Assembly (NCBI GenBank): GCA_028280575.1
Contig: JANQLN010000067.1
Location: 17,325 to 81,324, forward strand
Direction: 5' to 3'
Length of the DNA stretch: 64,000 bases
Source: Clostridia bacterium
GTDB taxonomy: Bacteria > Bacillota > Clostridia > Acetivibrionales > STF1-152
Below the pieces are notes generated by a model, which was not told where the DNA came from, searched no databases, and saw only the letters and a list, made by a program, of their open reading frames with translations. Both the position numbers and the translations under genes were made by a program. Position 1 is the stretch's first letter, and the number at the start of each line of letters is the position of its first letter. Below, piece by piece: positions 1 through 64,000 of this stretch.

Positions 1-69
1 AATAAGGCTTTTTCGGGGAAAAATGAGATATGGCTTATATAACAGGGCAGGTAGAAAGGAAGGATATTT

Positions 70-1095
70 ATGGTTATCGTCATGAAGCCCGGCTCCACCG
101 ACAGGAATATTGGTGAAGTTTCAAAGGCGCTGGAAAATCTCGGTCTGGGTGTACACATATCAAAAGGTTCACAACGTACTATCATAGGTGCAATAGGAGA
201 TGATAGGGTATTGGAGAATGTACCCCTTGAACTTATGGACGGGGTTGAAAAGCTTGTGCCAATAGTTGAATCATATAAACTCACCAGCAGGACTTTCAGG
301 CCCGAATCCAGTGTGATAAATGTGGGAGGAGTAGAAATAGGCGGAAAAGAACTGGTATTAATGGCCGGACCCTGTGCAGTTGAAAACAGGGAACAGATCT
401 TAAAGGCAGCCAGGGCCGTTAAAAAGTCGGGAGCAAAATTTTTAAGGGGAGGAGCCTTTAAGCCCAGGACTTCGCCCTATTCATTCCAGGGCCTGGAAGA
501 AGAGGGACTGAAGCTTCTTAAGGAAGCCAGGGAAGAAACAGGTCTTTTAATAATAAGTGAAGTAACAAGTGAAAAAACAGTTGAAATTGCAAACGATTAT
601 GTGGATATGTTCCAGGTCGGAGCCAGAAATGCACAGAATTTTCAACTCTTAAAGTCTATCGGGCAGTCAAAAAAGCCTGTATTATACAAAAGAGGACTAT
701 CCACAACAATTAATGAATGGTTAACCGCTGCGGAATATATAATGAGTGAAGGCAACTATAATGTTGTACTTTGTGAAAGAGGCATCCGGACATTTGAAAC
801 TGCAACCAGGAATACACTTGATTTAAGTTCTGTGCCCGTGATTAAAAATGCAAGCCATCTTCCCATACTGGTGGACCCAAGCCACGCTGCAGGGAAGTCC
901 CAATATGTCTTTCCCCTTTCAATGGCTGCAATAGCCGCCGGGTCAGACGGTTTAATTGTTGAAGTGCATCCCGATCCCATGCACGCAATGTCAGATGCGG
1001 CACAACAGTTAACACCACAGGCTTTTGACAGCCTCTGTGAAAAAATATCACAGCTTTGTGGTATCATCGGCCGTGAGTTTGAATATGGAGCTTAA
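70..1095 (+). CDS. aroF: 3-deoxy-7-phosphoheptulonate (DAHP) synthase, type I-beta, with an N-terminal ferredoxin-like regulatory domain
   Basis: 341-aa ORF with an AGGAAGGA RBS about 6 nt upstream of the ATG. Family-typical blocks LMAGPCAVE, KPRTSPYSFQG, ERGIRTFE and VDPSH are present. A roughly 70-aa N-terminal extension resembles Thermotoga-type enzymes. Confidence 0.9.
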   Translation: MVIVMKPGSTDRNIGEVSKALENLGLGVHISKGSQRTIIGAIGDDRVLENVPLELMDGVEKLVPIVESYKLTSRTFRPESSVINVGGVEIGGKELVLMAGPCAVENREQILKAARAVKKSGAKFLRGGAFKPRTSPYSFQGLEEEGLKLLKEAREETGLLIISEVTSEKTVEIANDYVDMFQVGARNAQNFQLLKSIGQSKKPVLYKRGLSTTINEWLTAAEYIMSEGNYNVVLCERGIRTFETATRNTLDLSSVPVIKNASHLPILVDPSHAAGKSQYVFPLSMAAIAAGSDGLIVEVHPDPMHAMSDAAQQLTPQAFDSLCEKISQLCGIIGREFEYGA

Positions 1096-2182
1096 TAGTG
1101 TTTCCATTGCAGGTTTGGGACTTATCGGGGGTTCCATAGCCAAAGCTTTGAGGGAGCGTACAAAAGTGCGTGAGATTATTGGGCTGGATACAAATGTTAA
1201 TGCTCTTAAAATGGCTTTAAAAGAAAACACAATAACAACAGGCATGGCTTCACCCGGCAGCCGGGTATATGATTCCGACATTATATTCATCTGTACCCCT
1301 GTAGAAGCTGCAATTGAGTATATAGACCTGCTCAAAGACAAGGTCGGGCCCCAGTGCATAATTACCGATGTGGCAAGTACAAAGGCAAAAATATTAGCCC
1401 ATGTCAATTCACTGGACAGGGATTTGTGCTTTATCGGCGGACATCCAATGGCAGGCTCTGAAAAAGAAGGCTATGCATCAAGTTATTCCCATATGTTTGA
1501 AAATGCATATTATGCGCTGACTCCGTCAAAATCAGCCGGAATGGAAAAAATTAAGCTGATGACAGGATTGATAAAATCATTGGGTGCCATACCTGTTGAG
1601 CTTGGTGCGGCAGAGCACGACCGCATCACTGCTGCAATAAGCCATGTCCCTCATATTATAGCTTCTGCTCTTGTAAAGCTCGTAATGGATTCTGACAGGC
1701 AGGGAAAAATGCAGCTTCTTGCGGCAGGTGGTTTCAGGGATATAACCAGGATCGCCTCTTCAAACCCGGTAATGTGGGAAAATATTATTATGAGCAACAA
1801 AGAGCAGGTGCTGGCCCTGGTTGAGGATTACATTAGAGTGCTTGATAATATTTCCCATCAAATAAAGGACAACCAGTCCGGTCCCATAAGGAATTTTTTC
1901 AAGGAATCCAGGGATTTCAGGGACAGTTTCAGGGATGATATAAAGGGTTTAATTGAGCCTGTGTATGTAATAAAGGCCGACATTGTAGACAGGCCGGGTA
2001 TTATAGGCAAAATAGCAACCATGCTGGGTGACAATAGTATAAACATAAAGAATATATGCGTAACAAACAGCAGGGAATTCGAAAACGGCTGTCTTGAGAT
2101 AACCCTGCCCAACTATAAAAGCATGGAAGATGCATTACTGCTGCTTCAGAATGAAGGCTACAATGTCTATGCAAAAACATAA
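1085..2182 (+). CDS. tyrA: Prephenate dehydrogenase with a C-terminal ACT domain
   Basis: Contains the Rossmann motif GLGLIGGS, HPMAGSE, and a C-terminal ACT-like block (VDRPGIIGKIATMLGDNSINIKNI). I chose the ATG at 1085, which overlaps the aroF stop (ATGGAGCTTAA). The 1025 start in the ORF track lies inside aroF. Confidence 0.85.
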   Translation: MELNSVSIAGLGLIGGSIAKALRERTKVREIIGLDTNVNALKMALKENTITTGMASPGSRVYDSDIIFICTPVEAAIEYIDLLKDKVGPQCIITDVASTKAKILAHVNSLDRDLCFIGGHPMAGSEKEGYASSYSHMFENAYYALTPSKSAGMEKIKLMTGLIKSLGAIPVELGAAEHDRITAAISHVPHIIASALVKLVMDSDRQGKMQLLAAGGFRDITRIASSNPVMWENIIMSNKEQVLALVEDYIRVLDNISHQIKDNQSGPIRNFFKESRDFRDSFRDDIKGLIEPVYVIKADIVDRPGIIGKIATMLGDNSINIKNICVTNSREFENGCLEITLPNYKSMEDALLLLQNEGYNVYAKT

Positions 2183-2194
2183 AGATTTATATAG

Positions 2195-2824
2195 TTACAG
2201 TATCTCGTTGAGTCTGTACCCAAGCACCATCAGCCCGTCACTTAGGTGTACATTTTCTATGACCACGTTGTAAGGCAGCTTTAAATCCATGGGGGAAAAA
2301 TTCCACAATCCCTTGATTCCTGCCCTCGCTACTCTATCGGCCACTTCCGGGGTTTTTTCAAAAGGAACGGTTATCATGGCTATGTCAATATGATTTAATT
2401 TAAGATATTCTTCTATGGTATCAAAGTGCCTTATTTCTATATTATTAATTTTCTTGCCTATAAGCTCCGTATTAACGTCAAAAATTGCCGCAAGCCTATA
2501 CCCTCTTCTTTCAAAATTCTCATAGTTGGCAAGTGCCCTTCCCATATTCCCCGCGCCTATTATCACGGTTTTATAATTGTTTTCAAGTCCAAGTATTTTG
2601 CCTATCTCCTTGTAAAGAAGCTCCACATTATATCCATAACCCTGCTGGCCAAAACCCCCAAAGCAATTAAGATCCTGCCTGATTTGGGATGCCGTAATAC
2701 CCATCCTCTCACTTAATTCCCTGGAAGAAATCCTGATTGTGTCCAGCTTAAGAAGATCGGAAAGATATCTGTAATATCTAGGTAACCTTTTTACAACTGC
2801 CATTGAAACCTTTTTCCTATCCAT
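2195..2824 (-). CDS. rex: Redox-sensing transcriptional repressor Rex
   Basis: Contains the N-terminal winged-helix block VKRLPRYYRYL and the NAD(H) Rossmann motif IIGAGNMG. A strong RBS (AGGAGGGG) precedes the ATG. Confidence 0.9.
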   Translation of the reverse strand: MDRKKVSMAVVKRLPRYYRYLSDLLKLDTIRISSRELSERMGITASQIRQDLNCFGGFGQQGYGYNVELLYKEIGKILGLENNYKTVIIGAGNMGRALANYENFERRGYRLAAIFDVNTELIGKKINNIEIRHFDTIEEYLKLNHIDIAMITVPFEKTPEVADRVARAGIKGLWNFSPMDLKLPYNVVIENVHLSDGLMVLGYRLNEIL

Positions 2825-2972
2825 AGTCCCCTCCTAAATTTACAATCCGTTTGAATCAATAAACAACACAACCTGTATCATACACAGAACTGGAAATAAC
2901 TTCAATGCTAATTATATCACCTTTGTTATTTTATTGTCAATGATTCAGGGCTTTTTTGGGCTTCCCCATTTT

Positions 2973-3572
2973 TTATGTCAGCACTTTAACAAACATATTA
3001 TAAGACCTCTCCATCATTTCTTCCTCCGTCATATCAACAAATTCTTCAAATCCATGTTTAAAGGCTACAATGCACATTATGGAATTGCCAAATGCAATAA
3101 GCCAGCTGAATTTATCGGGCTTTTTTTTCAATACCCCTTCTTTTACACCAATATCTATTATTTTTTCAAATTTTTCCACATATGCTCTTCTCATGTTTTC
3201 AAAATGTTCTTCTATCAATGACTGCATAGTTTTTTTTATGGAAAAATTACACTCATTAAAGGTAATATATTGAGAAAATGTCCTGCTGGCGGTCATGGTT
3301 GAACTGATATTTTTTAAAGCAGCCATATAGATTACCTTAAAGCCTCCTCCTGAATTTATGCTTTCCTCAAAGGTTTTTATGCATTTTTTAAGAAAATATA
3401 TTATGGACTCGGCCAGGAGCTGCTCCTTGCTTTTAAAATATTCATATACGGTCCCCTTGCCTATATCGGCCGCTTTTGCAATATCGGCCACCTTTATATT
3501 GCTCATGTCGCGCTTTTCCTCTATGAGGCCCAAAGCAGCCTCATAGAGAAGTATTTTCTTATCTGTTCCCAT
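2973..3572 (-). CDS. TetR/AcrR family transcriptional regulator
   Basis: Contains an N-terminal TetR HTH (IKVADIAKAADIGKGTVYEYFKSKEQLL). The gene starts 23 nt after the RND stop, so it is probably co-transcribed. Confidence 0.85.
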   Translation of the reverse strand: MGTDKKILLYEAALGLIEEKRDMSNIKVADIAKAADIGKGTVYEYFKSKEQLLAESIIYFLKKCIKTFEESINSGGGFKVIYMAALKNISSTMTASRTFSQYITFNECNFSIKKTMQSLIEEHFENMRRAYVEKFEKIIDIGVKEGVLKKKPDKFSWLIAFGNSIMCIVAFKHGFEEFVDMTEEEMMERSYNMFVKVLT

Positions 3573-3595
3573 AAATATTACACTCCATTTATATA

Positions 3596-6500
3596 TTATA
3601 TGGCCTTTCTGTTAAATGCATCATACATAACCGGTATGAATATAAGTGTAAGGAGCGTAGCATATATAAGCCCTCCGATAGCTGTTATCGCCATTGGCTG
3701 AACCATTTCCGTCCCCATCCCTACACCTGCCGACATGGTTGATAAGGCAATAATTGTAGTTAGTGCGGTCATTACTATAGGCCTTAAACGATGATTTCCT
3801 GCTTTTATGATGGCATCTTTCTTGTTCATTCCCGATTCCCTTAATTTGTTCACATAGTCGACAAACACTATGCCGTTGTTAACTACTACACCCGACAATA
3901 TGATAAGCCCTATAAAAGCGACTATACTAAGTGGTTTGCCGACAATCATCAGTGCAAAGAATCCTCCCGTAAAGGCAAGGGGTATTGTAAACATAACTAT
4001 AAACGGTGATTTCAAAGACTGGAATTGTGCAACCATTATCAAATAGATAAATGCAATTGCCATACCCAGCATCAGGAACAGGTCCCTGAATGAGTCCATT
4101 ATCATTTCGTCTTCTCCGCCGACTTCTACTGAATACCCTTCAGGAACCTCATATTCGGAAAGCTTGTCCTTTATCAGGCTGTTGACCTTGCCTACATTAT
4201 ATCCGTCGGCAAGACTGGCGGTAACGGTAAGGTATCTTTGCTGGCCGCTCCTTCTTATTGAAGAAAAACCCTCGGCTTCTTTTATTTGTGCCACATCCTT
4301 CAAAGCTGTCTCTCTTCCCTGGGGCGACAATATAGTTAATTCTTCCATTTCTGCCCTGGTTAGCCTTCTCTTATCCCCTTCATCCCTTACAAAAACGTCG
4401 TAATCTTTTGAACCTGCCGAAATTGAGGTAGCCGCACTACCGGTCTTCAGTACCTTATTAACCTCCATAAACACCTGGGCCACCGTCAAACCGTTAGCTA
4501 TACTCTTATTTTTATCAACAACTATTCTTATTTCAGGAGAGGTTTCTTCTAAGCCGTCTGAGACATCTATTGTACCTTCGACTCCTGCTACAATAGCCGC
4601 CACATCCTTAGAAATGCTTTCCAGTGTGTCAAAATCCCTTCCCTTTATATCTATTGATACGTCTCCGCCGCTCATGAAAGACATATCCATACCGCCCTGC
4701 TCGCTGACACTTACTTCGAAATCAAATTCTTCCGTCATATTTCTGATCATTTGGGCTATTTCACGGGAAGACTTTACCTTATCATCCTTAAGAAGTACAT
4801 ACATGGATACCGAATCGGCACCGGAGCCTCCTCCCATCATGCCCATTCCCATCATGCCGCCGGATGAAATTGATGCTCCCACCGTTTCAATATCTTCAAT
4901 ACCCAATATTGTTTCACTAACCTTGTCGGCAGCCTTAGCAGTTTCATCAAACAGTGTACCCTTAGGCATGGTAACATTTACAGACAGCTGGTTTGTATCT
5001 GAGGAGGGAATCATTTCCGTTCCCATATTTAATGCTCCGGCAAGACTGGCTGCCAGCAATACAATAACAAGTACAGCAACAATCCATTTATGCTTTAAGG
5101 AAAAAACAAGCAGCCTGGAGTAGGAGCTTTTTATGGAATCCAGAATCCTGTGTTCCTTTTGGGTGGTCCTGACCATTATCCTGGAGGCTATCATCGGCAC
5201 CAGGGTAAGGGCAATTAAAAGGCTGGCAATGAGTGAATACGCTATGGTCAAACCCATATCGGTAAATATTTGCCTTGTTATTCCCTTTGTGAAAACTATG
5301 GGTAAAAATACTGAAATAGTAGTAAGGGTTGATGCGGTAATTGCGCCTGAAACCTGTCTTGCACCCTGTATGGCGGCTTCTTTCACACTCTTGCCCTCAT
5401 TTCTCATACGGTATATGTTTTCAATAACAACTATTGAATTATCCACAAGCATTCCTACCCCCAGGGCAAGGCCGCCCATTGATATTATATTCAATGTTAT
5501 CCTGCTGAAATACATCATGACAAAAGCGGTAATGAGGCTTATAGGTATTGCAAAGCCTATAACGATTGTCGGCTTTATATCCCTTAAGAAAATAAGCAGG
5601 ATCAATATTGCCAGGACGCCGCCGTACAAAAGATTCATTGTAATGGAATTTACCACAATATCAATATATTCACCCTGGTCCATCAGGGAAACAAGCTTTA
5701 CACCATCATTTTCCCGCATTACTTCGTCCATTTTGGCATGGACACTTTTTGCAACATCGGAAGTAGCATATTCCGTCTGTTTTTGTATTACCAGAATTAC
5801 GGCATCATTGCCATTTACCTTGGAATACATCTCTCCAGAATTGTCTATTTCAACTATTTCTGCAACATCACCCAGCAAAACAGGTTCCATACCCGGTATG
5901 GGAAGGGCCATTACAGCCAATTGCCCAAGCTCTTCCACATCTTTGATTTCATCACCTGTCCTGACCAGATAATCAATACCCTCTTCTGTGATATAACCTG
6001 CCGGCATGCTGAAATTCTGGCCTTTCAATATTCCTGCCACCATTTCCCTGGTAATCTTCACCCCAGGATTTTGAGAAGCATCAGCCTGCATGGCTTCATT
6101 TTGGAGCTGCGCTTCACCGGGAGCTTCCCGTTCCCCTTCAGCCGCAGCGCCCTGGGAAGCTTGTCCGGGTATAGGGCCTGCGCTTGCTGCCATAGCCCTC
6201 ATAATCTTTTTGTTTACCTCTTCAATTTTTGTTTCCCGCAGTATTACATGGATATCACTTTCAATCAAGCCTGTAGGAGAGACCGAAGCTATACCTTCAA
6301 CACTTTCCAGTTCAGGTATTATACTGTTTTCCAAAAATTTGGACGACTCATTAATCTTTTGCCCTTCCACTGCCGCAGAAAGAACCATTACGGGCATCAT
6401 ATCAGGATTCAGCTTGATAATCATGGGAGAACCGACACCGTCGGGCATATAAGCGCTGATCAAGTCAAGGCTTTCCCTCATTTCTATTACAGCGGAATCC

Positions 6501-6817
6501 ATATTAGCCGTTTGTGTAAATTCAAGTATAACAACGGACATGTTTTCATTTGAAACCGAACTTACACTTTTGATATTACTGATTGATGACATAGATTGCT
6601 CAATAGGCTTTGTTACAATCAATTCAACTTCGTCCGGGCTGGCGCCAATGTATGTTGTGGATACTATGGCATAGGGCAGGTTCATACTGGGCAGCAGGTC
6701 CGCAGACATATTCATAACGGAAACCACTCCCAGCATAATGACAATTATTACAGCAACAATAACTGTATATGGTTTTTTAACACTAAATTGTGATAACAAG
6801 TAGTTCACTCCATTCAT
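3596..6817 (-). CDS. RND superfamily efflux transporter (AcrB/SwrC-like)
   Basis: 1073 aa. The layout is AcrB-like: an N-terminal TM helix, two large extracytoplasmic loops and two hydrophobic bundles. No membrane-fusion or outer-membrane partner gene is adjacent, as for Bacillus SwrC-type pumps. Confidence 0.9.
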   Translation of the reverse strand: MNGVNYLLSQFSVKKPYTVIVAVIIVIMLGVVSVMNMSADLLPSMNLPYAIVSTTYIGASPDEVELIVTKPIEQSMSSISNIKSVSSVSNENMSVVILEFTQTANMDSAVIEMRESLDLISAYMPDGVGSPMIIKLNPDMMPVMVLSAAVEGQKINESSKFLENSIIPELESVEGIASVSPTGLIESDIHVILRETKIEEVNKKIMRAMAASAGPIPGQASQGAAAEGEREAPGEAQLQNEAMQADASQNPGVKITREMVAGILKGQNFSMPAGYITEEGIDYLVRTGDEIKDVEELGQLAVMALPIPGMEPVLLGDVAEIVEIDNSGEMYSKVNGNDAVILVIQKQTEYATSDVAKSVHAKMDEVMRENDGVKLVSLMDQGEYIDIVVNSITMNLLYGGVLAILILLIFLRDIKPTIVIGFAIPISLITAFVMMYFSRITLNIISMGGLALGVGMLVDNSIVVIENIYRMRNEGKSVKEAAIQGARQVSGAITASTLTTISVFLPIVFTKGITRQIFTDMGLTIAYSLIASLLIALTLVPMIASRIMVRTTQKEHRILDSIKSSYSRLLVFSLKHKWIVAVLVIVLLAASLAGALNMGTEMIPSSDTNQLSVNVTMPKGTLFDETAKAADKVSETILGIEDIETVGASISSGGMMGMGMMGGGSGADSVSMYVLLKDDKVKSSREIAQMIRNMTEEFDFEVSVSEQGGMDMSFMSGGDVSIDIKGRDFDTLESISKDVAAIVAGVEGTIDVSDGLEETSPEIRIVVDKNKSIANGLTVAQVFMEVNKVLKTGSAATSISAGSKDYDVFVRDEGDKRRLTRAEMEELTILSPQGRETALKDVAQIKEAEGFSSIRRSGQQRYLTVTASLADGYNVGKVNSLIKDKLSEYEVPEGYSVEVGGEDEMIMDSFRDLFLMLGMAIAFIYLIMVAQFQSLKSPFIVMFTIPLAFTGGFFALMIVGKPLSIVAFIGLIILSGVVVNNGIVFVDYVNKLRESGMNKKDAIIKAGNHRLRPIVMTALTTIIALSTMSAGVGMGTEMVQPMAITAIGGLIYATLLTLIFIPVMYDAFNRKAI

Positions 6818-6824
6818 CTAGTTT

Positions 6825-6844
6825 CCGACCTACCGGTCGGTCGG
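6825..6844. promoter_or_regulatory. GC-rich near-perfect 20-bp palindrome directly upstream of the RND start; candidate TetR operator
   Basis: Sequence is CCGACCT-ACCGGT-CGGTCGG. It lies 8 nt upstream of the RND ATG in otherwise AT-rich DNA, and a TetR gene sits in the same operon. Confidence 0.3.
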
Positions 6845-7021
6845 TTAAAATCCATTATAGCATTATTGAATTAATATTCAAGGATAAGCTTGTAAAATAT
6901 ATATTACAAAAGTGTGGAATTTTTGTGAAAAAAGGATATAATTACGACAAAATATTCATAATTATATCCCATTCTCCATAACTTAAGGCATGTTTTATAC
7001 AGGGCTTTTAATTTTCCATTT

Positions 7022-7735
7022 TTATTCAAAATATTTATCTATACCATGCTTAATTGCCCCGGCCAGCTTTGCCTGGTATTCTTTTTCTCCCAGCTTCCTA
7101 TCCTCTTCCCTGTTGGAAAGGAATCCGCATTCTACCAGGGCTGTCGTTGTCTTTAAATCCTTTAGGATAATTATCTTTTCTTTTTTTACCAGGGCAGACC
7201 TTTTATTCTGGGGATCAACCATATCCCTCAAGCTTTTCTGCAGCTCAACCGCAAGTTTTTTACTCTCATCGGAATTGGGAGGATAAAACACCTGGGCCCC
7301 ATGATATTGGGTCTGGCCAAATCCATTTAAATGAATACTTACAACTATATCCGCTCCAGCTTCATCCATTATCTTTTTTCTCTTTAACAGGTCCTGCTTG
7401 CGTTTTTCATATATCCGGGTTGTTCCGGGCGTATAATCAAGCATATCTTCACTTCTTGTAAGAATTACTCTATAATTATCATCCTCAAGCAGCTCTCTTA
7501 GCTTTAATGCTATTTTTAGTGTAATGTCCTTTTCCTTGTTTGAAGAATAGCTGCTGACAACTCCCGGGTCTTCTCCCCCGTGGCCCGCATCAATAATTAC
7601 CGTTTTCGTATCCTGCTGCTTCAAAACAGGCTCAGTACCCACATCCGCATTTATATTCAGGCTGTATACCGTTACTAGAAGAAGAAATATAAGTCCGACA
7701 AATGCTATATTGTTTTTTCTGATAATTACCAGCAT
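7022..7735 (-). CDS. cwlD: N-acetylmuramoyl-L-alanine amidase (Amidase_3), CwlD-like
   Basis: Contains IIDAGHGGEDPG and VSIHLN blocks. It has an N-terminal membrane anchor and is about 237 aa from the internal ATG at 7735 (RBS GGCGGGA). The 7780 start adds 15 residues with no RBS. Confidence 0.7.
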   Translation of the reverse strand: MLVIIRKNNIAFVGLIFLLLVTVYSLNINADVGTEPVLKQQDTKTVIIDAGHGGEDPGVVSSYSSNKEKDITLKIALKLRELLEDDNYRVILTRSEDMLDYTPGTTRIYEKRKQDLLKRKKIMDEAGADIVVSIHLNGFGQTQYHGAQVFYPPNSDESKKLAVELQKSLRDMVDPQNKRSALVKKEKIIILKDLKTTTALVECGFLSNREEDRKLGEKEYQAKLAGAIKHGIDKYFE

Positions 7736-7915
7736 ATCATCCCGCCTTTTTAAAAATACTGTACATAGAGCATTTTGCATATGTTATGAAATCTTTGAGC
7801 AGAGCACACTAAATTTAGTATATACCCTGCTGATTAAAGCGCAAATTGCTTACATAATAAGCATATTCAAAGACAGGTTGGACATATTCTTTTTTTAGAG
7901 GAACATTCTTTAAAT

Positions 7916-8749
7916 CTATTGAAAAATTATATCATCCGTTTTACCGCCAAGCCTTTGCACCTGGCATTTGATTTCATAAAAGGTTTCCCTGTCCATAGAA
8001 TCCACATTTTTTTCCATGTATCCCCTAAGGACAGGTATTGCCCTGCCGTCTCCATAAGTCCCAAGGCATATGGCTCCAATAATCTTGTTTTCCATCCTCT
8101 TGAATGAATCTTTCAGCGCACTGTAGGCATTATCATTTTTATTGTCCCTGCCTATCTCGGAAACTGCTACAAGGATGTATTCTTCATCATCATCTATAGT
8201 GTCGGCCTCCATAAGATACTTAATCAGATAATCCATACAAGCCTTTCCCATATCAACAAGAGCATCTTTAATTTCCTCTTTTATTTGGATGTTGCAGGTT
8301 TTTTTCAGCGCATCTGTAAGGCAGTTGAGACAATGTGCACAGTTAAACTTTCCAAGGGTCCTGATTGCCAGTAAAACCTCATGATTTTCATCACTGCTCA
8401 TACAATTGTCCGTTAAAAGCCCTGTGAGAAAAGCTTTTGCTTTTTTGCCGAATGATAAAAGACAGCCTGTCAGCGAGGGCGGCAGACCTTCGTCACTTAA
8501 ATGTGCGGCTTCAATAAAGTAGCGGGTAATCAGCCCAAAGTCATTTACAGCACCAAAAAAACAGCCTGCACTAATATTACCTAATTCTTTGACAGGTGCG
8601 GCCTCCCATTTTTCTATATTATCCTCCAATATGGCTTCAAACTCTTTCTCCCAGTTTTCATCAAGTTCTTTTTCATCGCCGAAATAATTTTCATAGCTTT
8701 CTTTTAAAACATTATTATAACTGTTGATTATTATTTTTAGCTTGTCCAT
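7916..8749 (-). CDS. Hypothetical protein with HEAT/PBS-lyase-like repeats and a CxxCxxC motif
   Basis: 277-aa acidic protein. The C-terminal GDGRAIPVLRGYMEK resembles a HEAT_2 repeat. It contains FNCAHCLNCL...KKTC. The start lies 3 nt after the upstream gene's stop. Confidence 0.6.
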   Translation of the reverse strand: MDKLKIIINSYNNVLKESYENYFGDEKELDENWEKEFEAILEDNIEKWEAAPVKELGNISAGCFFGAVNDFGLITRYFIEAAHLSDEGLPPSLTGCLLSFGKKAKAFLTGLLTDNCMSSDENHEVLLAIRTLGKFNCAHCLNCLTDALKKTCNIQIKEEIKDALVDMGKACMDYLIKYLMEADTIDDDEEYILVAVSEIGRDNKNDNAYSALKDSFKRMENKIIGAICLGTYGDGRAIPVLRGYMEKNVDSMDRETFYEIKCQVQRLGGKTDDIIFQ

Positions 8750-8752
8750 TAT

Positions 8753-9358
8753 CTATACCCTTCGCTTCTTTTTTTTCTTCTTTTTGACCGTAGTATTTTT
8801 GGCCGAGGGATTCCAAGGAGACAGCTCGTAGGCTTTTTCAACCTTTGAAAGCTTTTCCTTTTTATCCTTTTTAAGCTTAAAATTATAATAGCCCGCCATA
8901 TAGCCCAGCATAGCAATCAAAGGTAATGCTAAAAGTGCCCCAATATATGAAAGGGATGTTTCTCCCCCCCACCTTATTATGAAATACACAGGTCCAAGAA
9001 ATGCTTTATATACTATTTCCTTGAGCCTTTCAACCGTATCATCGTTAAATGAAAGCAAAAGGTATACAATTGATATAAGGAATATTGGTATAAAACCTGT
9101 GATTCCCATCAATAGCCCTTTATATGGATATGGATTTAAATTGTACTGTGGTTTTTTTTCGGTAAGAGCCAATGTTTTAAAATCTGAATAAACTATCAAG
9201 GTCAATATTAAAAATATAATAAATGAGTAAACAGGCAGCCAAAATGAAAATTTTTCCCCCGCCAGGCTTATTACCGGATAGAGGAAAACCCCAAATATAA
9301 CAAGTGCTATTAAATAATCAATCAGCAGCTTTAATGATTTTTTTATAAAATATTTCAA
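8753..9358 (-). CDS. Hypothetical polytopic membrane protein with a poly-lysine C-terminal tail
   Basis: Four to five hydrophobic segments and a C-terminus VKKKKKKKRRV. I prefer the TTG at 9358, preceded by AAGGAGAA, over the TTG at 9376. Confidence 0.55.
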   Translation of the reverse strand: MKYFIKKSLKLLIDYLIALVIFGVFLYPVISLAGEKFSFWLPVYSFIIFLILTLIVYSDFKTLALTEKKPQYNLNPYPYKGLLMGITGFIPIFLISIVYLLLSFNDDTVERLKEIVYKAFLGPVYFIIRWGGETSLSYIGALLALPLIAMLGYMAGYYNFKLKKDKKEKLSKVEKAYELSPWNPSAKNTTVKKKKKKKRRV

Positions 9359-9410
9359 AACAACTTCTCCTTTCAATAGTACTCTATCAATTGCATTTTT
9401 TTTATTAGCT

Positions 9411-10343
9411 TTATTGAGTTCTTTTGTCTTCTATACATACGCTTCCCTTTGCGGACTTTGCTTTTTTCTTAAGCTCCGCGGCCAGCTCTGAGACCTCAAG
9501 AACACTTTTCAACTGCTTTTTTTCATTTGATACTATTGCAACGGATAACGACATTATCGGGTATTTTATTTTATTCCCTTGCCGGTCTCTGGTTTCAATA
9601 TAACCTTTTTTCCTGTCTCCCTCCCTGTAAAGAGTCTTGACTTTTTTGTCAAAATTCTTAATTATACCATTTCCAATTTCATGTGCATATTTAGGCATTG
9701 TTACAATAACAAAATCGTCACCGCCAATATGGCCTATAAAATCATCATCACAGCCATATTGCCTGACATTGTCGGATATTATATCTGCTGTCATGGTAAT
9801 AGCGGTGTCTCCCATTGCAAACCCATATACATCATTATAAGCTTTAAAATTGTCCATATCAAGATATAATACTGCAAACTGCTTCTTTCTTGCTATCCTG
9901 AGAGTAACTTCCGCCTGGATTTCATTATTTCCCTGAAGCCCTGTAAGCGGATTGGCCCACCTGTTTTTGCCAATTCTTCTAAGTGTGTTTTTCACCCTGC
10001 TTAAAAGCTCCCTATGGTTAAACGGTTTGGTAATGTAATCATCTGCACCCAGTTCCAATCCTAAAAGCTTGTTATCGTCATTTTTTTGAGTGGTAAGAAT
10101 TATTATGGGCATGAGATTGTTGCTGTCGTCGGCCCTCAGCTGCTTGCACACTTCAAATCCATCCATTCCAGGCATAACAACATCAAGAAGAACCAAATCA
10201 GGTTTTTCTGTCCTGACAAGCTCAATACCTTCCAAACCATTCGAAGCAGCAGCAACATCATACCCGGCTGTTTCCAGTATGTCGGTAATCATCCTTACCA
10301 TAAGATGACTGTCATCAATAACAAGTATCTTTTTTTTAAACAT
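9411..10343 (-). CDS. Response regulator (REC) fused to a GGDEF-family domain carrying a GGDDF signature
   Basis: The REC domain has ILVIDDS...LLDVVMPGMDGF...KP. The GGDEF-like domain has NPLTGL, LDMDNFKAYND and GFAMGD, with GGDDF at 9711-9725. I chose the ATG at 10343, preceded by GGGAGA. Confidence 0.85.
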   Translation of the reverse strand: MFKKKILVIDDSHLMVRMITDILETAGYDVAAASNGLEGIELVRTEKPDLVLLDVVMPGMDGFEVCKQLRADDSNNLMPIIILTTQKNDDNKLLGLELGADDYITKPFNHRELLSRVKNTLRRIGKNRWANPLTGLQGNNEIQAEVTLRIARKKQFAVLYLDMDNFKAYNDVYGFAMGDTAITMTADIISDNVRQYGCDDDFIGHIGGDDFVIVTMPKYAHEIGNGIIKNFDKKVKTLYREGDRKKGYIETRDRQGNKIKYPIMSLSVAIVSNEKKQLKSVLEVSELAAELKKKAKSAKGSVCIEDKRTQ

Positions 10344-10665
10344 TTTTTCTCCCATTGCAGTATGTAACGTCTTTAATTCTTGCAATAGGGCTCTTGAAAT
10401 ACACAAATAGCTAATTTCCAAGTCACACTGCATAGAATTATGACGTTATATATGGTTATAAAATGGATAAACAATAAATACTATATATAACCATAAGTTA
10501 TAACCTTCATATTTCTAAGCATATTATATATTAATTTGAATAATTTGCAAACACCTAAATTTAGCAAATTGCTTAAATTTAAGGTATGGATAATAACTTT
10601 GATTTGTGGTATATTATATATTCATTGCATTAATCTTTTTTTATGAAAATCCAAGGAGGATATTT

Positions 10666-10884
10666 ATGGCATCTTTTTGTGAATGTGGTTCATTGATTAT
10701 AAATGAAAAATGTACAAACAGTAAATGCACACACCGGAAAAAAGCCACACGAACCGTTAAAAAGGGCAGGCCAAAGGAAAAAAGTGTTACAAAGGGCAAG
10801 GAAAATAAAAAAAACCACAGAAGGTCTTCCAGGTGCATAACTTACAGTATAGAAGAACTGGAGAACAAGGAGGACTATATGTAG
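10666..10884 (+). CDS. Small lysine-rich protein with an N-terminal Cys4 (zinc-ribbon-like) motif
   Basis: 72 aa from the ATG at 10666, with an AAGGAGGA RBS. The sequence CEC-x11-C-x4-C is followed by a highly basic stretch. Confidence 0.55.
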   Translation: MASFCECGSLIINEKCTNSKCTHRKKATRTVKKGRPKEKSVTKGKENKKNHRRSSRCITYSIEELENKEDYM

Positions 10885-10908
10885 GAAAGTAAACAAGCCA
10901 TATATAAT

Positions 10909-11514
10909 TTATTTCACATAACCGGCTTCATTGCAGCCAACCACTACGAACATTTCATCATTGTCAACTACAGCGGCAGTTTTCAAGCCTGCCTCTTTAT
11001 AATATTGCTTAATTATATCTGCAGAAGGCAGCCTGTCGTTTTTCACAGCACCGGAAACATTCCTGTGCAGGTTATTAATGGCCTCTCTGCCCTGGGAGTG
11101 GCTTATGCAAAGCTTACCTCCCCTATTCAGATATCCGGCAAGCTTTGCAACAGCAGCTTTTTTATCCTCAAAATGAGGAAACATGGAATAACACATAATA
11201 CAGTCAAAATAATTCTCCGGCAGTTTTATTGCAAGTACATCCCCGGCAATAAATTCAACATTATTAAAGCGAAATTTCCCCTTTGCCACTTCAATCATGT
11301 TCTCAGCTATGTCAACAGCAACAATTTTTCCGGATAAACCTGCACGGGAATATAAAAAGGGCACCATAACCCCTGTCCCGGTACCCACATCAAGGGTCCT
11401 GTCTCCCTGTTTGATACGGGCAATGTCAACAATATATCCTATTTTTTTCTCATCATGGTCTACAGTACTATCCCACTTTTCAGCCATAGAGTTAAAAAAT
11501 TCCCTGTTATTCAA
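10909..11514 (-). CDS. Class I SAM-dependent methyltransferase
   Basis: Contains motif I (LDVGTGTGV), a downstream acidic residue (AVD) and a Methyltransf_11-like layout. The TTG start lies 1 nt after the upstream stop, which suggests translational coupling. Confidence 0.8.
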   Translation of the reverse strand: MNNREFFNSMAEKWDSTVDHDEKKIGYIVDIARIKQGDRTLDVGTGTGVMVPFLYSRAGLSGKIVAVDIAENMIEVAKGKFRFNNVEFIAGDVLAIKLPENYFDCIMCYSMFPHFEDKKAAVAKLAGYLNRGGKLCISHSQGREAINNLHRNVSGAVKNDRLPSADIIKQYYKEAGLKTAAVVDNDEMFVVVGCNEAGYVK

Positions 11515-11515
11515 T

Positions 11516-12046
11516 TTAAACGGACCTCATTTCAGATAATATTTGCTTTTTTAAAAGAATAACCATTGGCGGTATAAAAACCAATTGTATGGCAATTCCA
11601 GGTATACCTGTAGTAACGGCAGATATTACAAAAGCAGCCGGACCGGGAAGCTTTGCTCCAAAAATCACTACCATTACCCATACCACAATGCCTGCTGCAA
11701 TCCTTCCTGCCACCATACTCACAATCAAGGAAAGATATGTATTAAGTTTGATTTTTCTGCTTAACAGGTTTGCAGCCCCAGCGTATACTCCAAGCTCAAA
11801 AACCATAAATGGTAAAACCGGAAACATGGGCGGCATTCCTGTAATAAAAGAGCTTAACAAAGGGGTGATAACTCCTACGGCAACAGCATAAGGCAGTCCA
11901 AGCAAAAATCCGGCAAGAATAACAGGTACGTGCATAGGTAAAAAGCTTTTGCCAATGTTAAAGGGATGAAGTATCGCCGGAATTATAATACCCATAGTTA
12001 TAAAAAAGCCTGCAATTACCATTTCCCTGGTAGAATTTTTTCTCAT
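11516..12046 (-). CDS. ECF-transporter S (substrate-capture) component, substrate unknown
   Basis: 176 aa from the ATG at 12046 (RBS GGGGAGG). It has six hydrophobic helices and resembles the ECF_trnsprt family. No EcfA or EcfT genes are adjacent. Confidence 0.65.
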   Translation of the reverse strand: MRKNSTREMVIAGFFITMGIIIPAILHPFNIGKSFLPMHVPVILAGFLLGLPYAVAVGVITPLLSSFITGMPPMFPVLPFMVFELGVYAGAANLLSRKIKLNTYLSLIVSMVAGRIAAGIVVWVMVVIFGAKLPGPAAFVISAVTTGIPGIAIQLVFIPPMVILLKKQILSEMRSV

Positions 12047-12068
12047 TTTTTTAGCCTCCCCATAATTG

Positions 12069-12122
12069 AAAAAAATAAAAACCACATATGGAGCCGTTAC
12101 TTACGGCATACCTTCGTGGTTT
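12069..12122 (-). terminator. Intrinsic terminator-like hairpin inside the leader of the ECF S-component gene (candidate attenuator)
   Basis: On the minus strand: AAACCAC-gaaggtat-GCCGT-aagta-ACGGC-tccatat-GTGGTTT followed by TTTATTTTTTT. The T-run ends only about 6 nt (12063-12068) before the RBS. Confidence 0.6.
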
Positions 12123-12341
12123 AGTATTCGTTAACAATAAATTATATATGGTGTAAATATTCCAAAAAACCTTCATGGTTTTAATTCCATAAAACAAGAT
12201 ATCACAAAAGCCCAATTCTGTCAAACATATTTAAGTGAGCAAATTGATTAAGTCAATGCAAAAACGGGATAATACAAGCCAAATACTGCAGGGAAAAACT
12301 TGATCAATGAATTCTTCGGTGCAGTACCCTAACTCATAAAT

Positions 12342-12396
12342 TGGAAAAAACTGTCTGAGCTCATGCCAGTGAAATGGCCTTGTCACTCAAGACAGT
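12342..12396 (-). terminator. Rho-independent terminator closing the glycan locus
   Basis: On the minus strand: ACTGTCTTGAG...CTCAGACAGT (10 bp with one bulge) followed by TTTTTTCC. Confidence 0.6.
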
Positions 12397-12637
12397 TTTC
12401 CCCGTACAATAGATCCATTTTTAAAGTATAATTGTATCAAATTTTGTTAATCAATTCAAGAGGCAGTAAGAGCAATTTTCTTAAAGTAATAAATCTTTGA
12501 ACCGTTTTCCTGCCAGTGACATAAAGGTTCCCGGGACCCGCCTGGAAAGCTACAGGGCTTTTTGGGCTGAGTCCCGGGCAGCAGCTATGATCATTTTGCT
12601 TATGTTATTATTTTTAAAGTATCACTTAATCTTCTTA

Positions 12638-13462
12638 TTACGACTTGCTTCCTGACAATCTCTTTCTGGTAACAAATATACCAACCCCTGATACTATTGC
12701 GGCAATCAGAAGCAAAACTATTGAAGAATCACCTGTTTCAGGATTCTGTGCTTTGGCGGCAGCACTTGCTAAATTTCTCCTTGCAATGCTGACATTTTTA
12801 AGAGATATGGTTATATCCTTCCCGTCTACAAAATCCGAGCCTTCGTCCCTGTCGTTTGCAGCATATAATCCAAACCATTTCACCTTTTTCAGATTTTCAA
12901 TGGATGCGGGGACAGAAGCTTCACTTTCATCGGTAGAAATTGCACTGCTAAACGGCAAATAAAATGTCTGCCATCCTTTTTTCAAGTTTGGAGTATAAAC
13001 GCCGCCTGCTTTATCACATTTAAATGAGAATTTGGGATGGTTATTGGTGTCTTTTCCATCTCCTGCCTTAACTTCAATAGTTAACCTCTTTCCCGGCCCT
13101 GAACTGCCGTAATATGGCAAGCTGACCAGATCGTCGGCTTCTAAATCAACCTTTGCTTCAACAACCAAATATAGATTATTTATATCTTCATTGTCTAATT
13201 CATTGGCGATTGAAAATTGGCTTTTTATTGATATACCCTTATTCATAGGTATATGTTGAACGCAGTTTGAATTATCAACGCTTACTACCGAAAGCCTGCC
13301 GTCAGCATTTGATACCCAATTGGAAATATCAGTCTGACCGTTATAAATAGAGTATACCTGCTCATACTCGTTTGACCCTGCAAATACCGCCAGTGTTGAG
13401 AAAGCTGTCACGCAGATTATGGCAAATGCAATCAAAAGCACCCTAAATGTTTTTTTCCTCAT
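12638..13462 (-). CDS. Secreted, sortase-anchored protein of unknown function (CBM/jelly-roll-like by composition)
   Basis: It has a signal peptide. The C-terminal sorting signal is NPETG (12731-12745), then a hydrophobic helix, then RKRLSGSKS. RBS is GGGGA. Confidence 0.7.
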   Translation of the reverse strand: MRKKTFRVLLIAFAIICVTAFSTLAVFAGSNEYEQVYSIYNGQTDISNWVSNADGRLSVVSVDNSNCVQHIPMNKGISIKSQFSIANELDNEDINNLYLVVEAKVDLEADDLVSLPYYGSSGPGKRLTIEVKAGDGKDTNNHPKFSFKCDKAGGVYTPNLKKGWQTFYLPFSSAISTDESEASVPASIENLKKVKWFGLYAANDRDEGSDFVDGKDITISLKNVSIARRNLASAAAKAQNPETGDSSIVLLLIAAIVSGVGIFVTRKRLSGSKS

Positions 13463-13709
13463 ATATAAATCCCCTTTCTTGTATGAGCATTTTGCTTATG
13501 TTAATGCTATTAACATACTAAATTCAGCTGTATGAATAATAAGCATTTTTAATATGGCCTTGCTAAAACCGGCATAAGCAAACTGCTTTTGTATGGAATG
13601 TCTTTAATTCTTGCATTATGGCTGAAAGTCGCTATTGTATAGAATTTTTACGTTACAGCCATAATTATTTTTTCAAAATAAAACATAAGCAATAACAATC
13701 AATTTAGCG

Positions 13710-15155
13710 CTATTCACTGTAATAATCGGAAATTAACTGTTTTGCCTTTTCTTCTATGGCGTCCAGCGCGGAACCAGGCTCAACATCTTCCTTTCTGATG
13801 CTGTCAATTATTGCCGCATGGATAGGTCCAATATCAATGCCAAGCGTATATGTTGCTATGGACTTGCCATTATATTTCCTGTAAATTTCAACAGATTCAT
13901 CATCCCTGAAATTATCATCCCTCAATTTTTCATAAAACTCTTTTTCGTAGTCGTCAGGCTTTATTAAAATCTCATTTGTTATCTTTACGCTTTTTTCCCA
14001 GTCCTTTTCAGATGCGGTCATACAAAGGAAGCGCGCATCACTCATTGCCCAGCTTAATTCTTTGGCATTGGGGCCCTTGGGGAACAAAATCAATCCAAAA
14101 TCATCTTCCATTTCCCCGTTAAGCGTGGAAGACATATAAAAATCAAATGCCCAGAAAGCCGATTTCCCTTCCATGAATTGGGCCATATATGCCTTCCAGT
14201 CTCCCTTTGAAATATTCGGATCTACTACTTTATCTTTTAAAACCAGCTGTTTTCCAAAGTTTAAGGCTTCTATTGCTTCCGGTGTATTTAATCCATATTC
14301 CATTTTACCGTCAGCATTTTTATTAACAATCCTCGCATCATTGGAGAATAAAATTCCGAAGTCAAACATTCCACTGCCTCCTAAGCCCCATTGGTCGACA
14401 ATGCCGTCACCATCCGTATCCTTCGTAGTCGCCTTGCATATTTCACGGAATTTTTCCCACGTCCATTCCCCGCTTTCAATCAATTCATACGGGGACGGCT
14501 GGTTTTCATTTTCAAGCATGGTTTTATTAAAGAACATAACATTTCTCAATTCGGGAATTACATTGGAAAAGCCATACGTTTTCCCATTTATTGTTGACAT
14601 GTTGATATATGTCTGTTCCCATACCGGATTGTTCAAGTCAAAGCCGGGAACTTCTTTAAGGTCTGCCAGCACACCTGCTTTCCTGACTCTTTCAAAGCAC
14701 CATCCGGGAAGATCCATAAAATCGGCAAATTTGTCTCCTGCCATGACGGCGGTGGTAATACGTTCCACAGCCGTGCCACCGTCAAGCAGCTCGGTTTTTA
14801 TTTTAAAGTTCCACGCATCTTCCAAATCCCTCATTCTGTATAACAGCTCGTCGCTTCCCTCGCTGCGTCCTTCTTCTTCGGGATAATAAGCTGCAGGCCA
14901 GAATGTTACTATTGTATATTCATACCCTCCCAGGTCAGCAGGCTCCGGAGTCCGCTCGGCTGATTCCTCATCTTCTTTTTCGCCTTCCTGCTGCTTTTCT
15001 TCGGTGTCCGGTGAATCGCTTTTTCCGTTATCAGTAGCTTCATCCTTAACTGTTTCATCATCGCTTGCGTCTTTACCGCCGCATGCTGCAAAAAGTGATA
15101 AAGCCATTAAAAATACCAATAAAAATGAAATAACTTTTTTAAACTTATTATTCAT
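13710..15155 (-). CDS. ABC transporter extracellular solute-binding lipoprotein (family 1, carbohydrate type)
   Basis: Lipobox LFAACGG, an acidic linker, and an SBP_bac_1-like body. It sits downstream of two permease genes. Confidence 0.85.
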   Translation of the reverse strand: MNNKFKKVISFLLVFLMALSLFAACGGKDASDDETVKDEATDNGKSDSPDTEEKQQEGEKEDEESAERTPEPADLGGYEYTIVTFWPAAYYPEEEGRSEGSDELLYRMRDLEDAWNFKIKTELLDGGTAVERITTAVMAGDKFADFMDLPGWCFERVRKAGVLADLKEVPGFDLNNPVWEQTYINMSTINGKTYGFSNVIPELRNVMFFNKTMLENENQPSPYELIESGEWTWEKFREICKATTKDTDGDGIVDQWGLGGSGMFDFGILFSNDARIVNKNADGKMEYGLNTPEAIEALNFGKQLVLKDKVVDPNISKGDWKAYMAQFMEGKSAFWAFDFYMSSTLNGEMEDDFGLILFPKGPNAKELSWAMSDARFLCMTASEKDWEKSVKITNEILIKPDDYEKEFYEKLRDDNFRDDESVEIYRKYNGKSIATYTLGIDIGPIHAAIIDSIRKEDVEPGSALDAIEEKAKQLISDYYSE

Positions 15156-15373
15156 CCATTTAACCTCCTCTTCTTATTTTTGAGCAATTTGCGCTGCTAT
15201 GACTTTTAAATGCAGCATACTAATTTCAGCATTTTCGTTACTTGAAACGGCTGCCTACACAAATTGCTTTTTTTGGCAAATATCATCCATGTTTTATAAT
15301 TTTAACAATATACTTTTTAACCCTCCCTTTAGGTTATTTTATAAAACAAAAGATAATTGCCGCCGCCATCTAA

Positions 15374-16330
15374 TCAACCAACAATACCACTTCTCTCAAC
15401 TCCCTGTAAGAAAAGGTTTTGTGCAAATATATATATTATGATAAGAGGTGTTATTGTCAATAACAGTCCGGAATTTAAAAAGGCACTTATTATTACAGGA
15501 CTGTTCTCATATGCAATAGCTTTTGTTATATAATTGAGCAAAATATTTTTATTATTCATAAACAGCCCGCTGTAGAACGTATCTGTCCACTGCCAGCAAA
15601 AGCTCAGCAGGAAAACTGTCAGCATCATGGTGCGTGCATTGGGAAGCATAATGGAAAAAAATGTTTTAAACACTCCGCAGCCGTCAACATACGCGGCTTC
15701 CTCCAATTCCCCGGGCATGCTCCTGAAAAACTGACGCATTATATATATGTACAAGCCGTTTTTCAAGCCTAACCCTGTTAAAGATAAAATCCAAAATGGA
15801 AATGAAGTATCTATCAAATTAATCTGTCTTCCTGATATTGCCGTAACCAATCCTAATATGTCAAAAAATCTGAACTTCATAAACAATGGGATTAAAATTA
15901 CCTGGGGAGGTACCAGCAGGGTTAGAATCACCAGTGCAAATATTATGTTTCTGCCTTTAAAATGAAACCTGGCAAATCCGTAACCTGTCAGGGTACAAAC
16001 AATCAGCTGCAGCAGGCTGCTGGAAATTGTCTGTAATGAAAGATTTTTAAGACCCTCCCAGTAATCTATTCGTATAATGGTTTCCTTTATAAAAAATAAG
16101 GAAGGACTCTTTGCAATATAGTTCACAGTTTTATCAAGCATATCCTTTTCACTCATGATAACCCTTGTAAATTTATAAAAAAACGGATATATTATTAAAA
16201 ATGCAATACCCATAATGAGAATGGTCCTGATGAGTGCATACAAAAAATGTTTTAACTTCACTGGATTTAAATAACTTTTTATTCCTTTTTTCAGCCAGTT
16301 GAAATCCCTGGAAATCACTAAACCTTTCAT
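15374..16330 (-). CDS. Carbohydrate ABC transporter permease (MalG-like)
   Basis: Six hydrophobic segments and an EAA-loop region (EEAAYVDGCGVFKTFFSIMLP). Confidence 0.85.
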   Translation of the reverse strand: MKGLVISRDFNWLKKGIKSYLNPVKLKHFLYALIRTILIMGIAFLIIYPFFYKFTRVIMSEKDMLDKTVNYIAKSPSLFFIKETIIRIDYWEGLKNLSLQTISSSLLQLIVCTLTGYGFARFHFKGRNIIFALVILTLLVPPQVILIPLFMKFRFFDILGLVTAISGRQINLIDTSFPFWILSLTGLGLKNGLYIYIMRQFFRSMPGELEEAAYVDGCGVFKTFFSIMLPNARTMMLTVFLLSFCWQWTDTFYSGLFMNNKNILLNYITKAIAYENSPVIISAFLNSGLLLTITPLIIIYIFAQNLFLQGVERSGIVG

Positions 16331-16344
16331 ATCTATAACCTCCG

Positions 16345-17280
16345 CTACTCTTGATAAAAAACAAGCTTGGATGCAATTAAAGCTACTAAACCCAAAACCA
16401 CACTTATTGCTACAAAATAAAGCCAGCTCATGGCAGATGCATGGCCATATTCCGCCTGCCTGAAAGCCGTATTAAAAATAACATGCATCAACCTGTTTTC
16501 ACTGTCCGTCAGACGGTCAATAATTGTATAAATTGTATTTACCAATATTAAAGGGCTGATCATTGGAAAGGTTATTTTCCAGAAGTTTTCCCAGCTGGTT
16601 GCCCCTTCAATATATGATGCTTCATACAAGGCTGCAGGAATTGATTGCAATCCTCCTAAAAAAATCAGCAATTGTACGCCTGAATCTGTTATAACCTCAT
16701 ATAATCTAAACACGGCATCCAATATATATCCTATAAACCTGGGACCAAGATTTACATTCAGCAATAATCTTGTTATATCAAGCATCTGCCAGATTGTGTC
16801 AAATGTTGTCCCAAATTCACCGGTGTCCACACCCTCAAGGTCAATCATCCTGTTGAATATCATGTCCTTTGCTTCTATCTTCTGGACAATTCCCGTAGCT
16901 ATGATAACAGGTATAAAAAATATTGCCCTTGCCAGTGTTCTTCCTCTGAACTTCTCCTTGAGAATATTGGCCAGTAACAGGCTGAATATGATTATAATAG
17001 GTACATTCATAACCATATTTCGTACCGATTCAATTAGAAACCTGACATATTCAGGATCAACTCGTAAGGCAAAGTTATAGTTTTCCCATCCTATCCATTC
17101 CTTGACAAGCCCGTCCTTTGTATTGCTTATCTCCGAAAAGCTCATTAAAAAGGATTCAACAATAATACTACCATATATAAATACCAGCCCTATTATAACC
17201 GGCAGCAGGAATAAGTAGCCATAATAACCTTTTTTAGCTGTCAAACCTATTTTTCTTTTTTTAAAAAACATATCCTTCAC
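16345..17280 (-). CDS. Sugar ABC transporter permease (MalF-like)
   Basis: BPD_transp_1-like with an EAA loop (YEASYIEGATSWENFWKITFP). It overlaps the upstream gene's stop by 4 nt. Confidence 0.85.
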   Translation of the reverse strand: MKDMFFKKRKIGLTAKKGYYGYLFLLPVIIGLVFIYGSIIVESFLMSFSEISNTKDGLVKEWIGWENYNFALRVDPEYVRFLIESVRNMVMNVPIIIIFSLLLANILKEKFRGRTLARAIFFIPVIIATGIVQKIEAKDMIFNRMIDLEGVDTGEFGTTFDTIWQMLDITRLLLNVNLGPRFIGYILDAVFRLYEVITDSGVQLLIFLGGLQSIPAALYEASYIEGATSWENFWKITFPMISPLILVNTIYTIIDRLTDSENRLMHVIFNTAFRQAEYGHASAMSWLYFVAISVVLGLVALIASKLVFYQE

Positions 17281-19790
17281 TCCTGATACAAAGCATCAAT
17301 AACCTTTATTTCCCTGTTATTAACACTAACGGTATATTTATTATAATCAACCATTATTTTAATACCATTTTTATAAGTAGTCCTGTAAACACCGTCATCT
17401 ATTTTTTCATGATTTGAAATTGGCTGAAAAAATACGTCCGATAATACTTCTGAAAACAATTTATATGCCCTTGATGCTTCATCTGCCCAGAGGATATAAT
17501 TTGTAGAATATAAATATGTATAGGTGGTATTTTTAATAATTTCATTTTCAGCAAAATTTAACAAATAATATAATCCCGCGCCCGTCTCCAGGGATTTCAT
17601 AATTTCATACAGCGAATTTTCCGCAAGGTTCAATGGTTTTCCCGCATAGTTGATATACCCGCGGACAACAATCTGATAAAAAGGAATAGTTTCGTCTGCA
17701 ATTGTATAGTTGCTGGACGACATGGGCATATCCAAAATATGTCCTGCATATGGGAGAATATACGAAAAGCCTTCATCAAACATAATATCCATGTCCTGAA
17801 AATTCTTGCCTAATGACTCGACAACCATTTTCTTTGCATTTTCCCTGTTTACAGGATTCTTATTGTTATAATCCCCATTCAGATTGCCTCCCAATGTTCC
17901 CAGTGAAACCGTATCAAGCTTGTTTTTTCTGAAATTTTTTAAAAAATTATCCATATATTGATTAAGCTTTAACGGGCTTATGATATATTGGGGATACGAA
18001 TAATTGCTTATCAGGCCCTTTTCCATATCCCAATGGACCGCTATCCTCTTGTCAAGTCCTATTGATGCGTCACTTCTCGGGGTAAAGCCGTCAAAAAACC
18101 TATTTACCTCCGTATAGCAAAAATCCACATCAGGATAAAGGCTTATGCCATTATTATTTATATAATCCAAAAGCTTTTCAAAATCCTTTTTACCTCCAAG
18201 TTCCTTTTGATAGCTTATTTTATTGGGCACAGTATTTTTAAGCCCGCCATTCATCCATCCTGAATACTTCAAATGGATGTTGCCTATACCCCTGCCTTGC
18301 AAGCTTTCCATTATATCAATCGATTCCAAATATGAAGTCACCTTTTTTCTTCTGTCTACCGGTATACCGAATACCGGTTCCGTTTTTTCAATTGCTCCTA
18401 CTACTTCAAGATAGAAAGGTGCTCCTTTTTTTCTGTCAAGGGCGCGCAGCGCCCCTTTATCTATAAGATAATTCCTATATGTATCCGCCATTTGCACATA
18501 TCCTGCATTTTTTTCCGGTATAAAAAAATATTTTACCAATATATCGTCCTTATTCCCGTCTGATTCAAAAACGAATACGCCGTCTTTTTCCGACAAGCCT
18601 TCATATCGGTAATAATCCTTGTCGGTAATAGTAAAGCTTGGCCAAACGGAAAAATATTTATTTTCACCCTGGCTTGTCTTCACATCTATACTGGCTTGGG
18701 CATCGCTGCTTTCTATGACTGCGAGGTAAGCGTCTTCATCCCTTTTCATTCCATATACGGGAAGCCCCGCCTTTTCATTAAACAGCATAAACTTCTCAAA
18801 ATCCGTAGATATAACGTTATTACGGCCATAAACTTTCAAGGACAGATTTGAAGTATTCCTGTTTTTATCTTTAGTGTAAATAAGGGACCCGCAGCCGTCC
18901 GGCACCATTATATATCCGTCCGTAGAAGAATCTGCCGCTCCTAAATAATTCAGCAGGGAAAGCTTATGCAGGTAAAATTCTTCGTCATATTCAATCTCGG
19001 AAACAGGAAACCTCACAATAAGAGCATTATTTTCAATAGTATATTCAACAGGTATGGTAAATCTTGCATATACCTCTTCTTCTTCTATGAAATCAAACAT
19101 GCTGTGGTCGTAATCTTTATCCTCTATGGTGTATCCGGCTGTTTTTAAATATTCGCCAATGTCTCTTTTTTCCCTTGTCTTCATAGGACGGGCAACATAG
19201 AAATCATACTGTTCGGCCATAGGGTATTCTTTTAATATTTTCTTTTTGTCCTCCTCTCTCTTTATTTCCGAAAGCGAATAGAACTTATACAGCTTTTTTA
19301 ATCTCCTTAATGCTCTTTCATCTTCCTGGGGCTTTAATATAAGCTCTTCAAACCTGCTTTTCTCAATAATTTGAGGAACAATGCTCCTCTTTTCCATCCT
19401 TCCCAGTATATACTCTATTCTAAATCCATTGTCTATTTTTTTAATTTCAAACTGGTTTTTTTCCGCTGCGTCCGCCCAATTATTCATTTTAAACTCGCGA
19501 TTCATATTATCGTAAAAAATAATATCAAATTGGGAGCTCATTATTTTCTTTATTTCAGCACTAACCTTCAGCTCGTTTCTATCAATAGGATTTGAATTCC
19601 ATCCGGTATTTGTTTTTTTATTTGTTATATAAAATTCCGTTGTTTTCGGATCCAGATGAAACTTTAAATACTCATTTTCAAAGGTCAATTCACCTTCATA
19701 TTTACTATCAAGGGACTTATCCGCATAAACATTTGAAATGATTATGCTTATTATAGCAGCCGTTATTGCCATTGTTTTGATTTTTTTCAT
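17277..19790 (-). CDS. Secreted 837-aa protein, DUF5696-like (putative glycoside hydrolase; function unknown)
   Basis: It has a signal peptide. The family assignment is from memory of DUF5696 proteins found next to Yip1 genes. No canonical GH motif was recognised by eye. Confidence 0.6.
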   Translation of the reverse strand: MKKIKTMAITAAIISIIISNVYADKSLDSKYEGELTFENEYLKFHLDPKTTEFYITNKKTNTGWNSNPIDRNELKVSAEIKKIMSSQFDIIFYDNMNREFKMNNWADAAEKNQFEIKKIDNGFRIEYILGRMEKRSIVPQIIEKSRFEELILKPQEDERALRRLKKLYKFYSLSEIKREEDKKKILKEYPMAEQYDFYVARPMKTREKRDIGEYLKTAGYTIEDKDYDHSMFDFIEEEEVYARFTIPVEYTIENNALIVRFPVSEIEYDEEFYLHKLSLLNYLGAADSSTDGYIMVPDGCGSLIYTKDKNRNTSNLSLKVYGRNNVISTDFEKFMLFNEKAGLPVYGMKRDEDAYLAVIESSDAQASIDVKTSQGENKYFSVWPSFTITDKDYYRYEGLSEKDGVFVFESDGNKDDILVKYFFIPEKNAGYVQMADTYRNYLIDKGALRALDRKKGAPFYLEVVGAIEKTEPVFGIPVDRRKKVTSYLESIDIMESLQGRGIGNIHLKYSGWMNGGLKNTVPNKISYQKELGGKKDFEKLLDYINNNGISLYPDVDFCYTEVNRFFDGFTPRSDASIGLDKRIAVHWDMEKGLISNYSYPQYIISPLKLNQYMDNFLKNFRKNKLDTVSLGTLGGNLNGDYNNKNPVNRENAKKMVVESLGKNFQDMDIMFDEGFSYILPYAGHILDMPMSSSNYTIADETIPFYQIVVRGYINYAGKPLNLAENSLYEIMKSLETGAGLYYLLNFAENEIIKNTTYTYLYSTNYILWADEASRAYKLFSEVLSDVFFQPISNHEKIDDGVYRTTYKNGIKIMVDYNKYTVSVNNREIKVIDALYQE

Positions 19791-19820
19791 TAATAATTCA
19801 TCCCTTCTTTGTATCCTTTA

Positions 19821-21956
19821 TTACAATCTAAACATTATTTCCGTTGCAATATTGGACATAAAAGTAACCATTTTTCTGGTTAAAGTCAGAACAGCAACGG
19901 ACACAAAAATTAAAACACCCATGCCGGCAAACGTGAATATTGTTGTAATGGAATTTTTGGCAAAGGAATACTGATGTGTCACCATTAATCCGCATACTAT
20001 GAGAAAACCGGACCAAACCATGGAAAAATTCACAATCATCTGGTAAAACATTATTTCTTCATTCAGGATAAAATTGCTGTATACAAGCATTGGAATCCCA
20101 ATAATTATATAGGGAAAAATACCATAGGCAGTTGCAATAAATATATCCTGGAATGTACCTTCACCGTCCATTAATGTTGTAAGGCACCAGTTGGCTGTGC
20201 ACCAAAGAATCAGTATAAATAAAAAGCTCAGTATGTCTCTGGAAATATTGTAATATCTTACATTGATATCATTTATCAAAAAACCTGAATACAGATTTTT
20301 AGAAATGTTTAGTACAATTGCTATTGCAATAAATAAAATTGCAGCTTTTTTGCTTCCTCTTTTTTCATGCTTTAAGTCCCAATAGCCGTCAAAAGGATGA
20401 AAAATTAAATAGAATGCATACATAACCTCATCAAAAAATTTGCCTTTATACTTCTTAGCCTGTTTTACTTTTATTTCACTTTTAAAATATTTTTTCTTTA
20501 TGGCCGGACCTGCAAGTATCAATAAAATAATGATTGTTATAAGAATAAATATATACGGCATTTTTTTTGCAATAATGTCTTTTCTGTATTGTTCATAAGC
20601 CTTTGAATAATAATCCTTATAATTTGCCAGTTTAAAAAATTTCATTGCTTCATTATATTGTTCATTTTTATATTGATTTTTACCAATATAAATATACGCA
20701 AGGTCCATATTACTGTTATATTTAAGTATCTCTCTCCAGGCCTCGGTGGATTCCTCATATTTTCTTTCCCCGTATAATTTCAAAGCACTGTCCAGGATTT
20801 TACCGTATTGTGTTTTTTTAAAAACCGTTATCGAACCTTTTTTCTTATCAAGTACAAGCATGTTATCACCAGAATGCTTTATTGAAGACGCATATAGAAA
20901 AGCACCGTCAACATTTCCTTCCGTACCGAAGACATACAGCAGGTTCCCTTCATAATCGTAAGTGAAAATCCTGTTCCTTTTCATATCCAGGACACTATAG
21001 CTGTCGTTATCCGTCACATCAATATCTATAAGGACGGAAGGCCCTGTTGCCCTGTCAAAAACAATCTCCCCCACAGGAGGAAAATACCCGTTGCGCCTTA
21101 GGATATCATCGCCGGAGATGTTAAGGCGTTTAACAGGAAATATTTTATCTTTTTTTTCCCTGCCTCTGATAATTGATCTGATCTCCGACTCACTAACCGT
21201 ACTGGATGTTACATACAAAAAGCCCTTGCTGTCTATTGTAATATTATTAAATTCGGTAGGTACAAACCTTGCTATCCTCTTTCTCTGTTCTTCCGACGAT
21301 ATTCTTTTCCACATATAGTCAACCATGTTCTTCTGCACCTTTTGTGCCCCTAAAAAACCCTCAAAGTGACCGTCGTTTCTCAATTCAATAATTCCCAGGT
21401 TAACATTTTCAGCTACAACATAAATTCTTTCAGCCTTATCGACAACCAGCGCAGTCGGATTGTATACAAAATCGTCAGGCAAAAACTCTGTTTCAGGTAC
21501 TCCTATTATGGCTACAAGCTCTCCGTTTTGGTTCAATCTTACTATCCTGTGGTTTTTTGTATCTGCAATGTAAAGATCGTTATTTTCAGAAACAAAAATA
21601 CCCTGTGGCTCGTTAAAGGTTTCCCTGTTACCATCTGCTTCAAAGCCATCTATTATCCTTATCAATTCAAAATCACTGCTGAATACGACAATACGGTGGT
21701 TACCGGTATCCGCAATATATATATTCCTGTCTTTGTCTATAAACATGTCCGAAGGCTCCGACAGAAAATCCACACCCATATTCTCACCAAAAAGTATTCT
21801 TTCAGGCAGGAAAACATTTGGCGACTGGTTGGTATCTCCCCAATAGGAATATGTATACGTTTTATATGGGACAGAAGCTGCTAAGCCTGCTTCGCCGCCC
21901 ACCGCAAGTATAATTAATAATACAATAGCAAATAAAAACCGTTTCTTAATATTCAT
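19821..21956 (-). CDS. Fusion membrane protein: extracytoplasmic NHL-repeat beta-propeller, TPR-like segment and C-terminal Yip1-family polytopic domain
   Basis: NHL repeats are visible (IADTGNHRIVVF, IADTKNHRIVRL). The block YEESTEAWREILKYN...YNEAMKFF is TPR-like. The C-terminal domain begins HPFDGYWDLKHEKRG and is followed by five hydrophobic helices. I chose the ATG at 21956, preceded by GAGGTGG. Confidence 0.7.
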   Translation of the reverse strand: MNIKKRFLFAIVLLIILAVGGEAGLAASVPYKTYTYSYWGDTNQSPNVFLPERILFGENMGVDFLSEPSDMFIDKDRNIYIADTGNHRIVVFSSDFELIRIIDGFEADGNRETFNEPQGIFVSENNDLYIADTKNHRIVRLNQNGELVAIIGVPETEFLPDDFVYNPTALVVDKAERIYVVAENVNLGIIELRNDGHFEGFLGAQKVQKNMVDYMWKRISSEEQRKRIARFVPTEFNNITIDSKGFLYVTSSTVSESEIRSIIRGREKKDKIFPVKRLNISGDDILRRNGYFPPVGEIVFDRATGPSVLIDIDVTDNDSYSVLDMKRNRIFTYDYEGNLLYVFGTEGNVDGAFLYASSIKHSGDNMLVLDKKKGSITVFKKTQYGKILDSALKLYGERKYEESTEAWREILKYNSNMDLAYIYIGKNQYKNEQYNEAMKFFKLANYKDYYSKAYEQYRKDIIAKKMPYIFILITIIILLILAGPAIKKKYFKSEIKVKQAKKYKGKFFDEVMYAFYLIFHPFDGYWDLKHEKRGSKKAAILFIAIAIVLNISKNLYSGFLINDINVRYYNISRDILSFLFILILWCTANWCLTTLMDGEGTFQDIFIATAYGIFPYIIIGIPMLVYSNFILNEEIMFYQMIVNFSMVWSGFLIVCGLMVTHQYSFAKNSITTIFTFAGMGVLIFVSVAVLTLTRKMVTFMSNIATEIMFRL

Positions 21957-21972
21957 ATAAGCCCACCTCATA

Positions 21973-22833
21973 CTACTCCTTCATTCCTGACGTTGACATT
22001 GTCGTAATTATATTGCTTTGCGTAAGCAAAAAGATCAAAACGGGAACAACCATCATCAGGACACCTATGGCCGAACCGACACCGGCCCTGGCAATTCCCC
22101 CCGCAATAATTTGACCCAGTGCATAGTTTAGTGTTTTCATTTCTTCCCTGTAAATATATACTGTATTCCCTATATTCCATAAGCCTTGAAAGGAAAATAT
22201 TATAAGGGTCAGCCATGCAGGTTTAACAATTGGCATAACAATTATCCAAAACATCTTCCATTCACTGGCACCGTCTATCCTGGCAGATTGAAGCATAGCG
22301 TCAGGAAGCATTTGCTCCATAAACTGCTTCATCAAATACAATCCTAAAGGTGCTGCAAACGCGGGAACAATCAATGACCAAAATTTATCAATCCATCCCA
22401 GGTTTGCAATAATAAGATAGTTTGGTATGGCTGTAACAGTTGCATTGAACATCAGCGAAAGCACTATAATATTAAAAATCAATCTTGCGCCGTAAAATTT
22501 GTGCTTTGCAAGTGCATAGGCACACATTGACGACAAAATAACATGGCCTGCGGTACCGGCTATCGATATAAAAAACGTATTAAAAATATACCGGGAAAAG
22601 GGTACCCAGGAATTTGACATTATAATAAAAATATCTCTGAAATTCTTTAATGTCGGCCTTCTCACAAAAAATCTGGGAGGAAAAAGCCATAATTCGTTAA
22701 ATGGCTTAAAAGCATTGCTTATAGCATATACAACCGGCAGTGCCATAAATATGCCGGTTAATGCTATAAATACAAATATACCCAAATCTCCGCCAAAGGA
22801 ACGATTTAATCTCTTACCTGATTTTTGCATCAT
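21973..22833 (-). CDS. Carbohydrate ABC transporter permease (MalG-like)
   Basis: Contains an EAA loop (LQSARIDGASEWKMFWIIVMP) and six hydrophobic segments. Confidence 0.85.
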   Translation of the reverse strand: MMQKSGKRLNRSFGGDLGIFVFIALTGIFMALPVVYAISNAFKPFNELWLFPPRFFVRRPTLKNFRDIFIIMSNSWVPFSRYIFNTFFISIAGTAGHVILSSMCAYALAKHKFYGARLIFNIIVLSLMFNATVTAIPNYLIIANLGWIDKFWSLIVPAFAAPLGLYLMKQFMEQMLPDAMLQSARIDGASEWKMFWIIVMPIVKPAWLTLIIFSFQGLWNIGNTVYIYREEMKTLNYALGQIIAGGIARAGVGSAIGVLMMVVPVLIFLLTQSNIITTMSTSGMKE

Positions 22834-23793
22834 TTAAGCATCACCAATCTTTGATAATAGGCGTTTAATAATAATGTTTGTCAAGATCATAACTACAAAT
22901 AGTATGGTGGCAATTGAAGAAGCATATCCCATTTCAAACCTGATTGCACCATAATCCTCCAAATGGTTTATTATTGTATGTGCGGCATAGTCGGTACTCG
23001 GAAAGCCGCACAAATTTGTGACTATGCTTCCCACTCCGAAGGAAGCCGTTATACTCATAACTGCCCCGAACATTAACTGTGGTTTCATGGAAGGAAGTGT
23101 TATATACCATAATTCCTGCCATCTGTTTTTTGCACCGTCAATTGCTGAAGCTTCATATAGTGATTTGTCAACACCTTGCAATCCGGCAATAAAAGCCAAA
23201 AAGCTTGTTCCAATACTTGTCCATAGAGCCACAATGATAACAAGAGGCAAAATGTATTCTTTATTATGAAACCATTGAATCGGCTCTGAAATTGCACCCA
23301 TTTGCAGAAGCATCCCGTTAGCATATCCATAGCTGTCCCCATTAAACATAATAGTCCACACAAGGTAAATGTTTCCTGATATTGAAGGCGCATAAAAGAC
23401 CAATGTGACAAAAGCCCTTATTTTTGGAGTCAGCTCATTTATTATCCATGCAAAAATGAGGCTGAGCATATAGCTTACCGGTCCTGTTACAAGTGCAAAC
23501 ACTATAGTGTTTTTTATGGCAGTAAGAAATATATCATCGTATAAGAATAACTTAATATAGTTGTCGAAGCCTACAAATTTAGGAGGTTCAAGTATATTGA
23601 AATAGGTAAAGCTGAAAAACATGGAAATAACAACAGGGAGCATTGTAAATAAACAGAATAATAATAAATATGGTGCAATGAACATGTATGATACCCTGCT
23701 GTTCTTCAATTCTCTGATTATTCCATTAATTCTGCCTTCACCCTTATTGTCTAAAAGAGCCAAACTTTTTTTTGTAGTTGTAATACTGCTCAT
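22834..23793 (-). CDS. Sugar ABC transporter permease (MalF-like)
   Basis: Contains an EAA loop (YEASAIDGAKNRWQELWYITLP). It directly abuts the next permease gene. Confidence 0.85.
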   Translation of the reverse strand: MSSITTTKKSLALLDNKGEGRINGIIRELKNSRVSYMFIAPYLLLFCLFTMLPVVISMFFSFTYFNILEPPKFVGFDNYIKLFLYDDIFLTAIKNTIVFALVTGPVSYMLSLIFAWIINELTPKIRAFVTLVFYAPSISGNIYLVWTIMFNGDSYGYANGMLLQMGAISEPIQWFHNKEYILPLVIIVALWTSIGTSFLAFIAGLQGVDKSLYEASAIDGAKNRWQELWYITLPSMKPQLMFGAVMSITASFGVGSIVTNLCGFPSTDYAAHTIINHLEDYGAIRFEMGYASSIATILFVVMILTNIIIKRLLSKIGDA

Positions 23794-23826
23794 TGCTAAC
23801 CCCCTGAGCTTTTTCTATCAAAGCTT

Positions 23827-26682
23827 CTAATACAGACTCAAACCAAATTCCTTACGTTTTTTATTAATCTCGTCATTAATGGTCCTTACAAAATCCAGGA
23901 GTGTTTCTTCAGGCTGTTCTCCGTCATTTACAACTCTTCTATATGCAAAATCCAGATACCTGGTAGTATAGTAACCGCCTGGAACTTCCGGTATGCCTTT
24001 AACCCATTCCCACTGGTCCATAAGACTTTTATAATGCCTTTGGGGCCATGGTATTTCATACATTGCTTCAATATTGGCAGTAGCATTCCTGGCAGCCGCC
24101 CCCATTATACATTCCAATTCCTTGCTGTAAGCACTCTGGGTATCTTTCTCTGTCCACCATTTCATAAATTCCCATGCGGCACCTTTATCTTCTGTCTGGG
24201 CCAGCATAATACAACCGCCTCCGCCGCCGGGACCCGACCTGTCAATAGTATTATTGTTCTCATTAATAGTGCCCGGTAAAGGTATAAAATCCCATAATCC
24301 TTTTATTTCAGGCGCAAACAGGGTCAATTGGTTATAGTCCGTATAATTAGTAATTCCAATAGGCATTTCACCTGTTCTAAAACGGTTAATGAAATTATAT
24401 GTAATTTGGAGCTTATAGTTGGTATACAGCTCAGTCCATTGGTTAAACGCATCTATTGCAATTTCTGAATCAAGATTCGAACGCACGCCGTCCCTTACGT
24501 AAAGAGAACCGTCATTTTGCATGAGCTTAATCATGTAACCGTTAAAACCCATTGGATAACCAAACTCCAGGTTTTTCTTCTGAAGAACGGGGATTATATC
24601 ATATACGTCTTTCCATGTATCCGGCAGGCTTACACCCAGCTCTTCCATAATATCCTTCCTGTAAAACATCATCATAAAGGTTTGTGTTTCGGGAAGTGCG
24701 TAAACTCCCTCGTTATACCTGTAAGGAACAAGGGCGCTGCCGTAAAACCTTTTTGCTACATCATCATAGCTTTCAAAGCCTGATAATTCGGTAATGGCAT
24801 TTCTTGCCGCATAGTTTACAACATCTCCTCCCGGTATCTGAAGTGCTATATCCGGACCTATCCCTGCTAAAGCAGCAGGCAGGAGGGAACCTGCAGGCGC
24901 GAGCTGAACATTTGCATTAATGCTATGATATGGGGTAAAGCTGTTTTCGGTCAGCTCTTTCAATATCTGTGCCTGGTCCCTTCCGCCGGCTGAAAGCCAT
25001 ACGGTAACATTTCTATATTTTTTATCGGCTTCTAAATTAATGCTCCCTATTGTATTGTAATCCTCTACAAAAGATGCTGCAAAAGCTTTGATCTCATGCC
25101 ACATCCTTTTAATAAATCCGGCATCCGCTTTCGGAAGCTTTTCATCCGGTGACAAAAGCATTATATAATCAATTATTAATGGCTGTTCACCGGTGTTTAA
25201 AATCCATTCGCCCAAGCCGCTGACGTTTTCCTTGAAATTTTTGAAGCTTGATGCAATCATCTCCGGCCTTGACGACATTTTCTCAAGCTGGAAGGCAAGC
25301 TTGTCAAGCATAACAACATCCTGTCCCTTTTCACCGTTAATCCTTTCAAATTCCGCGGAGATATTATCTAAAATCCGTGCCTGTGAATCAAAAACATCCA
25401 GTGTATCCGGAATCAGTCTATCAAAGGCGTAATCACGGTAAATATCCGGCTCCGGACCTGTTATCATTAAAATTTTCCTGTAGGCGTTATTTAACTTTAA
25501 AACACTGTTTTTCAGAATCCTGTGTACATCTGCCCAATCGCCCAATGTTACATTAAGACTTATTTCATGCTTGCCTTTTGATAAATAAAACAAGTAATCC
25601 TTCTCACCATCTCCAAGCGTATTTATCTGCCATTTGCTGTCATAGTTGAATCTTAATTTTTCAGCTTCACTAAAGGGTGTTTTACCGTTTATCAGCAAAT
25701 GCCTGCTTGTAAACAATCCGGCTTTGGTGTTTTGCTTAAACCTGACTGCAATTTTATACAATCCGCTTTCAGGTACATCCATTTCCCATGTAATCCACTG
25801 TCCCGGAATTCTCCACCGCTCACCGCCAATGGTATTCAATCTTATTTTCGAAGCATGGTATGGCTGCGTTATAGGAGACGTCCTGTCATTAACTGCATAA
25901 AGGGTGGGGTCCGACTTGTATTTAGATTTTTCAGCCTGGATCACAACCTCCTGTCCCTTTGTACTTTGATATCCTCTTTTTTTATAGACCTGTTCAATTT
26001 CAGAATAGGATAAAACGGGTTCTCCCTTATATAATTTAAGCCATGCAATCATCATCGGCTCTTTTATGGACTCAAATCTGACAGTATGTTTTCCCCTTGT
26101 AAAATAAAACCTGTACGGTTCGTTATAATAACCGGTATTATCCATCAGGTCTGTTTCAATCCACATAGGGGATTGTTCCTGGGTGGGCCTTAACTCATTA
26201 TCCAAAATGTCTATTTTAATATCACCGGCATCAACCCAAACTCGTGTAAAAATAAGGTTGTTTAATTCTTCAAAGGCAGTCTTGCCGTTTATCTTTAACC
26301 TTCTTTCAATAGAGCTTCTTTTACCTTCTACAGGGTAGTACTTTATTGCTATATTATAAAATCCCGCCTTTTCAACATCTAATTCCCACTCTATAAAACC
26401 CTCGTCGGTAGTAATTATTGACAATCCGTCAAGGCCTTCAAAATCCTTTTTCATTTCAATACTCATATTTGTATGGGTATAATCATGGGCATTTATAAAA
26501 ATCGTATCATCGGCAAAATCCTTATCTGAATGATTGTTTTTATACTGCTCATAATCCATATATTTTTCAGGGCCTTCAGCATAAGAGGCTAAACCAAAAA
26601 ACAAGCACAAAAATATTATAATAAACCCATATGTAAAATATATCAATCTAAATCTTATATTGAATAGAGCGCCGGTTTCCAT
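23827..26682 (-). CDS. Giant (951 aa) extracellular solute-binding protein with two N-terminal CBM-like modules
   Basis: N-terminal anchor or signal. Two internally repeated modules are visible (IEWELDVEKAGFYNIAIKYY...LKINGKTAFEE and ITWEMDVPESGLYKIAVRF...LLINGKTPFSE). The C-terminal half is SBP_bac_1-like. Confidence 0.75.
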   Translation of the reverse strand: METGALFNIRFRLIYFTYGFIIIFLCLFFGLASYAEGPEKYMDYEQYKNNHSDKDFADDTIFINAHDYTHTNMSIEMKKDFEGLDGLSIITTDEGFIEWELDVEKAGFYNIAIKYYPVEGKRSSIERRLKINGKTAFEELNNLIFTRVWVDAGDIKIDILDNELRPTQEQSPMWIETDLMDNTGYYNEPYRFYFTRGKHTVRFESIKEPMMIAWLKLYKGEPVLSYSEIEQVYKKRGYQSTKGQEVVIQAEKSKYKSDPTLYAVNDRTSPITQPYHASKIRLNTIGGERWRIPGQWITWEMDVPESGLYKIAVRFKQNTKAGLFTSRHLLINGKTPFSEAEKLRFNYDSKWQINTLGDGEKDYLFYLSKGKHEISLNVTLGDWADVHRILKNSVLKLNNAYRKILMITGPEPDIYRDYAFDRLIPDTLDVFDSQARILDNISAEFERINGEKGQDVVMLDKLAFQLEKMSSRPEMIASSFKNFKENVSGLGEWILNTGEQPLIIDYIMLLSPDEKLPKADAGFIKRMWHEIKAFAASFVEDYNTIGSINLEADKKYRNVTVWLSAGGRDQAQILKELTENSFTPYHSINANVQLAPAGSLLPAALAGIGPDIALQIPGGDVVNYAARNAITELSGFESYDDVAKRFYGSALVPYRYNEGVYALPETQTFMMMFYRKDIMEELGVSLPDTWKDVYDIIPVLQKKNLEFGYPMGFNGYMIKLMQNDGSLYVRDGVRSNLDSEIAIDAFNQWTELYTNYKLQITYNFINRFRTGEMPIGITNYTDYNQLTLFAPEIKGLWDFIPLPGTINENNNTIDRSGPGGGGGCIMLAQTEDKGAAWEFMKWWTEKDTQSAYSKELECIMGAAARNATANIEAMYEIPWPQRHYKSLMDQWEWVKGIPEVPGGYYTTRYLDFAYRRVVNDGEQPEETLLDFVRTINDEINKKRKEFGLSLY

Positions 26683-26875
26683 TAATTAAAGCTGCACCTC
26701 CCCCTTCACAAAGCTTCATGGCAAGTAAAATTAAGTATATATTTATTCGATCCGCCTTCATGTGGTTTTTGTGTGTTTTGTATATTTTTTATCACATATA
26801 GCCATCAGTATCTGTATGTTATTAATAATATAACATTATATTAATTAAGTCAATAGTATATATCAACTAAATCAT

Positions 26876-29800
26876 CTAGTATCCGGAATTGTCTATAAGG
26901 TCCACTTTTCCGCCTTTAACCTCAACATTGACATTAAATCTGCCCAAACAGCCTTCTATTTTACCGCTGCTGCCTGCTTCATAAGTAAAATCCTTTGCAG
27001 AACGCGGATATGTATCACGCACAAAAGTACAGCCGTATGCATTAAGGGCTCCCCCGTCATTTATCCTTCCATCTTTCGCATGCCATGCGGTATACTGGAC
27101 AAGGTTTACGGTGCCGCCTTTGATTTCGCAGGTCCTCATTCCCGGGCCCCATGCATTGCAGTTAAACAAGTTGACTACCCCGTCAAATGACTCCGTAGTG
27201 TATACATTGGCAGCAACCGGTCCTTCCAGCGAAACATCCATCAATTGGATTATATCCAATTTTTTAACTTCATCTACATGTATTCCGAACTCATTTACAT
27301 CAAGTCCCCAGCCATATATTACTCCGTCAAAGCCGCCTTTTTTGTCGTCAACAAATTTAATTCCATACTTTATCAATATCTGGAAATTATGAAGGGTATT
27401 ATAATTTTTACAAGACCCAAATAAAAATCCTGTAGTTGCATCCAGGCAGTACTGATGCAATTCCTCTGTTCCAGGACGGGGATACTTTGAAAACGTCCAG
27501 TTTGAAGGATTAAAATGAACATTCTGCATCCAGCCGCCGTCAATCCCATTACCTGCCTGGACTCCTATATCAAGGGCAAGCCCGTGAATTCCGTCCAAAA
27601 TATGCATGCTGCAGTCGTTGCTCATCATATCAATACCCCTGTACGTATTTACAAAACAAACATCTGTAATCCAGCTTTCTATATTACCCCGTATGGACCA
27701 GGGATATTCAGCAAATTTACCTTCTTTGAGTTCCTGTTCCGGATAATAAAAAGCAATTCCTGAAATTCCGGCTCTCGTTTCAAGTGAAATCAAAGGTTCA
27801 CCGTCAGCCTTGCCTTTTCCTCCATAGGCCATAATTATTGTCCCGTTCATTGCACTGCCATGATGCTGGGCAGCAAACGAACCTCTTAGCTCAACCCCCT
27901 CCGGTACCACCAGGGACGTGTCAATACGGTACTTGCCCGCAGGAAGGTATACAACTCCCCCTCCTTCAGCAGAAGCATTATTGAGTGCTTTTTGTATTGC
28001 AATTGTATCGTCGTGCTCAACATCCGCATATGCATTAAACGGCTCAAGCATAACATTATAGAAATTATCCGTATTGCCGGGCATAGGCTCAGGGGCAAAT
28101 ATATGATTGTATTGAGGCATTTCAGGTATGTCAACAGCCTTTTCACCGTAAATCAGCTTTACGCCTGAAGGAACTTTGATTTCTTCTTGCAGCATATTTT
28201 TATTTCCGCGTATGATAGCAGAGTTTACTTTGTCGGACAAATATACCTGGTTTTTCATTTTTGAAAATTCACAATCCTGTATCATTAGAGAACCCCTGTT
28301 GACCGCTATTGCATAATTACCACTGTCGGCTTTCCATGACTTAAAGCTTGAATCATATAAATTGAGAACAGGGCGTGCACCTCTCCTGGCATTTAATTCT
28401 ATACAAATGTCCGGATCGCCCCCAAACTCGGTTTTACTTATCTGGATAATCACATTGACCTTGCTCGGGTCGGAATCAAACCCATTAAATACCAGGCACT
28501 TCGGATTCTCCCCTACCGACGCATATATGCTGCTATATGCAATCTGGAGTCCCGGATATGATATCCTATTGATTTTTATGCCCTTATTCACATTTCTTGT
28601 CTTGAGATAGGCTATTGCAGAATTACTGTCATTAAATTCAATACCTGTATGCACATCTTCGGCATAAATATTATAAAAATATCCCCAATCAAGCCTGTGC
28701 ATGTTCATGGCAACAGCATTACTTCTCATATAATTTACAAATTGTTCCTTATCACTGCTGCTTTTTGGCGCACCTTCCAATCCCGATTCCATCCAATACT
28801 TCGGACTGAAATAAATATTTTCAAATCTTGGGACATCGGCAGTATTATTCTGCCACATTCCGGTACTTAAGGGAGTCGCATATATATTCCTATACAGATT
28901 GCAACCGTTAAAAATCTTGCCCTGGCCCAGTTTTAATCCATTATATGAATTATAAAGCGTTACATTCATTACAGTAAGATAGCCCTGTCTCTCACTGCCC
29001 TGTATTGTATACGGATAGGGTACTATATTATCAAAGCTTTGTTCCGGATACCAGATACTTATATTTTTAACAGCACAATTTAAGGCTGCGCTGATAAAAG
29101 GCGTGCCGCTATCTTTTCCTCTTCCCGCATATGCCATTAAAATAGTCCCTTTACCCAAACCGCCTTCGTCAGGGCTTAACCAGTCTCCTTCAATGGATAC
29201 GCTTACGGGAAGCTTTAAGTTCCCTTCTATCCTGTACTTTCCTTCAGGCACATAAAGAACTCCGCCGCCCTTTTCACTTATTTCATTCAAAGCCGTTTGA
29301 AACTCTTCCGTTAAATCTGCATCCGTGTCCGGTACCACACCATAGTCCAATATACTTGCATCATAGACTATAAAATTCCCGTTAGACGCTTTTGCTCCTG
29401 CCAAACTTTTCTTCATGTCTATTTTCACCTCACCCAATCCAATTACACCTTCCTTACGAAGAACAGATGTAAATTTTAATTCATGAATACCCGGACCCAC
29501 TTTTATGTTCTGGGCAGATATCATATTGTATTTATCCATTTTACCTGTTTTATTAAGTGTATAATTCTTAATCTTTTTGTCATTTATTTCAAGTTTGAGC
29601 CTGGCTTTATAATCCAGGGATGAAACATTGAAAGATATGTCAATGTCTTTGTATCCGTCGGAAAACAAATAATATGAGACATATTGATTATCCTTTTCAA
29701 GTACTGTTATTTCTTTATTGTCAATATTTTCTACTCTGGTTTTATGGGAATCTCCCGGAATGGCTTTTGCAGCATCCAAAACACATGGAATGGAAAATAA

Positions 29801-30196
29801 TGCATCCGGTTTATCAAATTCTTTATTGAATTCAATATTAACCGACTCAACTTCAAAATCGGTTTTATCGTAAGCAGCATCCGATCTTATGTTGATTTTA
29901 TTTTTCCCCTTTTTAAAATAGACCTTTATATCCTGTGTAGCTGTAAGAGTATTTTTGCCGGACGAAAAATAGTAGCTGCCGGTGATTGGCTCGTCATTTA
30001 TATATATTTTTCCAAATCCTACACCGGTATAGCTAAAATTAATGTTGTACAAACCGTTTTGCTTTGCAGAATATTTATGTGAGTACACTTCATGGGTATC
30101 CCCGTCTTTATCCTCTGTGCTGCCGCACCCTGCTGCCAGGGGCAATAATAGTATAACAGCAAACAAAAAAATACTTCTGAATAATATTTTATACAT
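26876..30196 (-). CDS. Lipoprotein with CBM-like N-terminus and two tandem right-handed beta-helix (Pectate_lyase_3-type) domains; GH55-like
   Basis: Lipobox LAAGC. There are two copies of the beta-helix N-terminal signature (GGGVLYVPEGKYRIEGNL and GGGVVYLPAGKYRIDTSL). Tandem arrangement is the GH55 architecture. Confidence 0.65.
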   Translation of the reverse strand: MYKILFRSIFLFAVILLLPLAAGCGSTEDKDGDTHEVYSHKYSAKQNGLYNINFSYTGVGFGKIYINDEPITGSYYFSSGKNTLTATQDIKVYFKKGKNKINIRSDAAYDKTDFEVESVNIEFNKEFDKPDALFSIPCVLDAAKAIPGDSHKTRVENIDNKEITVLEKDNQYVSYYLFSDGYKDIDISFNVSSLDYKARLKLEINDKKIKNYTLNKTGKMDKYNMISAQNIKVGPGIHELKFTSVLRKEGVIGLGEVKIDMKKSLAGAKASNGNFIVYDASILDYGVVPDTDADLTEEFQTALNEISEKGGGVLYVPEGKYRIEGNLKLPVSVSIEGDWLSPDEGGLGKGTILMAYAGRGKDSGTPFISAALNCAVKNISIWYPEQSFDNIVPYPYTIQGSERQGYLTVMNVTLYNSYNGLKLGQGKIFNGCNLYRNIYATPLSTGMWQNNTADVPRFENIYFSPKYWMESGLEGAPKSSSDKEQFVNYMRSNAVAMNMHRLDWGYFYNIYAEDVHTGIEFNDSNSAIAYLKTRNVNKGIKINRISYPGLQIAYSSIYASVGENPKCLVFNGFDSDPSKVNVIIQISKTEFGGDPDICIELNARRGARPVLNLYDSSFKSWKADSGNYAIAVNRGSLMIQDCEFSKMKNQVYLSDKVNSAIIRGNKNMLQEEIKVPSGVKLIYGEKAVDIPEMPQYNHIFAPEPMPGNTDNFYNVMLEPFNAYADVEHDDTIAIQKALNNASAEGGGVVYLPAGKYRIDTSLVVPEGVELRGSFAAQHHGSAMNGTIIMAYGGKGKADGEPLISLETRAGISGIAFYYPEQELKEGKFAEYPWSIRGNIESWITDVCFVNTYRGIDMMSNDCSMHILDGIHGLALDIGVQAGNGIDGGWMQNVHFNPSNWTFSKYPRPGTEELHQYCLDATTGFLFGSCKNYNTLHNFQILIKYGIKFVDDKKGGFDGVIYGWGLDVNEFGIHVDEVKKLDIIQLMDVSLEGPVAANVYTTESFDGVVNLFNCNAWGPGMRTCEIKGGTVNLVQYTAWHAKDGRINDGGALNAYGCTFVRDTYPRSAKDFTYEAGSSGKIEGCLGRFNVNVEVKGGKVDLIDNSGY

Positions 30197-30222
30197 TTAG
30201 TTCTCCTCCAACTTGTATAAAT

Positions 30223-33200
30223 TTAAATATCCTTATGGGTAAATATTCGCAAGTCCGATATTATAAGCGGTTTAAGTGCAACACTGGTCAATTGAACTTT
30301 TACATATTTTGCTTTTTCATTATGCAGGCTTATAACAACTTTCCCATCAACTATTGTTAGGTCTTTTTCATTCTTTACCCTATATGCTTCCGACCATTCA
30401 CAACCGTCAATACTTATGAGAATAACAAAGCTCCTTGGTAAAAAAACACTTGTCTGATTCCCGCTTTTTTTAGAGTTGAACTGGAGCTTGGAAATTTTAT
30501 GTATTTTATTAAGATCTGCCTGCCAATACATGCCATCCTTTTGATCCGTATTTGACTGCCAAAAATAGCCCTTCCCCCTTATTGCATTAGCTGCCTCATT
30601 AGAATTATAATTTGACTTGATTATCCAATCATCTTTTTTAATCTCGGTTATTCCCTCTTGTTCAAGAAAAAACTTTAAATCAAGCTCTTCAATATCCTTG
30701 CGTTTAAATTCAATTACAGGAGGTTTTTCACCTGTATCTTTACGTTCTTCACGAATTATGAATTTATTCAATCCGGCTGTCAGTTTAAGCGCTTTTATTG
30801 AAATTTCATTACCTGAACCTACACATTCGTGATTAAGATACACCTGTTTCATACCTGTTGAAATGACATTCATGCTTATAATATCAGGATTTAAAAGAAA
30901 ATCTGTGCGCTGGGACTCGGAATGTACGAAAAATCCATAATAGTTAACCCCTCCGGGAACTTTATTATTTTTGTCAAGGTTAACAATTTTCCATGAAGCT
31001 TTTCCCTCTGTTTTATTAATTCCCGGAGTTAACCCGGTTATTTTTAAATCATCAGGTGAATTAAGCAGTAAAGCTTTAATAAGAGCTTCCTCATATATAT
31101 CCTGTTTTAGTATCTTATCAAACTCATCTGTCTCTTTATACTTAATTTCCACCCCCATATTGTTTAAAATTGTGCCTGCAATTTTTTTCAGCTTGTTGTT
31201 GTTTTTCAAACAATTAATCTGGCATATGAAAACCTCAACTCCGTTAATGCTGGTTTCAGCCAATCCGTAAACATCCTGCTTTTGTTCTTTTTCACTTCTG
31301 AGTATTGATATGGTCTTCCTGAATTCCGGTTGATAGTTCCACATAAACCAGTTGATGCTTGAGTTTTTCAAAATACCTTTGATTTTTTGAGAATCCTTTA
31401 TATAAACAGGCTTTTCAGATATTACAGCTTTATTTCCGGTCTCAAGTCCATAAAGATTTCCTGCGGACAGGCATTTAATACAATAGTGTTTATCATCAGA
31501 TTTTACAAGCTGGTTCAAGGGTTTTTCAACAATTTTAATAAACCCTTTAAGGCTTTTTGGCATATTCTCTTTTTCCAAGCCCCATAACAAAACCTTATCA
31601 ATATTTTCAGGCATCATTTCATCCAAATAGCCCGTATCATATTTCCCGTCGCAAATGATGACTTTTTGATTTTCAATGGATTTAACAGCACTCCTGTCAT
31701 ATGGGTCAATAAGCTTTAAGGGCACATTCAGCTCCTCAAGGAAGCGTACCAGCCGTGAATTCTTCTTGGAAATTACTGTACAGCCCGACAGTTCAACACC
31801 TTTACCTGCAGCTGCATACCCAATTATGTTTGTAAGCAGTACAAGTGCTGCCGGCTCGTCAATTACTTTGGACAGCATGTCAATACAGCTTATAATTTTA
31901 TTGTCAATATTATCTATTAATTCAAGTACCAGGGGAAGTCCCTTGCCTGTTGACAAAAGCACATCTGCATTCAAATTTATATCCTCACTAAAAATATGGT
32001 CGGATATATTTTTGCCATTCCATTTATAAAGGTCGTCTTCTTCAATATCCCGTTTTAATACTTCATTATCGATATTTATAAAAGCTTTTTCTGCAAAGGC
32101 CTGCGTAACCCATGAACCACAGCCGTTTCCAGCCGGACTAAGGTCTATTGCGGATGCTGAAGACGACTTTATCCTATTCCTTACGTCTTCGGGCACCTTG
32201 CCTGCCGTTACCAGTAAATCGAAATTATCCAATTTGCTGTTGTCCGGCAGAAATCTAATATTATCTGAATTTAAAAATTGCTTGATTTTTTCGTCAATGC
32301 TTCCAATAAAACCTATTTTACCGGCAGCACCTATCTTTTTAACAAAGTATGAAGGATTGTATATTTTTAATAATTTTCTATCTGCAAATACCGTACCCCT
32401 GCTGTCCGAAAGCACAACCTTTAAATTGAAATGCTCTAATTTTTCAACCTCAGGAAGTTCAAAATCCAACTCAAGCATCTTAAATTCAGAAGGTAGGATA
32501 CTTATGGATTCAGTCCCGCTGCAAAATATTTTTTCTTCCCTTTCCACCGCCCAGGAAACTTCATAATCCTTTTTACTTAAAGAATCATTGTGTACACAAA
32601 TACACTTATTTACCCTTTCACCGTTGTAAAACCTTACTTTTTCGTCCTCAAAGAAAAACCTTTCAGGTAAAAATGCACCTTTAACCCATTTAAAAACAGG
32701 ATTGGCAACGTATTCAGGCAGATTATCGTCATAACCGGCATTTAAGGTTGATATGTACGGACCTGTTTTTGTTGGTTTTATGCCCGGAGCTGAATAATCG
32801 CCATACTGCCTTATGCTTTCTTTGAACGGCAATGGATACAATCCGTACCATACAAGGTTGAAGACACAAACCTGGGCCGCCCATTTCCTTTGATGCTTCA
32901 AGCTCTCAAAAGTGTATCTTGCAACTGCTTCCAGTCTGTTGTCAAATTCAAGGTATGTCTTTTCACCTAAGTAACCGCACACATTATCAGGAGTGGAATA
33001 ATACATGGTTCCCATTTCACCTATTACTACAGGTTTTTTACCGGAAACTGGACAGGACTTACCAGGATAATGCAGTGATGCAACCTCCATCCTGCCTCCA
33101 TAATCTTTGCTACCATCCCCGATTACGGGCCGGACAGGGTCCAGTTTTTTTGCAAACTCAGCCAGTCTATACAATTTTTTATTTATATCCTCTTCATCCT

Positions 33201-34497
33201 TTATAGCTTCATCTGCAGAAACCTTATACGCAGCCACACATTCGTTCTCAACACTCCACATGATTACGCTTGGATGATTCCGGTCCCTTTTAATTAACCT
33301 TTCAACATGTTTTTCCGACCTTTTAAAGAATTCTTCTGAATAATGGTAATTACAATGGGATGCCCAAACGGAAGATTCATCTATAATCAACATTCCTTCC
33401 TCATCTGCAATGTCAATGAAAAACTCAGGATATACCTGTGCGTGGAGACGAATGCAATTAACATTTGCTTCCCTGGCCATTTTGTACCATAGCTTTGCAT
33501 GCATTTCGTTCTGGTATGCAAAACCCATATAATGCCACGAATCATTCCTGAGGTTATATGGAATTTCGTTTAAATAAAACTTGTTTTCCTTTATTTTAAA
33601 ACTCCTGAAGCCAAATCTGACAGTTTTCTCGTCAGCAATGCTGCCATTTATATAAAGCCTGGCCTTCAGCATATATAACCTGGGTGAATGAGGCCACCAG
33701 AGTTTAATATCATTTTTACATGAGGAATAATCCAATTCATGCTTAAGCTTTTCACCAGCAGCCCCTTCAAAATTACCATCCAAAGAAATATAATCATTTT
33801 TACCGTACTCAGATAAAAAATAACAGATTTTTTCTTTTTCTTCCTGAGCGCTTTCAAGTTCAGTCTCAACGGATATGGTGCAGCTGTCAATGTCCGTATA
33901 AACGTACATATCCTTTATGTAATTCTCAGGATAGGTTTTCAAAAAAACATCCTGCCATATACCACCTATATGCTCACCCCAGAAAGAGCCGGTAGGATAC
34001 TCAATCTTTTTTCTTCCTTCGCTGTTTTTCCATCCGTACAGCGAAAGCTTCTCAACACCTACTACCAGGGTATTGCTTTCTCCATACCGCACATGTTCGG
34101 AAACCGGAAATTCTACAGGCAGGAAGCCGTCCATGTCTTTATTGACCAAAACACCATTTATATAGAATTCACTGTAGAAATGTACTGCATTAAAACATAA
34201 ATTAACTCTTAACCCCTTCCAATTTTCAGGTATAAACACCTCTGTCTTATACCACCCGCTGTCGGCGTTATCCCATTCGGAAGGGTACTGGGGATAAAAA
34301 TTATATTCTCCTCCCCTTGCAAATAATGTCTCATTGCCATTTTTAACTTCTTCCGGTCCCGCAAACGAATTAATATTCCATGGACAAGGTACTACAATTT
34401 TAGTTTTCTCCCATTTTGTGGGTATTTTTCCCAGTTTTCCGGATGCAGGGCTAAAATCCCACAAACCATTAATACAGGTAGTATTTCTAGAAGCCAT
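30223..34497 (-). CDS. Large cytoplasmic GH2-family glycosidase with a long C-terminal extension ending in a discoidin (F5/8 type C)-like module
   Basis: GH2 acid/base block RNHPSVIMWSVENE and candidate nucleophile block VVIGEMG. No signal peptide. I chose the ATG at 34497, preceded by GGGGGGAAAA. Confidence 0.8.
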   Translation of the reverse strand: MASRNTTCINGLWDFSPASGKLGKIPTKWEKTKIVVPCPWNINSFAGPEEVKNGNETLFARGGEYNFYPQYPSEWDNADSGWYKTEVFIPENWKGLRVNLCFNAVHFYSEFYINGVLVNKDMDGFLPVEFPVSEHVRYGESNTLVVGVEKLSLYGWKNSEGRKKIEYPTGSFWGEHIGGIWQDVFLKTYPENYIKDMYVYTDIDSCTISVETELESAQEEKEKICYFLSEYGKNDYISLDGNFEGAAGEKLKHELDYSSCKNDIKLWWPHSPRLYMLKARLYINGSIADEKTVRFGFRSFKIKENKFYLNEIPYNLRNDSWHYMGFAYQNEMHAKLWYKMAREANVNCIRLHAQVYPEFFIDIADEEGMLIIDESSVWASHCNYHYSEEFFKRSEKHVERLIKRDRNHPSVIMWSVENECVAAYKVSADEAIKDEEDINKKLYRLAEFAKKLDPVRPVIGDGSKDYGGRMEVASLHYPGKSCPVSGKKPVVIGEMGTMYYSTPDNVCGYLGEKTYLEFDNRLEAVARYTFESLKHQRKWAAQVCVFNLVWYGLYPLPFKESIRQYGDYSAPGIKPTKTGPYISTLNAGYDDNLPEYVANPVFKWVKGAFLPERFFFEDEKVRFYNGERVNKCICVHNDSLSKKDYEVSWAVEREEKIFCSGTESISILPSEFKMLELDFELPEVEKLEHFNLKVVLSDSRGTVFADRKLLKIYNPSYFVKKIGAAGKIGFIGSIDEKIKQFLNSDNIRFLPDNSKLDNFDLLVTAGKVPEDVRNRIKSSSASAIDLSPAGNGCGSWVTQAFAEKAFINIDNEVLKRDIEEDDLYKWNGKNISDHIFSEDINLNADVLLSTGKGLPLVLELIDNIDNKIISCIDMLSKVIDEPAALVLLTNIIGYAAAGKGVELSGCTVISKKNSRLVRFLEELNVPLKLIDPYDRSAVKSIENQKVIICDGKYDTGYLDEMMPENIDKVLLWGLEKENMPKSLKGFIKIVEKPLNQLVKSDDKHYCIKCLSAGNLYGLETGNKAVISEKPVYIKDSQKIKGILKNSSINWFMWNYQPEFRKTISILRSEKEQKQDVYGLAETSINGVEVFICQINCLKNNNKLKKIAGTILNNMGVEIKYKETDEFDKILKQDIYEEALIKALLLNSPDDLKITGLTPGINKTEGKASWKIVNLDKNNKVPGGVNYYGFFVHSESQRTDFLLNPDIISMNVISTGMKQVYLNHECVGSGNEISIKALKLTAGLNKFIIREERKDTGEKPPVIEFKRKDIEELDLKFFLEQEGITEIKKDDWIIKSNYNSNEAANAIRGKGYFWQSNTDQKDGMYWQADLNKIHKISKLQFNSKKSGNQTSVFLPRSFVILISIDGCEWSEAYRVKNEKDLTIVDGKVVISLHNEKAKYVKVQLTSVALKPLIISDLRIFTHKDI

Positions 34498-34608
34498 TAT
34501 TTTCCCCCCGGCCAAATCAAAGATGTACATGCATTTTTAAATATCATTTATTTTATCATTTTATTTGCTCTCAAAAAATATATATAAATTGTATTAATTG
34601 ATATATAT

Positions 34609-34636
34609 ATTATATCGTTTATACTAAGTTTGTCAA
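34609..34636 (-). promoter_or_regulatory. Sigma-A-type promoter for the GH2 gene
   Basis: On the minus strand: TTGACA (34636-34631), a 16-nt spacer, then TATAAT (34614-34609). It lies about 110 nt upstream of the start. Confidence 0.55.
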
Positions 34637-34692
34637 TATAAAATGCAAAATATTTTCAGGAGGTATTGGGATAAAATTTTGATAACATCAAT

Positions 34693-35817
34693 TTATAAAT
34701 CTAATCCGAAAATGTTATTTCCAGTTGAAGAACGTATTTCTAATTTTGGCTTTATTATAATCTCTTCTGAATCCCTTTCAGGGTCTTCAATAACTCTATT
34801 TAAAAGGCGTATAGCCTCCTTGCCTAAATTTTCGGCTTGCTGGACAACACATGTAGGCGGTGTTTCAAGCAAATCTGCATCTCTAAAATCATCAAAAAAA
34901 ACCAGCGAAATATCACCAGGCGACGATAGCCCTAAAATTTTCATTCCTTTAACAAGCTTCCTTCCCATTTCATTATTAATAACAAGCAGCGCAGTTATAT
35001 CTTTATTACTCTTTAAATACTTTGTAATTTGCTCAATTTCAGTTTTTAAATCATGGGTTATAGCTTCTTCAAGGCGGTATCTGTGCTCAACGAGCATTCC
35101 ACTGTCAGCCAGCGCCTTTTCATAGCCTTTTATCCTGTCTTCTATACTGCTTGAACAGCTTGACAGTGATACAAATCCGATTTTTCCATGCCCAAGTTCT
35201 ATTAAATGCCGTGTAGCTTCATAAGCCCCTTTGAAATTATCTGTGTGTACAACATTGGTATTAACCCCTTTTAAGTATTTGTCTATAACTACCAAAGGAA
35301 ACCGGTTCAAGGTAAGCTTTAATATTTCCGGACAATATACCCTGTTTTCCACAGGATATACTATTATACCTTTTATCCCGGATGACAAAATCTTTTTAAT
35401 AATTTCTTCTTCCTTTTTTGCTGATTCGTCGGATTTATAAACAATAACATTATATCCCTGGCTTTCGGCCTCACTCAATAACCCTTCCAGTATATTTAAG
35501 ATAAAATTGCCTTTTAACTGGGGCAATATACATGCAATGTTTTTTATCTCCTCATTTCCAGCTATTTTATCATTTTTACAGGCATAATCACTCAAAGCAT
35601 TGGTGACAAACGTCCCCTTCCCCTGCATTCTATATACCTTTCCCTCTTCAGCCAGAAGATCCAAAGCTGTTTTAACAGTTATCCTGCTGACATCAAACTT
35701 TTCCGTAAGGTCATTTTCCGAGGGAATTCTATCATCAGGTTTCAACTGGCCAAATTCAATCATGTTCTCTACATACTTTTTTATCTGGACATATAGCTGC
35801 TCCTTATGATTAAGCAT
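34693..35817 (-). CDS. Transcriptional regulator with an N-terminal GntR-type HTH and a C-terminal LacI/PBP-type sugar-binding domain (AraR architecture)
   Basis: The GntR wHTH block is IPSENDLTEKFDVSRITVKTALDLLAEEGKVYRMQGKGTFV. A Peripla_BP-like body follows. Confidence 0.8.
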   Translation of the reverse strand: MLNHKEQLYVQIKKYVENMIEFGQLKPDDRIPSENDLTEKFDVSRITVKTALDLLAEEGKVYRMQGKGTFVTNALSDYACKNDKIAGNEEIKNIACILPQLKGNFILNILEGLLSEAESQGYNVIVYKSDESAKKEEEIIKKILSSGIKGIIVYPVENRVYCPEILKLTLNRFPLVVIDKYLKGVNTNVVHTDNFKGAYEATRHLIELGHGKIGFVSLSSCSSSIEDRIKGYEKALADSGMLVEHRYRLEEAITHDLKTEIEQITKYLKSNKDITALLVINNEMGRKLVKGMKILGLSSPGDISLVFFDDFRDADLLETPPTCVVQQAENLGKEAIRLLNRVIEDPERDSEEIIIKPKLEIRSSTGNNIFGLDL

Positions 35818-36289
35818 TTATTCCATCTCCTCCTATCCGATTTTACAGCAAATATATTAACTTTTCCGTTACTTCACAAAAAACAGCACAACCGGCGCCA
35901 TAATCATACACTGCTTAAAAATGTATGTATGCCGTTTGTACATGATATGATGAAAATAGTTTTGCAGGCACTCCATTATTCAGGTTTGATAACCAGAAGA
36001 AGGATTGTCTTCCCGGAACCATTGATGGCATTCGCTTCCTTATAAACCATCATTTTTGCATTACAAACCAGCCTTGATATTCAGCACCGGTTTGCCAGCC
36101 ATATTGCTGTTTACTATTTCAAGCGCTGAACATATAGTATGGGTTTTTTGCTTGTCTGTTATAAGCATTCTAAATATATCATCAGTATTAATTTAAGCAA
36201 AACGTAAAATCTTATTGGTATATATAATATGCTAATTATATCATGTTGTCAAATGCAAAAGTATTTTTTTGATTTCTCCATATTGATTT

Positions 36290-37405
36290 TTAAATAGTAT
36301 TTTTGAGCAATTGAGTTGAAGAGCGCCGCTTTAATTCAGGCGGCAGTATAATTTTTTCATATTCCCTGTCCGGCTCTTCAATAATTCTATTAATAAGCTT
36401 AACAGCTTCTTTTCCCATTTTTTCTCCCTGCTGGATAACGCACGTCGGAGGTACTTTAAACATATCTGCATACTGATAATCATCAAAGAATACTACAGAA
36501 ATATCCTCAGGTATTGATAATCCTTCTGCTTTCATTCCCACAAAAAGCTTTCTTCCTATTTCGTTATTTATAGTCAATAATGCCGTCATATCATTGTTTC
36601 TTTTTAAATATTTTGTAATCTGCTCTATTTCCGTCTTGATATCCTGGGTTATAATTTCATCCAGCCTCAGCCTGTAATCAACGGGCAATCCATTATCCGC
36701 AAGTGCTTTTTCATAGCCTCTTATCCTGTCCTCTACGCTGCTTGATTGACTATATATTGAAATAAAGCCGATTTTTTTGTGGCCAAGCTCTATTAAATGA
36801 CGGGTGGCCTCATAAGCACCTGTAAAATTGTCCGTATGCACCACGTTGGTGTTTATCCCCTTTAAATACCTGTCTATCACAACCAAAGGAAACCGTTTTA
36901 AGGTAAGTTTTAATATCTCTGTGTTATAAAGCTCTCCTTCAACAGGATATATTATTATTCCATTTACTCCTGCCAACGACATTTTTTTTATCTTTTTTTC
37001 CTCCTTTTCAATTAATTCATCTGTTTTATGGACAATAACATTATACCCACAAGACTCTGCCTGGCACAAAACCCCTCTCAATATCTCCAGGATAAAACTG
37101 CTGTTGAGTTGCGGTAATATCAATGCAATTGTCTGTACATTTTCTTCAAAATTATATTCACTAACTTCAATATATTTTTTTGCACCACTAGCTACAAATG
37201 TTCCTCTGCCCTGCATCCTATATACCTTTCCTTCCTGTGAAAGAATATTCAGGGCTCTTTTTGCAGTTATTCTGCTGACACTAAATTTTTCCATAAGCTC
37301 ATTTTCAGAGGGTACCCTGTCATCAGGCTTTAACTCATCCATTTCAATCATGTTTTCTATATACTTTTTAATTTGAAGATATAATTGTTCCTTGTTATTT
37401 ATCAT
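36290..37405 (-). CDS. Paralogous GntR-HTH/LacI-type sensor regulator (AraR architecture)
   Basis: It is collinear with the 34693-35817 product. By eye about two thirds of residues are identical, including long identical runs (NTNVVHTDNF.GAYEATRHLIELGH, KTEIEQITKYLK). Confidence 0.8.
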   Translation of the reverse strand: MINNKEQLYLQIKKYIENMIEMDELKPDDRVPSENELMEKFSVSRITAKRALNILSQEGKVYRMQGRGTFVASGAKKYIEVSEYNFEENVQTIALILPQLNSSFILEILRGVLCQAESCGYNVIVHKTDELIEKEEKKIKKMSLAGVNGIIIYPVEGELYNTEILKLTLKRFPLVVIDRYLKGINTNVVHTDNFTGAYEATRHLIELGHKKIGFISIYSQSSSVEDRIRGYEKALADNGLPVDYRLRLDEIITQDIKTEIEQITKYLKRNNDMTALLTINNEIGRKLFVGMKAEGLSIPEDISVVFFDDYQYADMFKVPPTCVIQQGEKMGKEAVKLINRIIEEPDREYEKIILPPELKRRSSTQLLKNTI

Positions 37406-37515
37406 TTCCTGTCACCTCTAATTTAGAAAAATATATTAATATCTCTATACTTTACATAAATCAATTATATAACAAGTATACCTTTTAAGTCAATTTCGAC
37501 AGGTTTTGAGCTTTT

Positions 37516-37840
37516 CTATTTTTTAAAATTGAGAAGATTTATGTGTATAATGAAACAGTTATCATTGGGAATGAATTTTGAAAATGTTAGTGTATAGGTT
37601 CTTGAAAAAGGCGTAATTTGCGGCATGGATGATGATTTTTGCTTTAGCAAAATATCATACCTACTGAAAGCATCGCGCAGCGATAGTTATTGCAAAGCCG
37701 GCATCTGAACTACGGATGGTGAATATGCCGGGTAGCCTTTTTCAATGTTCTAGACACTTACTTTTTCTTAATGAATGGACTGATAAATGGTTCATTATAC
37801 GCGTAAATTTATACCTATTTTTTTAAATTGAGAAGATTTT
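37516..37840. repeat. Non-coding inverted-repeat element bracketed by a 25-nt direct repeat
   Basis: The imperfect arms are 37539-37612 and 37735-37806, with identical ends (GTATAATGAA and GAAAAAGGC). The 122-nt core holds three local hairpins. The direct repeat CTATTTTTT(A/T)AAATTGAGAAGATTT occurs at 37516-37540 and 37815-37840. Confidence 0.6.
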
Positions 37841-37853
37841 GAGCCAAGGGGAC

Positions 37854-38531
37854 TCAATCCAGATAAACCTTTTTCATAATGCCCGCATTCCCGTTTTCTT
37901 TCGCTCTCTTTTTTATTTTGCGGTTCAAATAAGCAGCTAACGGCCGGTATAATATTTTAGGTATTTTCACTGTTATTAAATCCTGGCATGCAGAAGGTAT
38001 TTTTTTATTCTCCCCGATATTTTCAAGGGCAATTTCAAATGACTTTGTTAACTTCTCTCCTTCTTTCCCAAGGTTTTCTAAATGTGTCCCGTCAATCATT
38101 GCTCCTCCCCCATATGCAAGTCCTCCAAACCATTTCATCCAGGTTTCCAATGCAAAAAGCCTGCATTCATCAATCAGGGGTTCTACTCGTGTTATATCAG
38201 GAAATCCACACTGTCCTACGGCAAAAAAAACCTTATTTCTTAAATCACAGCCTGGCTCGTCAGCCATCTTTTCCATAAGCCAGATATCAAAAAACGGCAA
38301 AGCATCAGAATATATGGGTGCTATCATGGCTATAACATCACTTTTGGCAGCTAAATAATAAAAATCAGCCAATTCTTTTTTCCTGTCAAAATAATCTATG
38401 GCATGAACAATTTCAGCAGTGTCCCCAGAATTTTTGGCAAGCATTTTGATTGTCCTGGCAAAGCTTGCGGATGTGCCTTTTTTTCTTGGGCTTCCATTAA
38501 TTAAAAGAATTTTTTTTCTGCTCAGCTTCAA
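37854..38531 (-). CDS. Flavodoxin-like fold NAD(P)H-dependent FMN reductase family protein
   Basis: The N-terminal block KILLINGSPRKKGTS is typical of the FMN_red/Flavodoxin_2 families. Confidence 0.65.
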   Translation of the reverse strand: MKLSRKKILLINGSPRKKGTSASFARTIKMLAKNSGDTAEIVHAIDYFDRKKELADFYYLAAKSDVIAMIAPIYSDALPFFDIWLMEKMADEPGCDLRNKVFFAVGQCGFPDITRVEPLIDECRLFALETWMKWFGGLAYGGGAMIDGTHLENLGKEGEKLTKSFEIALENIGENKKIPSACQDLITVKIPKILYRPLAAYLNRKIKKRAKENGNAGIMKKVYLD

Positions 38532-38540
38532 TGCACCTCC

Positions 38541-39077
38541 TTAAAGCACAGCACTTATTTTTTGTTTTATTTTCATTATGTCTTCTGAAAACTTTATTAT
38601 AATGGATTTGTGCTCATATTGAAGATTCCATGCATTGTTTTCCACAAGCCTTACGAAACAGTTTTCCTGGTCCACGGAATCTCCTTCGTAAGCTCCTACG
38701 GCAATGAGCTTTTTCTCTCCATACCGCGCCGGATGAAGCAGGTGTCCTTGCCTGACAGTGTATAAAGGAAAGCACAGGTTCATAAACCTATCCACCGCTT
38801 TTTTAAGGCAGGACGAATACCCACCGAACCTTATCTGGGTAAGCATTACAAGTATATTCCCTTTTGCAATGGACCGCAGTATATCATGCATATCATCCTT
38901 AATCACACATTTTCCCGGTGACTTATACTCACAGGCTCCACAGGACCTGCAGGGCAATATATTCATATCGGCAGGCTTAAATAATGATATGTCTTTTTCA
39001 TTTTCCCTGCACCTGTCAACAACTGCCTTTGATATAAAACTGCCCTTCTCCATGGCATCAATTATAACGGTTGACAT
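38541..39077 (-). CDS. Flavodoxin-like protein with a Cys cluster (iron-sulfur flavoprotein-like)
   Basis: Contains CRSCGACEYKSPGKC within a flavodoxin-like scaffold. It lies 9 nt upstream of the next gene. Confidence 0.55.
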   Translation of the reverse strand: MSTVIIDAMEKGSFISKAVVDRCRENEKDISLFKPADMNILPCRSCGACEYKSPGKCVIKDDMHDILRSIAKGNILVMLTQIRFGGYSSCLKKAVDRFMNLCFPLYTVRQGHLLHPARYGEKKLIAVGAYEGDSVDQENCFVRLVENNAWNLQYEHKSIIIKFSEDIMKIKQKISAVL

Positions 39078-39102
39078 AAATTTCTCCCCTATTCATTCAG
39101 CA

Positions 39103-39495
39103 TTATTGTTCAAAGGTTACCAAGGCATTCTCAATTGACTTAAGATATGCCTTGCTGCTTACGGTTGCTCCAGAAACCATATCCACTTTAAGGCTTTGCT
39201 TGCTGACCACCTTCTCAACAAGCTCTTTTGAAACCTCGGGATTTGTAAATAATGCATCCTTAACTATGCTGATATCAGTGATTTTATGATTTTCCACAGT
39301 TACTTTTACCTCATTGGTCCATCTTCCTGCCCTGTATTCTCCGTTGTATATTCCATCATCCAGTAACGAAAGGTCTACATCGTTGATTTCAACATTGCTT
39401 CCTTTATCAAGGCCCCTGGTTAAATAGAAAATTCCTCCCCCGGCCAGCAGCACAAAAACAATTAATACCGATACTATGATTTTTGTTAATTTCAT
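39103..39495 (-). CDS. Membrane-anchored FMN-binding domain protein
   Basis: An N-terminal TM helix and the C-terminal FMN_bind signature VDMVSGATVSSKAY. Confidence 0.75.
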   Translation of the reverse strand: MKLTKIIVSVLIVFVLLAGGGIFYLTRGLDKGSNVEINDVDLSLLDDGIYNGEYRAGRWTNEVKVTVENHKITDISIVKDALFTNPEVSKELVEKVVSKQSLKVDMVSGATVSSKAYLKSIENALVTFEQ

Positions 39496-39613
39496 ATATT
39501 ATGCACCCTTTCATATTATTTTATGTAATACATTGCATATTTCAATCCAGTATTTGGATAAATGTCAAGTGCTTTATTTCATTACAATAGTGGTCTGTAA
39601 CATGTGAAATTTG

Positions 39614-40063
39614 TCAGGTTTTTCTTATGGTTTCATTTTTGCAAACGGGGCATGTTGTTTTTATTTTGCCTTTATCCTTAGGAACCCTCAGGTTGTTTCC
39701 ACAGGATTTGCATTTAAAAAATATATAATACTTTTTATCTTCCTGTATCTTTTTGTGTTTTTTGTATTTAGTTTTAAGGTAAAGGTACAATTTTAACAAG
39801 CTCCTGGAAAACTCCCGTAACAAGTTGTTTAGCTTAAACCCGATTTTTTTATTATACCAGTTTAATTCCTGCTGCCTTTTGTATTTATTTCTTGAAAGCA
39901 TCCTGTACAAGGCAAGTGTCAGGAAAACATATGATAAAATAAAAACATAGGGTATATTTAAAAATACTACCGACATTATGAGTAAAAATAAATTTAAAGC
40001 ATCCGTACCATATCTCCCGGCAAAAAAATTCTCCAGCATTTTTTTGAAATTATGTGTATTCAT
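39614..40063 (-). CDS. Hypothetical membrane protein with a C-terminal zinc ribbon
   Basis: Two hydrophobic helices and a basic linker. The C-terminal sequence CKSCGNNLRVP...CPVCKNE gives two CxxC pairs. Confidence 0.55.
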   Translation of the reverse strand: MNTHNFKKMLENFFAGRYGTDALNLFLLIMSVVFLNIPYVFILSYVFLTLALYRMLSRNKYKRQQELNWYNKKIGFKLNNLLREFSRSLLKLYLYLKTKYKKHKKIQEDKKYYIFFKCKSCGNNLRVPKDKGKIKTTCPVCKNETIRKT

Positions 40064-40109
40064 TTCATACCATATCCTTCTTTATGATTTATATAGTAAA
40101 ACACCTGTA

Positions 40110-41000
40110 CTAATTAGAGCCGCCACATTGTTTTAAATGGCCGTATAATGTCCTTCCCGTCTTTGTCATTGCCAGGCCGCCTTCGCCTGTTTCCTTAAGG
40201 CATGACGGAATCATGTTTCCTACCGATTTCATAGCATCTATTACTTCATCGGCAGGTATTGCACTATTAATTCCTGCCAGTGCCAATTCAGCGGCAACAA
40301 TTGCATTAGCGGCTCCCGAAGCATTTCTTTTTATGCAGGGAACCTCTACAAGGCCGGCAACAGGGTCACACACAAGTCCCAGCACTGCTTTTAACGCAAT
40401 GGCACATGCATGGGATATCATATCGGGAGTACCGTCCAACAGTTCAACCGCAGCTCCTGCAGCCATTGCGGAAGCAGCTCCGCACTCTGCCTGGCAGCCT
40501 CCCTGTGCACCTGACAGGCTGGCCCTGTTTGAAATCACCATACCAATAGCTGCTGCTGAGAATAAGCTTTTCAACACCTTTTTTCTGTTTATTTTATACT
40601 CCTCCATAATTGTAATGGTTACCGCGGGCAAAATACCGCATGAACCTGCGGTAGGAGCAGCAACTATTTTCCCCATGGAAGCATTGCTCTCTGCTGCCGC
40701 TAAAGCTTTTACCAGTACACTGTTTAACATTGGCCCTGCAAGGGTCTTTCCTCCATCTGAAGCTTTTTTAAGCCTGTAAGCTTCTCCGCCTGCGCGGCCG
40801 CTTGCATATTTCACATCCGGCTTAAGACAGCTCTCTACACTTTCCTCCATAACCTTAAAAAGTTTTTCCATATCTTCAAAAATATCTTCAACACTTTTTT
40901 CCATCTGCTCCGCCTGGTCTTCTATAACAATATCCGATATGCATTTTGATTTACAATTGGCCCTGTTTACAAGCTCCGATATACTATGATAGAAAATCAT
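40110..41000 (-). CDS. sdaAA: L-serine dehydratase, iron-sulfur-dependent, alpha subunit
   Basis: 296 aa with family-typical Gly/Ala/Cys-rich blocks (PTAGSCGILPA, GGCQAECG). It is paired with the beta subunit upstream. Confidence 0.9.
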   Translation of the reverse strand: MIFYHSISELVNRANCKSKCISDIVIEDQAEQMEKSVEDIFEDMEKLFKVMEESVESCLKPDVKYASGRAGGEAYRLKKASDGGKTLAGPMLNSVLVKALAAAESNASMGKIVAAPTAGSCGILPAVTITIMEEYKINRKKVLKSLFSAAAIGMVISNRASLSGAQGGCQAECGAASAMAAGAAVELLDGTPDMISHACAIALKAVLGLVCDPVAGLVEVPCIKRNASGAANAIVAAELALAGINSAIPADEVIDAMKSVGNMIPSCLKETGEGGLAMTKTGRTLYGHLKQCGGSN

Positions 41001-41090
41001 GTCTATCCTCCTAAAATAAGCAATTGGCTCATTAACCGGTTTAAAGTAATGAGAATACCAAATGTTGTATATGCTCTTGAAGCAAAATTA

Positions 41091-41750
41091 TCAAAATGCA
41101 TATACAATTATACAGTCAATTATACCTGGAAGCTTTCTTACTTCCCGGGAAATTTCATTATCAAGCTCCTGGTCCGTTTCAATAACCATGATTGCATTTC
41201 CCTTTTTTTCTTTCCTAAAAACCTTCATGCTTGCTATATTTATATTATGGGCTGCTAGTATATGGGTAACCAGTGATATTGCTCCCGGCTGGTCACGGTG
41301 AGGTACAATCAGGGTATGGTACTGGCATGAGAACTCAACCTCAATACCGTTAATATTGCTTACAAGTATATTTCCACCGCCCGTTGACGCGGCGGTGATG
41401 CTTATTTTTTTGCCTGATTTTCCAACAGCGGATATTGACGCCATATTTGGATGAGTGCTGTCATCAAAGCTTTTCCCGAATGAAAATGAAAGACCTCTTT
41501 TCCGGGCAATGTTTATGCTGTCCCGTATTTCCGCGTCTGCCACATCATATCCCAGCAGGCCGGCTATAATACCCTTGTCCGTACCATGTCCCTTGTATGC
41601 AGCAGCAAAGGATCCGTAAAAAATAATGTTTGCTTCCTTTATATTTTCACCAATCAATATTTTTACAATCCTGCCTATCCTGACTGCCCCTGCCGTATGC
41701 GAACTGGAAGGACCGATCATTATGGGTCCAAGCACATCAAAAACATTCAT
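41091..41750 (-). CDS. sdaAB: L-serine dehydratase, iron-sulfur-dependent, beta subunit (with C-terminal ACT-like domain)
   Basis: The N-terminal block VFDVLGPIMIGPSSSHTAGA is diagnostic. The C-terminal domain is ACT-like. Confidence 0.9.
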   Translation of the reverse strand: MNVFDVLGPIMIGPSSSHTAGAVRIGRIVKILIGENIKEANIIFYGSFAAAYKGHGTDKGIIAGLLGYDVADAEIRDSINIARKRGLSFSFGKSFDDSTHPNMASISAVGKSGKKISITAASTGGGNILVSNINGIEVEFSCQYHTLIVPHRDQPGAISLVTHILAAHNINIASMKVFRKEKKGNAIMVIETDQELDNEISREVRKLPGIIDCIIVYAF

Positions 41751-41868
41751 ATCTAACGCCCCGTCTACTGCTACAGCTAAAATCCTGTTATTTAATCATT
41801 CCTTAGCAATTATAGCACTACATTATTAAATCATCAATGGAAATTGCATAAATAAATTTTTACAGCTC

Positions 41869-42915
41869 TTATGCTGATTTAAATCTGCTGTATAAAAGGC
41901 TTGCCAGAAGTATCAATCCGCCATATCCCACTATAGGGTATAAATACTTTACAAGATTTGAAAATCCGAATTGGCTTGCTGCAAACGCTATCAGTGCTGT
42001 CCCGGCAATAATATACGGAGCCTTTTTTGAATTGACATCTGTTATTCTTACCGTAAATCCATAAAGGCTTCCTACGGCAGTCGTATATATTTCCGCAATA
42101 AGCACTATTGCATAAACAACCTGAATAGCCATTGATATCCGGCCGGCTATATAAATCATGGGAACTTCAACATTTGTCAAATCAATAATATTGCCTGAAA
42201 TTGCAAAATATATTGCAATTGCTCCAAGCCCAAGGCCCAATCCGCCAAATATTGCACCATTTTTCACTGCCTTTTTACTCTTTGCATTTTTGCCAAGAGG
42301 ACCTAATACCGCTATTGCAAGGACCATATTATAAGAAATATAAAGAATGGCGGCCCAAAACCAGCCTTGAATCAATTCACTGCTTACAGCCGTAAAGCTT
42401 GCTTCCGGCTTAGCCGGCATAAAAACAATTGTGAAAATACTTACTCCTACGGCAGATGTCAATAAAAAGGGCACAATTACGCTTATGGAGTTAATTACAC
42501 CTGTAGTTCCGGATAATACGGTTACTACTGTTGCAAATACCATTATAATGTTTCCCCAAAGACTTGATATCCCAAACTGCTGGTTGACCAGCGCACCTGA
42601 GCCCGCAATCATAGCAGTTAAAGCGCCAAACAGAAAAAATGTGATAATGGCATCAATCACCCCGCCCACATACTTTCCGCTTGTATGCCTTATTATTTCA
42701 AGATGTGACTTAGAGCCAAGACTCATGCCCAGGTCCATTATTATATATCCAAACACTATAAATAATATTGTAGCTATAACCAGACCATAAAGCCCCCTGC
42801 TTTTAAATACTGCAAAAAACTGCAGGATTTCCTGCCCTGATGCAAAACCTGCTCCAACAACAGTTCCAATATAGGCAGCAGCAACTTTCCAGGTTGATAT
42901 TTTTCCGGTTTCCAT
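41869..42915 (-). CDS. YkvI-family membrane transporter (possible serine/amino-acid permease)
   Basis: Contains AAAYIGTVVGAGFASGQEILQFF and about 11 hydrophobic helices. I chose the ATG at 42915, preceded by AAAGGGTGG. It lies upstream of sdaAB. Confidence 0.65.
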   Translation of the reverse strand: METGKISTWKVAAAYIGTVVGAGFASGQEILQFFAVFKSRGLYGLVIATILFIVFGYIIMDLGMSLGSKSHLEIIRHTSGKYVGGVIDAIITFFLFGALTAMIAGSGALVNQQFGISSLWGNIIMVFATVVTVLSGTTGVINSISVIVPFLLTSAVGVSIFTIVFMPAKPEASFTAVSSELIQGWFWAAILYISYNMVLAIAVLGPLGKNAKSKKAVKNGAIFGGLGLGLGAIAIYFAISGNIIDLTNVEVPMIYIAGRISMAIQVVYAIVLIAEIYTTAVGSLYGFTVRITDVNSKKAPYIIAGTALIAFAASQFGFSNLVKYLYPIVGYGGLILLASLLYSRFKSA

Positions 42916-42978
42916 CTCTACCACCCTTTTTCAATTGCTTCTAATGGAACTATTATTCCCAATAAAAAAATTTTCATC

Positions 42979-43013
42979 AAAAAATCAAGGCGAAAATCAC
43001 CTTGATTTTTTTT
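42979..43013. terminator. Bidirectional intrinsic terminator between the sulfatase gene and the ykvI-like gene
   Basis: An AATCAAGG / CCTTGATT 8-bp stem with a 9-nt loop. It is flanked by an A-run on one side and a T-run on the other. Confidence 0.7.
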
Positions 43014-43058
43014 AAAGCTTCAAAGATATGTTATGATATGGTCTTAGGGCATGCCCTA

Positions 43059-44564
43059 TCAAGCTCCCCATATTCTCGGCATCCACAAAGGCTCCTTGCC
43101 AAGTTCCGCCCATATATATTTAAGCAAAAGCTCGTTTTTAAGTTCAATACAGTCAGGATTGTCCCATAGGTTATTGACCTCGCCGGGATCATTTTCAAGA
43201 TCAAACAGCTCTCCATACTCCTGATTGTAGTATACGGTTATTTTATACCTTTTATCTACATAGGTTTTCAAATGAAGGGTGGGGTGCTCATGGTGGTTTT
43301 CACATAATATATGATCCCTTGCCTTCTCTTTTTTACCAAACCATACATTGCTCTGGTCCACTCCCGTCATAAAGCGGGGCACGGTTAAACCTGCCACATT
43401 TAAAAAGCTGGGGGCAAGATCAACCAGTGACTGCATTTTATCGGATACCTTTCCTGCCGGTACCACTCCCGGCAAACGGGTAATAAAAGGAATCTTAATC
43501 ATATCTTCGTAGTGGAAAGCTCCCTTTGCAATAAGGCCGTGATGTCCAAAAAAGTGCCCGTGGTCCGTTGTGAATACCACCAGGGTATTATCCGCAAGGC
43601 CTAAATCCTCAAGCCTGTCAAGTATCTTACCTATGTATTTGTCCATTAAGGATACCATTCCATAATATATGGCAGCGTTTTTTTTAAGCTCATCACTGTC
43701 ATATAAATGGGAATGAAAACCATGAAGCCCGTACCGGATTTTATATTCCGTATAATCAGGATTTTCCTCCTGTGTCTTTTGAAAATGAGGCGGATTTTTA
43801 TCATGCTCTCCCTCTGTTACGGCGGACATAGTAAGACTGTCGGGATCATACATGGTATCCCAGGGCTCCGGGACAAAATAGTCGGGATGGGGGTCCAAAA
43901 AGCTTGCCCACATGAAAAAGCTTTCGTCGTTTTCCTTGTACTTTTCCAGCCGGGCATTAACCCTTTCGGCAATCCAGGCGTCGTAATGATATTCTTCAGG
44001 TATTTTCCAGGTACGTTTTTCCGATCTATCCATGTTTCCCGTTGGGGGCAGGAAATAATCCCTCCAGTTATGAAGTCCCTTTTCTTCCATCCAGAGTGCA
44101 TAATGCTGTCCTGCATGTGCTTCATTAGTATGGTTCCTGGCAAGCTCCACATGTTCAAAACCATAGAAGCTTTCTTTGTAGCTTTTCCAGAAATCCAAAT
44201 CCTGGAGTATCGGATACGCCTCCAATGAGGGATACTCTTCCGTACTTTTCAGCGGCTGAAAATGTGCTTTGCCGATAAGGCATGTCCTGTATCCCCCCTT
44301 TATGAAATCCTCACCTACGGTATGTTCGTCTTCCGGAAGCTTTGTTCCTAAAGACCATGCTCCATGCTGGCTTGGATATTTGCCGGTTATAACGGAGGCC
44401 CTGGTAGGTGTACAGGTAGGATTGGGACAATAAGCCCTTGTAAAGGTGGTTCCTTCCGCTGCAAGCCTGTCAAGGCTGGGAGTGGATATTTCATTGTTAA
44501 ATGCGCCAATTGTATTCCAATGCTGCTGGTCACTTGTAATTAAAAGTATATTGGGTTTTTTCAT
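43059..44564 (-). CDS. Cys-type sulfatase (formylglycine-dependent), cytoplasmic
   Basis: Contains ILLITSDQQ and the CTPTRAS (C-x-P-x-R) active-site signature. No signal peptide. Confidence 0.85.
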   Translation of the reverse strand: MKKPNILLITSDQQHWNTIGAFNNEISTPSLDRLAAEGTTFTRAYCPNPTCTPTRASVITGKYPSQHGAWSLGTKLPEDEHTVGEDFIKGGYRTCLIGKAHFQPLKSTEEYPSLEAYPILQDLDFWKSYKESFYGFEHVELARNHTNEAHAGQHYALWMEEKGLHNWRDYFLPPTGNMDRSEKRTWKIPEEYHYDAWIAERVNARLEKYKENDESFFMWASFLDPHPDYFVPEPWDTMYDPDSLTMSAVTEGEHDKNPPHFQKTQEENPDYTEYKIRYGLHGFHSHLYDSDELKKNAAIYYGMVSLMDKYIGKILDRLEDLGLADNTLVVFTTDHGHFFGHHGLIAKGAFHYEDMIKIPFITRLPGVVPAGKVSDKMQSLVDLAPSFLNVAGLTVPRFMTGVDQSNVWFGKKEKARDHILCENHHEHPTLHLKTYVDKRYKITVYYNQEYGELFDLENDPGEVNNLWDNPDCIELKNELLLKYIWAELGKEPLWMPRIWGA

Positions 44565-44832
44565 AATAATATAACTCCTTTGCAGTTATTATTCATACGG
44601 CGGGTCAAATTTTCTGCTTTTTTAATTATAAACGTAAAAATAATATCTTTAAATGGATAAAAAAGATATCTTTTATAAAATTCAGTTATTTTTTTGAATT
44701 AGCAGGCAAATTAAATTATAATTATCAATAGAAACAGCTTTAATTCTTGCATTATGACGTTAAATCCGGAAGCAGGCAATTAGTTAATGCAAAAGTGATT
44801 ATTTATATAATTAAGGGCGGTGTTTAATAAAA

Positions 44833-45729
44833 TTGGGCAGATATTATAAAACAAGCATTGAAGAATTAAGTCCCTACGTAAGAAAAGCAGGAAAGCAGGA
44901 GCAGAATTCCAGCATACGGAACAGGAAAATCTATGACCACGAGTTTCTCTACTGCCTGGGCGGCAAATCATATATGTCCATAGAAGACAGGAAATATGAT
45001 ATACAAAAGGATAGCCTTGTTCTGGTAAAGCCCGATATGCATCACAGTTTTATAATGGATGAAAATAACCCGGCAGTCATGCTGTGGGTACATTTTGACT
45101 ATATATACAGGGAAGACGTAACCAGCCTTGACGAGCTTTTAGCCAGCAGGCAAAGCGTTCTATACAGCACAAAGCTGCCTCTTGAAAAATTCATACGGCC
45201 CGAGCCCGTATTTGAAAATGGATACAGGTTTCCTGAGCTTATAACGGTAAAACAGAATTTGATTATGGCGGATATATTTAAAAAAATAGTTTCGGCTTAC
45301 ATGGGCTCGGTTCACCTTTGGCAGCTTGAATGCAAAATTCTTCTTCTTAAAATTTTTGAATTGATACTTCATCAGACCTCGAAAGTAAAAAATATCCGGT
45401 CTGAAAGCAACAGCAGTTCTATCAAATTAATAAAAAACTATATTAAAAAAAATTATTACCGGAAAATATCCGTTAAGGAACTTGCAAATGTTGCAGGGTT
45501 GAGCAGGGATTACACCGGCAAGCTTTTTAAGTGGGAGACAGGAAAAACCCTGACAGGGTATATAAATGAAATACGCATTCAAAAAGCCAAGGAGCTGCTT
45601 TATGCAACAGATTTAAGCATTACAAACCTTGCCGAAATAGTTGGTTTCAGCGATGTATACTATTTCAGCAAGGTAATGAAGCAATATGAAGGTGTATCTC
45701 CCGCAAATTGGAGAAAGCATAACCTTTAA
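44833..45729 (+). CDS. AraC family transcriptional regulator (cupin sensor plus HTH_18)
   Basis: The C-terminal AraC HTH is ISVKELANVAGLSRDYTGKLFKWETG...ITNLAEIVGFSDVYYFSKVMK. The TTG start from the ORF track is uncertain because the RBS spacing is poor. Confidence 0.8.
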   Translation: MGRYYKTSIEELSPYVRKAGKQEQNSSIRNRKIYDHEFLYCLGGKSYMSIEDRKYDIQKDSLVLVKPDMHHSFIMDENNPAVMLWVHFDYIYREDVTSLDELLASRQSVLYSTKLPLEKFIRPEPVFENGYRFPELITVKQNLIMADIFKKIVSAYMGSVHLWQLECKILLLKIFELILHQTSKVKNIRSESNSSSIKLIKNYIKKNYYRKISVKELANVAGLSRDYTGKLFKWETGKTLTGYINEIRIQKAKELLYATDLSITNLAEIVGFSDVYYFSKVMKQYEGVSPANWRKHNL

Positions 45730-45829
45730 GGGGTTTCATTAATATATTAAGTTTATAGACAACACACATTTGACCTATATTATGTATATTATATATAAGT
45801 AAGATGCTTTTAAAGGAGGAAAGAGCAAT

Positions 45830-46099
45830 ATGTCATGTTTAAGTAACATAAGTCCTGAACAATTGACTTTAATAGCCTGCCTGATAGGATTGGTTTTATC
45901 ACAGGAGCTTGATTCCAACGAGCAGAATATATTGGGCAATCTCCTGACAGAGACAGGCCAGACACTTCTGACCGTAGGTGCCCAGACACAAAACCAGAAT
46001 GACCAGCAGCAAAATGAAGACCAAATCCTGCTTCTTTCCCAGCAAATTGAAAACCTGAACCTGCAAATAAACGTTCTCAAACGCCAAATGAAAAAATAA
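45830..46099 (+). CDS. Small Gln/Asn-rich hypothetical protein with a C-terminal coiled-coil-like tail
   Basis: 89 aa with a strong RBS (AAAGGAGGAAAG). The N-terminal half is hydrophobic (LTLIACLIGLVLS). The C-terminal half is Q/N-rich with heptad-like spacing. Confidence 0.6.
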   Translation: MSCLSNISPEQLTLIACLIGLVLSQELDSNEQNILGNLLTETGQTLLTVGAQTQNQNDQQQNEDQILLLSQQIENLNLQINVLKRQMKK

Positions 46100-46106
46100 A
46101 ACCCAA

Positions 46107-46886
46107 TTAAATATCCAATTGCAGCCTTTTATTAAAAAATGTCTTATAACCCATCTGAACAAATAGAATAACCGTAAGGGATACGCTTCCCAGAATTCCC
46201 AGCATGATTGCTATCTGATACTCAATGGCGGTAAGAGGCGGTGTTCCCGACAAAATCTGACCTGTCATCATCCCGGGCAGGGATACTATACCCATGCCTA
46301 CCATGGAGTTGATTGTGGGAAGAATGGCGGAATCAAAGGCATTGTTTACGATGTCCCGTGTTGCGGCCTTAGGTGTTGCTCCCATCATTAGAGCATTTTC
46401 CACAAGGTGTTTGTTATTTTTCATACTATCAACCAGACGTACGGTACCGAGTGAAATACCTGTCATTGAGTTTCCTACCAGCATACCGGCTATGGGAATA
46501 AAATACCTGGGGTCATACCATGGTGAAATGCTTACAACAACAATTAAAAAGTAGGCAAGGCTGGTCAGTGTGCCTAAACCCAAAGACAATACAATTGTCT
46601 TTTTAAGCTTTGGCGTAAGCTCCACTCTAACCCTTTTAAAGGTATTGTGTATAGCAAATACTTCCATAAAAACTATGATGAGAATAGTATACAGAGGATG
46701 GACATTGTTAAAAACATATGTAAGAACATAGCCCAGCAATATTAGCTGAACAGTCATGCGGAGGGTTGAGATTAAAATCTCCTTTTCCCTGTTTATACCC
46801 CTTCTCCTTACAATAAATAATAGTATTACAATGAAAATATAAGCTGCAGCCATTTGCAGGATTCCAAGATTCTTAACCGCATTCAT
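46107..46886 (-). CDS. FetB/YbbM-like (UPF0014) ABC transporter permease
   Basis: 259 aa with about seven hydrophobic helices. It resembles the iron-export permease family. No FetA-like ATPase gene is adjacent. Confidence 0.6.
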   Translation of the reverse strand: MNAVKNLGILQMAAAYIFIVILLFIVRRRGINREKEILISTLRMTVQLILLGYVLTYVFNNVHPLYTILIIVFMEVFAIHNTFKRVRVELTPKLKKTIVLSLGLGTLTSLAYFLIVVVSISPWYDPRYFIPIAGMLVGNSMTGISLGTVRLVDSMKNNKHLVENALMMGATPKAATRDIVNNAFDSAILPTINSMVGMGIVSLPGMMTGQILSGTPPLTAIEYQIAIMLGILGSVSLTVILFVQMGYKTFFNKRLQLDI

Positions 46887-47015
46887 TAAGCCTTCCCCCT
46901 TTTGTTTTTAAAAGCAAACTGCCGGTTTTAATCTGTAAACTGTTACGGCCTATGAAATACACAAAGGTCATAATGCTTAGAATTGTGACTTTATATAGTA
47001 AGGAGAAATAAAATA

Positions 47016-47528
47016 TTACTTCCTCAAATTGGCATAGCCTTCCTTGAGCATATTATCAGATTGGAATTTTAAACACATGTCAAGAAGCTGGCTTCCGTTG
47101 ATACATGTTATAACATTCTTGTAACAGAAATTCCTTGTATTATTATTGAAATCCCCCAGGCTTATGAACATGCCCTTGTATATGGAATCCTTATACATAT
47201 GGTCGGCCAGTTTCCTGGCAAGCTCCACATTAACAAGTTTATTAAGTGAATGCTTTTTAATCATCACATAACACATATCATCCAAAATGAGTCCGTTGTC
47301 ACCCTCACCGAATTTATCGGTCATTTTGACGCAGTGCCCTTTCCTTCTGAATATTTCCGCAACCAAATGCTCAAGATCCTTAAAATGCATAAATAACAAG
47401 TCCTGCTTTGACTTAATGCTGTTAAGGTATTTGTCGGCTCTTGCCTTGCAGGTGTAGTCATTCACAATATAGTACATATTTATTGCAATTTTATATATTA
47501 TAAACATTAATATAATAAAAATAATCAA
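47016..47528 (-). CDS. Membrane-anchored restriction-endonuclease-like (Mrr_cat) domain protein
   Basis: An N-terminal TM helix. The core LEHLVAEIFRRKGHCV...GDNGLIL...YVMIKK...GMFISLGDF matches the Mrr_cat layout. The expected (E/Q)xK position reads MIK. Confidence 0.5.
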   Translation of the reverse strand: MIIFIILMFIIYKIAINMYYIVNDYTCKARADKYLNSIKSKQDLLFMHFKDLEHLVAEIFRRKGHCVKMTDKFGEGDNGLILDDMCYVMIKKHSLNKLVNVELARKLADHMYKDSIYKGMFISLGDFNNNTRNFCYKNVITCINGSQLLDMCLKFQSDNMLKEGYANLRK

Positions 47529-47829
47529 TTACATCACCTGCACTTGCTAATATTTTTAGTATCAATTCTATTTTACATAAAAAAACATGATACTATTCAA
47601 AAATAGTCTGGAAATATTTACAAACCCCCTCCGGCCATCAATTAGTTTTAATTCCCAATAATTTATTATATCATAAAAATTTGAATTTATTAATTCGGCA
47701 AATTGCTTTTTGCAGGCAAATTATTCCTTACTGCCAGATTTAGTTATGTCGAATTTTATATTATATTATGTTTTTCTGTCAAAAAATGATATAATGTAAA
47801 TATAGTTATTTCGAAAAGGGGAGATACTT

Positions 47830-49206
47830 TTGAGAAAAACATTTGTTTTAGACACTAATGTATTACTGCAGACTCCACTGGCAATTTACTCTTTTGACAA
47901 TAACATTGTCGTCATACCCGAAGTCGTTTTAGAGGAACTGGACAAATTCAAAAAGGACAATTCTGAATTGGGTGCCAACGCCCGTCATGCCGCAAGGCTT
48001 TTCGATACGCTTAGGGCAAGGGGAAAATTAAATGAAGGTGTTGGACTTGACAACGGAGGCATTCTACGGGTTGAAATGAACTTCCATGATATAGACCTGC
48101 CTCAAAGCTGGGACCCAAATAGCAATGACAATAGGATACTTAAAATCTGCAAAGGCCTTCTGATGGAAGGCGAAAACGTAATTCTTATAACCAAGGATAT
48201 TTTCGAGAGGATAAAAGCCGACATCATGGGGGTAGTTTCCCAGGATTTCCAGGCAGAGCAGGTAAGCTCCTATGACGAACAATATAAAGGCTGCTTAACT
48301 GTCTATACTTCCGAGAGCAATATAAACAATTTTTATAATAATGGAAAGCTTAAGAAAAATGAAGTTTTTTCATTCTCATCGGACTATGGTAAAAAGCGGG
48401 ATGTTGAGCTTGTAACCAACCAGTTTCTTATTATTCATTCCTGTGATAATGACAAGCATACCGCTCTGGCACGTTATGACGGTAAGGAAATTGTTTCATT
48501 GAAATTTTTGAATGAAAGGCCATTTGGAGTAACTCCCAGGAATACAGGACAGAAATTCATGCAGGAAGCACTTATGATGGACGCTGACAAGGTGCCCCTT
48601 GTTATTGTGAAGGGACCTGCAGGCACAGCCAAAACCTTCTATTCTCTTGCTGTGGGGCTTTATAAAATAATGATTGAACAAAAAAACCTTTACAGGAAAA
48701 TACTTGTGTGCAGGCCAAATATCATGCTGGACGAAGACATCGGTTTTTTACCGGGTACGGAGCAGGATAAAATAGCTCCTTTTTTAAGGCCGGTTATAGA
48801 CAACCTGGAAGTATTGGTTGACAACGATGAAAATGAACGTTACAGTTCGGAAAAAGAATTAAGGGATAAGATAGATGAACTATTTGACCGCAAAATTGTC
48901 AGCACCGAAGCAATAGCCTTTATAAGGGGGCGTTCTATTGCAAAGCAGTGGGTTATAATTGATGAAGCTCAAAACCTTACCCCCAGGCAGGTAAAGGGAA
49001 TAATAACCCGCGCAGGTATGGGGACTAAAATTGTATTGATTGGGGACCCCGAACAAATTGACCATCCCTTCCTGGATATAAGGACAAACGGTTTATGCTA
49101 TGCTGCGGAAAAGATGAAGGGCAGCCCGTTATGCTACCAGATAACCCTAACCGAGGAAGAATGTGTCCGCTCCGACCTTGCATATGAAGGGGCCAGGAAA
49201 ATGTAA
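47830..49206 (+). CDS. PIN-domain plus PhoH-like ATPase (PhoH2/YlaK family)
   Basis: The N-terminal PIN block is FVLDTNVLL. Walker A is GPAGTAKT and Walker B is IIDEAQN. The TTG start is preceded by GGGGAG. Confidence 0.85.
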   Translation: MRKTFVLDTNVLLQTPLAIYSFDNNIVVIPEVVLEELDKFKKDNSELGANARHAARLFDTLRARGKLNEGVGLDNGGILRVEMNFHDIDLPQSWDPNSNDNRILKICKGLLMEGENVILITKDIFERIKADIMGVVSQDFQAEQVSSYDEQYKGCLTVYTSESNINNFYNNGKLKKNEVFSFSSDYGKKRDVELVTNQFLIIHSCDNDKHTALARYDGKEIVSLKFLNERPFGVTPRNTGQKFMQEALMMDADKVPLVIVKGPAGTAKTFYSLAVGLYKIMIEQKNLYRKILVCRPNIMLDEDIGFLPGTEQDKIAPFLRPVIDNLEVLVDNDENERYSSEKELRDKIDELFDRKIVSTEAIAFIRGRSIAKQWVIIDEAQNLTPRQVKGIITRAGMGTKIVLIGDPEQIDHPFLDIRTNGLCYAAEKMKGSPLCYQITLTEEECVRSDLAYEGARKM

Positions 49207-49254
49207 GAAAAAAATCCAGCAACAAGTACTAATTTTTAACCGGCAGTGGTCCCT

Positions 49255-49728
49255 TCACCCAAATATTCTGTTTTTGTTCTTCTGGAGCAATAACAATAAC
49301 GGGTAGCCCAACAGATAGCAGGCTATGGTCTGTCCAATTGCAACATAGCCCATAATAGCTGCCAGCGGGAGAGGATATTCGTATATCACCTTTAGCATCC
49401 AGCCTACAGCCAAGGCATTTACAACAATTGGCGGAACAGGTGCAAGCCAGCGCTTTGGCATATAATAGGTAATCACGGCGGCAATAAGGGTTGCGCTGCT
49501 TCCGATAACGGCATCAATAATACCATTGGGTCCAATCAAATTAGCTGCAAAGCATCCTACAAACAATCCGGGAATTGCAGCAGGCGTAAAAAAAGGCAGG
49601 ATTGCCAATGCCTCGGCAAACCTTATCTGGACTTCACCGTATGCAAGAAAACCAAGTCCTACCGTTAATGACGCATACATAGATGCAATAATGCCTGCCT
49701 CCACAATAAACTTCGTACTTTTATCCAT
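49255..49728 (-). CDS. queT: QueT-family queuosine-precursor transporter
   Basis: 157-aa polytopic protein with family-like blocks (RFAEALAILPFFTPAAIPGLFVG). It lies directly downstream of a preQ1-I riboswitch. RBS is GGAGGT. Confidence 0.75.
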   Translation of the reverse strand: MDKSTKFIVEAGIIASMYASLTVGLGFLAYGEVQIRFAEALAILPFFTPAAIPGLFVGCFAANLIGPNGIIDAVIGSSATLIAAVITYYMPKRWLAPVPPIVVNALAVGWMLKVIYEYPLPLAAIMGYVAIGQTIACYLLGYPLLLLLQKNKNRIFG

Positions 49729-49773
49729 AATCTGACCTCCGGAATCTGCTCGTCACCACCTTAAAAAAGTCCT

Positions 49774-49803
49774 AAAAAACAAAAGAGGGCACAAATGCCC
49801 TCT
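49774..49803 (-). terminator. Expression-platform terminator of the preQ1 riboswitch
   Basis: On the minus strand: AGAGGGC-atttgt-GCCCTCT followed by TTTGTTTTTT. The aptamer tail AAGGGC can alternatively pair with GCCCT in the 3' arm of the hairpin. Confidence 0.65.
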
Positions 49804-49814
49804 ATAATACAAAG

Positions 49815-49854
49815 CCCTTAGTTTTGTTTATAGACAGGATGGTTTCGAACTGTC
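49815..49854 (-). promoter_or_regulatory. preQ1 class I riboswitch aptamer
   Basis: On the minus strand: GACAG-UUCGAAACCAUC-CUGUC-UAUAAACAAAACUAAGGG. This matches the remembered preQ1-I pattern: a 5-bp P1, a loop starting UUC, and an A-rich tail ending ACUAAGG. It lies upstream of queT. Confidence 0.75.
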
Positions 49855-49879
49855 TTATTTAATTATATCTCCGTAATTT

Positions 49880-49908
49880 AATATATCACAGCTTATTCCT
49901 GATTGCAA
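49880..49908 (-). promoter_or_regulatory. Candidate sigma-A promoter for the riboswitch-queT transcript
   Basis: On the minus strand: TTGCAA, a 17-nt spacer, then TATATT. It lies about 25 nt upstream of the aptamer. Confidence 0.45.
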
Positions 49909-49930
49909 GCAGTCATAAATTTTATGATAT

Positions 49931-51013
49931 TCAATCTCCAAAGCAAGTTCCCAGATTGCGCGCATCTGTTATTAACTGGTGCTCGCATGGAACCAGCTTA
50001 AGTTTTCCGGCAATTTCCTCAAGGGGTACTGCTGTGACCAGATTATTCTCCATTGCTACCATTTTGCCGTAGTTTTTGGTATATACAAGCTCTGCTGCCG
50101 CTGCGCCAAGCCTTGTAGCAATAATTCTATCATATGCACTCGGGGCGCCGCCCCTTTGCTGGTACCCGAGTACCGATACCCTCACATCCATTTTAATATG
50201 GCTTGATATTGCTTCTGAAATATTATAGCCCACAGTTGAGCTTTTCTCCATCTTTCGCTTTTTTTTAAGCTCCTTGCTGCCAAGCTTTGACTCTTCAACG
50301 GACAAAGCCCCCTCCGCCACAACTAATATGGAAAATGCTTTCCCTCCGTTTGCCCTTTCCACCAGATGACTCGTAATGCTGTCAATTTCATATGGTATTT
50401 CAGGTATAATAATAACATCTCCTCCACCTGCAATGCCTGAAAATAAAGCCAGCCAGCCGGCCTTGTGACCCATTACCTCCAGAATCATTACCCTGTTATG
50501 GGAATATGCGGTTGAATGCAGCCGGTCAACCGCTTCAGTTGCAATATCCAATGCGGTATGGAACCCAATGGTTACATCGGTGCCGTATAAGTCATTGTCA
50601 ATGGTCTTAGGCAGTCCCACTACATTTATACCCTCTTTTTGGAGCCTGCTTGAAGTTTTTTGTGAACCATTGCCTCCCAGCACTACTATGCATTCAAGAT
50701 TATATTTTTCACAATTAATTTTCATTTCTTCAATTTTGTCAATACCTTCCTCTTCAATAAGCTTGTCCCTTTTCTTAAAGGGTTTTTCCCTGGAAGTTCC
50801 CAAAATAGTACCGCCTTCGGTCAGTATACCTGAAACTGTCGCAGGATCAAGCTGTGTCATGTTTCCTTCAACAAGGCCTTTATAGCCGTTGTTTATAGCA
50901 ACAATATCCATTCCATACTTACCCATTGCTGTTTTTGCAACCGCTCTTATTGCCGCGTTCAAACCAGGGCAGTCTCCGCCGCTTGTAAGTATTCCAAAAG
51001 TTCTGTTTGCCAT
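49931..51013 (-). CDS. pfkA: 6-phosphofructokinase (phosphoryl donor not assignable by eye)
   Basis: Contains GILTSGGDCPGLNAAIR, GGNGS, PKTIDNDL and MGHKAG. I chose the ATG at 51013, preceded by GGAGGG. Confidence 0.85.
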   Translation of the reverse strand: MANRTFGILTSGGDCPGLNAAIRAVAKTAMGKYGMDIVAINNGYKGLVEGNMTQLDPATVSGILTEGGTILGTSREKPFKKRDKLIEEEGIDKIEEMKINCEKYNLECIVVLGGNGSQKTSSRLQKEGINVVGLPKTIDNDLYGTDVTIGFHTALDIATEAVDRLHSTAYSHNRVMILEVMGHKAGWLALFSGIAGGGDVIIIPEIPYEIDSITSHLVERANGGKAFSILVVAEGALSVEESKLGSKELKKKRKMEKSSTVGYNISEAISSHIKMDVRVSVLGYQQRGGAPSAYDRIIATRLGAAAAELVYTKNYGKMVAMENNLVTAVPLEEIAGKLKLVPCEHQLITDARNLGTCFGD

Positions 51014-51051
51014 TTTACCCTCCATGAATTTTTTATTTTCTATATCAAAGG

Positions 51052-51120
51052 TATGTCAAGGGGACGGTTCTTATGACACATTTTGTAAAAATGTGTCATA
51101 AGAACCGTCCCCTTGACATA
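51052..51120. repeat. Perfect 33-bp inverted repeat with a 3-nt spacer, abutting the asnS stop codon
   Basis: TATGTCAAGGGGACGGTTCTTATGACACATTTT-gta-AAAATGTGTCATAAGAACCGTCCCCTTGACATA. I verified the arms base by base. No U-run follows on the minus strand. Confidence 0.9.
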
Positions 51121-52527
51121 TTAGAATTCTGCTGAGCCGACTGTCCTGGGAAAGGGTGAAACATCTCTTATGTTTGACATGCCGGTCATATACATTATTG
51201 CACGTTCAAAGCCAAGTCCGAAGCCTGCATGCCTGGTTCCTCCATATTTCCTCAAATCAAGATACCACCAGTAATCACCGGTGCAAAGCCCAAGCTCGTT
51301 CATCCTGCTTACAAGAATATCATGCCGCTCTTCTCTCTGGCTTCCCCCAATTATTTCACCAACACCCGGAACAAGAAGGTCCATTGCAGCCACAGTCTTC
51401 CCATCATCATTTTGCCTCATATAAAAAGCTTTTATATCTTTGGGATAATCCGTTACAAATACAGGCTTTTTAAATACTTTTTCGGTAATATACCTTTCAT
51501 GCTCAGTCTGCAGATCATTGCCCCATGAAACAGGATATTCAAAGTTTTCACAGCTTTTTTCCAAAATATTGATTGCTTCGGTATATGTTATTCTGGCAAA
51601 ATCGGAATTTATGACATTATCTAATTTTTCAAAAAGCCCTTTGTCTACAAAACGGTTAAAAAACTCCATTTCCTCAGGTGCATTATCCATAACATGCTTA
51701 AAAACAAACTTAATCATATCTTCAGCCAGGTCCATATCATCATTAAGGTCGGCAAAAGCAATTTCAGGCTCTATCATCCAGAACTCGGCAGCATGTCTGG
51801 GGGTATTTGAATTTTCAGCCCTGAATGTGGGACCGAAAGTGTAAACATTGCCAAATGCCATACAATATGACTCAACTGCCAATTGCCCGCTGACTGTAAG
51901 GCTGGTCTCCCTTCCAAAAAAATCCTTTGTAAAATCTATATATCCGTCATCATTTTTCGGTATGTCTCCAAAATCAAGGGTTGATACCCTGAACATCTCA
52001 CCTGCCCCCTCACAGTCACTTCCTGTAATAATGGGAGTATGTACATAGACAAAACCCCTGTCGTTAAAAAAACTGTGTATTGCATAAGCCAGCAGGGATC
52101 TTATTCTAAAAACTGCGGAAAATGTATTGGTCCTGGGTCTTAAATGGGATATGCTTCTTAAAAATTCAAACGAATGCCTTTTTTTCTGCAGCGGGTATTC
52201 CGGTGAGCTTTTTCCTTCAATGCTTATTACCCGGGCCTTTATTTCAAAGGGCTGCTTTTGAGCCGGCGATTTAACAAGCATGCCCTCAACAACTATGGCC
52301 GCCCCTGCTCCGAGCCTGGAAACATCCTTGAAATTGTCTATAATATTCTCTTCAAAAACAACCTGCAAGCTATTAAAAAACGATCCGTCGTTAAGCTCAA
52401 TAAAACCAAATGCTTTCGAGCTGCGGACAGTCCTTATCCAGCCCGACACCATAATTTTTGTATCAATATACTCATCCGTTTTTCTAAAAATATCTTTAAT
52501 TTTCAATCTTTTCACCAGTATCACCAC
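51121..52527 (-). CDS. asnS: Asparagine--tRNA ligase
   Basis: Class IIb layout: an N-terminal OB fold ([12 protein letters not shown]), motif 2 ([21 protein letters not shown]) and motif 3 ([12 protein letters not shown]). The exact start is uncertain, with GTG and TTG candidates at 52527-52504. Confidence 0.9.
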
Positions 52528-52586
52528 TCACCAGATTTTTTAATTTGAAGTTCTTAACTATCCTCTTGAGCAAATTGATTTACCTG

Positions 52587-52844
52587 TTAATCTATTTGCT
52601 TTATTTCAAACCTGTCAAAGTAAACTTTTTCATTAAATTGCTCGTCAAAGAAAAAAGTCCTTCGGAATCTGGAAAACTCCTTTGTATTCTTTTCGAGCCA
52701 CATGGGCACGGATATTTCCAACTCCTTACATACAGCCAGCAAGCATTTTTCCAAATTGTCCGTATATGAAATATTCTCATTGTTTTCAACAACTGCTTCA
52801 TTAACAATAACCGTACCCTTTATAAGCTTTCCAAAAAGCTTCAA
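52587..52844 (-). CDS. Hypothetical 85-aa protein translationally coupled to leuA
   Basis: The TTG start is preceded by AAGGGTGG, which overlaps the end of leuA. I recognised no family. Confidence 0.5.
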   Translation of the reverse strand: MKLFGKLIKGTVIVNEAVVENNENISYTDNLEKCLLAVCKELEISVPMWLEKNTKEFSRFRRTFFFDEQFNEKVYFDRFEIKQID

Positions 52845-52856
52845 AAAACCACCCTT

Positions 52857-54383
52857 TTAACTTCCATATTCGTTCTTTTCAATTGCAATCCGGTTTATAG
52901 CATTGAGATAAGCCTTTATACTGGCTTCAATTACATCCGTACTGATACCTCTTCCCACAAATATGCCGCCTTTTAATGAAACCCTGACCGTAACTTCCCC
53001 CAGTGCGTCCTTACCTTCTGTTACTGCTTTAAGCCCGTAATCTTCAAGCTTCAAATCCAATCCCACAACTCTTTCCATTGCATTAAAAGCAGCATCGACA
53101 GGGCCGTCACCGGTAGCCGCTTCGGTGGTTACCACACCGTTTCTTTTTATGCCGACCACTGCAGTTGATATAAGCTTGTTTCCGCTATTTATCTGGAAGC
53201 TTACCAGTTCAAATACTTCAGGAACCTGTGAAACCTTTTCCTCAATAAGAGCTTCAATATCCCTGTCAAGTACAATCTTCTTTTTATCCGCCAATGCCTT
53301 GAATTTTTCAAAGGCCTTTTTAATCTCTTCTTTTGAAAGGGCAGTATACCCCATTTCCTTTAATCTTTCCTCAAATGCATGCCTTCCTGAAAGCTTCCCA
53401 AGAATCATCCTGTTTTGAGTAAGCCCTATCGATTCAGGCGTCATAATTTCATAAGTACTTTTTTCGGAAAGGACACCATGCTGGTGTATTCCTGACTCAT
53501 GTGCAAAAGCATTGGAACCTACAATTGCCTTATTCGGCTGTACCTTAATTCCCGTAAGGCTGCTTACAAGCTTGCTGGTTCTGTAAATCTGTGTAGTATC
53601 AATTGAATGATTCACATTAAAATAGTCTTTCCTGGTTCCAATAGCCATAATTAATTCTTCAATTGCCGCATTACCTGCACGCTCACCCAGCCCATTAACT
53701 GTACACTCAAGCTGTGTTGCACCATTTTCCAGGGCAGCAAGGCTGTTGGCAGCAGCAAGCCCAAGGTCGTTATGGCAGTGAACACTAATATCCGCTTTAT
53801 CTATATTTGTCACATTATTCTTAATACCATTTATTAACGTACCAAACTCATGGGGTACGGTGTATCCTACCGTATCGGGTATATTAACACAGGTAGCCCC
53901 TGCTTTTATGACTGCTTCCAGTATCCTGTATAAAAATTCGGGACGGGACCTGCCTGCATCTTCCGGTGAAAACTCAATGTCTTCACAGTATTTTTTTGCA
54001 TACCTGACCATGGCAGCGGCTCTATCCAATACCTGCTCTTCAGTCATTCTTAATTTGTGCTTCATATGAATATCCGAAGTGGCAATAAATGTATGAATAC
54101 GAGGACTGGCAGCTTCCTTAACCGCTTCCCAGGCTCTGTCAATATCCTTTTCCATTGTGCGTGCCAGGCTGGCTATAGTGCATTTTTTTATGTGCCTTGC
54201 CACTTCCCTGACAGCCTCAAAATCACCTGGAGATGCTACGGCAAAGCCTGCTTCTATGACATCCACGCCAAGCCTTTCCAACTGGGCCGCTATCTCCAGT
54301 TTTTCATGCAGGTTAAGATTGACTCCCGGCGTTTGTTCTCCATCTCTTAAGGTGGTATCAAATATTTTTATTTGCTTCTCCAT
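52857..54383 (-). CDS. leuA: 2-isopropylmalate synthase
   Basis: Contains [20 protein letters not shown] and a C-terminal LeuA dimerisation/regulatory domain. Confidence 0.9.
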
Positions 54384-54463
54384 GCTAACCCCTCCTTAAG
54401 ATTATATATAGCTATGGCAATTTATATGCCATAGCCATATAATCTTCACTCCCGTATTTGGGA

Positions 54464-55462
54464 TTACTTTTTAAGCCAGCTCATCATCTTTCTCAATTCC
54501 TTACCCACTTTTTCAAGCCCGGTATCTGCTTCCCTTCTTCTCATAGAGAGAAATTCTGCTTTCCCGCCGGAATTGTTTTCAGCTATCCACCTGGAAGCAA
54601 ATGTTCCGTTCTGAATTTCAGAAAGTATATTTTTCATTTCCTTCCTTGTTTCTTCCGTAATTATCCTTTTACCTGTACTATAGTCGCCATATTCTGCAGT
54701 ATCACTTATTGAATACCTCATATATTCATAACCTCCCTGGTTAATGAGGTCAACAATCAGCTTCATTTCATGAATACACTCAAAGTATGCTATTTCAGGC
54801 TGGTAACCGGCTTCAACAAGGGTTTCAAAACCGGCTTTCATTAATTCGGTAACACCGCCGCACAGTACGGCCTGTTCACCAAACAGGTCTGTTTCCGTTT
54901 CTTCGTTAAATGTAGTTTCGAGTATTCCTGCCCTGCCGGCTCCTATACCTGAGGCATATGCAAGTGCAATGTCCATCGCCTTCCCGCTTGCGTCCCGGTG
55001 CACTGCAATAATAGCCGGAACACCTTTACCCTCCTGGTATTGGCTTCTAACCGTATGGCCCGGACCTTTGGGTGCCACCATTATAACGTCAACAAAATCC
55101 GGAGGTACAATTTGACTGAAATGGATGTTGAATCCATGAGCAAACATAAGTACATTACCTTCTTCAAGATTTCCCTCTATGCTTTGCTTATAAATAGACG
55201 CCTGCAATTGGTCGGGTGCAAGGATCATTATAATGTCTCCCATCTTTGCGGCTTCCTGCGTATCTGCAACCTTTAAACCATCCTCAGCCACCTTCTGTCT
55301 TTCTTCGGCAAACTGTGGGGGCAAACCGACTACCACATTAACCCCGCTTTCATTTAAATTCTGTGCATGCGCATGCCCCTGGCTCCCATAGCCTATTATC
55401 GCCACTGTTTTACCATCCAACAATCCTAAATTACAATCACTATCGTAATACATCTTTGCCAT
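54464..55462 (-). CDS. ilvC: Ketol-acid reductoisomerase (class I)
   Basis: Contains [15 protein letters not shown] and typical class I C-terminal knotted-domain blocks. Confidence 0.92.
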
Positions 55463-55519
55463 TTAACTACACTCCTTTGGTTTATAAATATTATTATATT
55501 ATTTTCGGCAATACAGCTT

Positions 55520-56023
55520 TTAAGTGTTATCAATTTCTATAATCTTATTCCCTCTGTCAATAGCTATAGTACCGGTCCTGACAATTTCCCTGATGCCAAA
55601 CTGCCTTACCATATCCACAAGTGCTTCAATTTTTTCCGTAGGACCTGAAATCTCTATGGTAAGGGTAGTCTTTGATACATCTACGATATTTCCCCTGAAA
55701 ATCTCAACTATCTGGATTATCTCCGACCTGGTGGAGGCATCGGCATTAACCTTCAATAATACAAGCTCTCTGCTGACAGAATCCGCTTTATCCAATTGCT
55801 TGATTTTTATAACATCAATCAACTTGTTAAGCTGCTTGCTTACCTGTTCCACTATGTATTCATCCCCGTCAACCACTATGGTCATCCTGGAAACCTGCGG
55901 GTTTTCAGTAACTCCAACCGTAAGACTGTCGATATTGAATCCTCTCCTGCTGAAAAGACCTGCTACTCTTGATAGTACTCCCGCATGATTTTCCACCAAT
56001 ACGGACAAAGTATGTTTAGCCAT
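55520..56023 (-). CDS. ilvN: Acetolactate synthase small (regulatory) subunit
   Basis: The N-terminal ACT block is HTLSVLVENHAGVLSRVAGLFSRRGFNIDSL. The protein is 167 aa. Confidence 0.9.
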   Translation of the reverse strand: MAKHTLSVLVENHAGVLSRVAGLFSRRGFNIDSLTVGVTENPQVSRMTIVVDGDEYIVEQVSKQLNKLIDVIKIKQLDKADSVSRELVLLKVNADASTRSEIIQIVEIFRGNIVDVSKTTLTIEISGPTEKIEALVDMVRQFGIREIVRTGTIAIDRGNKIIEIDNT

Positions 56024-56070
56024 CCATAACTCCTCCTTCTATAATTACCATTGCCTGCGTCCTGTTTACC

Positions 56071-57699
56071 TTACAGTGTCGGTTCTTCCGGATCTACCAT
56101 GCATTCAAGCAGATAAGGCCCGTCATTTTCCATCATTCTATCCAATGCTCCGTCTATCTCTTCATTTGAAGATATCCTTTCACCCGTGAAACCATATGCC
56201 TCTACAAGCTTAATAAAATCCGGGTTGTCTTCCAGGATAACGGCAGAATACCTGCCGCAGTATTTAAGTTTTTGCAGCTCCCTGACCATTCCAAGTGTTG
56301 AATTGTTAAACAGCACTATTTTAACACCAAGCTTATATTGCTTAATTGTACCAAGCTCTTGCAATGACATCTGGAAGCTTCCGTCTCCGCTTATTGAAAG
56401 AACCTTAGCCTGGGGCCTGCCTATTTTAACTCCGACAGCGGAAGGCAATCCGTAGCCCATTGTACCTAAACCGCCCGATGTTATAAAAGTCCTGGGATTC
56501 ATTATTCTTAAGTGGCTTGCAGCCCATATTTGATTTTGTCCTACTTCCGTAGTTATTATTGTGTCTTCATCTATAATACCGGATAATCTGTCAAGGAAAT
56601 ACCCGGGATTGACTGTTGTGCTTTCCATCTTTATTTCAGTATGCTTTTGGTTTTTCAATACATTTTCCTCTAGCTTGAAAATCCAATGGGATTTATCACC
56701 ATGGGTTGAAATCTCCCCCAGTTTTTTCAAGCTCTCTTTGATGTCCCCTACGACAGGTATGGAAGTCCCGATATTTTTGCCTATTTCGGCAGGATCAATA
56801 TCAATATGGGCAATAACTGCTCTTTTTGCTATATCATGTGCAGCACCCATCGCCCTGTCACCGACCCTTGCTCCCAGTATTAAAAGCATATCGGCATTGT
56901 AGAGGGCATTATTTGCCCCATAGCTTCCATGTGAACCCAGCATTCCCAGATTCATGGGATGCTCACTGGGTATGGAACCTATTCCCATCAATGTAGTTAC
57001 TACGGGTATACCGCATTTTTCAATTAATTCAATCAATTCCGCCGAGGCATTTGCCGATATTATTCCGCCGCCTGCACATATCAACGGTCTTTGTGCATTT
57101 TTAACAGCCTCCGCAACCTTTTTTATCTGCAGCAGGTGTCCCCTGTAAGTCGGCTTATATCCTTTAATATTTACACTTTCAGGATATATAAAGCCGATTT
57201 TTTGAATTTGCATGTCAATTGGTATGTCAATCAATACCGGTCCCGGCCTGCCCGTTGAAGCTATATGGAAAGCTTCCTTCATTATCCTGGGTATATCATT
57301 TGCATCTTTCACCAGATAATTGTGCTTGCAAAACGGAGTTGTTGCACCGGTAATATCAACCTCCTGGAAAACATCTCTTCCAATAAGACCTGTCTCAACC
57401 TGTCCTGTAATAGCTATCATTGGTATGGAATCCATATATGCGGTAGCAATTCCTGTTATCAGGTTTGTAGCTCCGGGACCGGATGTTGCGGCACAAACGC
57501 CAACCTTATCGGTTGCCCTGGAGTATCCGCTTGCAGCATGTGCCGCTCCTTGTTCGTGCCTTGTCAGTATATGCATGATACCAGAGTCCAAAAGCGCGTC
57601 ATAAAACGGGCAAATAGCAGCCCCCGGATACCCGAAAACTACTTTGACATTTTCATTCTCCAAACACTTTACAAGTGCTTCAGCGCCTGTTATTTTCAT
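56071..57699 (-). CDS. ilvB: Acetolactate synthase large (catalytic) subunit
   Basis: TPP-enzyme layout with the block GDGSFQM...N. RBS is GGGAGGG. Confidence 0.9.
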   Translation of the reverse strand: MKITGAEALVKCLENENVKVVFGYPGAAICPFYDALLDSGIMHILTRHEQGAAHAASGYSRATDKVGVCAATSGPGATNLITGIATAYMDSIPMIAITGQVETGLIGRDVFQEVDITGATTPFCKHNYLVKDANDIPRIMKEAFHIASTGRPGPVLIDIPIDMQIQKIGFIYPESVNIKGYKPTYRGHLLQIKKVAEAVKNAQRPLICAGGGIISANASAELIELIEKCGIPVVTTLMGIGSIPSEHPMNLGMLGSHGSYGANNALYNADMLLILGARVGDRAMGAAHDIAKRAVIAHIDIDPAEIGKNIGTSIPVVGDIKESLKKLGEISTHGDKSHWIFKLEENVLKNQKHTEIKMESTTVNPGYFLDRLSGIIDEDTIITTEVGQNQIWAASHLRIMNPRTFITSGGLGTMGYGLPSAVGVKIGRPQAKVLSISGDGSFQMSLQELGTIKQYKLGVKIVLFNNSTLGMVRELQKLKYCGRYSAVILEDNPDFIKLVEAYGFTGERISSNEEIDGALDRMMENDGPYLLECMVDPEEPTL

Positions 57700-57791
57700 A
57701 TTAGATACCCTCCCTTCACATATTATACCTAAAACACATTCAAAAAAACAGCTGCATTTGAAAAAACATCTATAATATTGCTCCTATTAAT

Positions 57792-58045
57792 AAAAAACCT
57801 TTCGCCCATATATAAGGACGAAAGGTATAAGCTCCGCGGTACCACCTTATTTCTATACATTGTTGCCAATATATACTTAAGCAAGCATAAAATACTTGGA
57901 CTATTAACGTAAGTCAGCGCATCACCTACTGATATTCAGTGATGAGGCTCAAGAACGAGCTATATGTACTACCGTTCCGGTTCACACCAACCACCGGCTC
58001 TCTTTGAATCAATATGTACAGTTTTTTTCCCTCAACGCCTTAATC
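57792..58045 (-). promoter_or_regulatory. T-box leader (tRNA-sensing riboswitch), probable Leu (CUC) specifier
   Basis: Minus-strand elements: K-turn-like GTTGAG...CTTGAGCC, an AGAGAG bay (58003-57998), a distal-loop GGTGTGAA, the T-box AAGGTGGTACCGCGG (57848-57834), and the terminator ACCTTTCG...CGAAAGGT plus TTTTTT (57826-57792). By analogy with glyQS, the specifier is CTC at 57959-57957. Confidence 0.85.
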
Positions 58046-58065
58046 TTTTATTTTAATTTTTACTT

Positions 58066-58094
58066 ATTGTAACAGTGGACAGTTATATTGTCAA
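58066..58094 (-). promoter_or_regulatory. Sigma-A promoter of the T-box/ilvB transcript
   Basis: On the minus strand: TTGACA (58094-58089), a 17-nt spacer, then TACAAT (58071-58066). Confidence 0.7.
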
Positions 58095-58236
58095 CAATAT
58101 TTTAATTTTTTAGTACTGATGCTGCAGGGAAAAAACTTTTAAAAGCCACGTTTTTAAAAAATCTTTCGCTGTAGTACAAATTGCTTTTTTTAGACATATT
58201 TATTATCTTATAGCAAGTAAAGCCTGGTATTTTATC

Positions 58237-58530
58237 TCATAGAAATATCTTTTTTTTTGTAGTCCCTTCTATTTTTCCTATACCGTAGCCATAACAAAAA
58301 GACTGGTACATGCTGGACACTATAATTTCACTTAAAAACCTTGTTTCTTCTTTACTAAAGCCAATATCTGTTATTCTCATAAAATCCTTTGCCTTATCCT
58401 CTGCGAGGAGTTTTATTGCTCCGCGCGTTCCTTCCAGCTCATTTAAAAGCTTTCTTTTTCCCTGTTCAAGATATGATTTTATAGTCTTTTCAAAATTATT
58501 TTCGCTATTTTTGTAATTAAAGCTTTCCAT
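58237..58530 (-). CDS. Hypothetical 97-aa protein
   Basis: Good RBS (CCGGAGGT). I recognised no family. It is flanked by a hairpin upstream and the ilv promoter downstream. Confidence 0.5.
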   Translation of the reverse strand: MESFNYKNSENNFEKTIKSYLEQGKRKLLNELEGTRGAIKLLAEDKAKDFMRITDIGFSKEETRFLSEIIVSSMYQSFCYGYGIGKIEGTTKKKIFL

Positions 58531-58587
58531 GAAATACCTCCGGTTATTTGTATATGGATAATCCTTCCCAATAACATACCGGTTTTA

Positions 58588-58630
58588 TACCAAAAAACAA
58601 AAAAGAGGCTTTCTTTTTTGTTTTTTGGTA
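58588..58630. terminator. A/T-only 19-bp perfect hairpin between htrA and the 97-aa gene (probable terminator)
   Basis: TACCAAAAAACAAAAAAGA-ggctt-TCTTTTTTGTTTTTTGGTA. Confidence 0.5.
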
Positions 58631-58663
58631 CTGCCTATTTGCGTATGGTCCTTTCTGTAATAC

Positions 58664-59869
58664 TTACCTTGTCAGAAGCCTGTCGCCTTTTTTTTCTGCA
58701 AGCTTAATCTGCACTGTTTTAAACTCGTTTTCACCTTCTGGAAGATATTTAACAGTTATTATATCTCCGGGATTTTTGGAATAAATAAAAGCTCTTAATT
58801 GGATCATAGTATCTATAAGCCTGCCGTCAACTGTTTCAATTATACAGCCTTCCCGGATTCCTGCCTTATATGCGGGGCCTTTTTTATCTGCGCTGGCAAC
58901 ATAAATCCCATTGTCCACTTTTATATTATTAAGAAAAGGGATAGTCTCCTTGTCATAAGCAAATACTCCTATATAAGGCTCGTTAAATTCTCCTTTTTCT
59001 ATAAAGCTCTTAATTACAGGGGCAACAGCATTTATTGGAACCGCAAATCCGATAGCCTCCGCACTTGCCACCTTGACTGTATTTATTCCTATTATCTCAC
59101 CCTTTGAATTTAAGAGCGGGCCGCCGCTGTTACCCGGATTGATACTGGCATCGGTTTGAATAAGGTCTTCCATATAATTGGCTCCCCGCTCTGTTTCAAT
59201 ACTGATTGTCCTGTTTAATGCACTTATGACACCAGAAGTAACCGACCTTTGAAATTGCAGCCCTAACGGATTTCCAATGGCAACAGCAGTTTCACCAACC
59301 TGGATATTATCTGAATTGCCAATAGCAGCGGCAATTAAACCGTCTTCATTTATTTTCACAATAGCAAGGTCCATTACAGGCTCGGACCAAAGAGTGACAC
59401 CATCAACATTTCTTCCGTCGGAAAGGGAGACAACTATTCTTTCACTTTTGCCTCCGGCTACATGATGATTTGTAACTATATATCCATTTGGACTTACAAT
59501 TACTCCCGTTCCAACTCCCCATTTTTCCGACACATCGGTATCAAACAGTGCACGGTTTTCAACCTTGAGGACAGATATACCCACAACAGCCGGAGATACA
59601 TTTTTAGCGACCTGTACCACCGTGGATGGGTTATCATCCGTTTCAGCCTCCACAAGCTGGGGCCGGGGAAGCATATCACTGATGTTTTCTCCAGGAACAA
59701 CATCTGGAGCTTCCCTGTTAAAATTCCTGGCTACATATCCTGTTGTAAGTATAAAAACAATTATACCCACAATCAATGATGCAAATATGGAAGTGAATAA
59801 AATGCTTAAAAATCCTCTTTTTTCTCTTGCTTTAAACAACCTGATCATCCTTTTCCAACTTATTGACAT
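58664..59869 (-). CDS. htrA: HtrA/DegP-family serine protease (trypsin-like domain plus PDZ) with an N-terminal membrane anchor
   Basis: Catalytic blocks are TNHHV, D...AIVKI and GNSGGPLL. A C-terminal PDZ domain is present. Confidence 0.88.
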   Translation of the reverse strand: MSISWKRMIRLFKAREKRGFLSILFTSIFASLIVGIIVFILTTGYVARNFNREAPDVVPGENISDMLPRPQLVEAETDDNPSTVVQVAKNVSPAVVGISVLKVENRALFDTDVSEKWGVGTGVIVSPNGYIVTNHHVAGGKSERIVVSLSDGRNVDGVTLWSEPVMDLAIVKINEDGLIAAAIGNSDNIQVGETAVAIGNPLGLQFQRSVTSGVISALNRTISIETERGANYMEDLIQTDASINPGNSGGPLLNSKGEIIGINTVKVASAEAIGFAVPINAVAPVIKSFIEKGEFNEPYIGVFAYDKETIPFLNNIKVDNGIYVASADKKGPAYKAGIREGCIIETVDGRLIDTMIQLRAFIYSKNPGDIITVKYLPEGENEFKTVQIKLAEKKGDRLLTR

Positions 59870-59975
59870 TAGAGATTTTTTCCTGTCCCCTTAAAGTCAA
59901 TAATATTATTTCATTATAAAAGAAAAAGAATTCATGGTTTATGCACATATTGATATGATTATGTTTTTTACTTAG

Positions 59976-60158
59976 CTAAGTTAATATTTTCTTTACACTT
60001 TTTTCAAATTTTGGGCGGGGCAGCATTACCTGGTGTCCGCACCCGGAGCATTTTATCCTGAAATCCATGCCTGTCCTGGTTATCTCCCAATGCTTGCTTC
60101 CACATGGATGCTGTTTTTTAAGTTCAACAACATCACCCACATTAAATTCACGTACCAT
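59976..60158 (-). CDS. DUF951 family small protein
   Basis: 60 aa from the ATG at 60158 (GGAG 9 nt upstream). Contains VGDVVELKKQHPCGS..W.I.R.G.D.RIKC..CGH.VM.PR..FEK. Confidence 0.7.
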   Translation of the reverse strand: MVREFNVGDVVELKKQHPCGSKHWEITRTGMDFRIKCSGCGHQVMLPRPKFEKSVKKILT

Positions 60159-60393
60159 GATCACCATCTCCAAAACCACTATTTTTAAATTACAGACAGA
60201 TATTTTTCCTTAACTCTTAAAACAGGTCATTTACAATGTATAATGAAATTGTAGCATAGTGTTCTATGTATTGTAAACATTACCCACGTTTTGGATTGAG
60301 TCAATTTACTGCAGGGAAAAAAAGAACAGATGACATCCTGTTATTTCCACTTCGGTCACTCCCTTGACAACAAGCATCTCCCATCAGTTATAT

Positions 60394-62016
60394 TTAATTA
60401 GGTATAATACCGGACACATCAACTTTCGACGGTTGTCCATTGAACTTATAATCATTAACTAATTCTTTATTGAATATTACAAGTTCCCTAGAATATGAAA
60501 CCGGAACATACAATGCTTCCTGGTGCAATGTTGTCAAAATATAATCATAGATTTTTTGAACTTTTTCGCTATCAACCGTATTTGACAATTCTTTTATTTT
60601 CTTATCTATTTCCGGTTTCACAGCTAATCCTTGCTGCACTGGATTGTTCCAGCTTGGAACAGCCATAATACTGATAAATATCTGTGGATCATAGGGTATT
60701 CCCATTGTTTCTACTGTTGAGATTGTAAAATTACCTTCAGCAGCCTTTCCAAACCAAGCCATACGTTCCAACCCGGTTACCTTGACATCAAATCCTATTT
60801 CTTTGAGCTGCCCGGCTAAAGCCAGTGAAACATCCTCTTCTACACCTACACCCGATTTAAAAAGTATTTCGGCTTCCAATCGCTGCCCTTCTTTTTCTCT
60901 GATCCCACTTTTGCCTATTGCCGGCCATCCTGCTTGATCCAGCAGGTCTTTTGCCTTTTCAACATCATAATCGTAAGCTTCCAAAGAAACATCACAATAA
61001 GGCAGCTTGGGATTCAATAAGAAATCCGCTTTTGTTTCGATTCCATAAAGCAAATTGTCACATATTACCTTTTTGTTAATTGCATGTTGGACTGCAAGCC
61101 TAACATTCTTATCATCAAAAGGAGGTTTTGTGGTATTAAGCATTATACCATTGGTTTTATTTTCGGCTTGGGATACTTTAGCTTCAAATTTACCATCGCT
61201 TGAGAATTCTGAAAAGGCATCATAAGTAATGTTGTTTGCACCGACAATCATGTCTATTTCTCCGGCTCTGAGGGCCATTATTCTTGATTCCATATCAGGT
61301 ATTATTTTTACAGCGAATTGTTTGACTGCAGGCTGCTCACTCCAATAATTGTCATTTATGACAAATGTGTATTCCTGCCCCTTTATAAAACTATCCAGCA
61401 TATATGGACCGGTCCCAAAAGTTTTAGAATCAGCTCCCTCTGAAAGGCCTTCTTCCGTATATGCATTAGGAGACATCATCCCATAAGGGCCTCCATTTGT
61501 TAATTCCTGTAATGCTCCGTAATAAGGATTGGCTAGGACAAGCTTTACAGTGTAATTATCAATAACCTGCACTTCATCTAATGTTCTTAACACATTAAAA
61601 GCACTGACAAACATTTCCGGCCAAATTTTTGGAATCATATCAAAGTTCTTTTTTACGACCTCTGCATTAAAGTCTGCACCATCAGAAAACTTAACTCCCT
61701 TTTTCAGCTTGAATGTAATTTCATTTTCATTCACTTCCCACGATTCGGCCAAGCCGGGCGTAATAGTTCCTTTTTCATAATTGACTAAGGTTTCGTAAAA
61801 ATTTGCAAGGTAAAATGTGGCTGCCATTTCATTCGCAAGTGGAGTTATATTACTACTACCAATAAGGTCAGCGCTTTGGCACATAACTATTTTATTGATA
61901 TCCTTTTCTGAGCTTTCGGCTCCGATTTCTGCAGCATCTCTGTCGGGTGTGCAGCCAACTGCCAATGATACAACCAGCAACATAACTGCTAAAACAGTTG
62001 TTATTTTTTTTATCAT
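60394..62016 (-). CDS. ABC transporter substrate-binding lipoprotein, family 5 (peptide/nickel/opine type)
   Basis: Lipobox LAVGC and an SBP_bac_5-like body of 540 aa. Confidence 0.8.
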   Translation of the reverse strand: MIKKITTVLAVMLLVVSLAVGCTPDRDAAEIGAESSEKDINKIVMCQSADLIGSSNITPLANEMAATFYLANFYETLVNYEKGTITPGLAESWEVNENEITFKLKKGVKFSDGADFNAEVVKKNFDMIPKIWPEMFVSAFNVLRTLDEVQVIDNYTVKLVLANPYYGALQELTNGGPYGMMSPNAYTEEGLSEGADSKTFGTGPYMLDSFIKGQEYTFVINDNYWSEQPAVKQFAVKIIPDMESRIMALRAGEIDMIVGANNITYDAFSEFSSDGKFEAKVSQAENKTNGIMLNTTKPPFDDKNVRLAVQHAINKKVICDNLLYGIETKADFLLNPKLPYCDVSLEAYDYDVEKAKDLLDQAGWPAIGKSGIREKEGQRLEAEILFKSGVGVEEDVSLALAGQLKEIGFDVKVTGLERMAWFGKAAEGNFTISTVETMGIPYDPQIFISIMAVPSWNNPVQQGLAVKPEIDKKIKELSNTVDSEKVQKIYDYILTTLHQEALYVPVSYSRELVIFNKELVNDYKFNGQPSKVDVSGIIPN

Positions 62017-62120
62017 TTTCTTGTTTCCTTTCGGCTTCTAATATTTGAGTGATAAACAGGTACATAATACTATATCTAAATATATTTAACTCTTCTCAGG
62101 TCTTCAGCCTTTCTCTAAGA

Positions 62121-63869
62121 TTAAACTTTGGCTGTTCGTTCTATTTTCCAAGCTCTGCTTTTTTCCCGCTTGTTCCAAAGTGTTTTGTAGAGACCCTCTT
62201 TTTGCATCAAGTCTATATGTTTTCCTCTGTCGGTTATGTGTCCGTCCTCTATGACAAGAATAGTGTCTGCATTTTTAATGGTAGAGAGCTTATGAGCAAT
62301 AACAATGATAGTTTTGTGGGCAATAAGCTCGCTAATAGCTTCCTGAATAAGGTTTTCATTGTCAGGATCAACGCTGGCCGTTGCCTCATCCAACAGAATA
62401 ATTGGCGCATCCTTTAAGATAGCTCTGGCAATAGAAATCCGTTGTTTCTCTCCTCCCGAAAGTGAAGCTCCCCCTTCACCAATTATGGTGTCAAAACCCT
62501 CGTCGTACTCCATAATAAAATCATAGCATCTGGCCTTTTTAGCCGCATTAATCACTGCTTCGTTCGTAGCGTTTTTGTTTCCGAAAGCAATATTATTGTA
62601 AATGCTGTCGTTGAAGAGATATACATTTTGAAATACCATGCTGATATTTTCCATGAGGCTTACAAAAGATATATCTTTAATATTTTTTCCGCCAATACGT
62701 ATTTCGCCTTTATTCACATCCCAAAAACGCGCGATAAGATTGGTAATAGTCGTTTTTCCGCACCCGCTCTTTCCGACCAGAGCTGTCAGACTTTTTTCTT
62801 TCGCAATAAAGCTCATATTGTGAAGAATCTCTTTTTTGTCATAGGAAAAGGAAACTTGAGAAAATTCGATATCGAAGCTTTCTATCTTTGACAGAGTTCC
62901 TTCATCACGGATTTTTTCAGTAATCATTGCCTTTTCATACCGGTTAAGCGCGGCTTCCATCAGACGAATATCAGCAGTCACGGAAGACAACACGTTTATA
63001 GGCTTAAAAATTTCAAAGGCCATGATTGAAAACATGAGCAAATATGCCAGATAATCATAGTTTGTTAAGACCGCATTAGCGTATAAATATATGATTACAC
63101 CAATTGCGATTACTGTTATAATTTCGATATACATAAGAGGGATCGTGAAATTATTTGCATACCTGATTTGAGCATTTTTAAAATCCTTAAATTGATTTAT
63201 TATTTTTTTGTGCCGGTTTCCTGTCAAGCTAAATGCTTTGATCACTTCCATTCCTTTTACGTATTCAACAATACCACCTACAACATGTTGCTGTGTTTCC
63301 TGAGATTCTTCAGAACATTTTTTGGCAATTTTTTGTATATTTCTAAAGAGAAAAGCACATGGAATGTAGGTAATCATGGTTATAATGGCCACAGGCGTAC
63401 TGATAAAGAATAGCATAATTAAAATAATCGCCGATCCAAAAAGAGTGGATACCAGATCACCCAGTTTTACAGCGCCAAATTCTTCAATATATTTTATGTC
63501 CGAGGTCACCACCGCCGTTAAATCACCGATATTACCGTCTGTAAAATAGCCCATTGCAAAACGTTTTATGCGATTTGCCAGCTTTAATCGTTCTTCTCCG
63601 AAAATTTCATAGGCGGGCACAGAAAGATATATTCTTCCAATATAGTTAAATATACAGCCTAGAATTAAATCACCGGCCAATACTGCTGAAAGAATATAGA
63701 TATCATTTATGGTTAAACTCTTATCAATAATTTTAGTAAGTGCAAATAAAATCAGTATAAAAGGAATTCTTGTAGTTATCCCCTCTAATATTCTGGCAAT
63801 CATTCCTATTATAATTTTCTTTTTTCTTGTTCCGGATAATCGAATAATTCTGTATAAGATATTGATCAT
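62121..63869 (-). CDS. ABC transporter, fused transmembrane and ATPase subunit (exporter-type fold)
   Basis: An N-terminal six-helix ABC_membrane domain. Walker A is GKSGCGKTT, the signature is LSGGEKQR and Walker B is ILLDEATS. The ATG at 63869 lies 1 nt after the upstream gene's stop, preceded by GGAGG. Confidence 0.85.
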   Translation of the reverse strand: MINILYRIIRLSGTRKKKIIIGMIARILEGITTRIPFILILFALTKIIDKSLTINDIYILSAVLAGDLILGCIFNYIGRIYLSVPAYEIFGEERLKLANRIKRFAMGYFTDGNIGDLTAVVTSDIKYIEEFGAVKLGDLVSTLFGSAIILIMLFFISTPVAIITMITYIPCAFLFRNIQKIAKKCSEESQETQQHVVGGIVEYVKGMEVIKAFSLTGNRHKKIINQFKDFKNAQIRYANNFTIPLMYIEIITVIAIGVIIYLYANAVLTNYDYLAYLLMFSIMAFEIFKPINVLSSVTADIRLMEAALNRYEKAMITEKIRDEGTLSKIESFDIEFSQVSFSYDKKEILHNMSFIAKEKSLTALVGKSGCGKTTITNLIARFWDVNKGEIRIGGKNIKDISFVSLMENISMVFQNVYLFNDSIYNNIAFGNKNATNEAVINAAKKARCYDFIMEYDEGFDTIIGEGGASLSGGEKQRISIARAILKDAPIILLDEATASVDPDNENLIQEAISELIAHKTIIVIAHKLSTIKNADTILVIEDGHITDRGKHIDLMQKEGLYKTLWNKREKSRAWKIERTAKV

Positions 63870-63870
63870 A

Positions 63871-64000
63871 TTACACCTCCAGCTCCCAATTGTAAGATTT
63901 CTCATTGGCTGACCACAATTGCTGATAGAGATCTGAACACCTCATTAAATCATCGTGTGAACCCTTTTCAATAATTCTTCCTTTATTGATCACCATAATG
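63871..64000 (-). CDS. C-terminal end of a second exporter-type ABC ATPase/permease (partial, runs off the window)
   Basis: The minus-strand translation reads ...VINKGRIIEKGSHDDLMRCSDLYQQLWSANEKSYNWELEV*. This is a typical ABC exporter C-terminus. Confidence 0.7.
   Translation of the reverse strand, partial: IMVINKGRIIEKGSHDDLMRCSDLYQQLWSANEKSYNWELEV

Follow-up and report, generated by a model that had tools for sequence, protein, structure and literature searches.

Which function can be assigned to a block of transport genes that encloses an NHL-TPR-Yip1 membrane protein and a DUF5696 protein? This question is raised by a locus of a Clostridia bacterium, located in a 64,000-nucleotide stretch of contig JANQLN010000067.1, which is referred to as the window in the following. 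An earlier note had described five genes as one cassette: those for a giant substrate-binding protein (SBP), two permeases, the NHL-TPR-Yip1 protein and the DUF5696 protein. All five ORFs were confirmed on the minus strand. They are separated, from the giant SBP gene to the DUF5696 gene, by 33, 0, 1, and 30 nt, with gaps of only 0-1 nt flanking permG1. While the five genes are real and tightly packed, the proposed unit was too short, since it omitted a second permease pair. The close packing runs on beyond position 17277, where the start of permF2 overlaps the stop codon of the DUF5696 gene (4 nt) and permG2 follows 14 nt further. The unit consists of seven genes in the order giant SBP, permF1, permG1, NHL-TPR-Yip1, DUF5696, permF2, and permG2, joined in some lineages by an eighth gene for a small lipoprotein SBP. 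Including the latter, it spans 13710-26682 in the window:

23827..26682, minus strand: giant membrane-tethered SBP, 951 aa, module A (Pfam SBP_bac_1/8, AF2, Foldseek)
22834..23793, minus strand: permF1, MalF/UgpA-type ABC permease, 319 aa, module A (Pfam BPD_transp_1; NCBIfam UgpA/MalF-like)
21973..22833, minus strand: permG1, MalG/UgpE-type ABC permease, 286 aa, module A (Pfam BPD_transp_1; gapless after permF1)
19821..21971, minus strand: NHL-TPR-Yip1 membrane protein, 716 codons / 711 aa, module B (Pfam NHL and Yip1, TM scan)
17277..19790, minus strand: DUF5696 protein, 837 aa, module B (Pfam PF18952, AF2, Foldseek)
16345..17280, minus strand: permF2, divergent MalF-type permease, 311 aa, module B (Pfam BPD_transp_1, partial match)
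15374..16330, minus strand: permG2, MalG-type permease, 318 aa, module B (Pfam BPD_transp_1; conserved position)
13710..15155, minus strand: small lipoprotein SBP, 481 aa, optional eighth gene (Pfam SBP_bac_1; lipobox LFAAC)
26825..26853, minus strand: promoter-like site TTGACT-17-TATTAT (consensus scan; match to consensus only)

The promoter-like site precedes the giant SBP gene, within an intergenic gap of 193 nt. No ATPase gene was found in the operon by Pfam/NCBIfam domain calls.

Conservation and division into two modules

The NHL-Yip1 protein is encoded by at least 534 species genomes. We compared the gene neighborhoods of 80 loci, which are the best matches among these genomes and not a random sample. 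The linkage between Yip1, DUF5696, and the large SBP that had been suspected for Firmicutes proved to be very strongly conserved: in the 80 best loci, NHL-Yip1 is directly followed by DUF5696 in 72/72 cases and directly preceded by permG1 in 74/76, and permF2 follows DUF5696 in 65 loci. The exact seven-gene order was scored in 50 of 52 evaluable loci, or 51/52 if locus L002 is counted, which also keeps this order beside an extra permease fragment. This near-invariant arrangement extends over Bacilli, Clostridia, Halanaerobiales, Haloplasma, and a spirochaete. The small SBP is less widespread. Its family is matched with 430-570 bits in 11 of the 80 loci (L002, L006, L008, L011, L012, L014, L022, L032, L051, L075, L080) and with 553 bits in L084, while weaker matches were obtained for L089 (129 bits) and L090 (278 bits). 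In L086 and L087, the corresponding position is occupied by a small SBP_bac_1 gene.

The block is composed of module A (giant SBP, permF1/G1) and module B (NHL-Yip1, DUF5696, permF2/G2). Two rearranged loci, L008 and L032, hold the small SBP, NHL-Yip1, DUF5696, permF2, and permG2 apart from the giant SBP and permF1. Pairwise distances correlate with 0.92-0.96 within module B, 0.84-0.91 within module A, and 0.71-0.84 between the modules, values that are confounded by shared ancestry. With the same confounding, the distance matrix of permF2 correlates with that of NHL-Yip1 (r 0.94), and that of permG2 with those of DUF5696 and NHL-Yip1 (r 0.93). The rearranged loci and the co-variation therefore point to permF2/G2 as the partner most closely tied to NHL-Yip1 and DUF5696.

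Architecture of the encoded proteins

The domains previously read from the sequence (SBP, two permeases, NHL, Yip1, DUF5696) were all upheld by Pfam. In the giant SBP, an N-terminal TM helix precedes two CBM35-like β-sandwiches (residues ∼61-218 and 245-379). A bundle of four helices (383-498) then leads to the SBP domain itself (502-951), which is of the oligosaccharide type and includes the SBP_bac_1/8 matches at residues 580-856. Its two N-terminal modules are similar to each other (BLASTP E 3e-9) and appear as two β-sandwiches in the AF2 model (pLDDT 86.9). The proposed internal repeat is thus present, but the CBM label stays below the curated Pfam cut-offs in the window protein (CBM_35, 18 vs 28 bits; Golvesin_C, 25.7 vs 31.6). 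Among 26 homologues, CBM_35 is matched in 5 (best E 4e-8) and Golvesin_C in 16. The best Foldseek matches are SBPs for cycloalternan, sophoro-oligosaccharides, cycloisomalto-oligosaccharides, and maltodextrin, so that the structural neighbors are binders of long or cyclic oligosaccharides. Module A is well conserved in sequence: giant SBP homologues from Bacilli, Clostridia, Haloplasma, and a spirochaete are 45-51% identical, and the median identity to homologues across the 80 loci is 60% for permF1 and 57% for permG1.

For the NHL-TPR-Yip1 gene, the first ATG gives 716 codons. A start at Met6 gives 711 aa, as in the homologues, and Met6 is probably the translation start. NHL (61.6 bits, cut-off 20) and Yip1 (51 vs 28.6 bits, residues 521-690) were both matched by Pfam above cut-off, next to a weak SGL match, and many homologues carry precomputed TPR family annotations. 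Hydropathy predicts an N-terminal signal or anchor and a single TM helix (473-491) ahead of the Yip1 part, which itself has five. The order is hence signal/anchor, six-blade NHL propeller, TPR-like stretch, TM helix, cytoplasmic loop, and five-TM Yip1 domain; the propeller, the TPR-like stretch, and the five-helix Yip1 domain had been recognized before. The motif HPFDGxWDLKHEKRG, identified among the invariant positions of the homologue alignment, forms a conserved loop predicted to be cytoplasmic.

Two other claims about this protein had to be corrected. The fusion was thought to be derived from a stand-alone Yip1 gene, but 76 of the 80 best loci have the fused form, and every stand-alone Yip1 gene has a 480-502-aa NHL-TPR-TM gene directly upstream. 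On the profile of the fused protein, the split genes align to positions 1-490 and 504-708. Judged from these alignments, the stand-alone genes are products of gene fission, and the fused form is predominant. Since the split genes cover exactly both halves of the fused protein, we argue that ectodomain and Yip1 domain work together. Bacterial Yip1 domains had also been regarded as lacking an assigned function, but YknW, a Yip1 family protein of the Bacillus subtilis YknWXYZ system, modulates the assembly of an ABC transporter (PMC4887032).

The 837-aa protein matches DUF5696 (PF18952) with 605 bits and is predicted to be secreted or anchored, with an N-terminal β-sandwich, a TIM barrel, and a C-terminal β-sandwich. 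Its AF2 model (pLDDT 87.8) is closest to GH129 in Foldseek (E 7e-31, TM 0.71-0.75 on target), followed by GH101, GH36, and GH31. A TIM-barrel core resembling GH31/GH36 had been guessed and is indeed predicted, with GH129 as the nearest structural match. A profile search against the PDB likewise matches the GH129-like DagB (E 1e-11), and one DUF5696 paralogue gives a weak Pfam GH101 match. The modeled fold is that of a GH129/GH101-like α-glycosidase, at 12-13% identity to these relatives. The earlier designation as putative hydrolase is based on the fold, whereas catalytic residues are not established: no sequence match to GH129 was found in the catalytic half, catalytic residues could not be aligned, and no conserved acid/base residue could be assigned. 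Three Asp and several Asn/Arg residues are 92-100% conserved among 144 diverse representatives. The family consensus D298/D324/D640/N675 reads D/N/D/F in the window copy, which carries N324 and F675 at positions occupied by Asp in 93-95% and by Asn in 90-92% of the family, respectively. Roughly 20% of the members are substituted at one conserved position, mostly Asp to Asn. From its sequence, the window copy may be altered or inactive. No mention of DUF5696 or PF18952 was found in the literature searched, in agreement with the suggestion that the cassette is undescribed.

Possible functions and genomic context

We favor, with moderate confidence, the interpretation that the two linked modules together constitute a conserved and self-contained machine at the cell surface, which captures, trims, and imports a glycan. 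Permeases of the BPD_transp_1 type paired with SBP_bac_1 proteins are type I importers. The import reading is based on this combination, SBP_bac_1/8 with BPD_transp_1, and on the structural neighbors of the giant SBP that bind long or cyclic oligosaccharides. Module A would be a type I (CUT1) ABC importer formed by permF1 and permG1. The giant SBP, held by its N-terminal helix, would catch a long oligosaccharide or a polymer at the cell surface and pass it on to this pair. Module B would provide a second importer pair, permF2/permG2, in the window with its own small lipoprotein SBP, and DUF5696 would debranch or cleave the captured glycan. The five-helix Yip1 domain would reside in the membrane, with propeller and TPR stretch pointing outward. 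By analogy to YknW, the protein may act as an accessory subunit that places DUF5696, the glycan, or both at permF2/G2. The ATPase would be supplied in trans, as is usual for CUT1 systems of Bacillota.

Upstream of the cassette, the window contains the following context genes:

26876..30196, minus strand: 1106-aa surface lipoprotein with two pectate-lyase-fold (PF12708) modules (Pfam, lipobox)
30223..34530, minus strand: 1435-aa GH2 enzyme with F5/8 type C domain, no signal peptide (Pfam)
34693..37405, minus strand: two tandem AraR-type regulators, GntR HTH plus LacI-type sugar-binding domain (Pfam)

The PF12708 lipoprotein has no homologue in the 80 loci and is not a conserved part of the cassette. 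At L089, a non-orthologous PF12708 protein follows the cassette. The GH2 enzyme, whose PDB matches are β-glucuronidases and β-galactosidases, has a separate promoter-like site (TTGACA-17-TATAAT, read from the sequence). The tandem regulators are 66% identical to each other, and homologues (31-34% identity) adjoin the cassette in six loci (L002, L006, L011, L012, L022, L075). An α-mannan set of GH76, GH125, and GH38 is present in five loci (L002, L006, L012, L014, L022). Genes of these three families flank the cassette in Bacillus sp. FJAT-28004, Cohnella, and Halanaerobiales. L082 carries GH36 and GH95, and L086 carries GH9. Most loci are surrounded by housekeeping genes. Since the flanking enzymes vary widely between loci, no single substrate emerges. 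The substrate is probably an α-linked glycan. α-Mannan is a recurrent context in Bacilli but is not established for the window.

These surroundings would also fit an ordinary Gram-positive polysaccharide-utilization locus, a rather less probable explanation. Two CUT1 importers, independent of each other, would be co-regulated with a secreted glycosidase and an anchored NHL protein, without a joint complex. Yip1 would then be a mere membrane anchor and the NHL protein an enzyme or binder in its own right (lactonase, lyase, or glycan binder). Every part is of a known kind according to Pfam, CAZymes and AraR-type regulators flank several loci, NHL/SGL propellers include enzymes (see the SGL match above), and the order of co-regulated genes is often kept without complex formation. 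But one TM helix already anchors the ectodomain in both split and fused forms, and yet the five-helix Yip1 domain is always kept, with invariant motifs on predicted cytoplasmic loops. In addition, the near-invariant gene order and the tight co-variation of module B exceed what is usual for loosely co-regulated genes of such loci.

It is unlikely that, instead of foraging, the cassette serves the turnover or recycling of an envelope glycopolymer made by the cell itself, be it a secondary wall polymer, a capsule, or a glycan linked to peptidoglycan. Most Oscillospirales loci are flanked by housekeeping genes (iscS/nifU/mnmA, ROK kinase, alaS) and show no second SBP, regulator, or other CAZyme within 10 kb, which is unusual and counts against nutrient scavenging. 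The Haloplasma contractile cassette lies amid peptidoglycan enzymes (Glucosaminidase, SpoIID, a β-lactamase-like protein, NamZ). Moreover, the median identity of the giant SBP and permF1/G1 (37-60%) is unusually high, as expected for one common ligand. Against envelope recycling, the loci of Bacillus, Cohnella, and Halanaerobiales are embedded in the α-mannan sets, others lie in foraging-type CAZyme sets with sugar-responsive repressors, and the CBM-like SBP modules suggest capture of an external polymer.

We give little credence to a role of NHL-TPR-Yip1 as sensor or gate rather than scaffold. Its ectodomain would detect the polymer or the DUF5696 product, and its membrane domain would regulate permF2/G2 or signal. 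Extracellular NHL propellers act as sensor domains elsewhere (PknD is among the PDB matches), and conservation within the Yip1 part is highest in motifs predicted to face the cytoplasm, but no output domain was recognized and no conserved cognate regulator is found in the seven-gene loci. Export or assembly of an exopolysaccharide or surface layer is very improbable: long DUF5696 forms bear coiled-coil stalks of up to ∼1000 residues that resemble surface-layer proteins, and YknW is part of an exporter, but the permease and SBP types are those of importers, and the linked genes include no glycosyltransferase, flippase, or polymerase.

Comparison with known systems

α-Mannan utilization loci of Bacteroides (GH76/GH125/GH38/GH92 MAN-PULs) were reportedly described by Cuskin et al. 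2015. They have GH76, GH125, and GH38 in common with the cassette loci of Bacillus sp. FJAT-28004, Cohnella, and Halanaerobiales, but uptake in the cassette would depend on ABC importers instead of SusC/D. Furthermore, the window contains GH2 and a β-helix lipoprotein, and most cassette loci are devoid of flanking CAZymes. The predicted β-sandwich/TIM barrel/β-sandwich architecture of DUF5696 is shared with GH101 endo-α-GalNAc-ases and with NagBb (GH129 α-N-acetylgalactosaminidase) and DagB (GH129-like 3,6-anhydro-D-galactosidase), for which a three-domain architecture was described (PMC5698469). D640 of the barrel and the Asp residues of the N-terminal domain recall Asp486 and Asp202 of DagB.

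Like the cassette, YknWXYZ of B. subtilis combines a polytopic Yip1 membrane protein with an ABC transporter in one operon, a likeness that lies in the common Pfam family. In contrast, YknYZ is an exporter of the MacB type and has a membrane-fusion protein, whereas the cassette partners are type I importer permeases, and the NHL/TPR ectodomain is absent from YknW. CUT1 importers (MalEFG/MsmEFG-type, served by MsmX/MsmK-like ATPases in trans) share with the cassette an SBP_bac_1/8 protein followed by MalF-like and MalG-like BPD_transp_1 permeases and no ATPase gene. The cassette differs from them by its TM-tethered SBP of ∼950-1330 aa, which is extended by a helical stalk and two CBM-like sandwiches, and by two obligatorily linked permease pairs with NHL-TPR-Yip1 and DUF5696 between them.

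Extent and conservation of the cassette

The earlier note had described five tightly packed genes on one strand, spanning positions 17277-26682, that encode a giant solute-binding protein (SBP), two permeases, an NHL-Yip1 protein, and a DUF5696 protein. All five ORFs were found there on the minus strand, with intervening gaps of 33, 0, 1, and 30 nt, and each of these domain assignments was borne out by Pfam, including BPD_transp_1 in both permeases of this first pair (permF1 and permG1). But the five-gene unit was drawn too small: it omitted a second permease pair, and the conserved unit comprises seven to eight genes. The window cassette is completed downstream by the following genes:

16345-17280, minus strand: permease gene (permF2), its start overlapping the DUF5696 stop codon by 4 nt
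15374-16330, minus strand: permease gene (permG2), 14 nt past permF2
13710-15155, minus strand: small lipoprotein SBP, 481 aa, after a 218-nt gap following permG2

Upstream of the cassette lie genes for a beta-helix lipoprotein, a cytoplasmic GH2 protein, and two AraR-type regulators. In a promoter/terminator scan the intergenic gaps of the cassette were free of terminators, with counts not above those of shuffled controls, and no convincing common motif that might be a shared operator emerged when the intergenic stretches preceding GH2, the giant SBP, and the regulators were compared. A phage or mobile-element origin was rejected, because composition is flat across the region and the flanks carry chromosomal housekeeping genes. 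Elsewhere in the window, a T-box leader (57811-58044, minus strand, 105.6 bits) precedes an acetolactate-synthase-like gene, after which come ilvN, ilvC, and leuA-like genes. An AcrB-like RND transporter gene (1073 aa) with an adjoining TetR regulator is located at 2973-6817 (minus strand); such genes are uncommon but known in Bacillota.

We scanned for NHL-Yip1 proteins in one genome per species and found them encoded in at least 534 species, among them members of Paenibacillus, Cohnella, Bacillus, Hungateiclostridiaceae, Oscillospiraceae, Acutalibacteraceae, Lachnospiraceae, Halanaerobiales, and Natronincola. Many carriers are uncultured gut and rumen Oscillospirales or soil Paenibacillaceae, and a look-up based on the giant SBP added Haloplasma contractile and a Spirochaetaceae MAG. 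The best 80 of these at least 534 loci were taken for ORF calling, and the ORFs were assigned with profiles of the window proteins. Wherever the contig permits, these 80 loci hold the seven genes on a single strand in the order giant SBP, permF1, permG1, NHL-Yip1, DUF5696, permF2, permG2. The DUF5696 gene directly follows NHL-Yip1 in 72 of 72 loci, permG1 directly precedes it in 74 of 76, and the exact seven-gene order was scored in 50 of the 52 fully evaluable loci. The remaining two are locus L002, which retains the order beside a fragment of another transporter, and locus L008, which is rearranged. The proposed linkage of Yip1, DUF5696, and a large SBP is therefore strongly conserved among the best 80 loci. 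A reverse look-up starting from seven DUF5696 homologues placed five in the cassette (P0004, P0012, P0016, P0040, P0042). The other two, P0047 and P0049 (705-768 aa), which are the most distant and shortest of the seven, stand alone among housekeeping genes. Median identity between window proteins and their homologues in the 80 loci is 57-60% for permF1/permG1, 41% for permF2/permG2, 37% for the giant SBP and NHL-Yip1, and 28% for DUF5696 and the small SBP.

The small SBP is the optional eighth member. Its family was detected at 430-570 bits in 11 of the best 80 loci, and L084 has it at 553 bits; L086 and L087 (Haloplasma contractile) carry a small SBP_bac_1 gene in the corresponding position, and the matches in L089 and L090 are weaker (129 and 278 bits). 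It is absent within 10 kb from the majority of Oscillospirales loci, whose giant SBPs are larger.

Transporter components and the NHL-TPR-Yip1 protein

The giant SBP (951 aa) matches SBP_bac_1/8 in its C-terminal 40% (76.8 and 69.8 bits), and the small SBP gave an SBP family match of 60.9 bits. The four permease genes form two pairs with BPD_transp_1 domains, the permF2 match being partial (residues 204-303). An ORF with Walker A and LSGGQ motifs was found neither in nor beside the cassette, and this holds for the window as for each of the 80 loci. Supply of the ATPase in trans is common in Bacillota, and therefore the missing gene does not exclude a transporter function. The AF2 model of the giant SBP (pLDDT 86.9) consists of a transmembrane (TM) helix, two beta-sandwiches, a four-helix bundle, and the SBP domain, whose nearest solved structures in Foldseek bind cycloalternan, sophoro-oligosaccharides, cycloisomalto-oligosaccharides, and maltodextrins. 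The N-terminal modules are homologous to each other (E 3e-9). Their label as carbohydrate-binding modules (CBM) in the earlier note stands only in part. In the window protein it is below the curated Pfam thresholds (CBM_35, 18.1 bits against 28; Golvesin_C, 25.7 against 31.6), but CBM_35 was detected at E <= 0.01 in 5 of 26 homologues (best 4e-8), and a further homologue, P0203, has a precomputed CBM_35 assignment. Foldseek results for the whole model were dominated by the SBP domain, and the sandwiches obtained no fold class. This minority of homologues and the predicted fold lend support to the sandwiches being CBM-like, putative glycan binders.

The NHL-TPR-Yip1 ORF comprises 716 codons, or 711 aa if translation starts at Met6 as in homologues. 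Hydropathy indicates an N-terminal signal or anchor, followed after the ectodomain by an extra TM helix (473-491) and a Lys-rich loop ahead of the five helices of the Yip1 part (peaks at 539-557, 580-598, 612-630, 646-664, and 677-695). The predicted topology would place the N-terminal segment of the Yip1 domain in the cytoplasm. The Yip1 match (PF04893) reached 51 bits against a cut-off of 28.6, with residues 521-690 covering profile positions 2-171 of 173. NHL (PF01436) was found at 61.6 bits (cut-off 20), and this part matches the TRIM71, NHLRC2, and PknD propellers in the PDB (E 1e-13 to 5e-19); six NHL repeat motifs were counted by eye in the homologue alignment. For the putative TPR stretch, the window protein gave no TPR Pfam family at E <= 0.01 and only weak PDB matches to designed TPR proteins (E 0.05-0.3); TPR_1/2/16 are precomputed on many full-length NHL-Yip1 homologues.

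At least 990 database relatives share the length and architecture of this protein. The earlier note had taken the fused protein for a derived form of a stand-alone Yip1 protein, which was not borne out. A split form occurs in 4 of the best 80 loci, as well as in L082, L084 (whose DUF5696 protein is the closest relative of the window's), L086, and L087. Here one protein has 480-502 aa and the other, a Yip1 protein, 207-220 aa; they align to positions 1-490 (propeller, TPR, and the first TM helix) and, for the Yip1 protein, 504-708 of the fused-protein profile. Therefore, the fused form is the common one, and the stand-alone Yip1 protein of the earlier note is a fission product that always adjoins its ectodomain gene. 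This pattern of fission and fusion argues that the ectodomain and the Yip1 domain act together. Among bacterial Yip1 proteins, a role has been described only for YknW of the Bacillus subtilis YknWXYZ system, which modulates ABC transporter assembly (PMC4887032). Because of this, a role of NHL-TPR-Yip1 in assembly or positioning would be the most economical inference.

Two observations suggest with which permeases this protein belongs. In L008 and L032, the small SBP, NHL-Yip1, DUF5696, permF2, and permG2 genes form a block apart from the giant SBP and permF1. Furthermore, pairwise-distance matrices from 56 complete loci correlated at r = 0.92-0.96 among NHL-Yip1, DUF5696, permF2, and permG2 and at 0.84-0.91 among the giant SBP, permF1, and permG1, compared to 0.71-0.84 between the two groups; these values are suggestive only, since shared ancestry confounds them. 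Partial correlations point in the same direction. The grouping agrees with the rearrangements in L008 and L032, and together they assign NHL-Yip1 and DUF5696 to the second permease pair.

Fold and active site of the DUF5696 protein

The 837-aa protein matches DUF5696 (PF18952) with 605 bits against a cut-off of 25.6, over profile positions 14-608 of 612. The family is large, with 7,624 clusters at 50% identity (E <= 0.001). In the AF2 model (pLDDT 87.8), a TIM barrel lies between an N-terminal and a C-terminal beta-sandwich, the same three-domain layout as in the GH129-like 3,6-anhydro-D-galactosidase DagB (PMC5698469). A TIM-barrel or GH31-like core had been anticipated: the barrel is present, and GH31 is among the lower-ranked Foldseek matches, behind DagB (E 7e-31), NagBb (an alpha-N-acetylgalactosaminidase from GH129), GH101, and GH36. 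A single-sequence comparison with NagBb gave E 0.008, and the family profile searched against the PDB gave E 1e-11 for DagB and 7e-9 for NagBb, with coverage limited to the N-terminal domain, the early part of the barrel, and the C-terminal sandwich. Identity is 12-13%.

The profile of the catalytic half gave only chance matches in the PDB and no residue-level alignment to the GH129 catalytic residues. The machinery of DagB includes Asp486 in the barrel and Asp202 in the N-terminal domain, and has the nucleophile alone in common with NagBb (PMC5698469). Among the polar residues of DUF5696, conservation is highest (92-100% across 144 diverse representatives) at D298, D324, D640, R649, N675, N721, E735, and N815, and D640 is present in 88-97% of the members. 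Since the catalytic half could not be aligned by sequence, we interpolated between aligned anchors, which puts D640 where Asp486 of DagB is expected and D324 near Asp202, an insecure mapping. No conserved acid/base residue was found in the family. About 20% of the members are substituted at one of D298, D324, D640, and N675, mostly from Asp to Asn at an Asp position. The window copy carries Asn324 and Phe675, where 93-95% of the family have Asp and 90-92% have Asn, respectively, and its D-N-D-F combination at these four positions is unique among 251 sequences. It also has Asp672-Glu673, while most members have Gly-Gly at 673-674. Its active site may be altered or inactive. Taken together, the fold kinship, the conserved residues, and these substitutions make hydrolytic activity plausible for the family and doubtful in detail for the window copy.

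The longest DUF5696 proteins (1,200-1,993 aa; L013, L015, L017, L020, L079, and others) are mostly from Clostridia gut and rumen MAGs, such as the Oscillospiraceae locus L018. In the long forms, a coiled coil rich in Ala/Glu/Lys is inserted after the barrel, ahead of the last beta-sandwich, and may act as a stalk. In L089, a second DUF5696 paralogue directly follows the cassette (16189-18292 of that locus); it has a weak Pfam match to Glyco_hydro_101, which gives an independent link of the family to GH101.

Genomic surroundings and possible function

The genes flanking the cassette are not conserved between loci, and loci of the seven-gene form mostly lie among housekeeping genes. An alpha-mannan set was found in five loci (L002, GH125 and three GH76; L014, CBM6-GH76; L006, L012, and L022, GH38), most of which also carry an AraR-type regulator. 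Other flanks encode three GH36 and a GH95 protein (L082), GH9 (L086), GH3 and GH10 (L008), or GH32 (L051). In Haloplasma contractile (L087), the cassette is located amid peptidoglycan-related genes (positions 1-9938 and 21566-22895 of that locus; GHL10, beta-lactamase-like, Glucosaminidase, SpoIID, DUF624, NamZ). The fold family of DUF5696 and the recurrent alpha-mannan context make an alpha-linked glycan our best guess for the substrate. In the window, the flanks consist of the GH2 gene and the following genes:

12638-13462, minus strand: sortase-type wall-anchored protein, 274 aa, with signal peptide, C-terminal NPETG, TM helix, and RKR tail
26876-30196, minus strand: lipoprotein, 1106 aa, with two PF12708 (pectate-lyase-fold) N-terminal motifs
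34693-35817 and 36290-37405, minus strand: tandem AraR-type regulators (GntR HTH and LacI-type sugar domain)

The 274-aa protein, encoded directly downstream of the small SBP gene, has no Pfam match and could be a wall-anchored glycan-binding member of the locus. The 1106-aa lipoprotein resembles PDB entries only weakly, the matches being AlgE C5-epimerases and an exo-polygalacturonosidase, and is not kept beside the cassette elsewhere. A different PF12708 protein follows the cassette in L089; orthology of the two was rejected, as only the N-terminal motif is common to both. The two regulators are 66% identical to each other and 31-34% identical to cassette-adjacent regulators in six other loci. 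Genes for an SGSH_C-containing sulfatase and a divergently transcribed AraC regulator are found at 43059-45729, about 8.5 kb upstream of the GH2 gene. In carrageenan catabolism DagB, the closest structural relative of DUF5696, has GH2 enzymes and sulfatases as partners (PMC5698469), and the resemblance of the nearby sulfatase and GH2 to these partners may be coincidental.

The best-supported reading takes the cassette for a surface machine that captures, trims, and imports a glycan. The giant SBP with permF1/permG1 would import an oligosaccharide handed over by the tethered SBP with its CBM-like modules, and the GH129-like protein and the NHL-TPR-Yip1 accessory would be coupled to the second permease pair. 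Rival readings are parts that work independently under common regulation, the recycling of an envelope polymer, a sensor or gate, and an export function. We consider it unlikely that the cassette forms a single supramolecular importer of a new kind, in which DUF5696 would take the gene position and role of the binding protein for the second permease pair, cleavage would be mechanically coupled to uptake, and NHL-TPR-Yip1 would serve a type I ABC importer as an obligate third membrane subunit. If true, such an importer would provide the first defined role of a Yip1-family protein in bacterial import and make DUF5696 a new family of glycoside hydrolases or pseudo-glycosidase receptors.

In practice, cloning or deletion should take in all seven to eight genes, with NHL-Yip1 and DUF5696 grouped with the second permease pair. 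If its function were defined, the cassette would give bacterial Yip1 proteins a testable role and turn DUF5696, which is large and unstudied, into a candidate new glycoside hydrolase family akin to GH129/GH101. Our literature search found no account of DUF5696 or PF18952, nor of Yip1 and NHL tied to sugar ABC importers. The parts of the cassette are of known kinds, but the searched literature describes neither their obligatory combination and order nor the two permease pairs or the Yip1 subunit, and a defined function would explain how large glycans are handled at Gram-positive surfaces without SusC/D.

What the first reader, a model, noticed from the sequence alone, without database searches (positions are those of the whole stretch)
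37516..37840. Structured non-coding element: ~70-nt imperfect inverted arms, a hairpin-rich 122-nt core, and flanking 25-nt direct repeats
The element lies between the distal regulator and the flavoprotein genes.
- The inverted repeat spans 268 bp. Both arm ends match (TTA.G.GTATAATGAA at the outer ends, GAAAAAGGC at the inner ends). By eye the arms are about 70 percent complementary.
- The core contains three local hairpins: ATGAT.TTTGCT/AGCAAA..ATCAT, ATCGC/GCGAT and CCGGCAT/ATGCCGG.
- The whole element is bracketed by CTATTTTTT(A/T)AAATTGAGAAGATTT, repeated with a single substitution.
- No ORF is present.
- The architecture fits either a MITE-like insertion or a long-hairpin structured RNA. 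In the second case a T-run at 37818-37824 could end a plus-strand transcript.
- Fragments of its sequence resemble parts of the recurrent intergenic motif family: TAGG.TCTTGAAA at 10387-10398, and CTGAAAG..CGCTAT at 13622-13635.
Basis: seen in the sequence. Interest (0 to 1): 0.55.

Follow-up and report, generated by a model that had tools for sequence, protein, structure and literature searches.

The report
Hairpin repeat element flanked by direct repeats
A 274-base non-coding, hairpin-forming DNA element bracketed by a 25-base direct repeat sits between two ordinary gene clusters; it is most likely a small mobile or repeated element of a family not seen elsewhere, and not a proven RNA gene.

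Summary
The described anatomy is real. A 25-nt direct repeat (24/25 identical) brackets a 274-bp element. Its 76-nt arms are 74% complementary and enclose a 122-nt core with three hairpins. No ORF exceeds 44 aa and none hits Pfam. The claimed resemblance to other intergenic motifs in the window is chance.

No homologue was found in the window, plasmids, phages, viral contigs, metagenome contigs or species-representative genomes. The host is a rare Clostridia-like MAG lineage, so neither covariation nor an empty site could be tested.

The best new evidence is indirect. An independent k=31 assembly (Logan, SRR20820735) breaks on both sides inside the element. A perfect palindrome on the same contig calibrates the k-1 rule. 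By that rule, window 37527-37822 shares 31-mers with another place in the sample, which points to a repeat.

The plus strand folds better (-90 vs -74 kcal/mol) and carries three AYGGAY motifs, one in a hexaloop. Its Rfam TwoAYGGAY hit is sub-threshold (25.7 vs 43 bits) and disappears for the core alone.

Verdict: a probable MITE-like or att-flanked repeat element of a new family. RNA function is unproven. Interest is modest.

The parts
37516..37540 (.). Left copy of the 25-nt direct repeat (CTATTTTTTAAAATTGAGAAGATTT)
   Evidence: the only two matches in 64 kb, with 0.01 expected by chance.
37815..37839 (.). Right copy of the direct repeat (CTATTTTTTTAAATTGAGAAGATTT); 1 mismatch, at repeat position 10
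37541..37814 (.). Body of the element between the repeats: 274 bp, 35.8% G+C, non-coding
37537..37612 (.). Left inverted arm; contains GTATAATGAA
   Evidence: blocks I1, I2; 56/76 identical to the reverse complement of the right arm, about 9.7 sd above shuffles.
37735..37810 (.). Right inverted arm; contains TTCATTATAC
37613..37734 (+). 122-nt core, 43% G+C against 29% in the arms. Hairpins at 37627-37661, 37670-37687 and 37698-37731.
37698..37731 (+). Hairpin CCGGCAU-C-UGAA-CU[ACGGAU]GG-UGAA-U-AUGCCGG. One fold puts an AYGGAY hexaloop (37712-37717) above a possible tandem G.A (my manual pairing, not scored by any tool). A competing fold pairs CAUCUG with CGGAUG.
   Evidence: Sequence; alternative folds; P(unpaired) of the GGA is 0.34.
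37625..37630 (+). AUGGAU motif at the 5' side of the first core hairpin; mostly paired in the predicted ensemble
37775..37780 (+). AUGGAC motif in the internal loop of the right arm; unpaired in the ensemble. The opposite loop carries UUGGGAA (37565-37571).
37527..37822 (.). Stretch inferred to share 31-mers with another place in sample SRR20820735: the 274-bp body plus the last 14 nt of the left repeat and the first 8 nt of the right repeat
   Evidence: Two Logan contigs end inside the element: L001 at 37556 and L007 at 37793. The k-1 = 30 rule is calibrated on the other end of L007, which lies 30 nt into the perfect palindrome arm 51052-51084. Logan uses k=31 and keeps every 31-mer once. This is an inference; no second copy was observed.
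37522..37551 (+). Promoter-like match TTTAAA-18-TATAAT that overlaps the left repeat and arm; a mirrored TATAAT lies in the right arm on the minus strand
   Evidence: 10/12 match. Such matches are common in this AT-rich stretch (8 found against 3.8 +/- 1.9 in shuffles), so this is not evidence of function.
37464..37493 (-). Context: the best promoter match for the AraR/GntR-like regulator gene (TTGACT-18-TATAAT). It lies outside the element, so the element is not in that gene's leader.

Best explanation
The interval holds a small non-autonomous repeated DNA element of MITE-like architecture. A 274-bp imperfect palindrome is inserted between the stop codon of a flavoprotein operon and the promoter of an AraR/GntR-like regulator gene, and it is bracketed by a 25-bp direct repeat.

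**Shown**
- Inverted arms, the flanking repeat, no coding capacity and strong folding.

**Inferred from assembly-graph behaviour**
- At least one more copy exists in the source sample.
- The shared sequence runs from position 12 of the left repeat to position 8 of the right repeat.
- Only the central T-W-A of the repeat is then locus-specific, and that triplet contains the single repeat mismatch.
- On this reading the 25-mer behaves like a specific integration site or att-like core: a Campbell-type insertion, or insertion into a site that resembles the element's joined ends. It does not behave like a random 25-bp target duplication.

**Inferred, weaker**
- If transcribed, the plus strand (antisense to both neighbouring genes) forms a roughly 70-bp interrupted stem capped by a three-hairpin core that displays GGA/AYGGAY motifs.
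- This architecture is like TwoAYGGAY RNAs, and those also look like multi-copy long-hairpin elements.
- Any RNA-level role, such as protein binding or transcript insulation between the two gene clusters, is speculative.
For: - **Direct repeat:** 24/25 identical, with 0.01 expected by chance.
- **Arms:** 74% complementary, about 9.7 sd above shuffles; fold z-scores are -6.6 and -7.6.
- **Coding:** no ORF above 44 aa and no Pfam hit.
- **Assembly breaks:** the Logan k=31 assembly of SRR20820735 yields a 54.6-kb contig ending at 37556 and a 13.3-kb contig ending at 37793. The interior is in neither.
- **Calibration:** the other end of the 13.3-kb contig stops exactly 30 nt into a perfect 33-nt palindrome arm. 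Logan keeps each 31-mer once (PMC12424806).
- **No local cause:** no exact repeat of 31 nt or more inside the window explains the breaks.
- **Boundary coincidence:** the inferred boundaries 37527 and 37822 fall on either side of the 3-nt centre of the repeat, which contains its only mismatch.
- **Synteny:** the element sits at a synteny break. The 86%-identical flavoprotein in L002 is followed by a different gene. The regulators have no relative above 44% identity outside this genome.
- **Comparator family:** TwoAYGGAY members occur at 5 or more loci in one genome and at the tip of a roughly 340-nt hairpin in gut contigs.
Against: - No second copy was seen in 64 kb of the same genome.
- No copy was found in plasmids or phages, viral contigs, metagenome contigs or species-representative genomes (chance hits only).
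- No transposase or integrase partner was identified.
- To my knowledge a 25-bp flanking repeat is far longer than usual bacterial target duplications.
- The inverted arms do not sit at the ends of the 296-nt inferred unit.
- The assembly breaks could instead reflect a coverage gap at a hairpin, or an allelic difference inside the element.
- The public scans used exact patterns of 20-30 nt, so diverged copies would have been missed.
Confidence: 0.5

Rival explanations
1. A stand-alone structured small RNA gene on the plus strand. It would be a divergent relative of the TwoAYGGAY motif (Rfam clan CL00106), proposed in the literature to bind CsrA-type proteins through GGA loops. On this view the flanking repeat is incidental or is a relic of how the gene arrived.
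For: - The plus strand folds to -90.1 kcal/mol with 8 G-U pairs; the minus strand reaches -73.7 with 2.
- All 4 wobble-compatible arm mismatches favour the plus strand.
- There are three AYGGAY motifs and four GGA on the plus strand and none on the minus strand (shuffle P 0.0024).
- One fold places ACGGAU in a hexaloop.
- cmscan aligns the full TwoAYGGAY model 1-168 to 37565-37782 (+) at E 0.13.
- The core has higher G+C (43%) than the arms (29%).
- The original description notes very long P1 stems in the family.
- The CsrA-binding proposal for this family is in PMC4333381.
Against: - The score is 25.7 bits against a gathering threshold of 43.
- The hit disappears when only the core is scanned, so it rests mainly on the generic long stem.
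- Only one AYGGAY can sit in a terminal loop, and a competing fold buries it.
- There is no canonical terminator, and the promoter match is at chance level.
- No homologues were found, so there is no covariation.
- This view explains neither the 25-nt repeat nor the assembly breaks.
Confidence: 0.2
2. A single-copy scar of a past rearrangement. It could be the remnant of an integrated element between two att-like 25-mers, or a fold-back or template-switch insertion made when the sugar-utilisation and regulator block was acquired. It would have no present function and no mobility.
For: - The element lies exactly at a synteny breakpoint.
- Only one copy is visible.
- The arms are decayed, at 74%.
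- The repeats carry one mismatch.
- The reconstructed empty site is itself an AT-rich weak palindrome.
Against: - It does not explain why an independent assembly breaks on both sides, with boundaries that bracket the centre of the repeat.
- It does not explain the strand bias of G-U pairs and GGA motifs.
Confidence: 0.15
3. A cis-acting RNA hairpin in the 3' untranslated region of the minus-strand flavoprotein operon. It would act as a stabiliser, an RNase III target or a transcriptional insulator ahead of the regulator's own promoter.
For: - The element starts 14 nt after the flavoprotein stop codon and ends before the regulator promoter.
- No other terminator is detectable there.
- The minus strand still folds to -74 kcal/mol (z -7.6).
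- From general knowledge, co-transcribed MITEs commonly act in this way.
Against: - No U-tract follows the stem on the minus strand.
- The minus strand is the poorer folder and lacks the GGA motifs.
- This would be a secondary effect of an insertion and not an origin, so it is compatible with the best explanation.
Confidence: 0.1

Closest known systems
Bacterial MITEs and long-hairpin interspersed repeats (for example Correia, RUP, ERIC/IRU, bcr1); named from general knowledge
   Same: - Length in the 100-400 bp range.
- No coding capacity.
- Terminal inverted arms that fold into a long hairpin.
- Flanking direct repeat.
- Intergenic location next to operon ends.
- Indirect sign of several copies.
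   Different: - The flanking repeat is 25 bp, against the usual 2-10 bp, and appears to be largely shared between copies.
- The inverted arms run the whole way to a structured, higher-G+C core.
- No parent insertion sequence and no second copy were seen.
TwoAYGGAY RNA motif (Rfam RF01731; Weinberg et al. 2010, PMC2864571)
   Same: - Long, AU-rich closing stem with a branched tip.
- An AYGGAY hexaloop on a hairpin next to the closing stem.
- Clostridia-type host.
- Family members are multi-copy and sit at the tip of very long hairpins.
- cmscan places the full-length model on the plus strand.
   Different: - The score is below the gathering threshold, and there is no hit for the core alone.
- Only one terminal-loop AYGGAY is possible, where the family has two.
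- An 81-nt insertion with two extra hairpins replaces the first hairpin.
- The five Psychromonas copies I checked have no flanking direct repeats.
Integrated elements flanked by att-core direct repeats (Campbell-type site-specific integration); from general knowledge
   Same: - A 25-bp identical core on both sides.
- The inferred shared unit stops at the centre of the core on each side, as expected if crossover occurs there.
- The element sits at a synteny break.
   Different: - It is only about 0.3 kb and has no integrase.
- No tRNA or other classical attachment site is involved.
- No circular form or second site was observed.
CsrB/RsmZ-type protein-sponge RNAs (Rfam clan CL00106)
   Same: Unpaired or loop GGA motifs lie on one strand, including one that resembles the ACGGAU-type loop.
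   Different: - There are only four GGA motifs, two of them predicted to be paired at least part of the time.
- No csrA was found in the window by a signature search.
- No family of the clan reaches its threshold.

Membership tests
MITE / non-autonomous transposable element | Terminal inverted repeats | tested here: met
   The arms 37537-37612 and 37735-37810 are 74% complementary, about 9.7 sd above shuffles.
MITE / non-autonomous transposable element | Target-site duplication flanking the inverted repeats | tested here: inconclusive
   A 24/25 direct repeat abuts the arms. Its length is atypical, and the assembly evidence suggests that most of it is shared between copies. That fits a specific site or att core better than a random duplication.
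MITE / non-autonomous transposable element | Several copies per genome at different loci | tested here: inconclusive
   There is no second copy in the 64-kb window or in any public collection scanned. The breaks in the k=31 assembly imply shared 31-mers elsewhere in the sample. The rest of the genome could not be read.
MITE / non-autonomous transposable element | No transposase gene of its own; a related autonomous element supplies it | tested here: inconclusive
   The element has no coding capacity. No element with matching ends lies in the window. The partner cannot be sought without the genome.
TwoAYGGAY RNA (RF01731) | Covariance-model score at or above the Rfam gathering threshold (43 bits) | tested here: not met
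   The score is 25.7 bits, E 0.13 in a 701-nt search. Nothing appears at gathering thresholds, and the core alone gives no hit.
TwoAYGGAY RNA (RF01731) | Two terminal loops that each carry AYGGAY | tested here: not met
   Only ACGGAU (37712-37717) can form a hexaloop. AUGGAU (37625-37630) lies in a stem or junction, and AUGGAC (37775-37780) lies in an internal loop.
TwoAYGGAY RNA (RF01731) | Large closing P1 stem | tested here: met
   An interrupted stem of about 70 bp closes the structure. The family description says P1 is often 24 bp or longer.
TwoAYGGAY RNA (RF01731) | Covariation supporting the stems | not testable with these tools
   No homologue of this element could be retrieved.
Site-specific integrative element (att-flanked) | Identical core sequence at both junctions | tested here: met
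   The 25-nt repeat has one mismatch, at its centre.
Site-specific integrative element (att-flanked) | Cognate recombinase, a circular or excised form, and an empty site in relatives | not testable with these tools
Intrinsic terminator | G+C-rich stem immediately followed by a U-tract | tested here: not met
   There are 0 terminator-like sites in 37300-38000 on either strand.

The most novel reading that the evidence does not exclude
The element represents an undescribed class of miniature, recombinase-dependent hairpin elements. They would integrate at a specific ~25-bp site, with crossover in a central T-W-A, and carry a TwoAYGGAY-like GGA-loop RNA as cargo. If so, the long-orphan TwoAYGGAY motif and its relatives would be the RNA face of mobile long-hairpin DNA elements, not conventional sRNA genes.
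Probability: 0.12. Interest if true: 0.6.

Novelty: new member of a known kind. Interest (0 to 1): 0.35.

Why it matters
If the element is confirmed as mobile, it would define a new small repeat family in a poorly sampled Clostridia-like lineage. It would also be an example of a hairpin element with an unusually long, apparently sequence-specific flanking repeat.

It offers a concrete lead on the TwoAYGGAY motif, which has had no accepted function since 2010. The published alignments show that family at several loci per genome and at the tips of very long hairpins, so a mobile-element origin deserves testing.

In practical terms, the element separates a flavoprotein operon from an AraR-like regulator and may insulate or couple their transcription. 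As it stands, with one observed copy and no homologues, the finding is of modest interest.

Tried and rejected
- **Rfam.** At gathering thresholds nothing hits the locus. 6S RNA, ribozymes and riboswitches are absent even at E up to 10.
- **Other copies in the window.** blastn-short and nhmmer find only the self match and the self-inverted match.
- **Link to the recurrent intergenic motif.** Rejected.
- **Plasmid and phage BLAST of the element.** No match.
- **Exact-pattern scans.**
  - Viral contigs, five patterns taken from the element: 0 hits.
  - Metagenome contigs, two patterns: 0 hits.
  - Genome contigs with an arm-end pattern: 4 chance hits, L003-L006 (two inspected, L003 and L006: one pair of promoter -10 boxes, one coding stretch). 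The source genome is not in that collection.
- **Spurious-ORF trick.** Looking up the element's 44-aa and 36-aa ORFs as proteins gave no record and no homologue.
- **Empty-site or synteny comparison.**
  - The closest flavoprotein relative (86%, L002) has a different downstream gene.
  - The regulator has no relative above 44% identity outside this genome.
  - The paralogous regulator's upstream region shows no obvious similarity to the element region by eye.
- **Genuine TwoAYGGAY elements.** BLAST of a gut member against plasmids and phages, and a viral scan, found nothing. The five Psychromonas copies show no consistent flanking direct repeats.
- **Inversion of the core between the arms as the cause of the assembly breaks.** The predicted break points (37554 and 37791) do not match those observed (37556 and 37793). 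A mixed filled/empty population predicts a break at 37540, which is also not observed.
- **The 2026 bioRxiv preprint 10.64898/2026.09.22.753630.** It discusses TwoAYGGAY (52 mentions) but could not be opened. Term counts show 'reverse transcriptase' in its abstract, and no mention of CsrA, integrase, recombinase, MITE or inverted repeats. What it concludes about the family is unknown to me.

Full report
**Observation**

- A 25-nt direct repeat occurs at 37516-37540 and 37815-37839 with one substitution. These are the only two matches in 64 kb, where 0.01 are expected by chance.
- Between the repeats lies a 274-bp body at 35.8% G+C.
- Its outer 76 nt on each side (37537-37612 and 37735-37810) are inverted repeats. 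A global alignment gives 56/76 identical, score 32 against -6.8 +/- 4.0 for shuffled arms. The tool's ungapped blocks are 38 nt at 76% and 28 nt at 86%.
- As RNA, both strands fold far better than dinucleotide shuffles: z -6.6 and -7.6.
- The longest ORF is 44 aa, and three small ORFs (44, 36 and 27 aa) have no Pfam match.

- The T-run at 37818-37824 is not part of a terminator-like site. The scan finds 0 such sites in 37300-38000.
- The supposed resemblance to a recurrent intergenic motif is chance. That motif, AAYGTCTTTAATTCTTGCAWTA at 10366, 13597 and 44733, is unrelated.

**Context**

- Both neighbouring genes are on the minus strand.
- To the right is a flavoprotein (FMN_red) gene, 37854-38531, the last gene of a small redox cluster.
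- To the left is an AraR/GntR-LacI-type regulator, 36290-37405, one of two tandem paralogues that precede large GH2 glycosidase genes.
- The regulator's best promoter match (TTGACT-18-TATAAT, 37493-37464) lies outside the element.
- The element therefore occupies the terminator position of the upstream operon, not a leader.

**Known RNA families**

- At Rfam gathering thresholds, the only hit in the window is a T-box at 57811-58044.
- With relaxed thresholds, the best hit on the element is TwoAYGGAY (RF01731). It scores 25.7 bits against a gathering score of 43, with E 0.13, and the full model aligns to 37565-37782 on the plus strand. An 81-nt insertion sits where the family has its first hairpin.
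- When only the core (37600-37747) is scanned, the hit disappears. The score therefore comes mainly from the long AU-rich stem. Membership is not met.

Some plus-strand features are still non-random.
- The plus strand reaches -90.1 kcal/mol with 8 G-U pairs. The minus strand reaches -73.7 with 2.
- All 4 wobble-compatible arm mismatches favour the plus strand.
- The plus strand has three AYGGAY motifs (37625, 37712, 37775) and four GGA. The minus strand has none (shuffle P 0.0024).
- ACGGAU can sit in a hexaloop above a UGAA/UGAA tandem G.A (my manual pairing), although a competing fold pairs it.

TwoAYGGAY was proposed to be a CsrA-binding sRNA of Clostridia (PMC4333381). No csrA signature is present in this window.

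**What the family looks like in its original alignment**

The 2010 supplement says P1 is often very large. In the Stockholm file, Psychromonas ingrahamii carries at least five copies at different loci. Gut-metagenome members sit at different loci at the tip of a hairpin of about 340 nt, which I folded to -155.8 kcal/mol. The nearest named RNA motif therefore behaves like a long-hairpin repeat itself. I found no consistent flanking direct repeats in the five Psychromonas copies.

A September 2026 preprint treats TwoAYGGAY at length, but I could not open it. By term counts, it has 'reverse transcriptase' in its abstract and never mentions CsrA, integrase, recombinase or inverted repeats.

**Search for homologues**

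Every route was negative.
- No other copy lies in the window.
- Plasmids and phages give no match.
- Five exact patterns from the element find nothing in viral contigs, and two find nothing in JGI metagenomes.
- An arm-end pattern in species-representative genomes returned four chance hits and not the source genome (two inspected, L003 and L006: one pair of promoter -10 boxes, one coding stretch).
- The element's spurious ORFs are not on record.

The host is rare.
- The flavoprotein and the regulator each occur on one 107.5-kb NCBI contig and in one Logan sample.
- The nearest flavoprotein relative (86% identity) is followed by a different gene, so the element lies at a synteny break.
- The regulator's nearest outside relative is 44% identical.
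- Covariation and empty-site tests were therefore impossible.

**Assembly-graph evidence**

Logan assembles each run with k=31 and keeps every 31-mer once (PMC12424806). In SRR20820735, the contig carrying the regulator (54.6 kb) ends at window 37556. The contig carrying the flavoprotein (13.3 kb) ends at 37793. The interior of the element is in neither.

The far end of the 13.3-kb contig gives a calibration. It stops at window 51081, exactly 30 nt into a perfect 33-nt palindrome arm. That is the expected k-1 overlap with a node visited twice.

Applying the same rule, the sequence shared with another place in the sample runs from 37527 to 37822. Nothing inside the window can cause this: the longest exact inverted match is 12 nt or less, and the exact shared part of the direct repeat is 15 nt.

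The inferred unit is the 274-bp body plus the last 14 nt of the left repeat and the first 8 nt of the right repeat. The three positions left out (T-W-A, repeat positions 9-11) include the single mismatch between the repeats.

Several alternatives predict other break points.
- A mixed filled/empty population predicts a break at 37540.
- Inversion of the core across the perfect GTATAATGAA block predicts breaks at 37554 and 37791.
- A coverage gap at the hairpin, or an allelic difference in the interior, remains possible. Neither would be expected to place both inferred boundaries next to the centre of the repeat.

**Interpretation**

The best reading is a small, non-autonomous repeated element of MITE-like architecture (confidence about 0.5).

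If the graph inference holds, the 25-mer is not a random target duplication. It is a largely conserved site: a specific target, an att-like core with crossover in the central triplet, or a site that mimics the element's joined ends.

The plus-strand RNA features could be the element's cargo, as in the TwoAYGGAY-like reading. They could also be a by-product.

The rivals are:
- a stand-alone TwoAYGGAY-like sRNA (0.2);
- an inert single-copy rearrangement scar at the boundary of an acquired gene block (0.15);
- a 3'-UTR hairpin acting on the minus-strand operon transcript (0.1), which is compatible with an insertion origin.

**Novelty and score**

This is probably a new family of a known kind of element. 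It was observed directly only once, in an under-sampled lineage. Interest is modest (0.35).

The most novel reading not excluded is a class of site-specific miniature hairpin elements that carry TwoAYGGAY-type RNAs. I give it a probability of about 0.12. It would be worth following up by read mapping and graph inspection of SRR20820735 and a search of the full MAG.

Noticed in passing
window 51052-51120: A perfect 33-nt inverted repeat with a 3-nt spacer (TATGTCAAGGGGACGGTTCTTATGACACATTTT and its reverse complement). The Logan contig L007 breaks exactly 30 nt into it. Its function is unknown.
   Followed up: partly
window 10366-10392, 13597-13623, 44733-44754: A recurrent intergenic motif, AAYGTCTTTAATTCTTGCAWTA(K)GGCT: two near-identical copies plus a third at 86%. 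It may be an operator or regulatory site. It is unrelated to the element studied.
   Followed up: partly
window 57811-58044 (-): A T-box leader (RF00230) at 105.6 bits. It is the only Rfam family above its gathering threshold in the window.
   Followed up: no
window 34693-35817 and 36290-37405 (-): Two tandem paralogous GntR-HTH/LacI-type (AraR-like) regulators, 66% identical in protein sequence. Their nearest outside relatives are Paenibacillus AraR-like proteins at 44% identity, which suggests an acquired sugar-utilisation block next to GH2 genes.
   Followed up: partly
L002:1297-1500 (ENA contig, 86%-identical flavoprotein): In the closest relative found, the flavoprotein gene is followed by a different gene with its own promoter and ribosome-binding site. 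Neither the element nor the regulators are there. Synteny therefore breaks exactly at the element.
   Followed up: yes
L003:6740-7040 (Clostridia MAG JAZULT010000057.1): A chance hit of the arm pattern. Two convergent promoters with GTGTATAATGAA -10 regions lie about 250 nt apart and flank a small hydrophobic ORF (MDREYIICFMITLLLIVISIKK) with a strong ribosome-binding site. It looks like a type I toxin-antitoxin-style module.
   Followed up: no
Published TwoAYGGAY alignment (PMC2864571, Additional file 4): Members of Rfam RF01731 occur at 5 or more loci in Psychromonas ingrahamii. In gut contigs they form the tip of a hairpin of about 340 nt at different loci, and one copy has an insertion in an arm. 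The motif looks like part of a repeat element. Going by term counts, the one unreadable 2026 preprint does not discuss this.
   Followed up: partly
window 37620-37626, 37698-37704 and 37725-37731: The sequence GCGGCAU / CCGGCAU occurs twice, and either copy can pair with AUGCCGG. The result is two mutually exclusive folds of the core: a local hairpin that exposes ACGGAU, or a long-range closure that buries it.
   Followed up: partly
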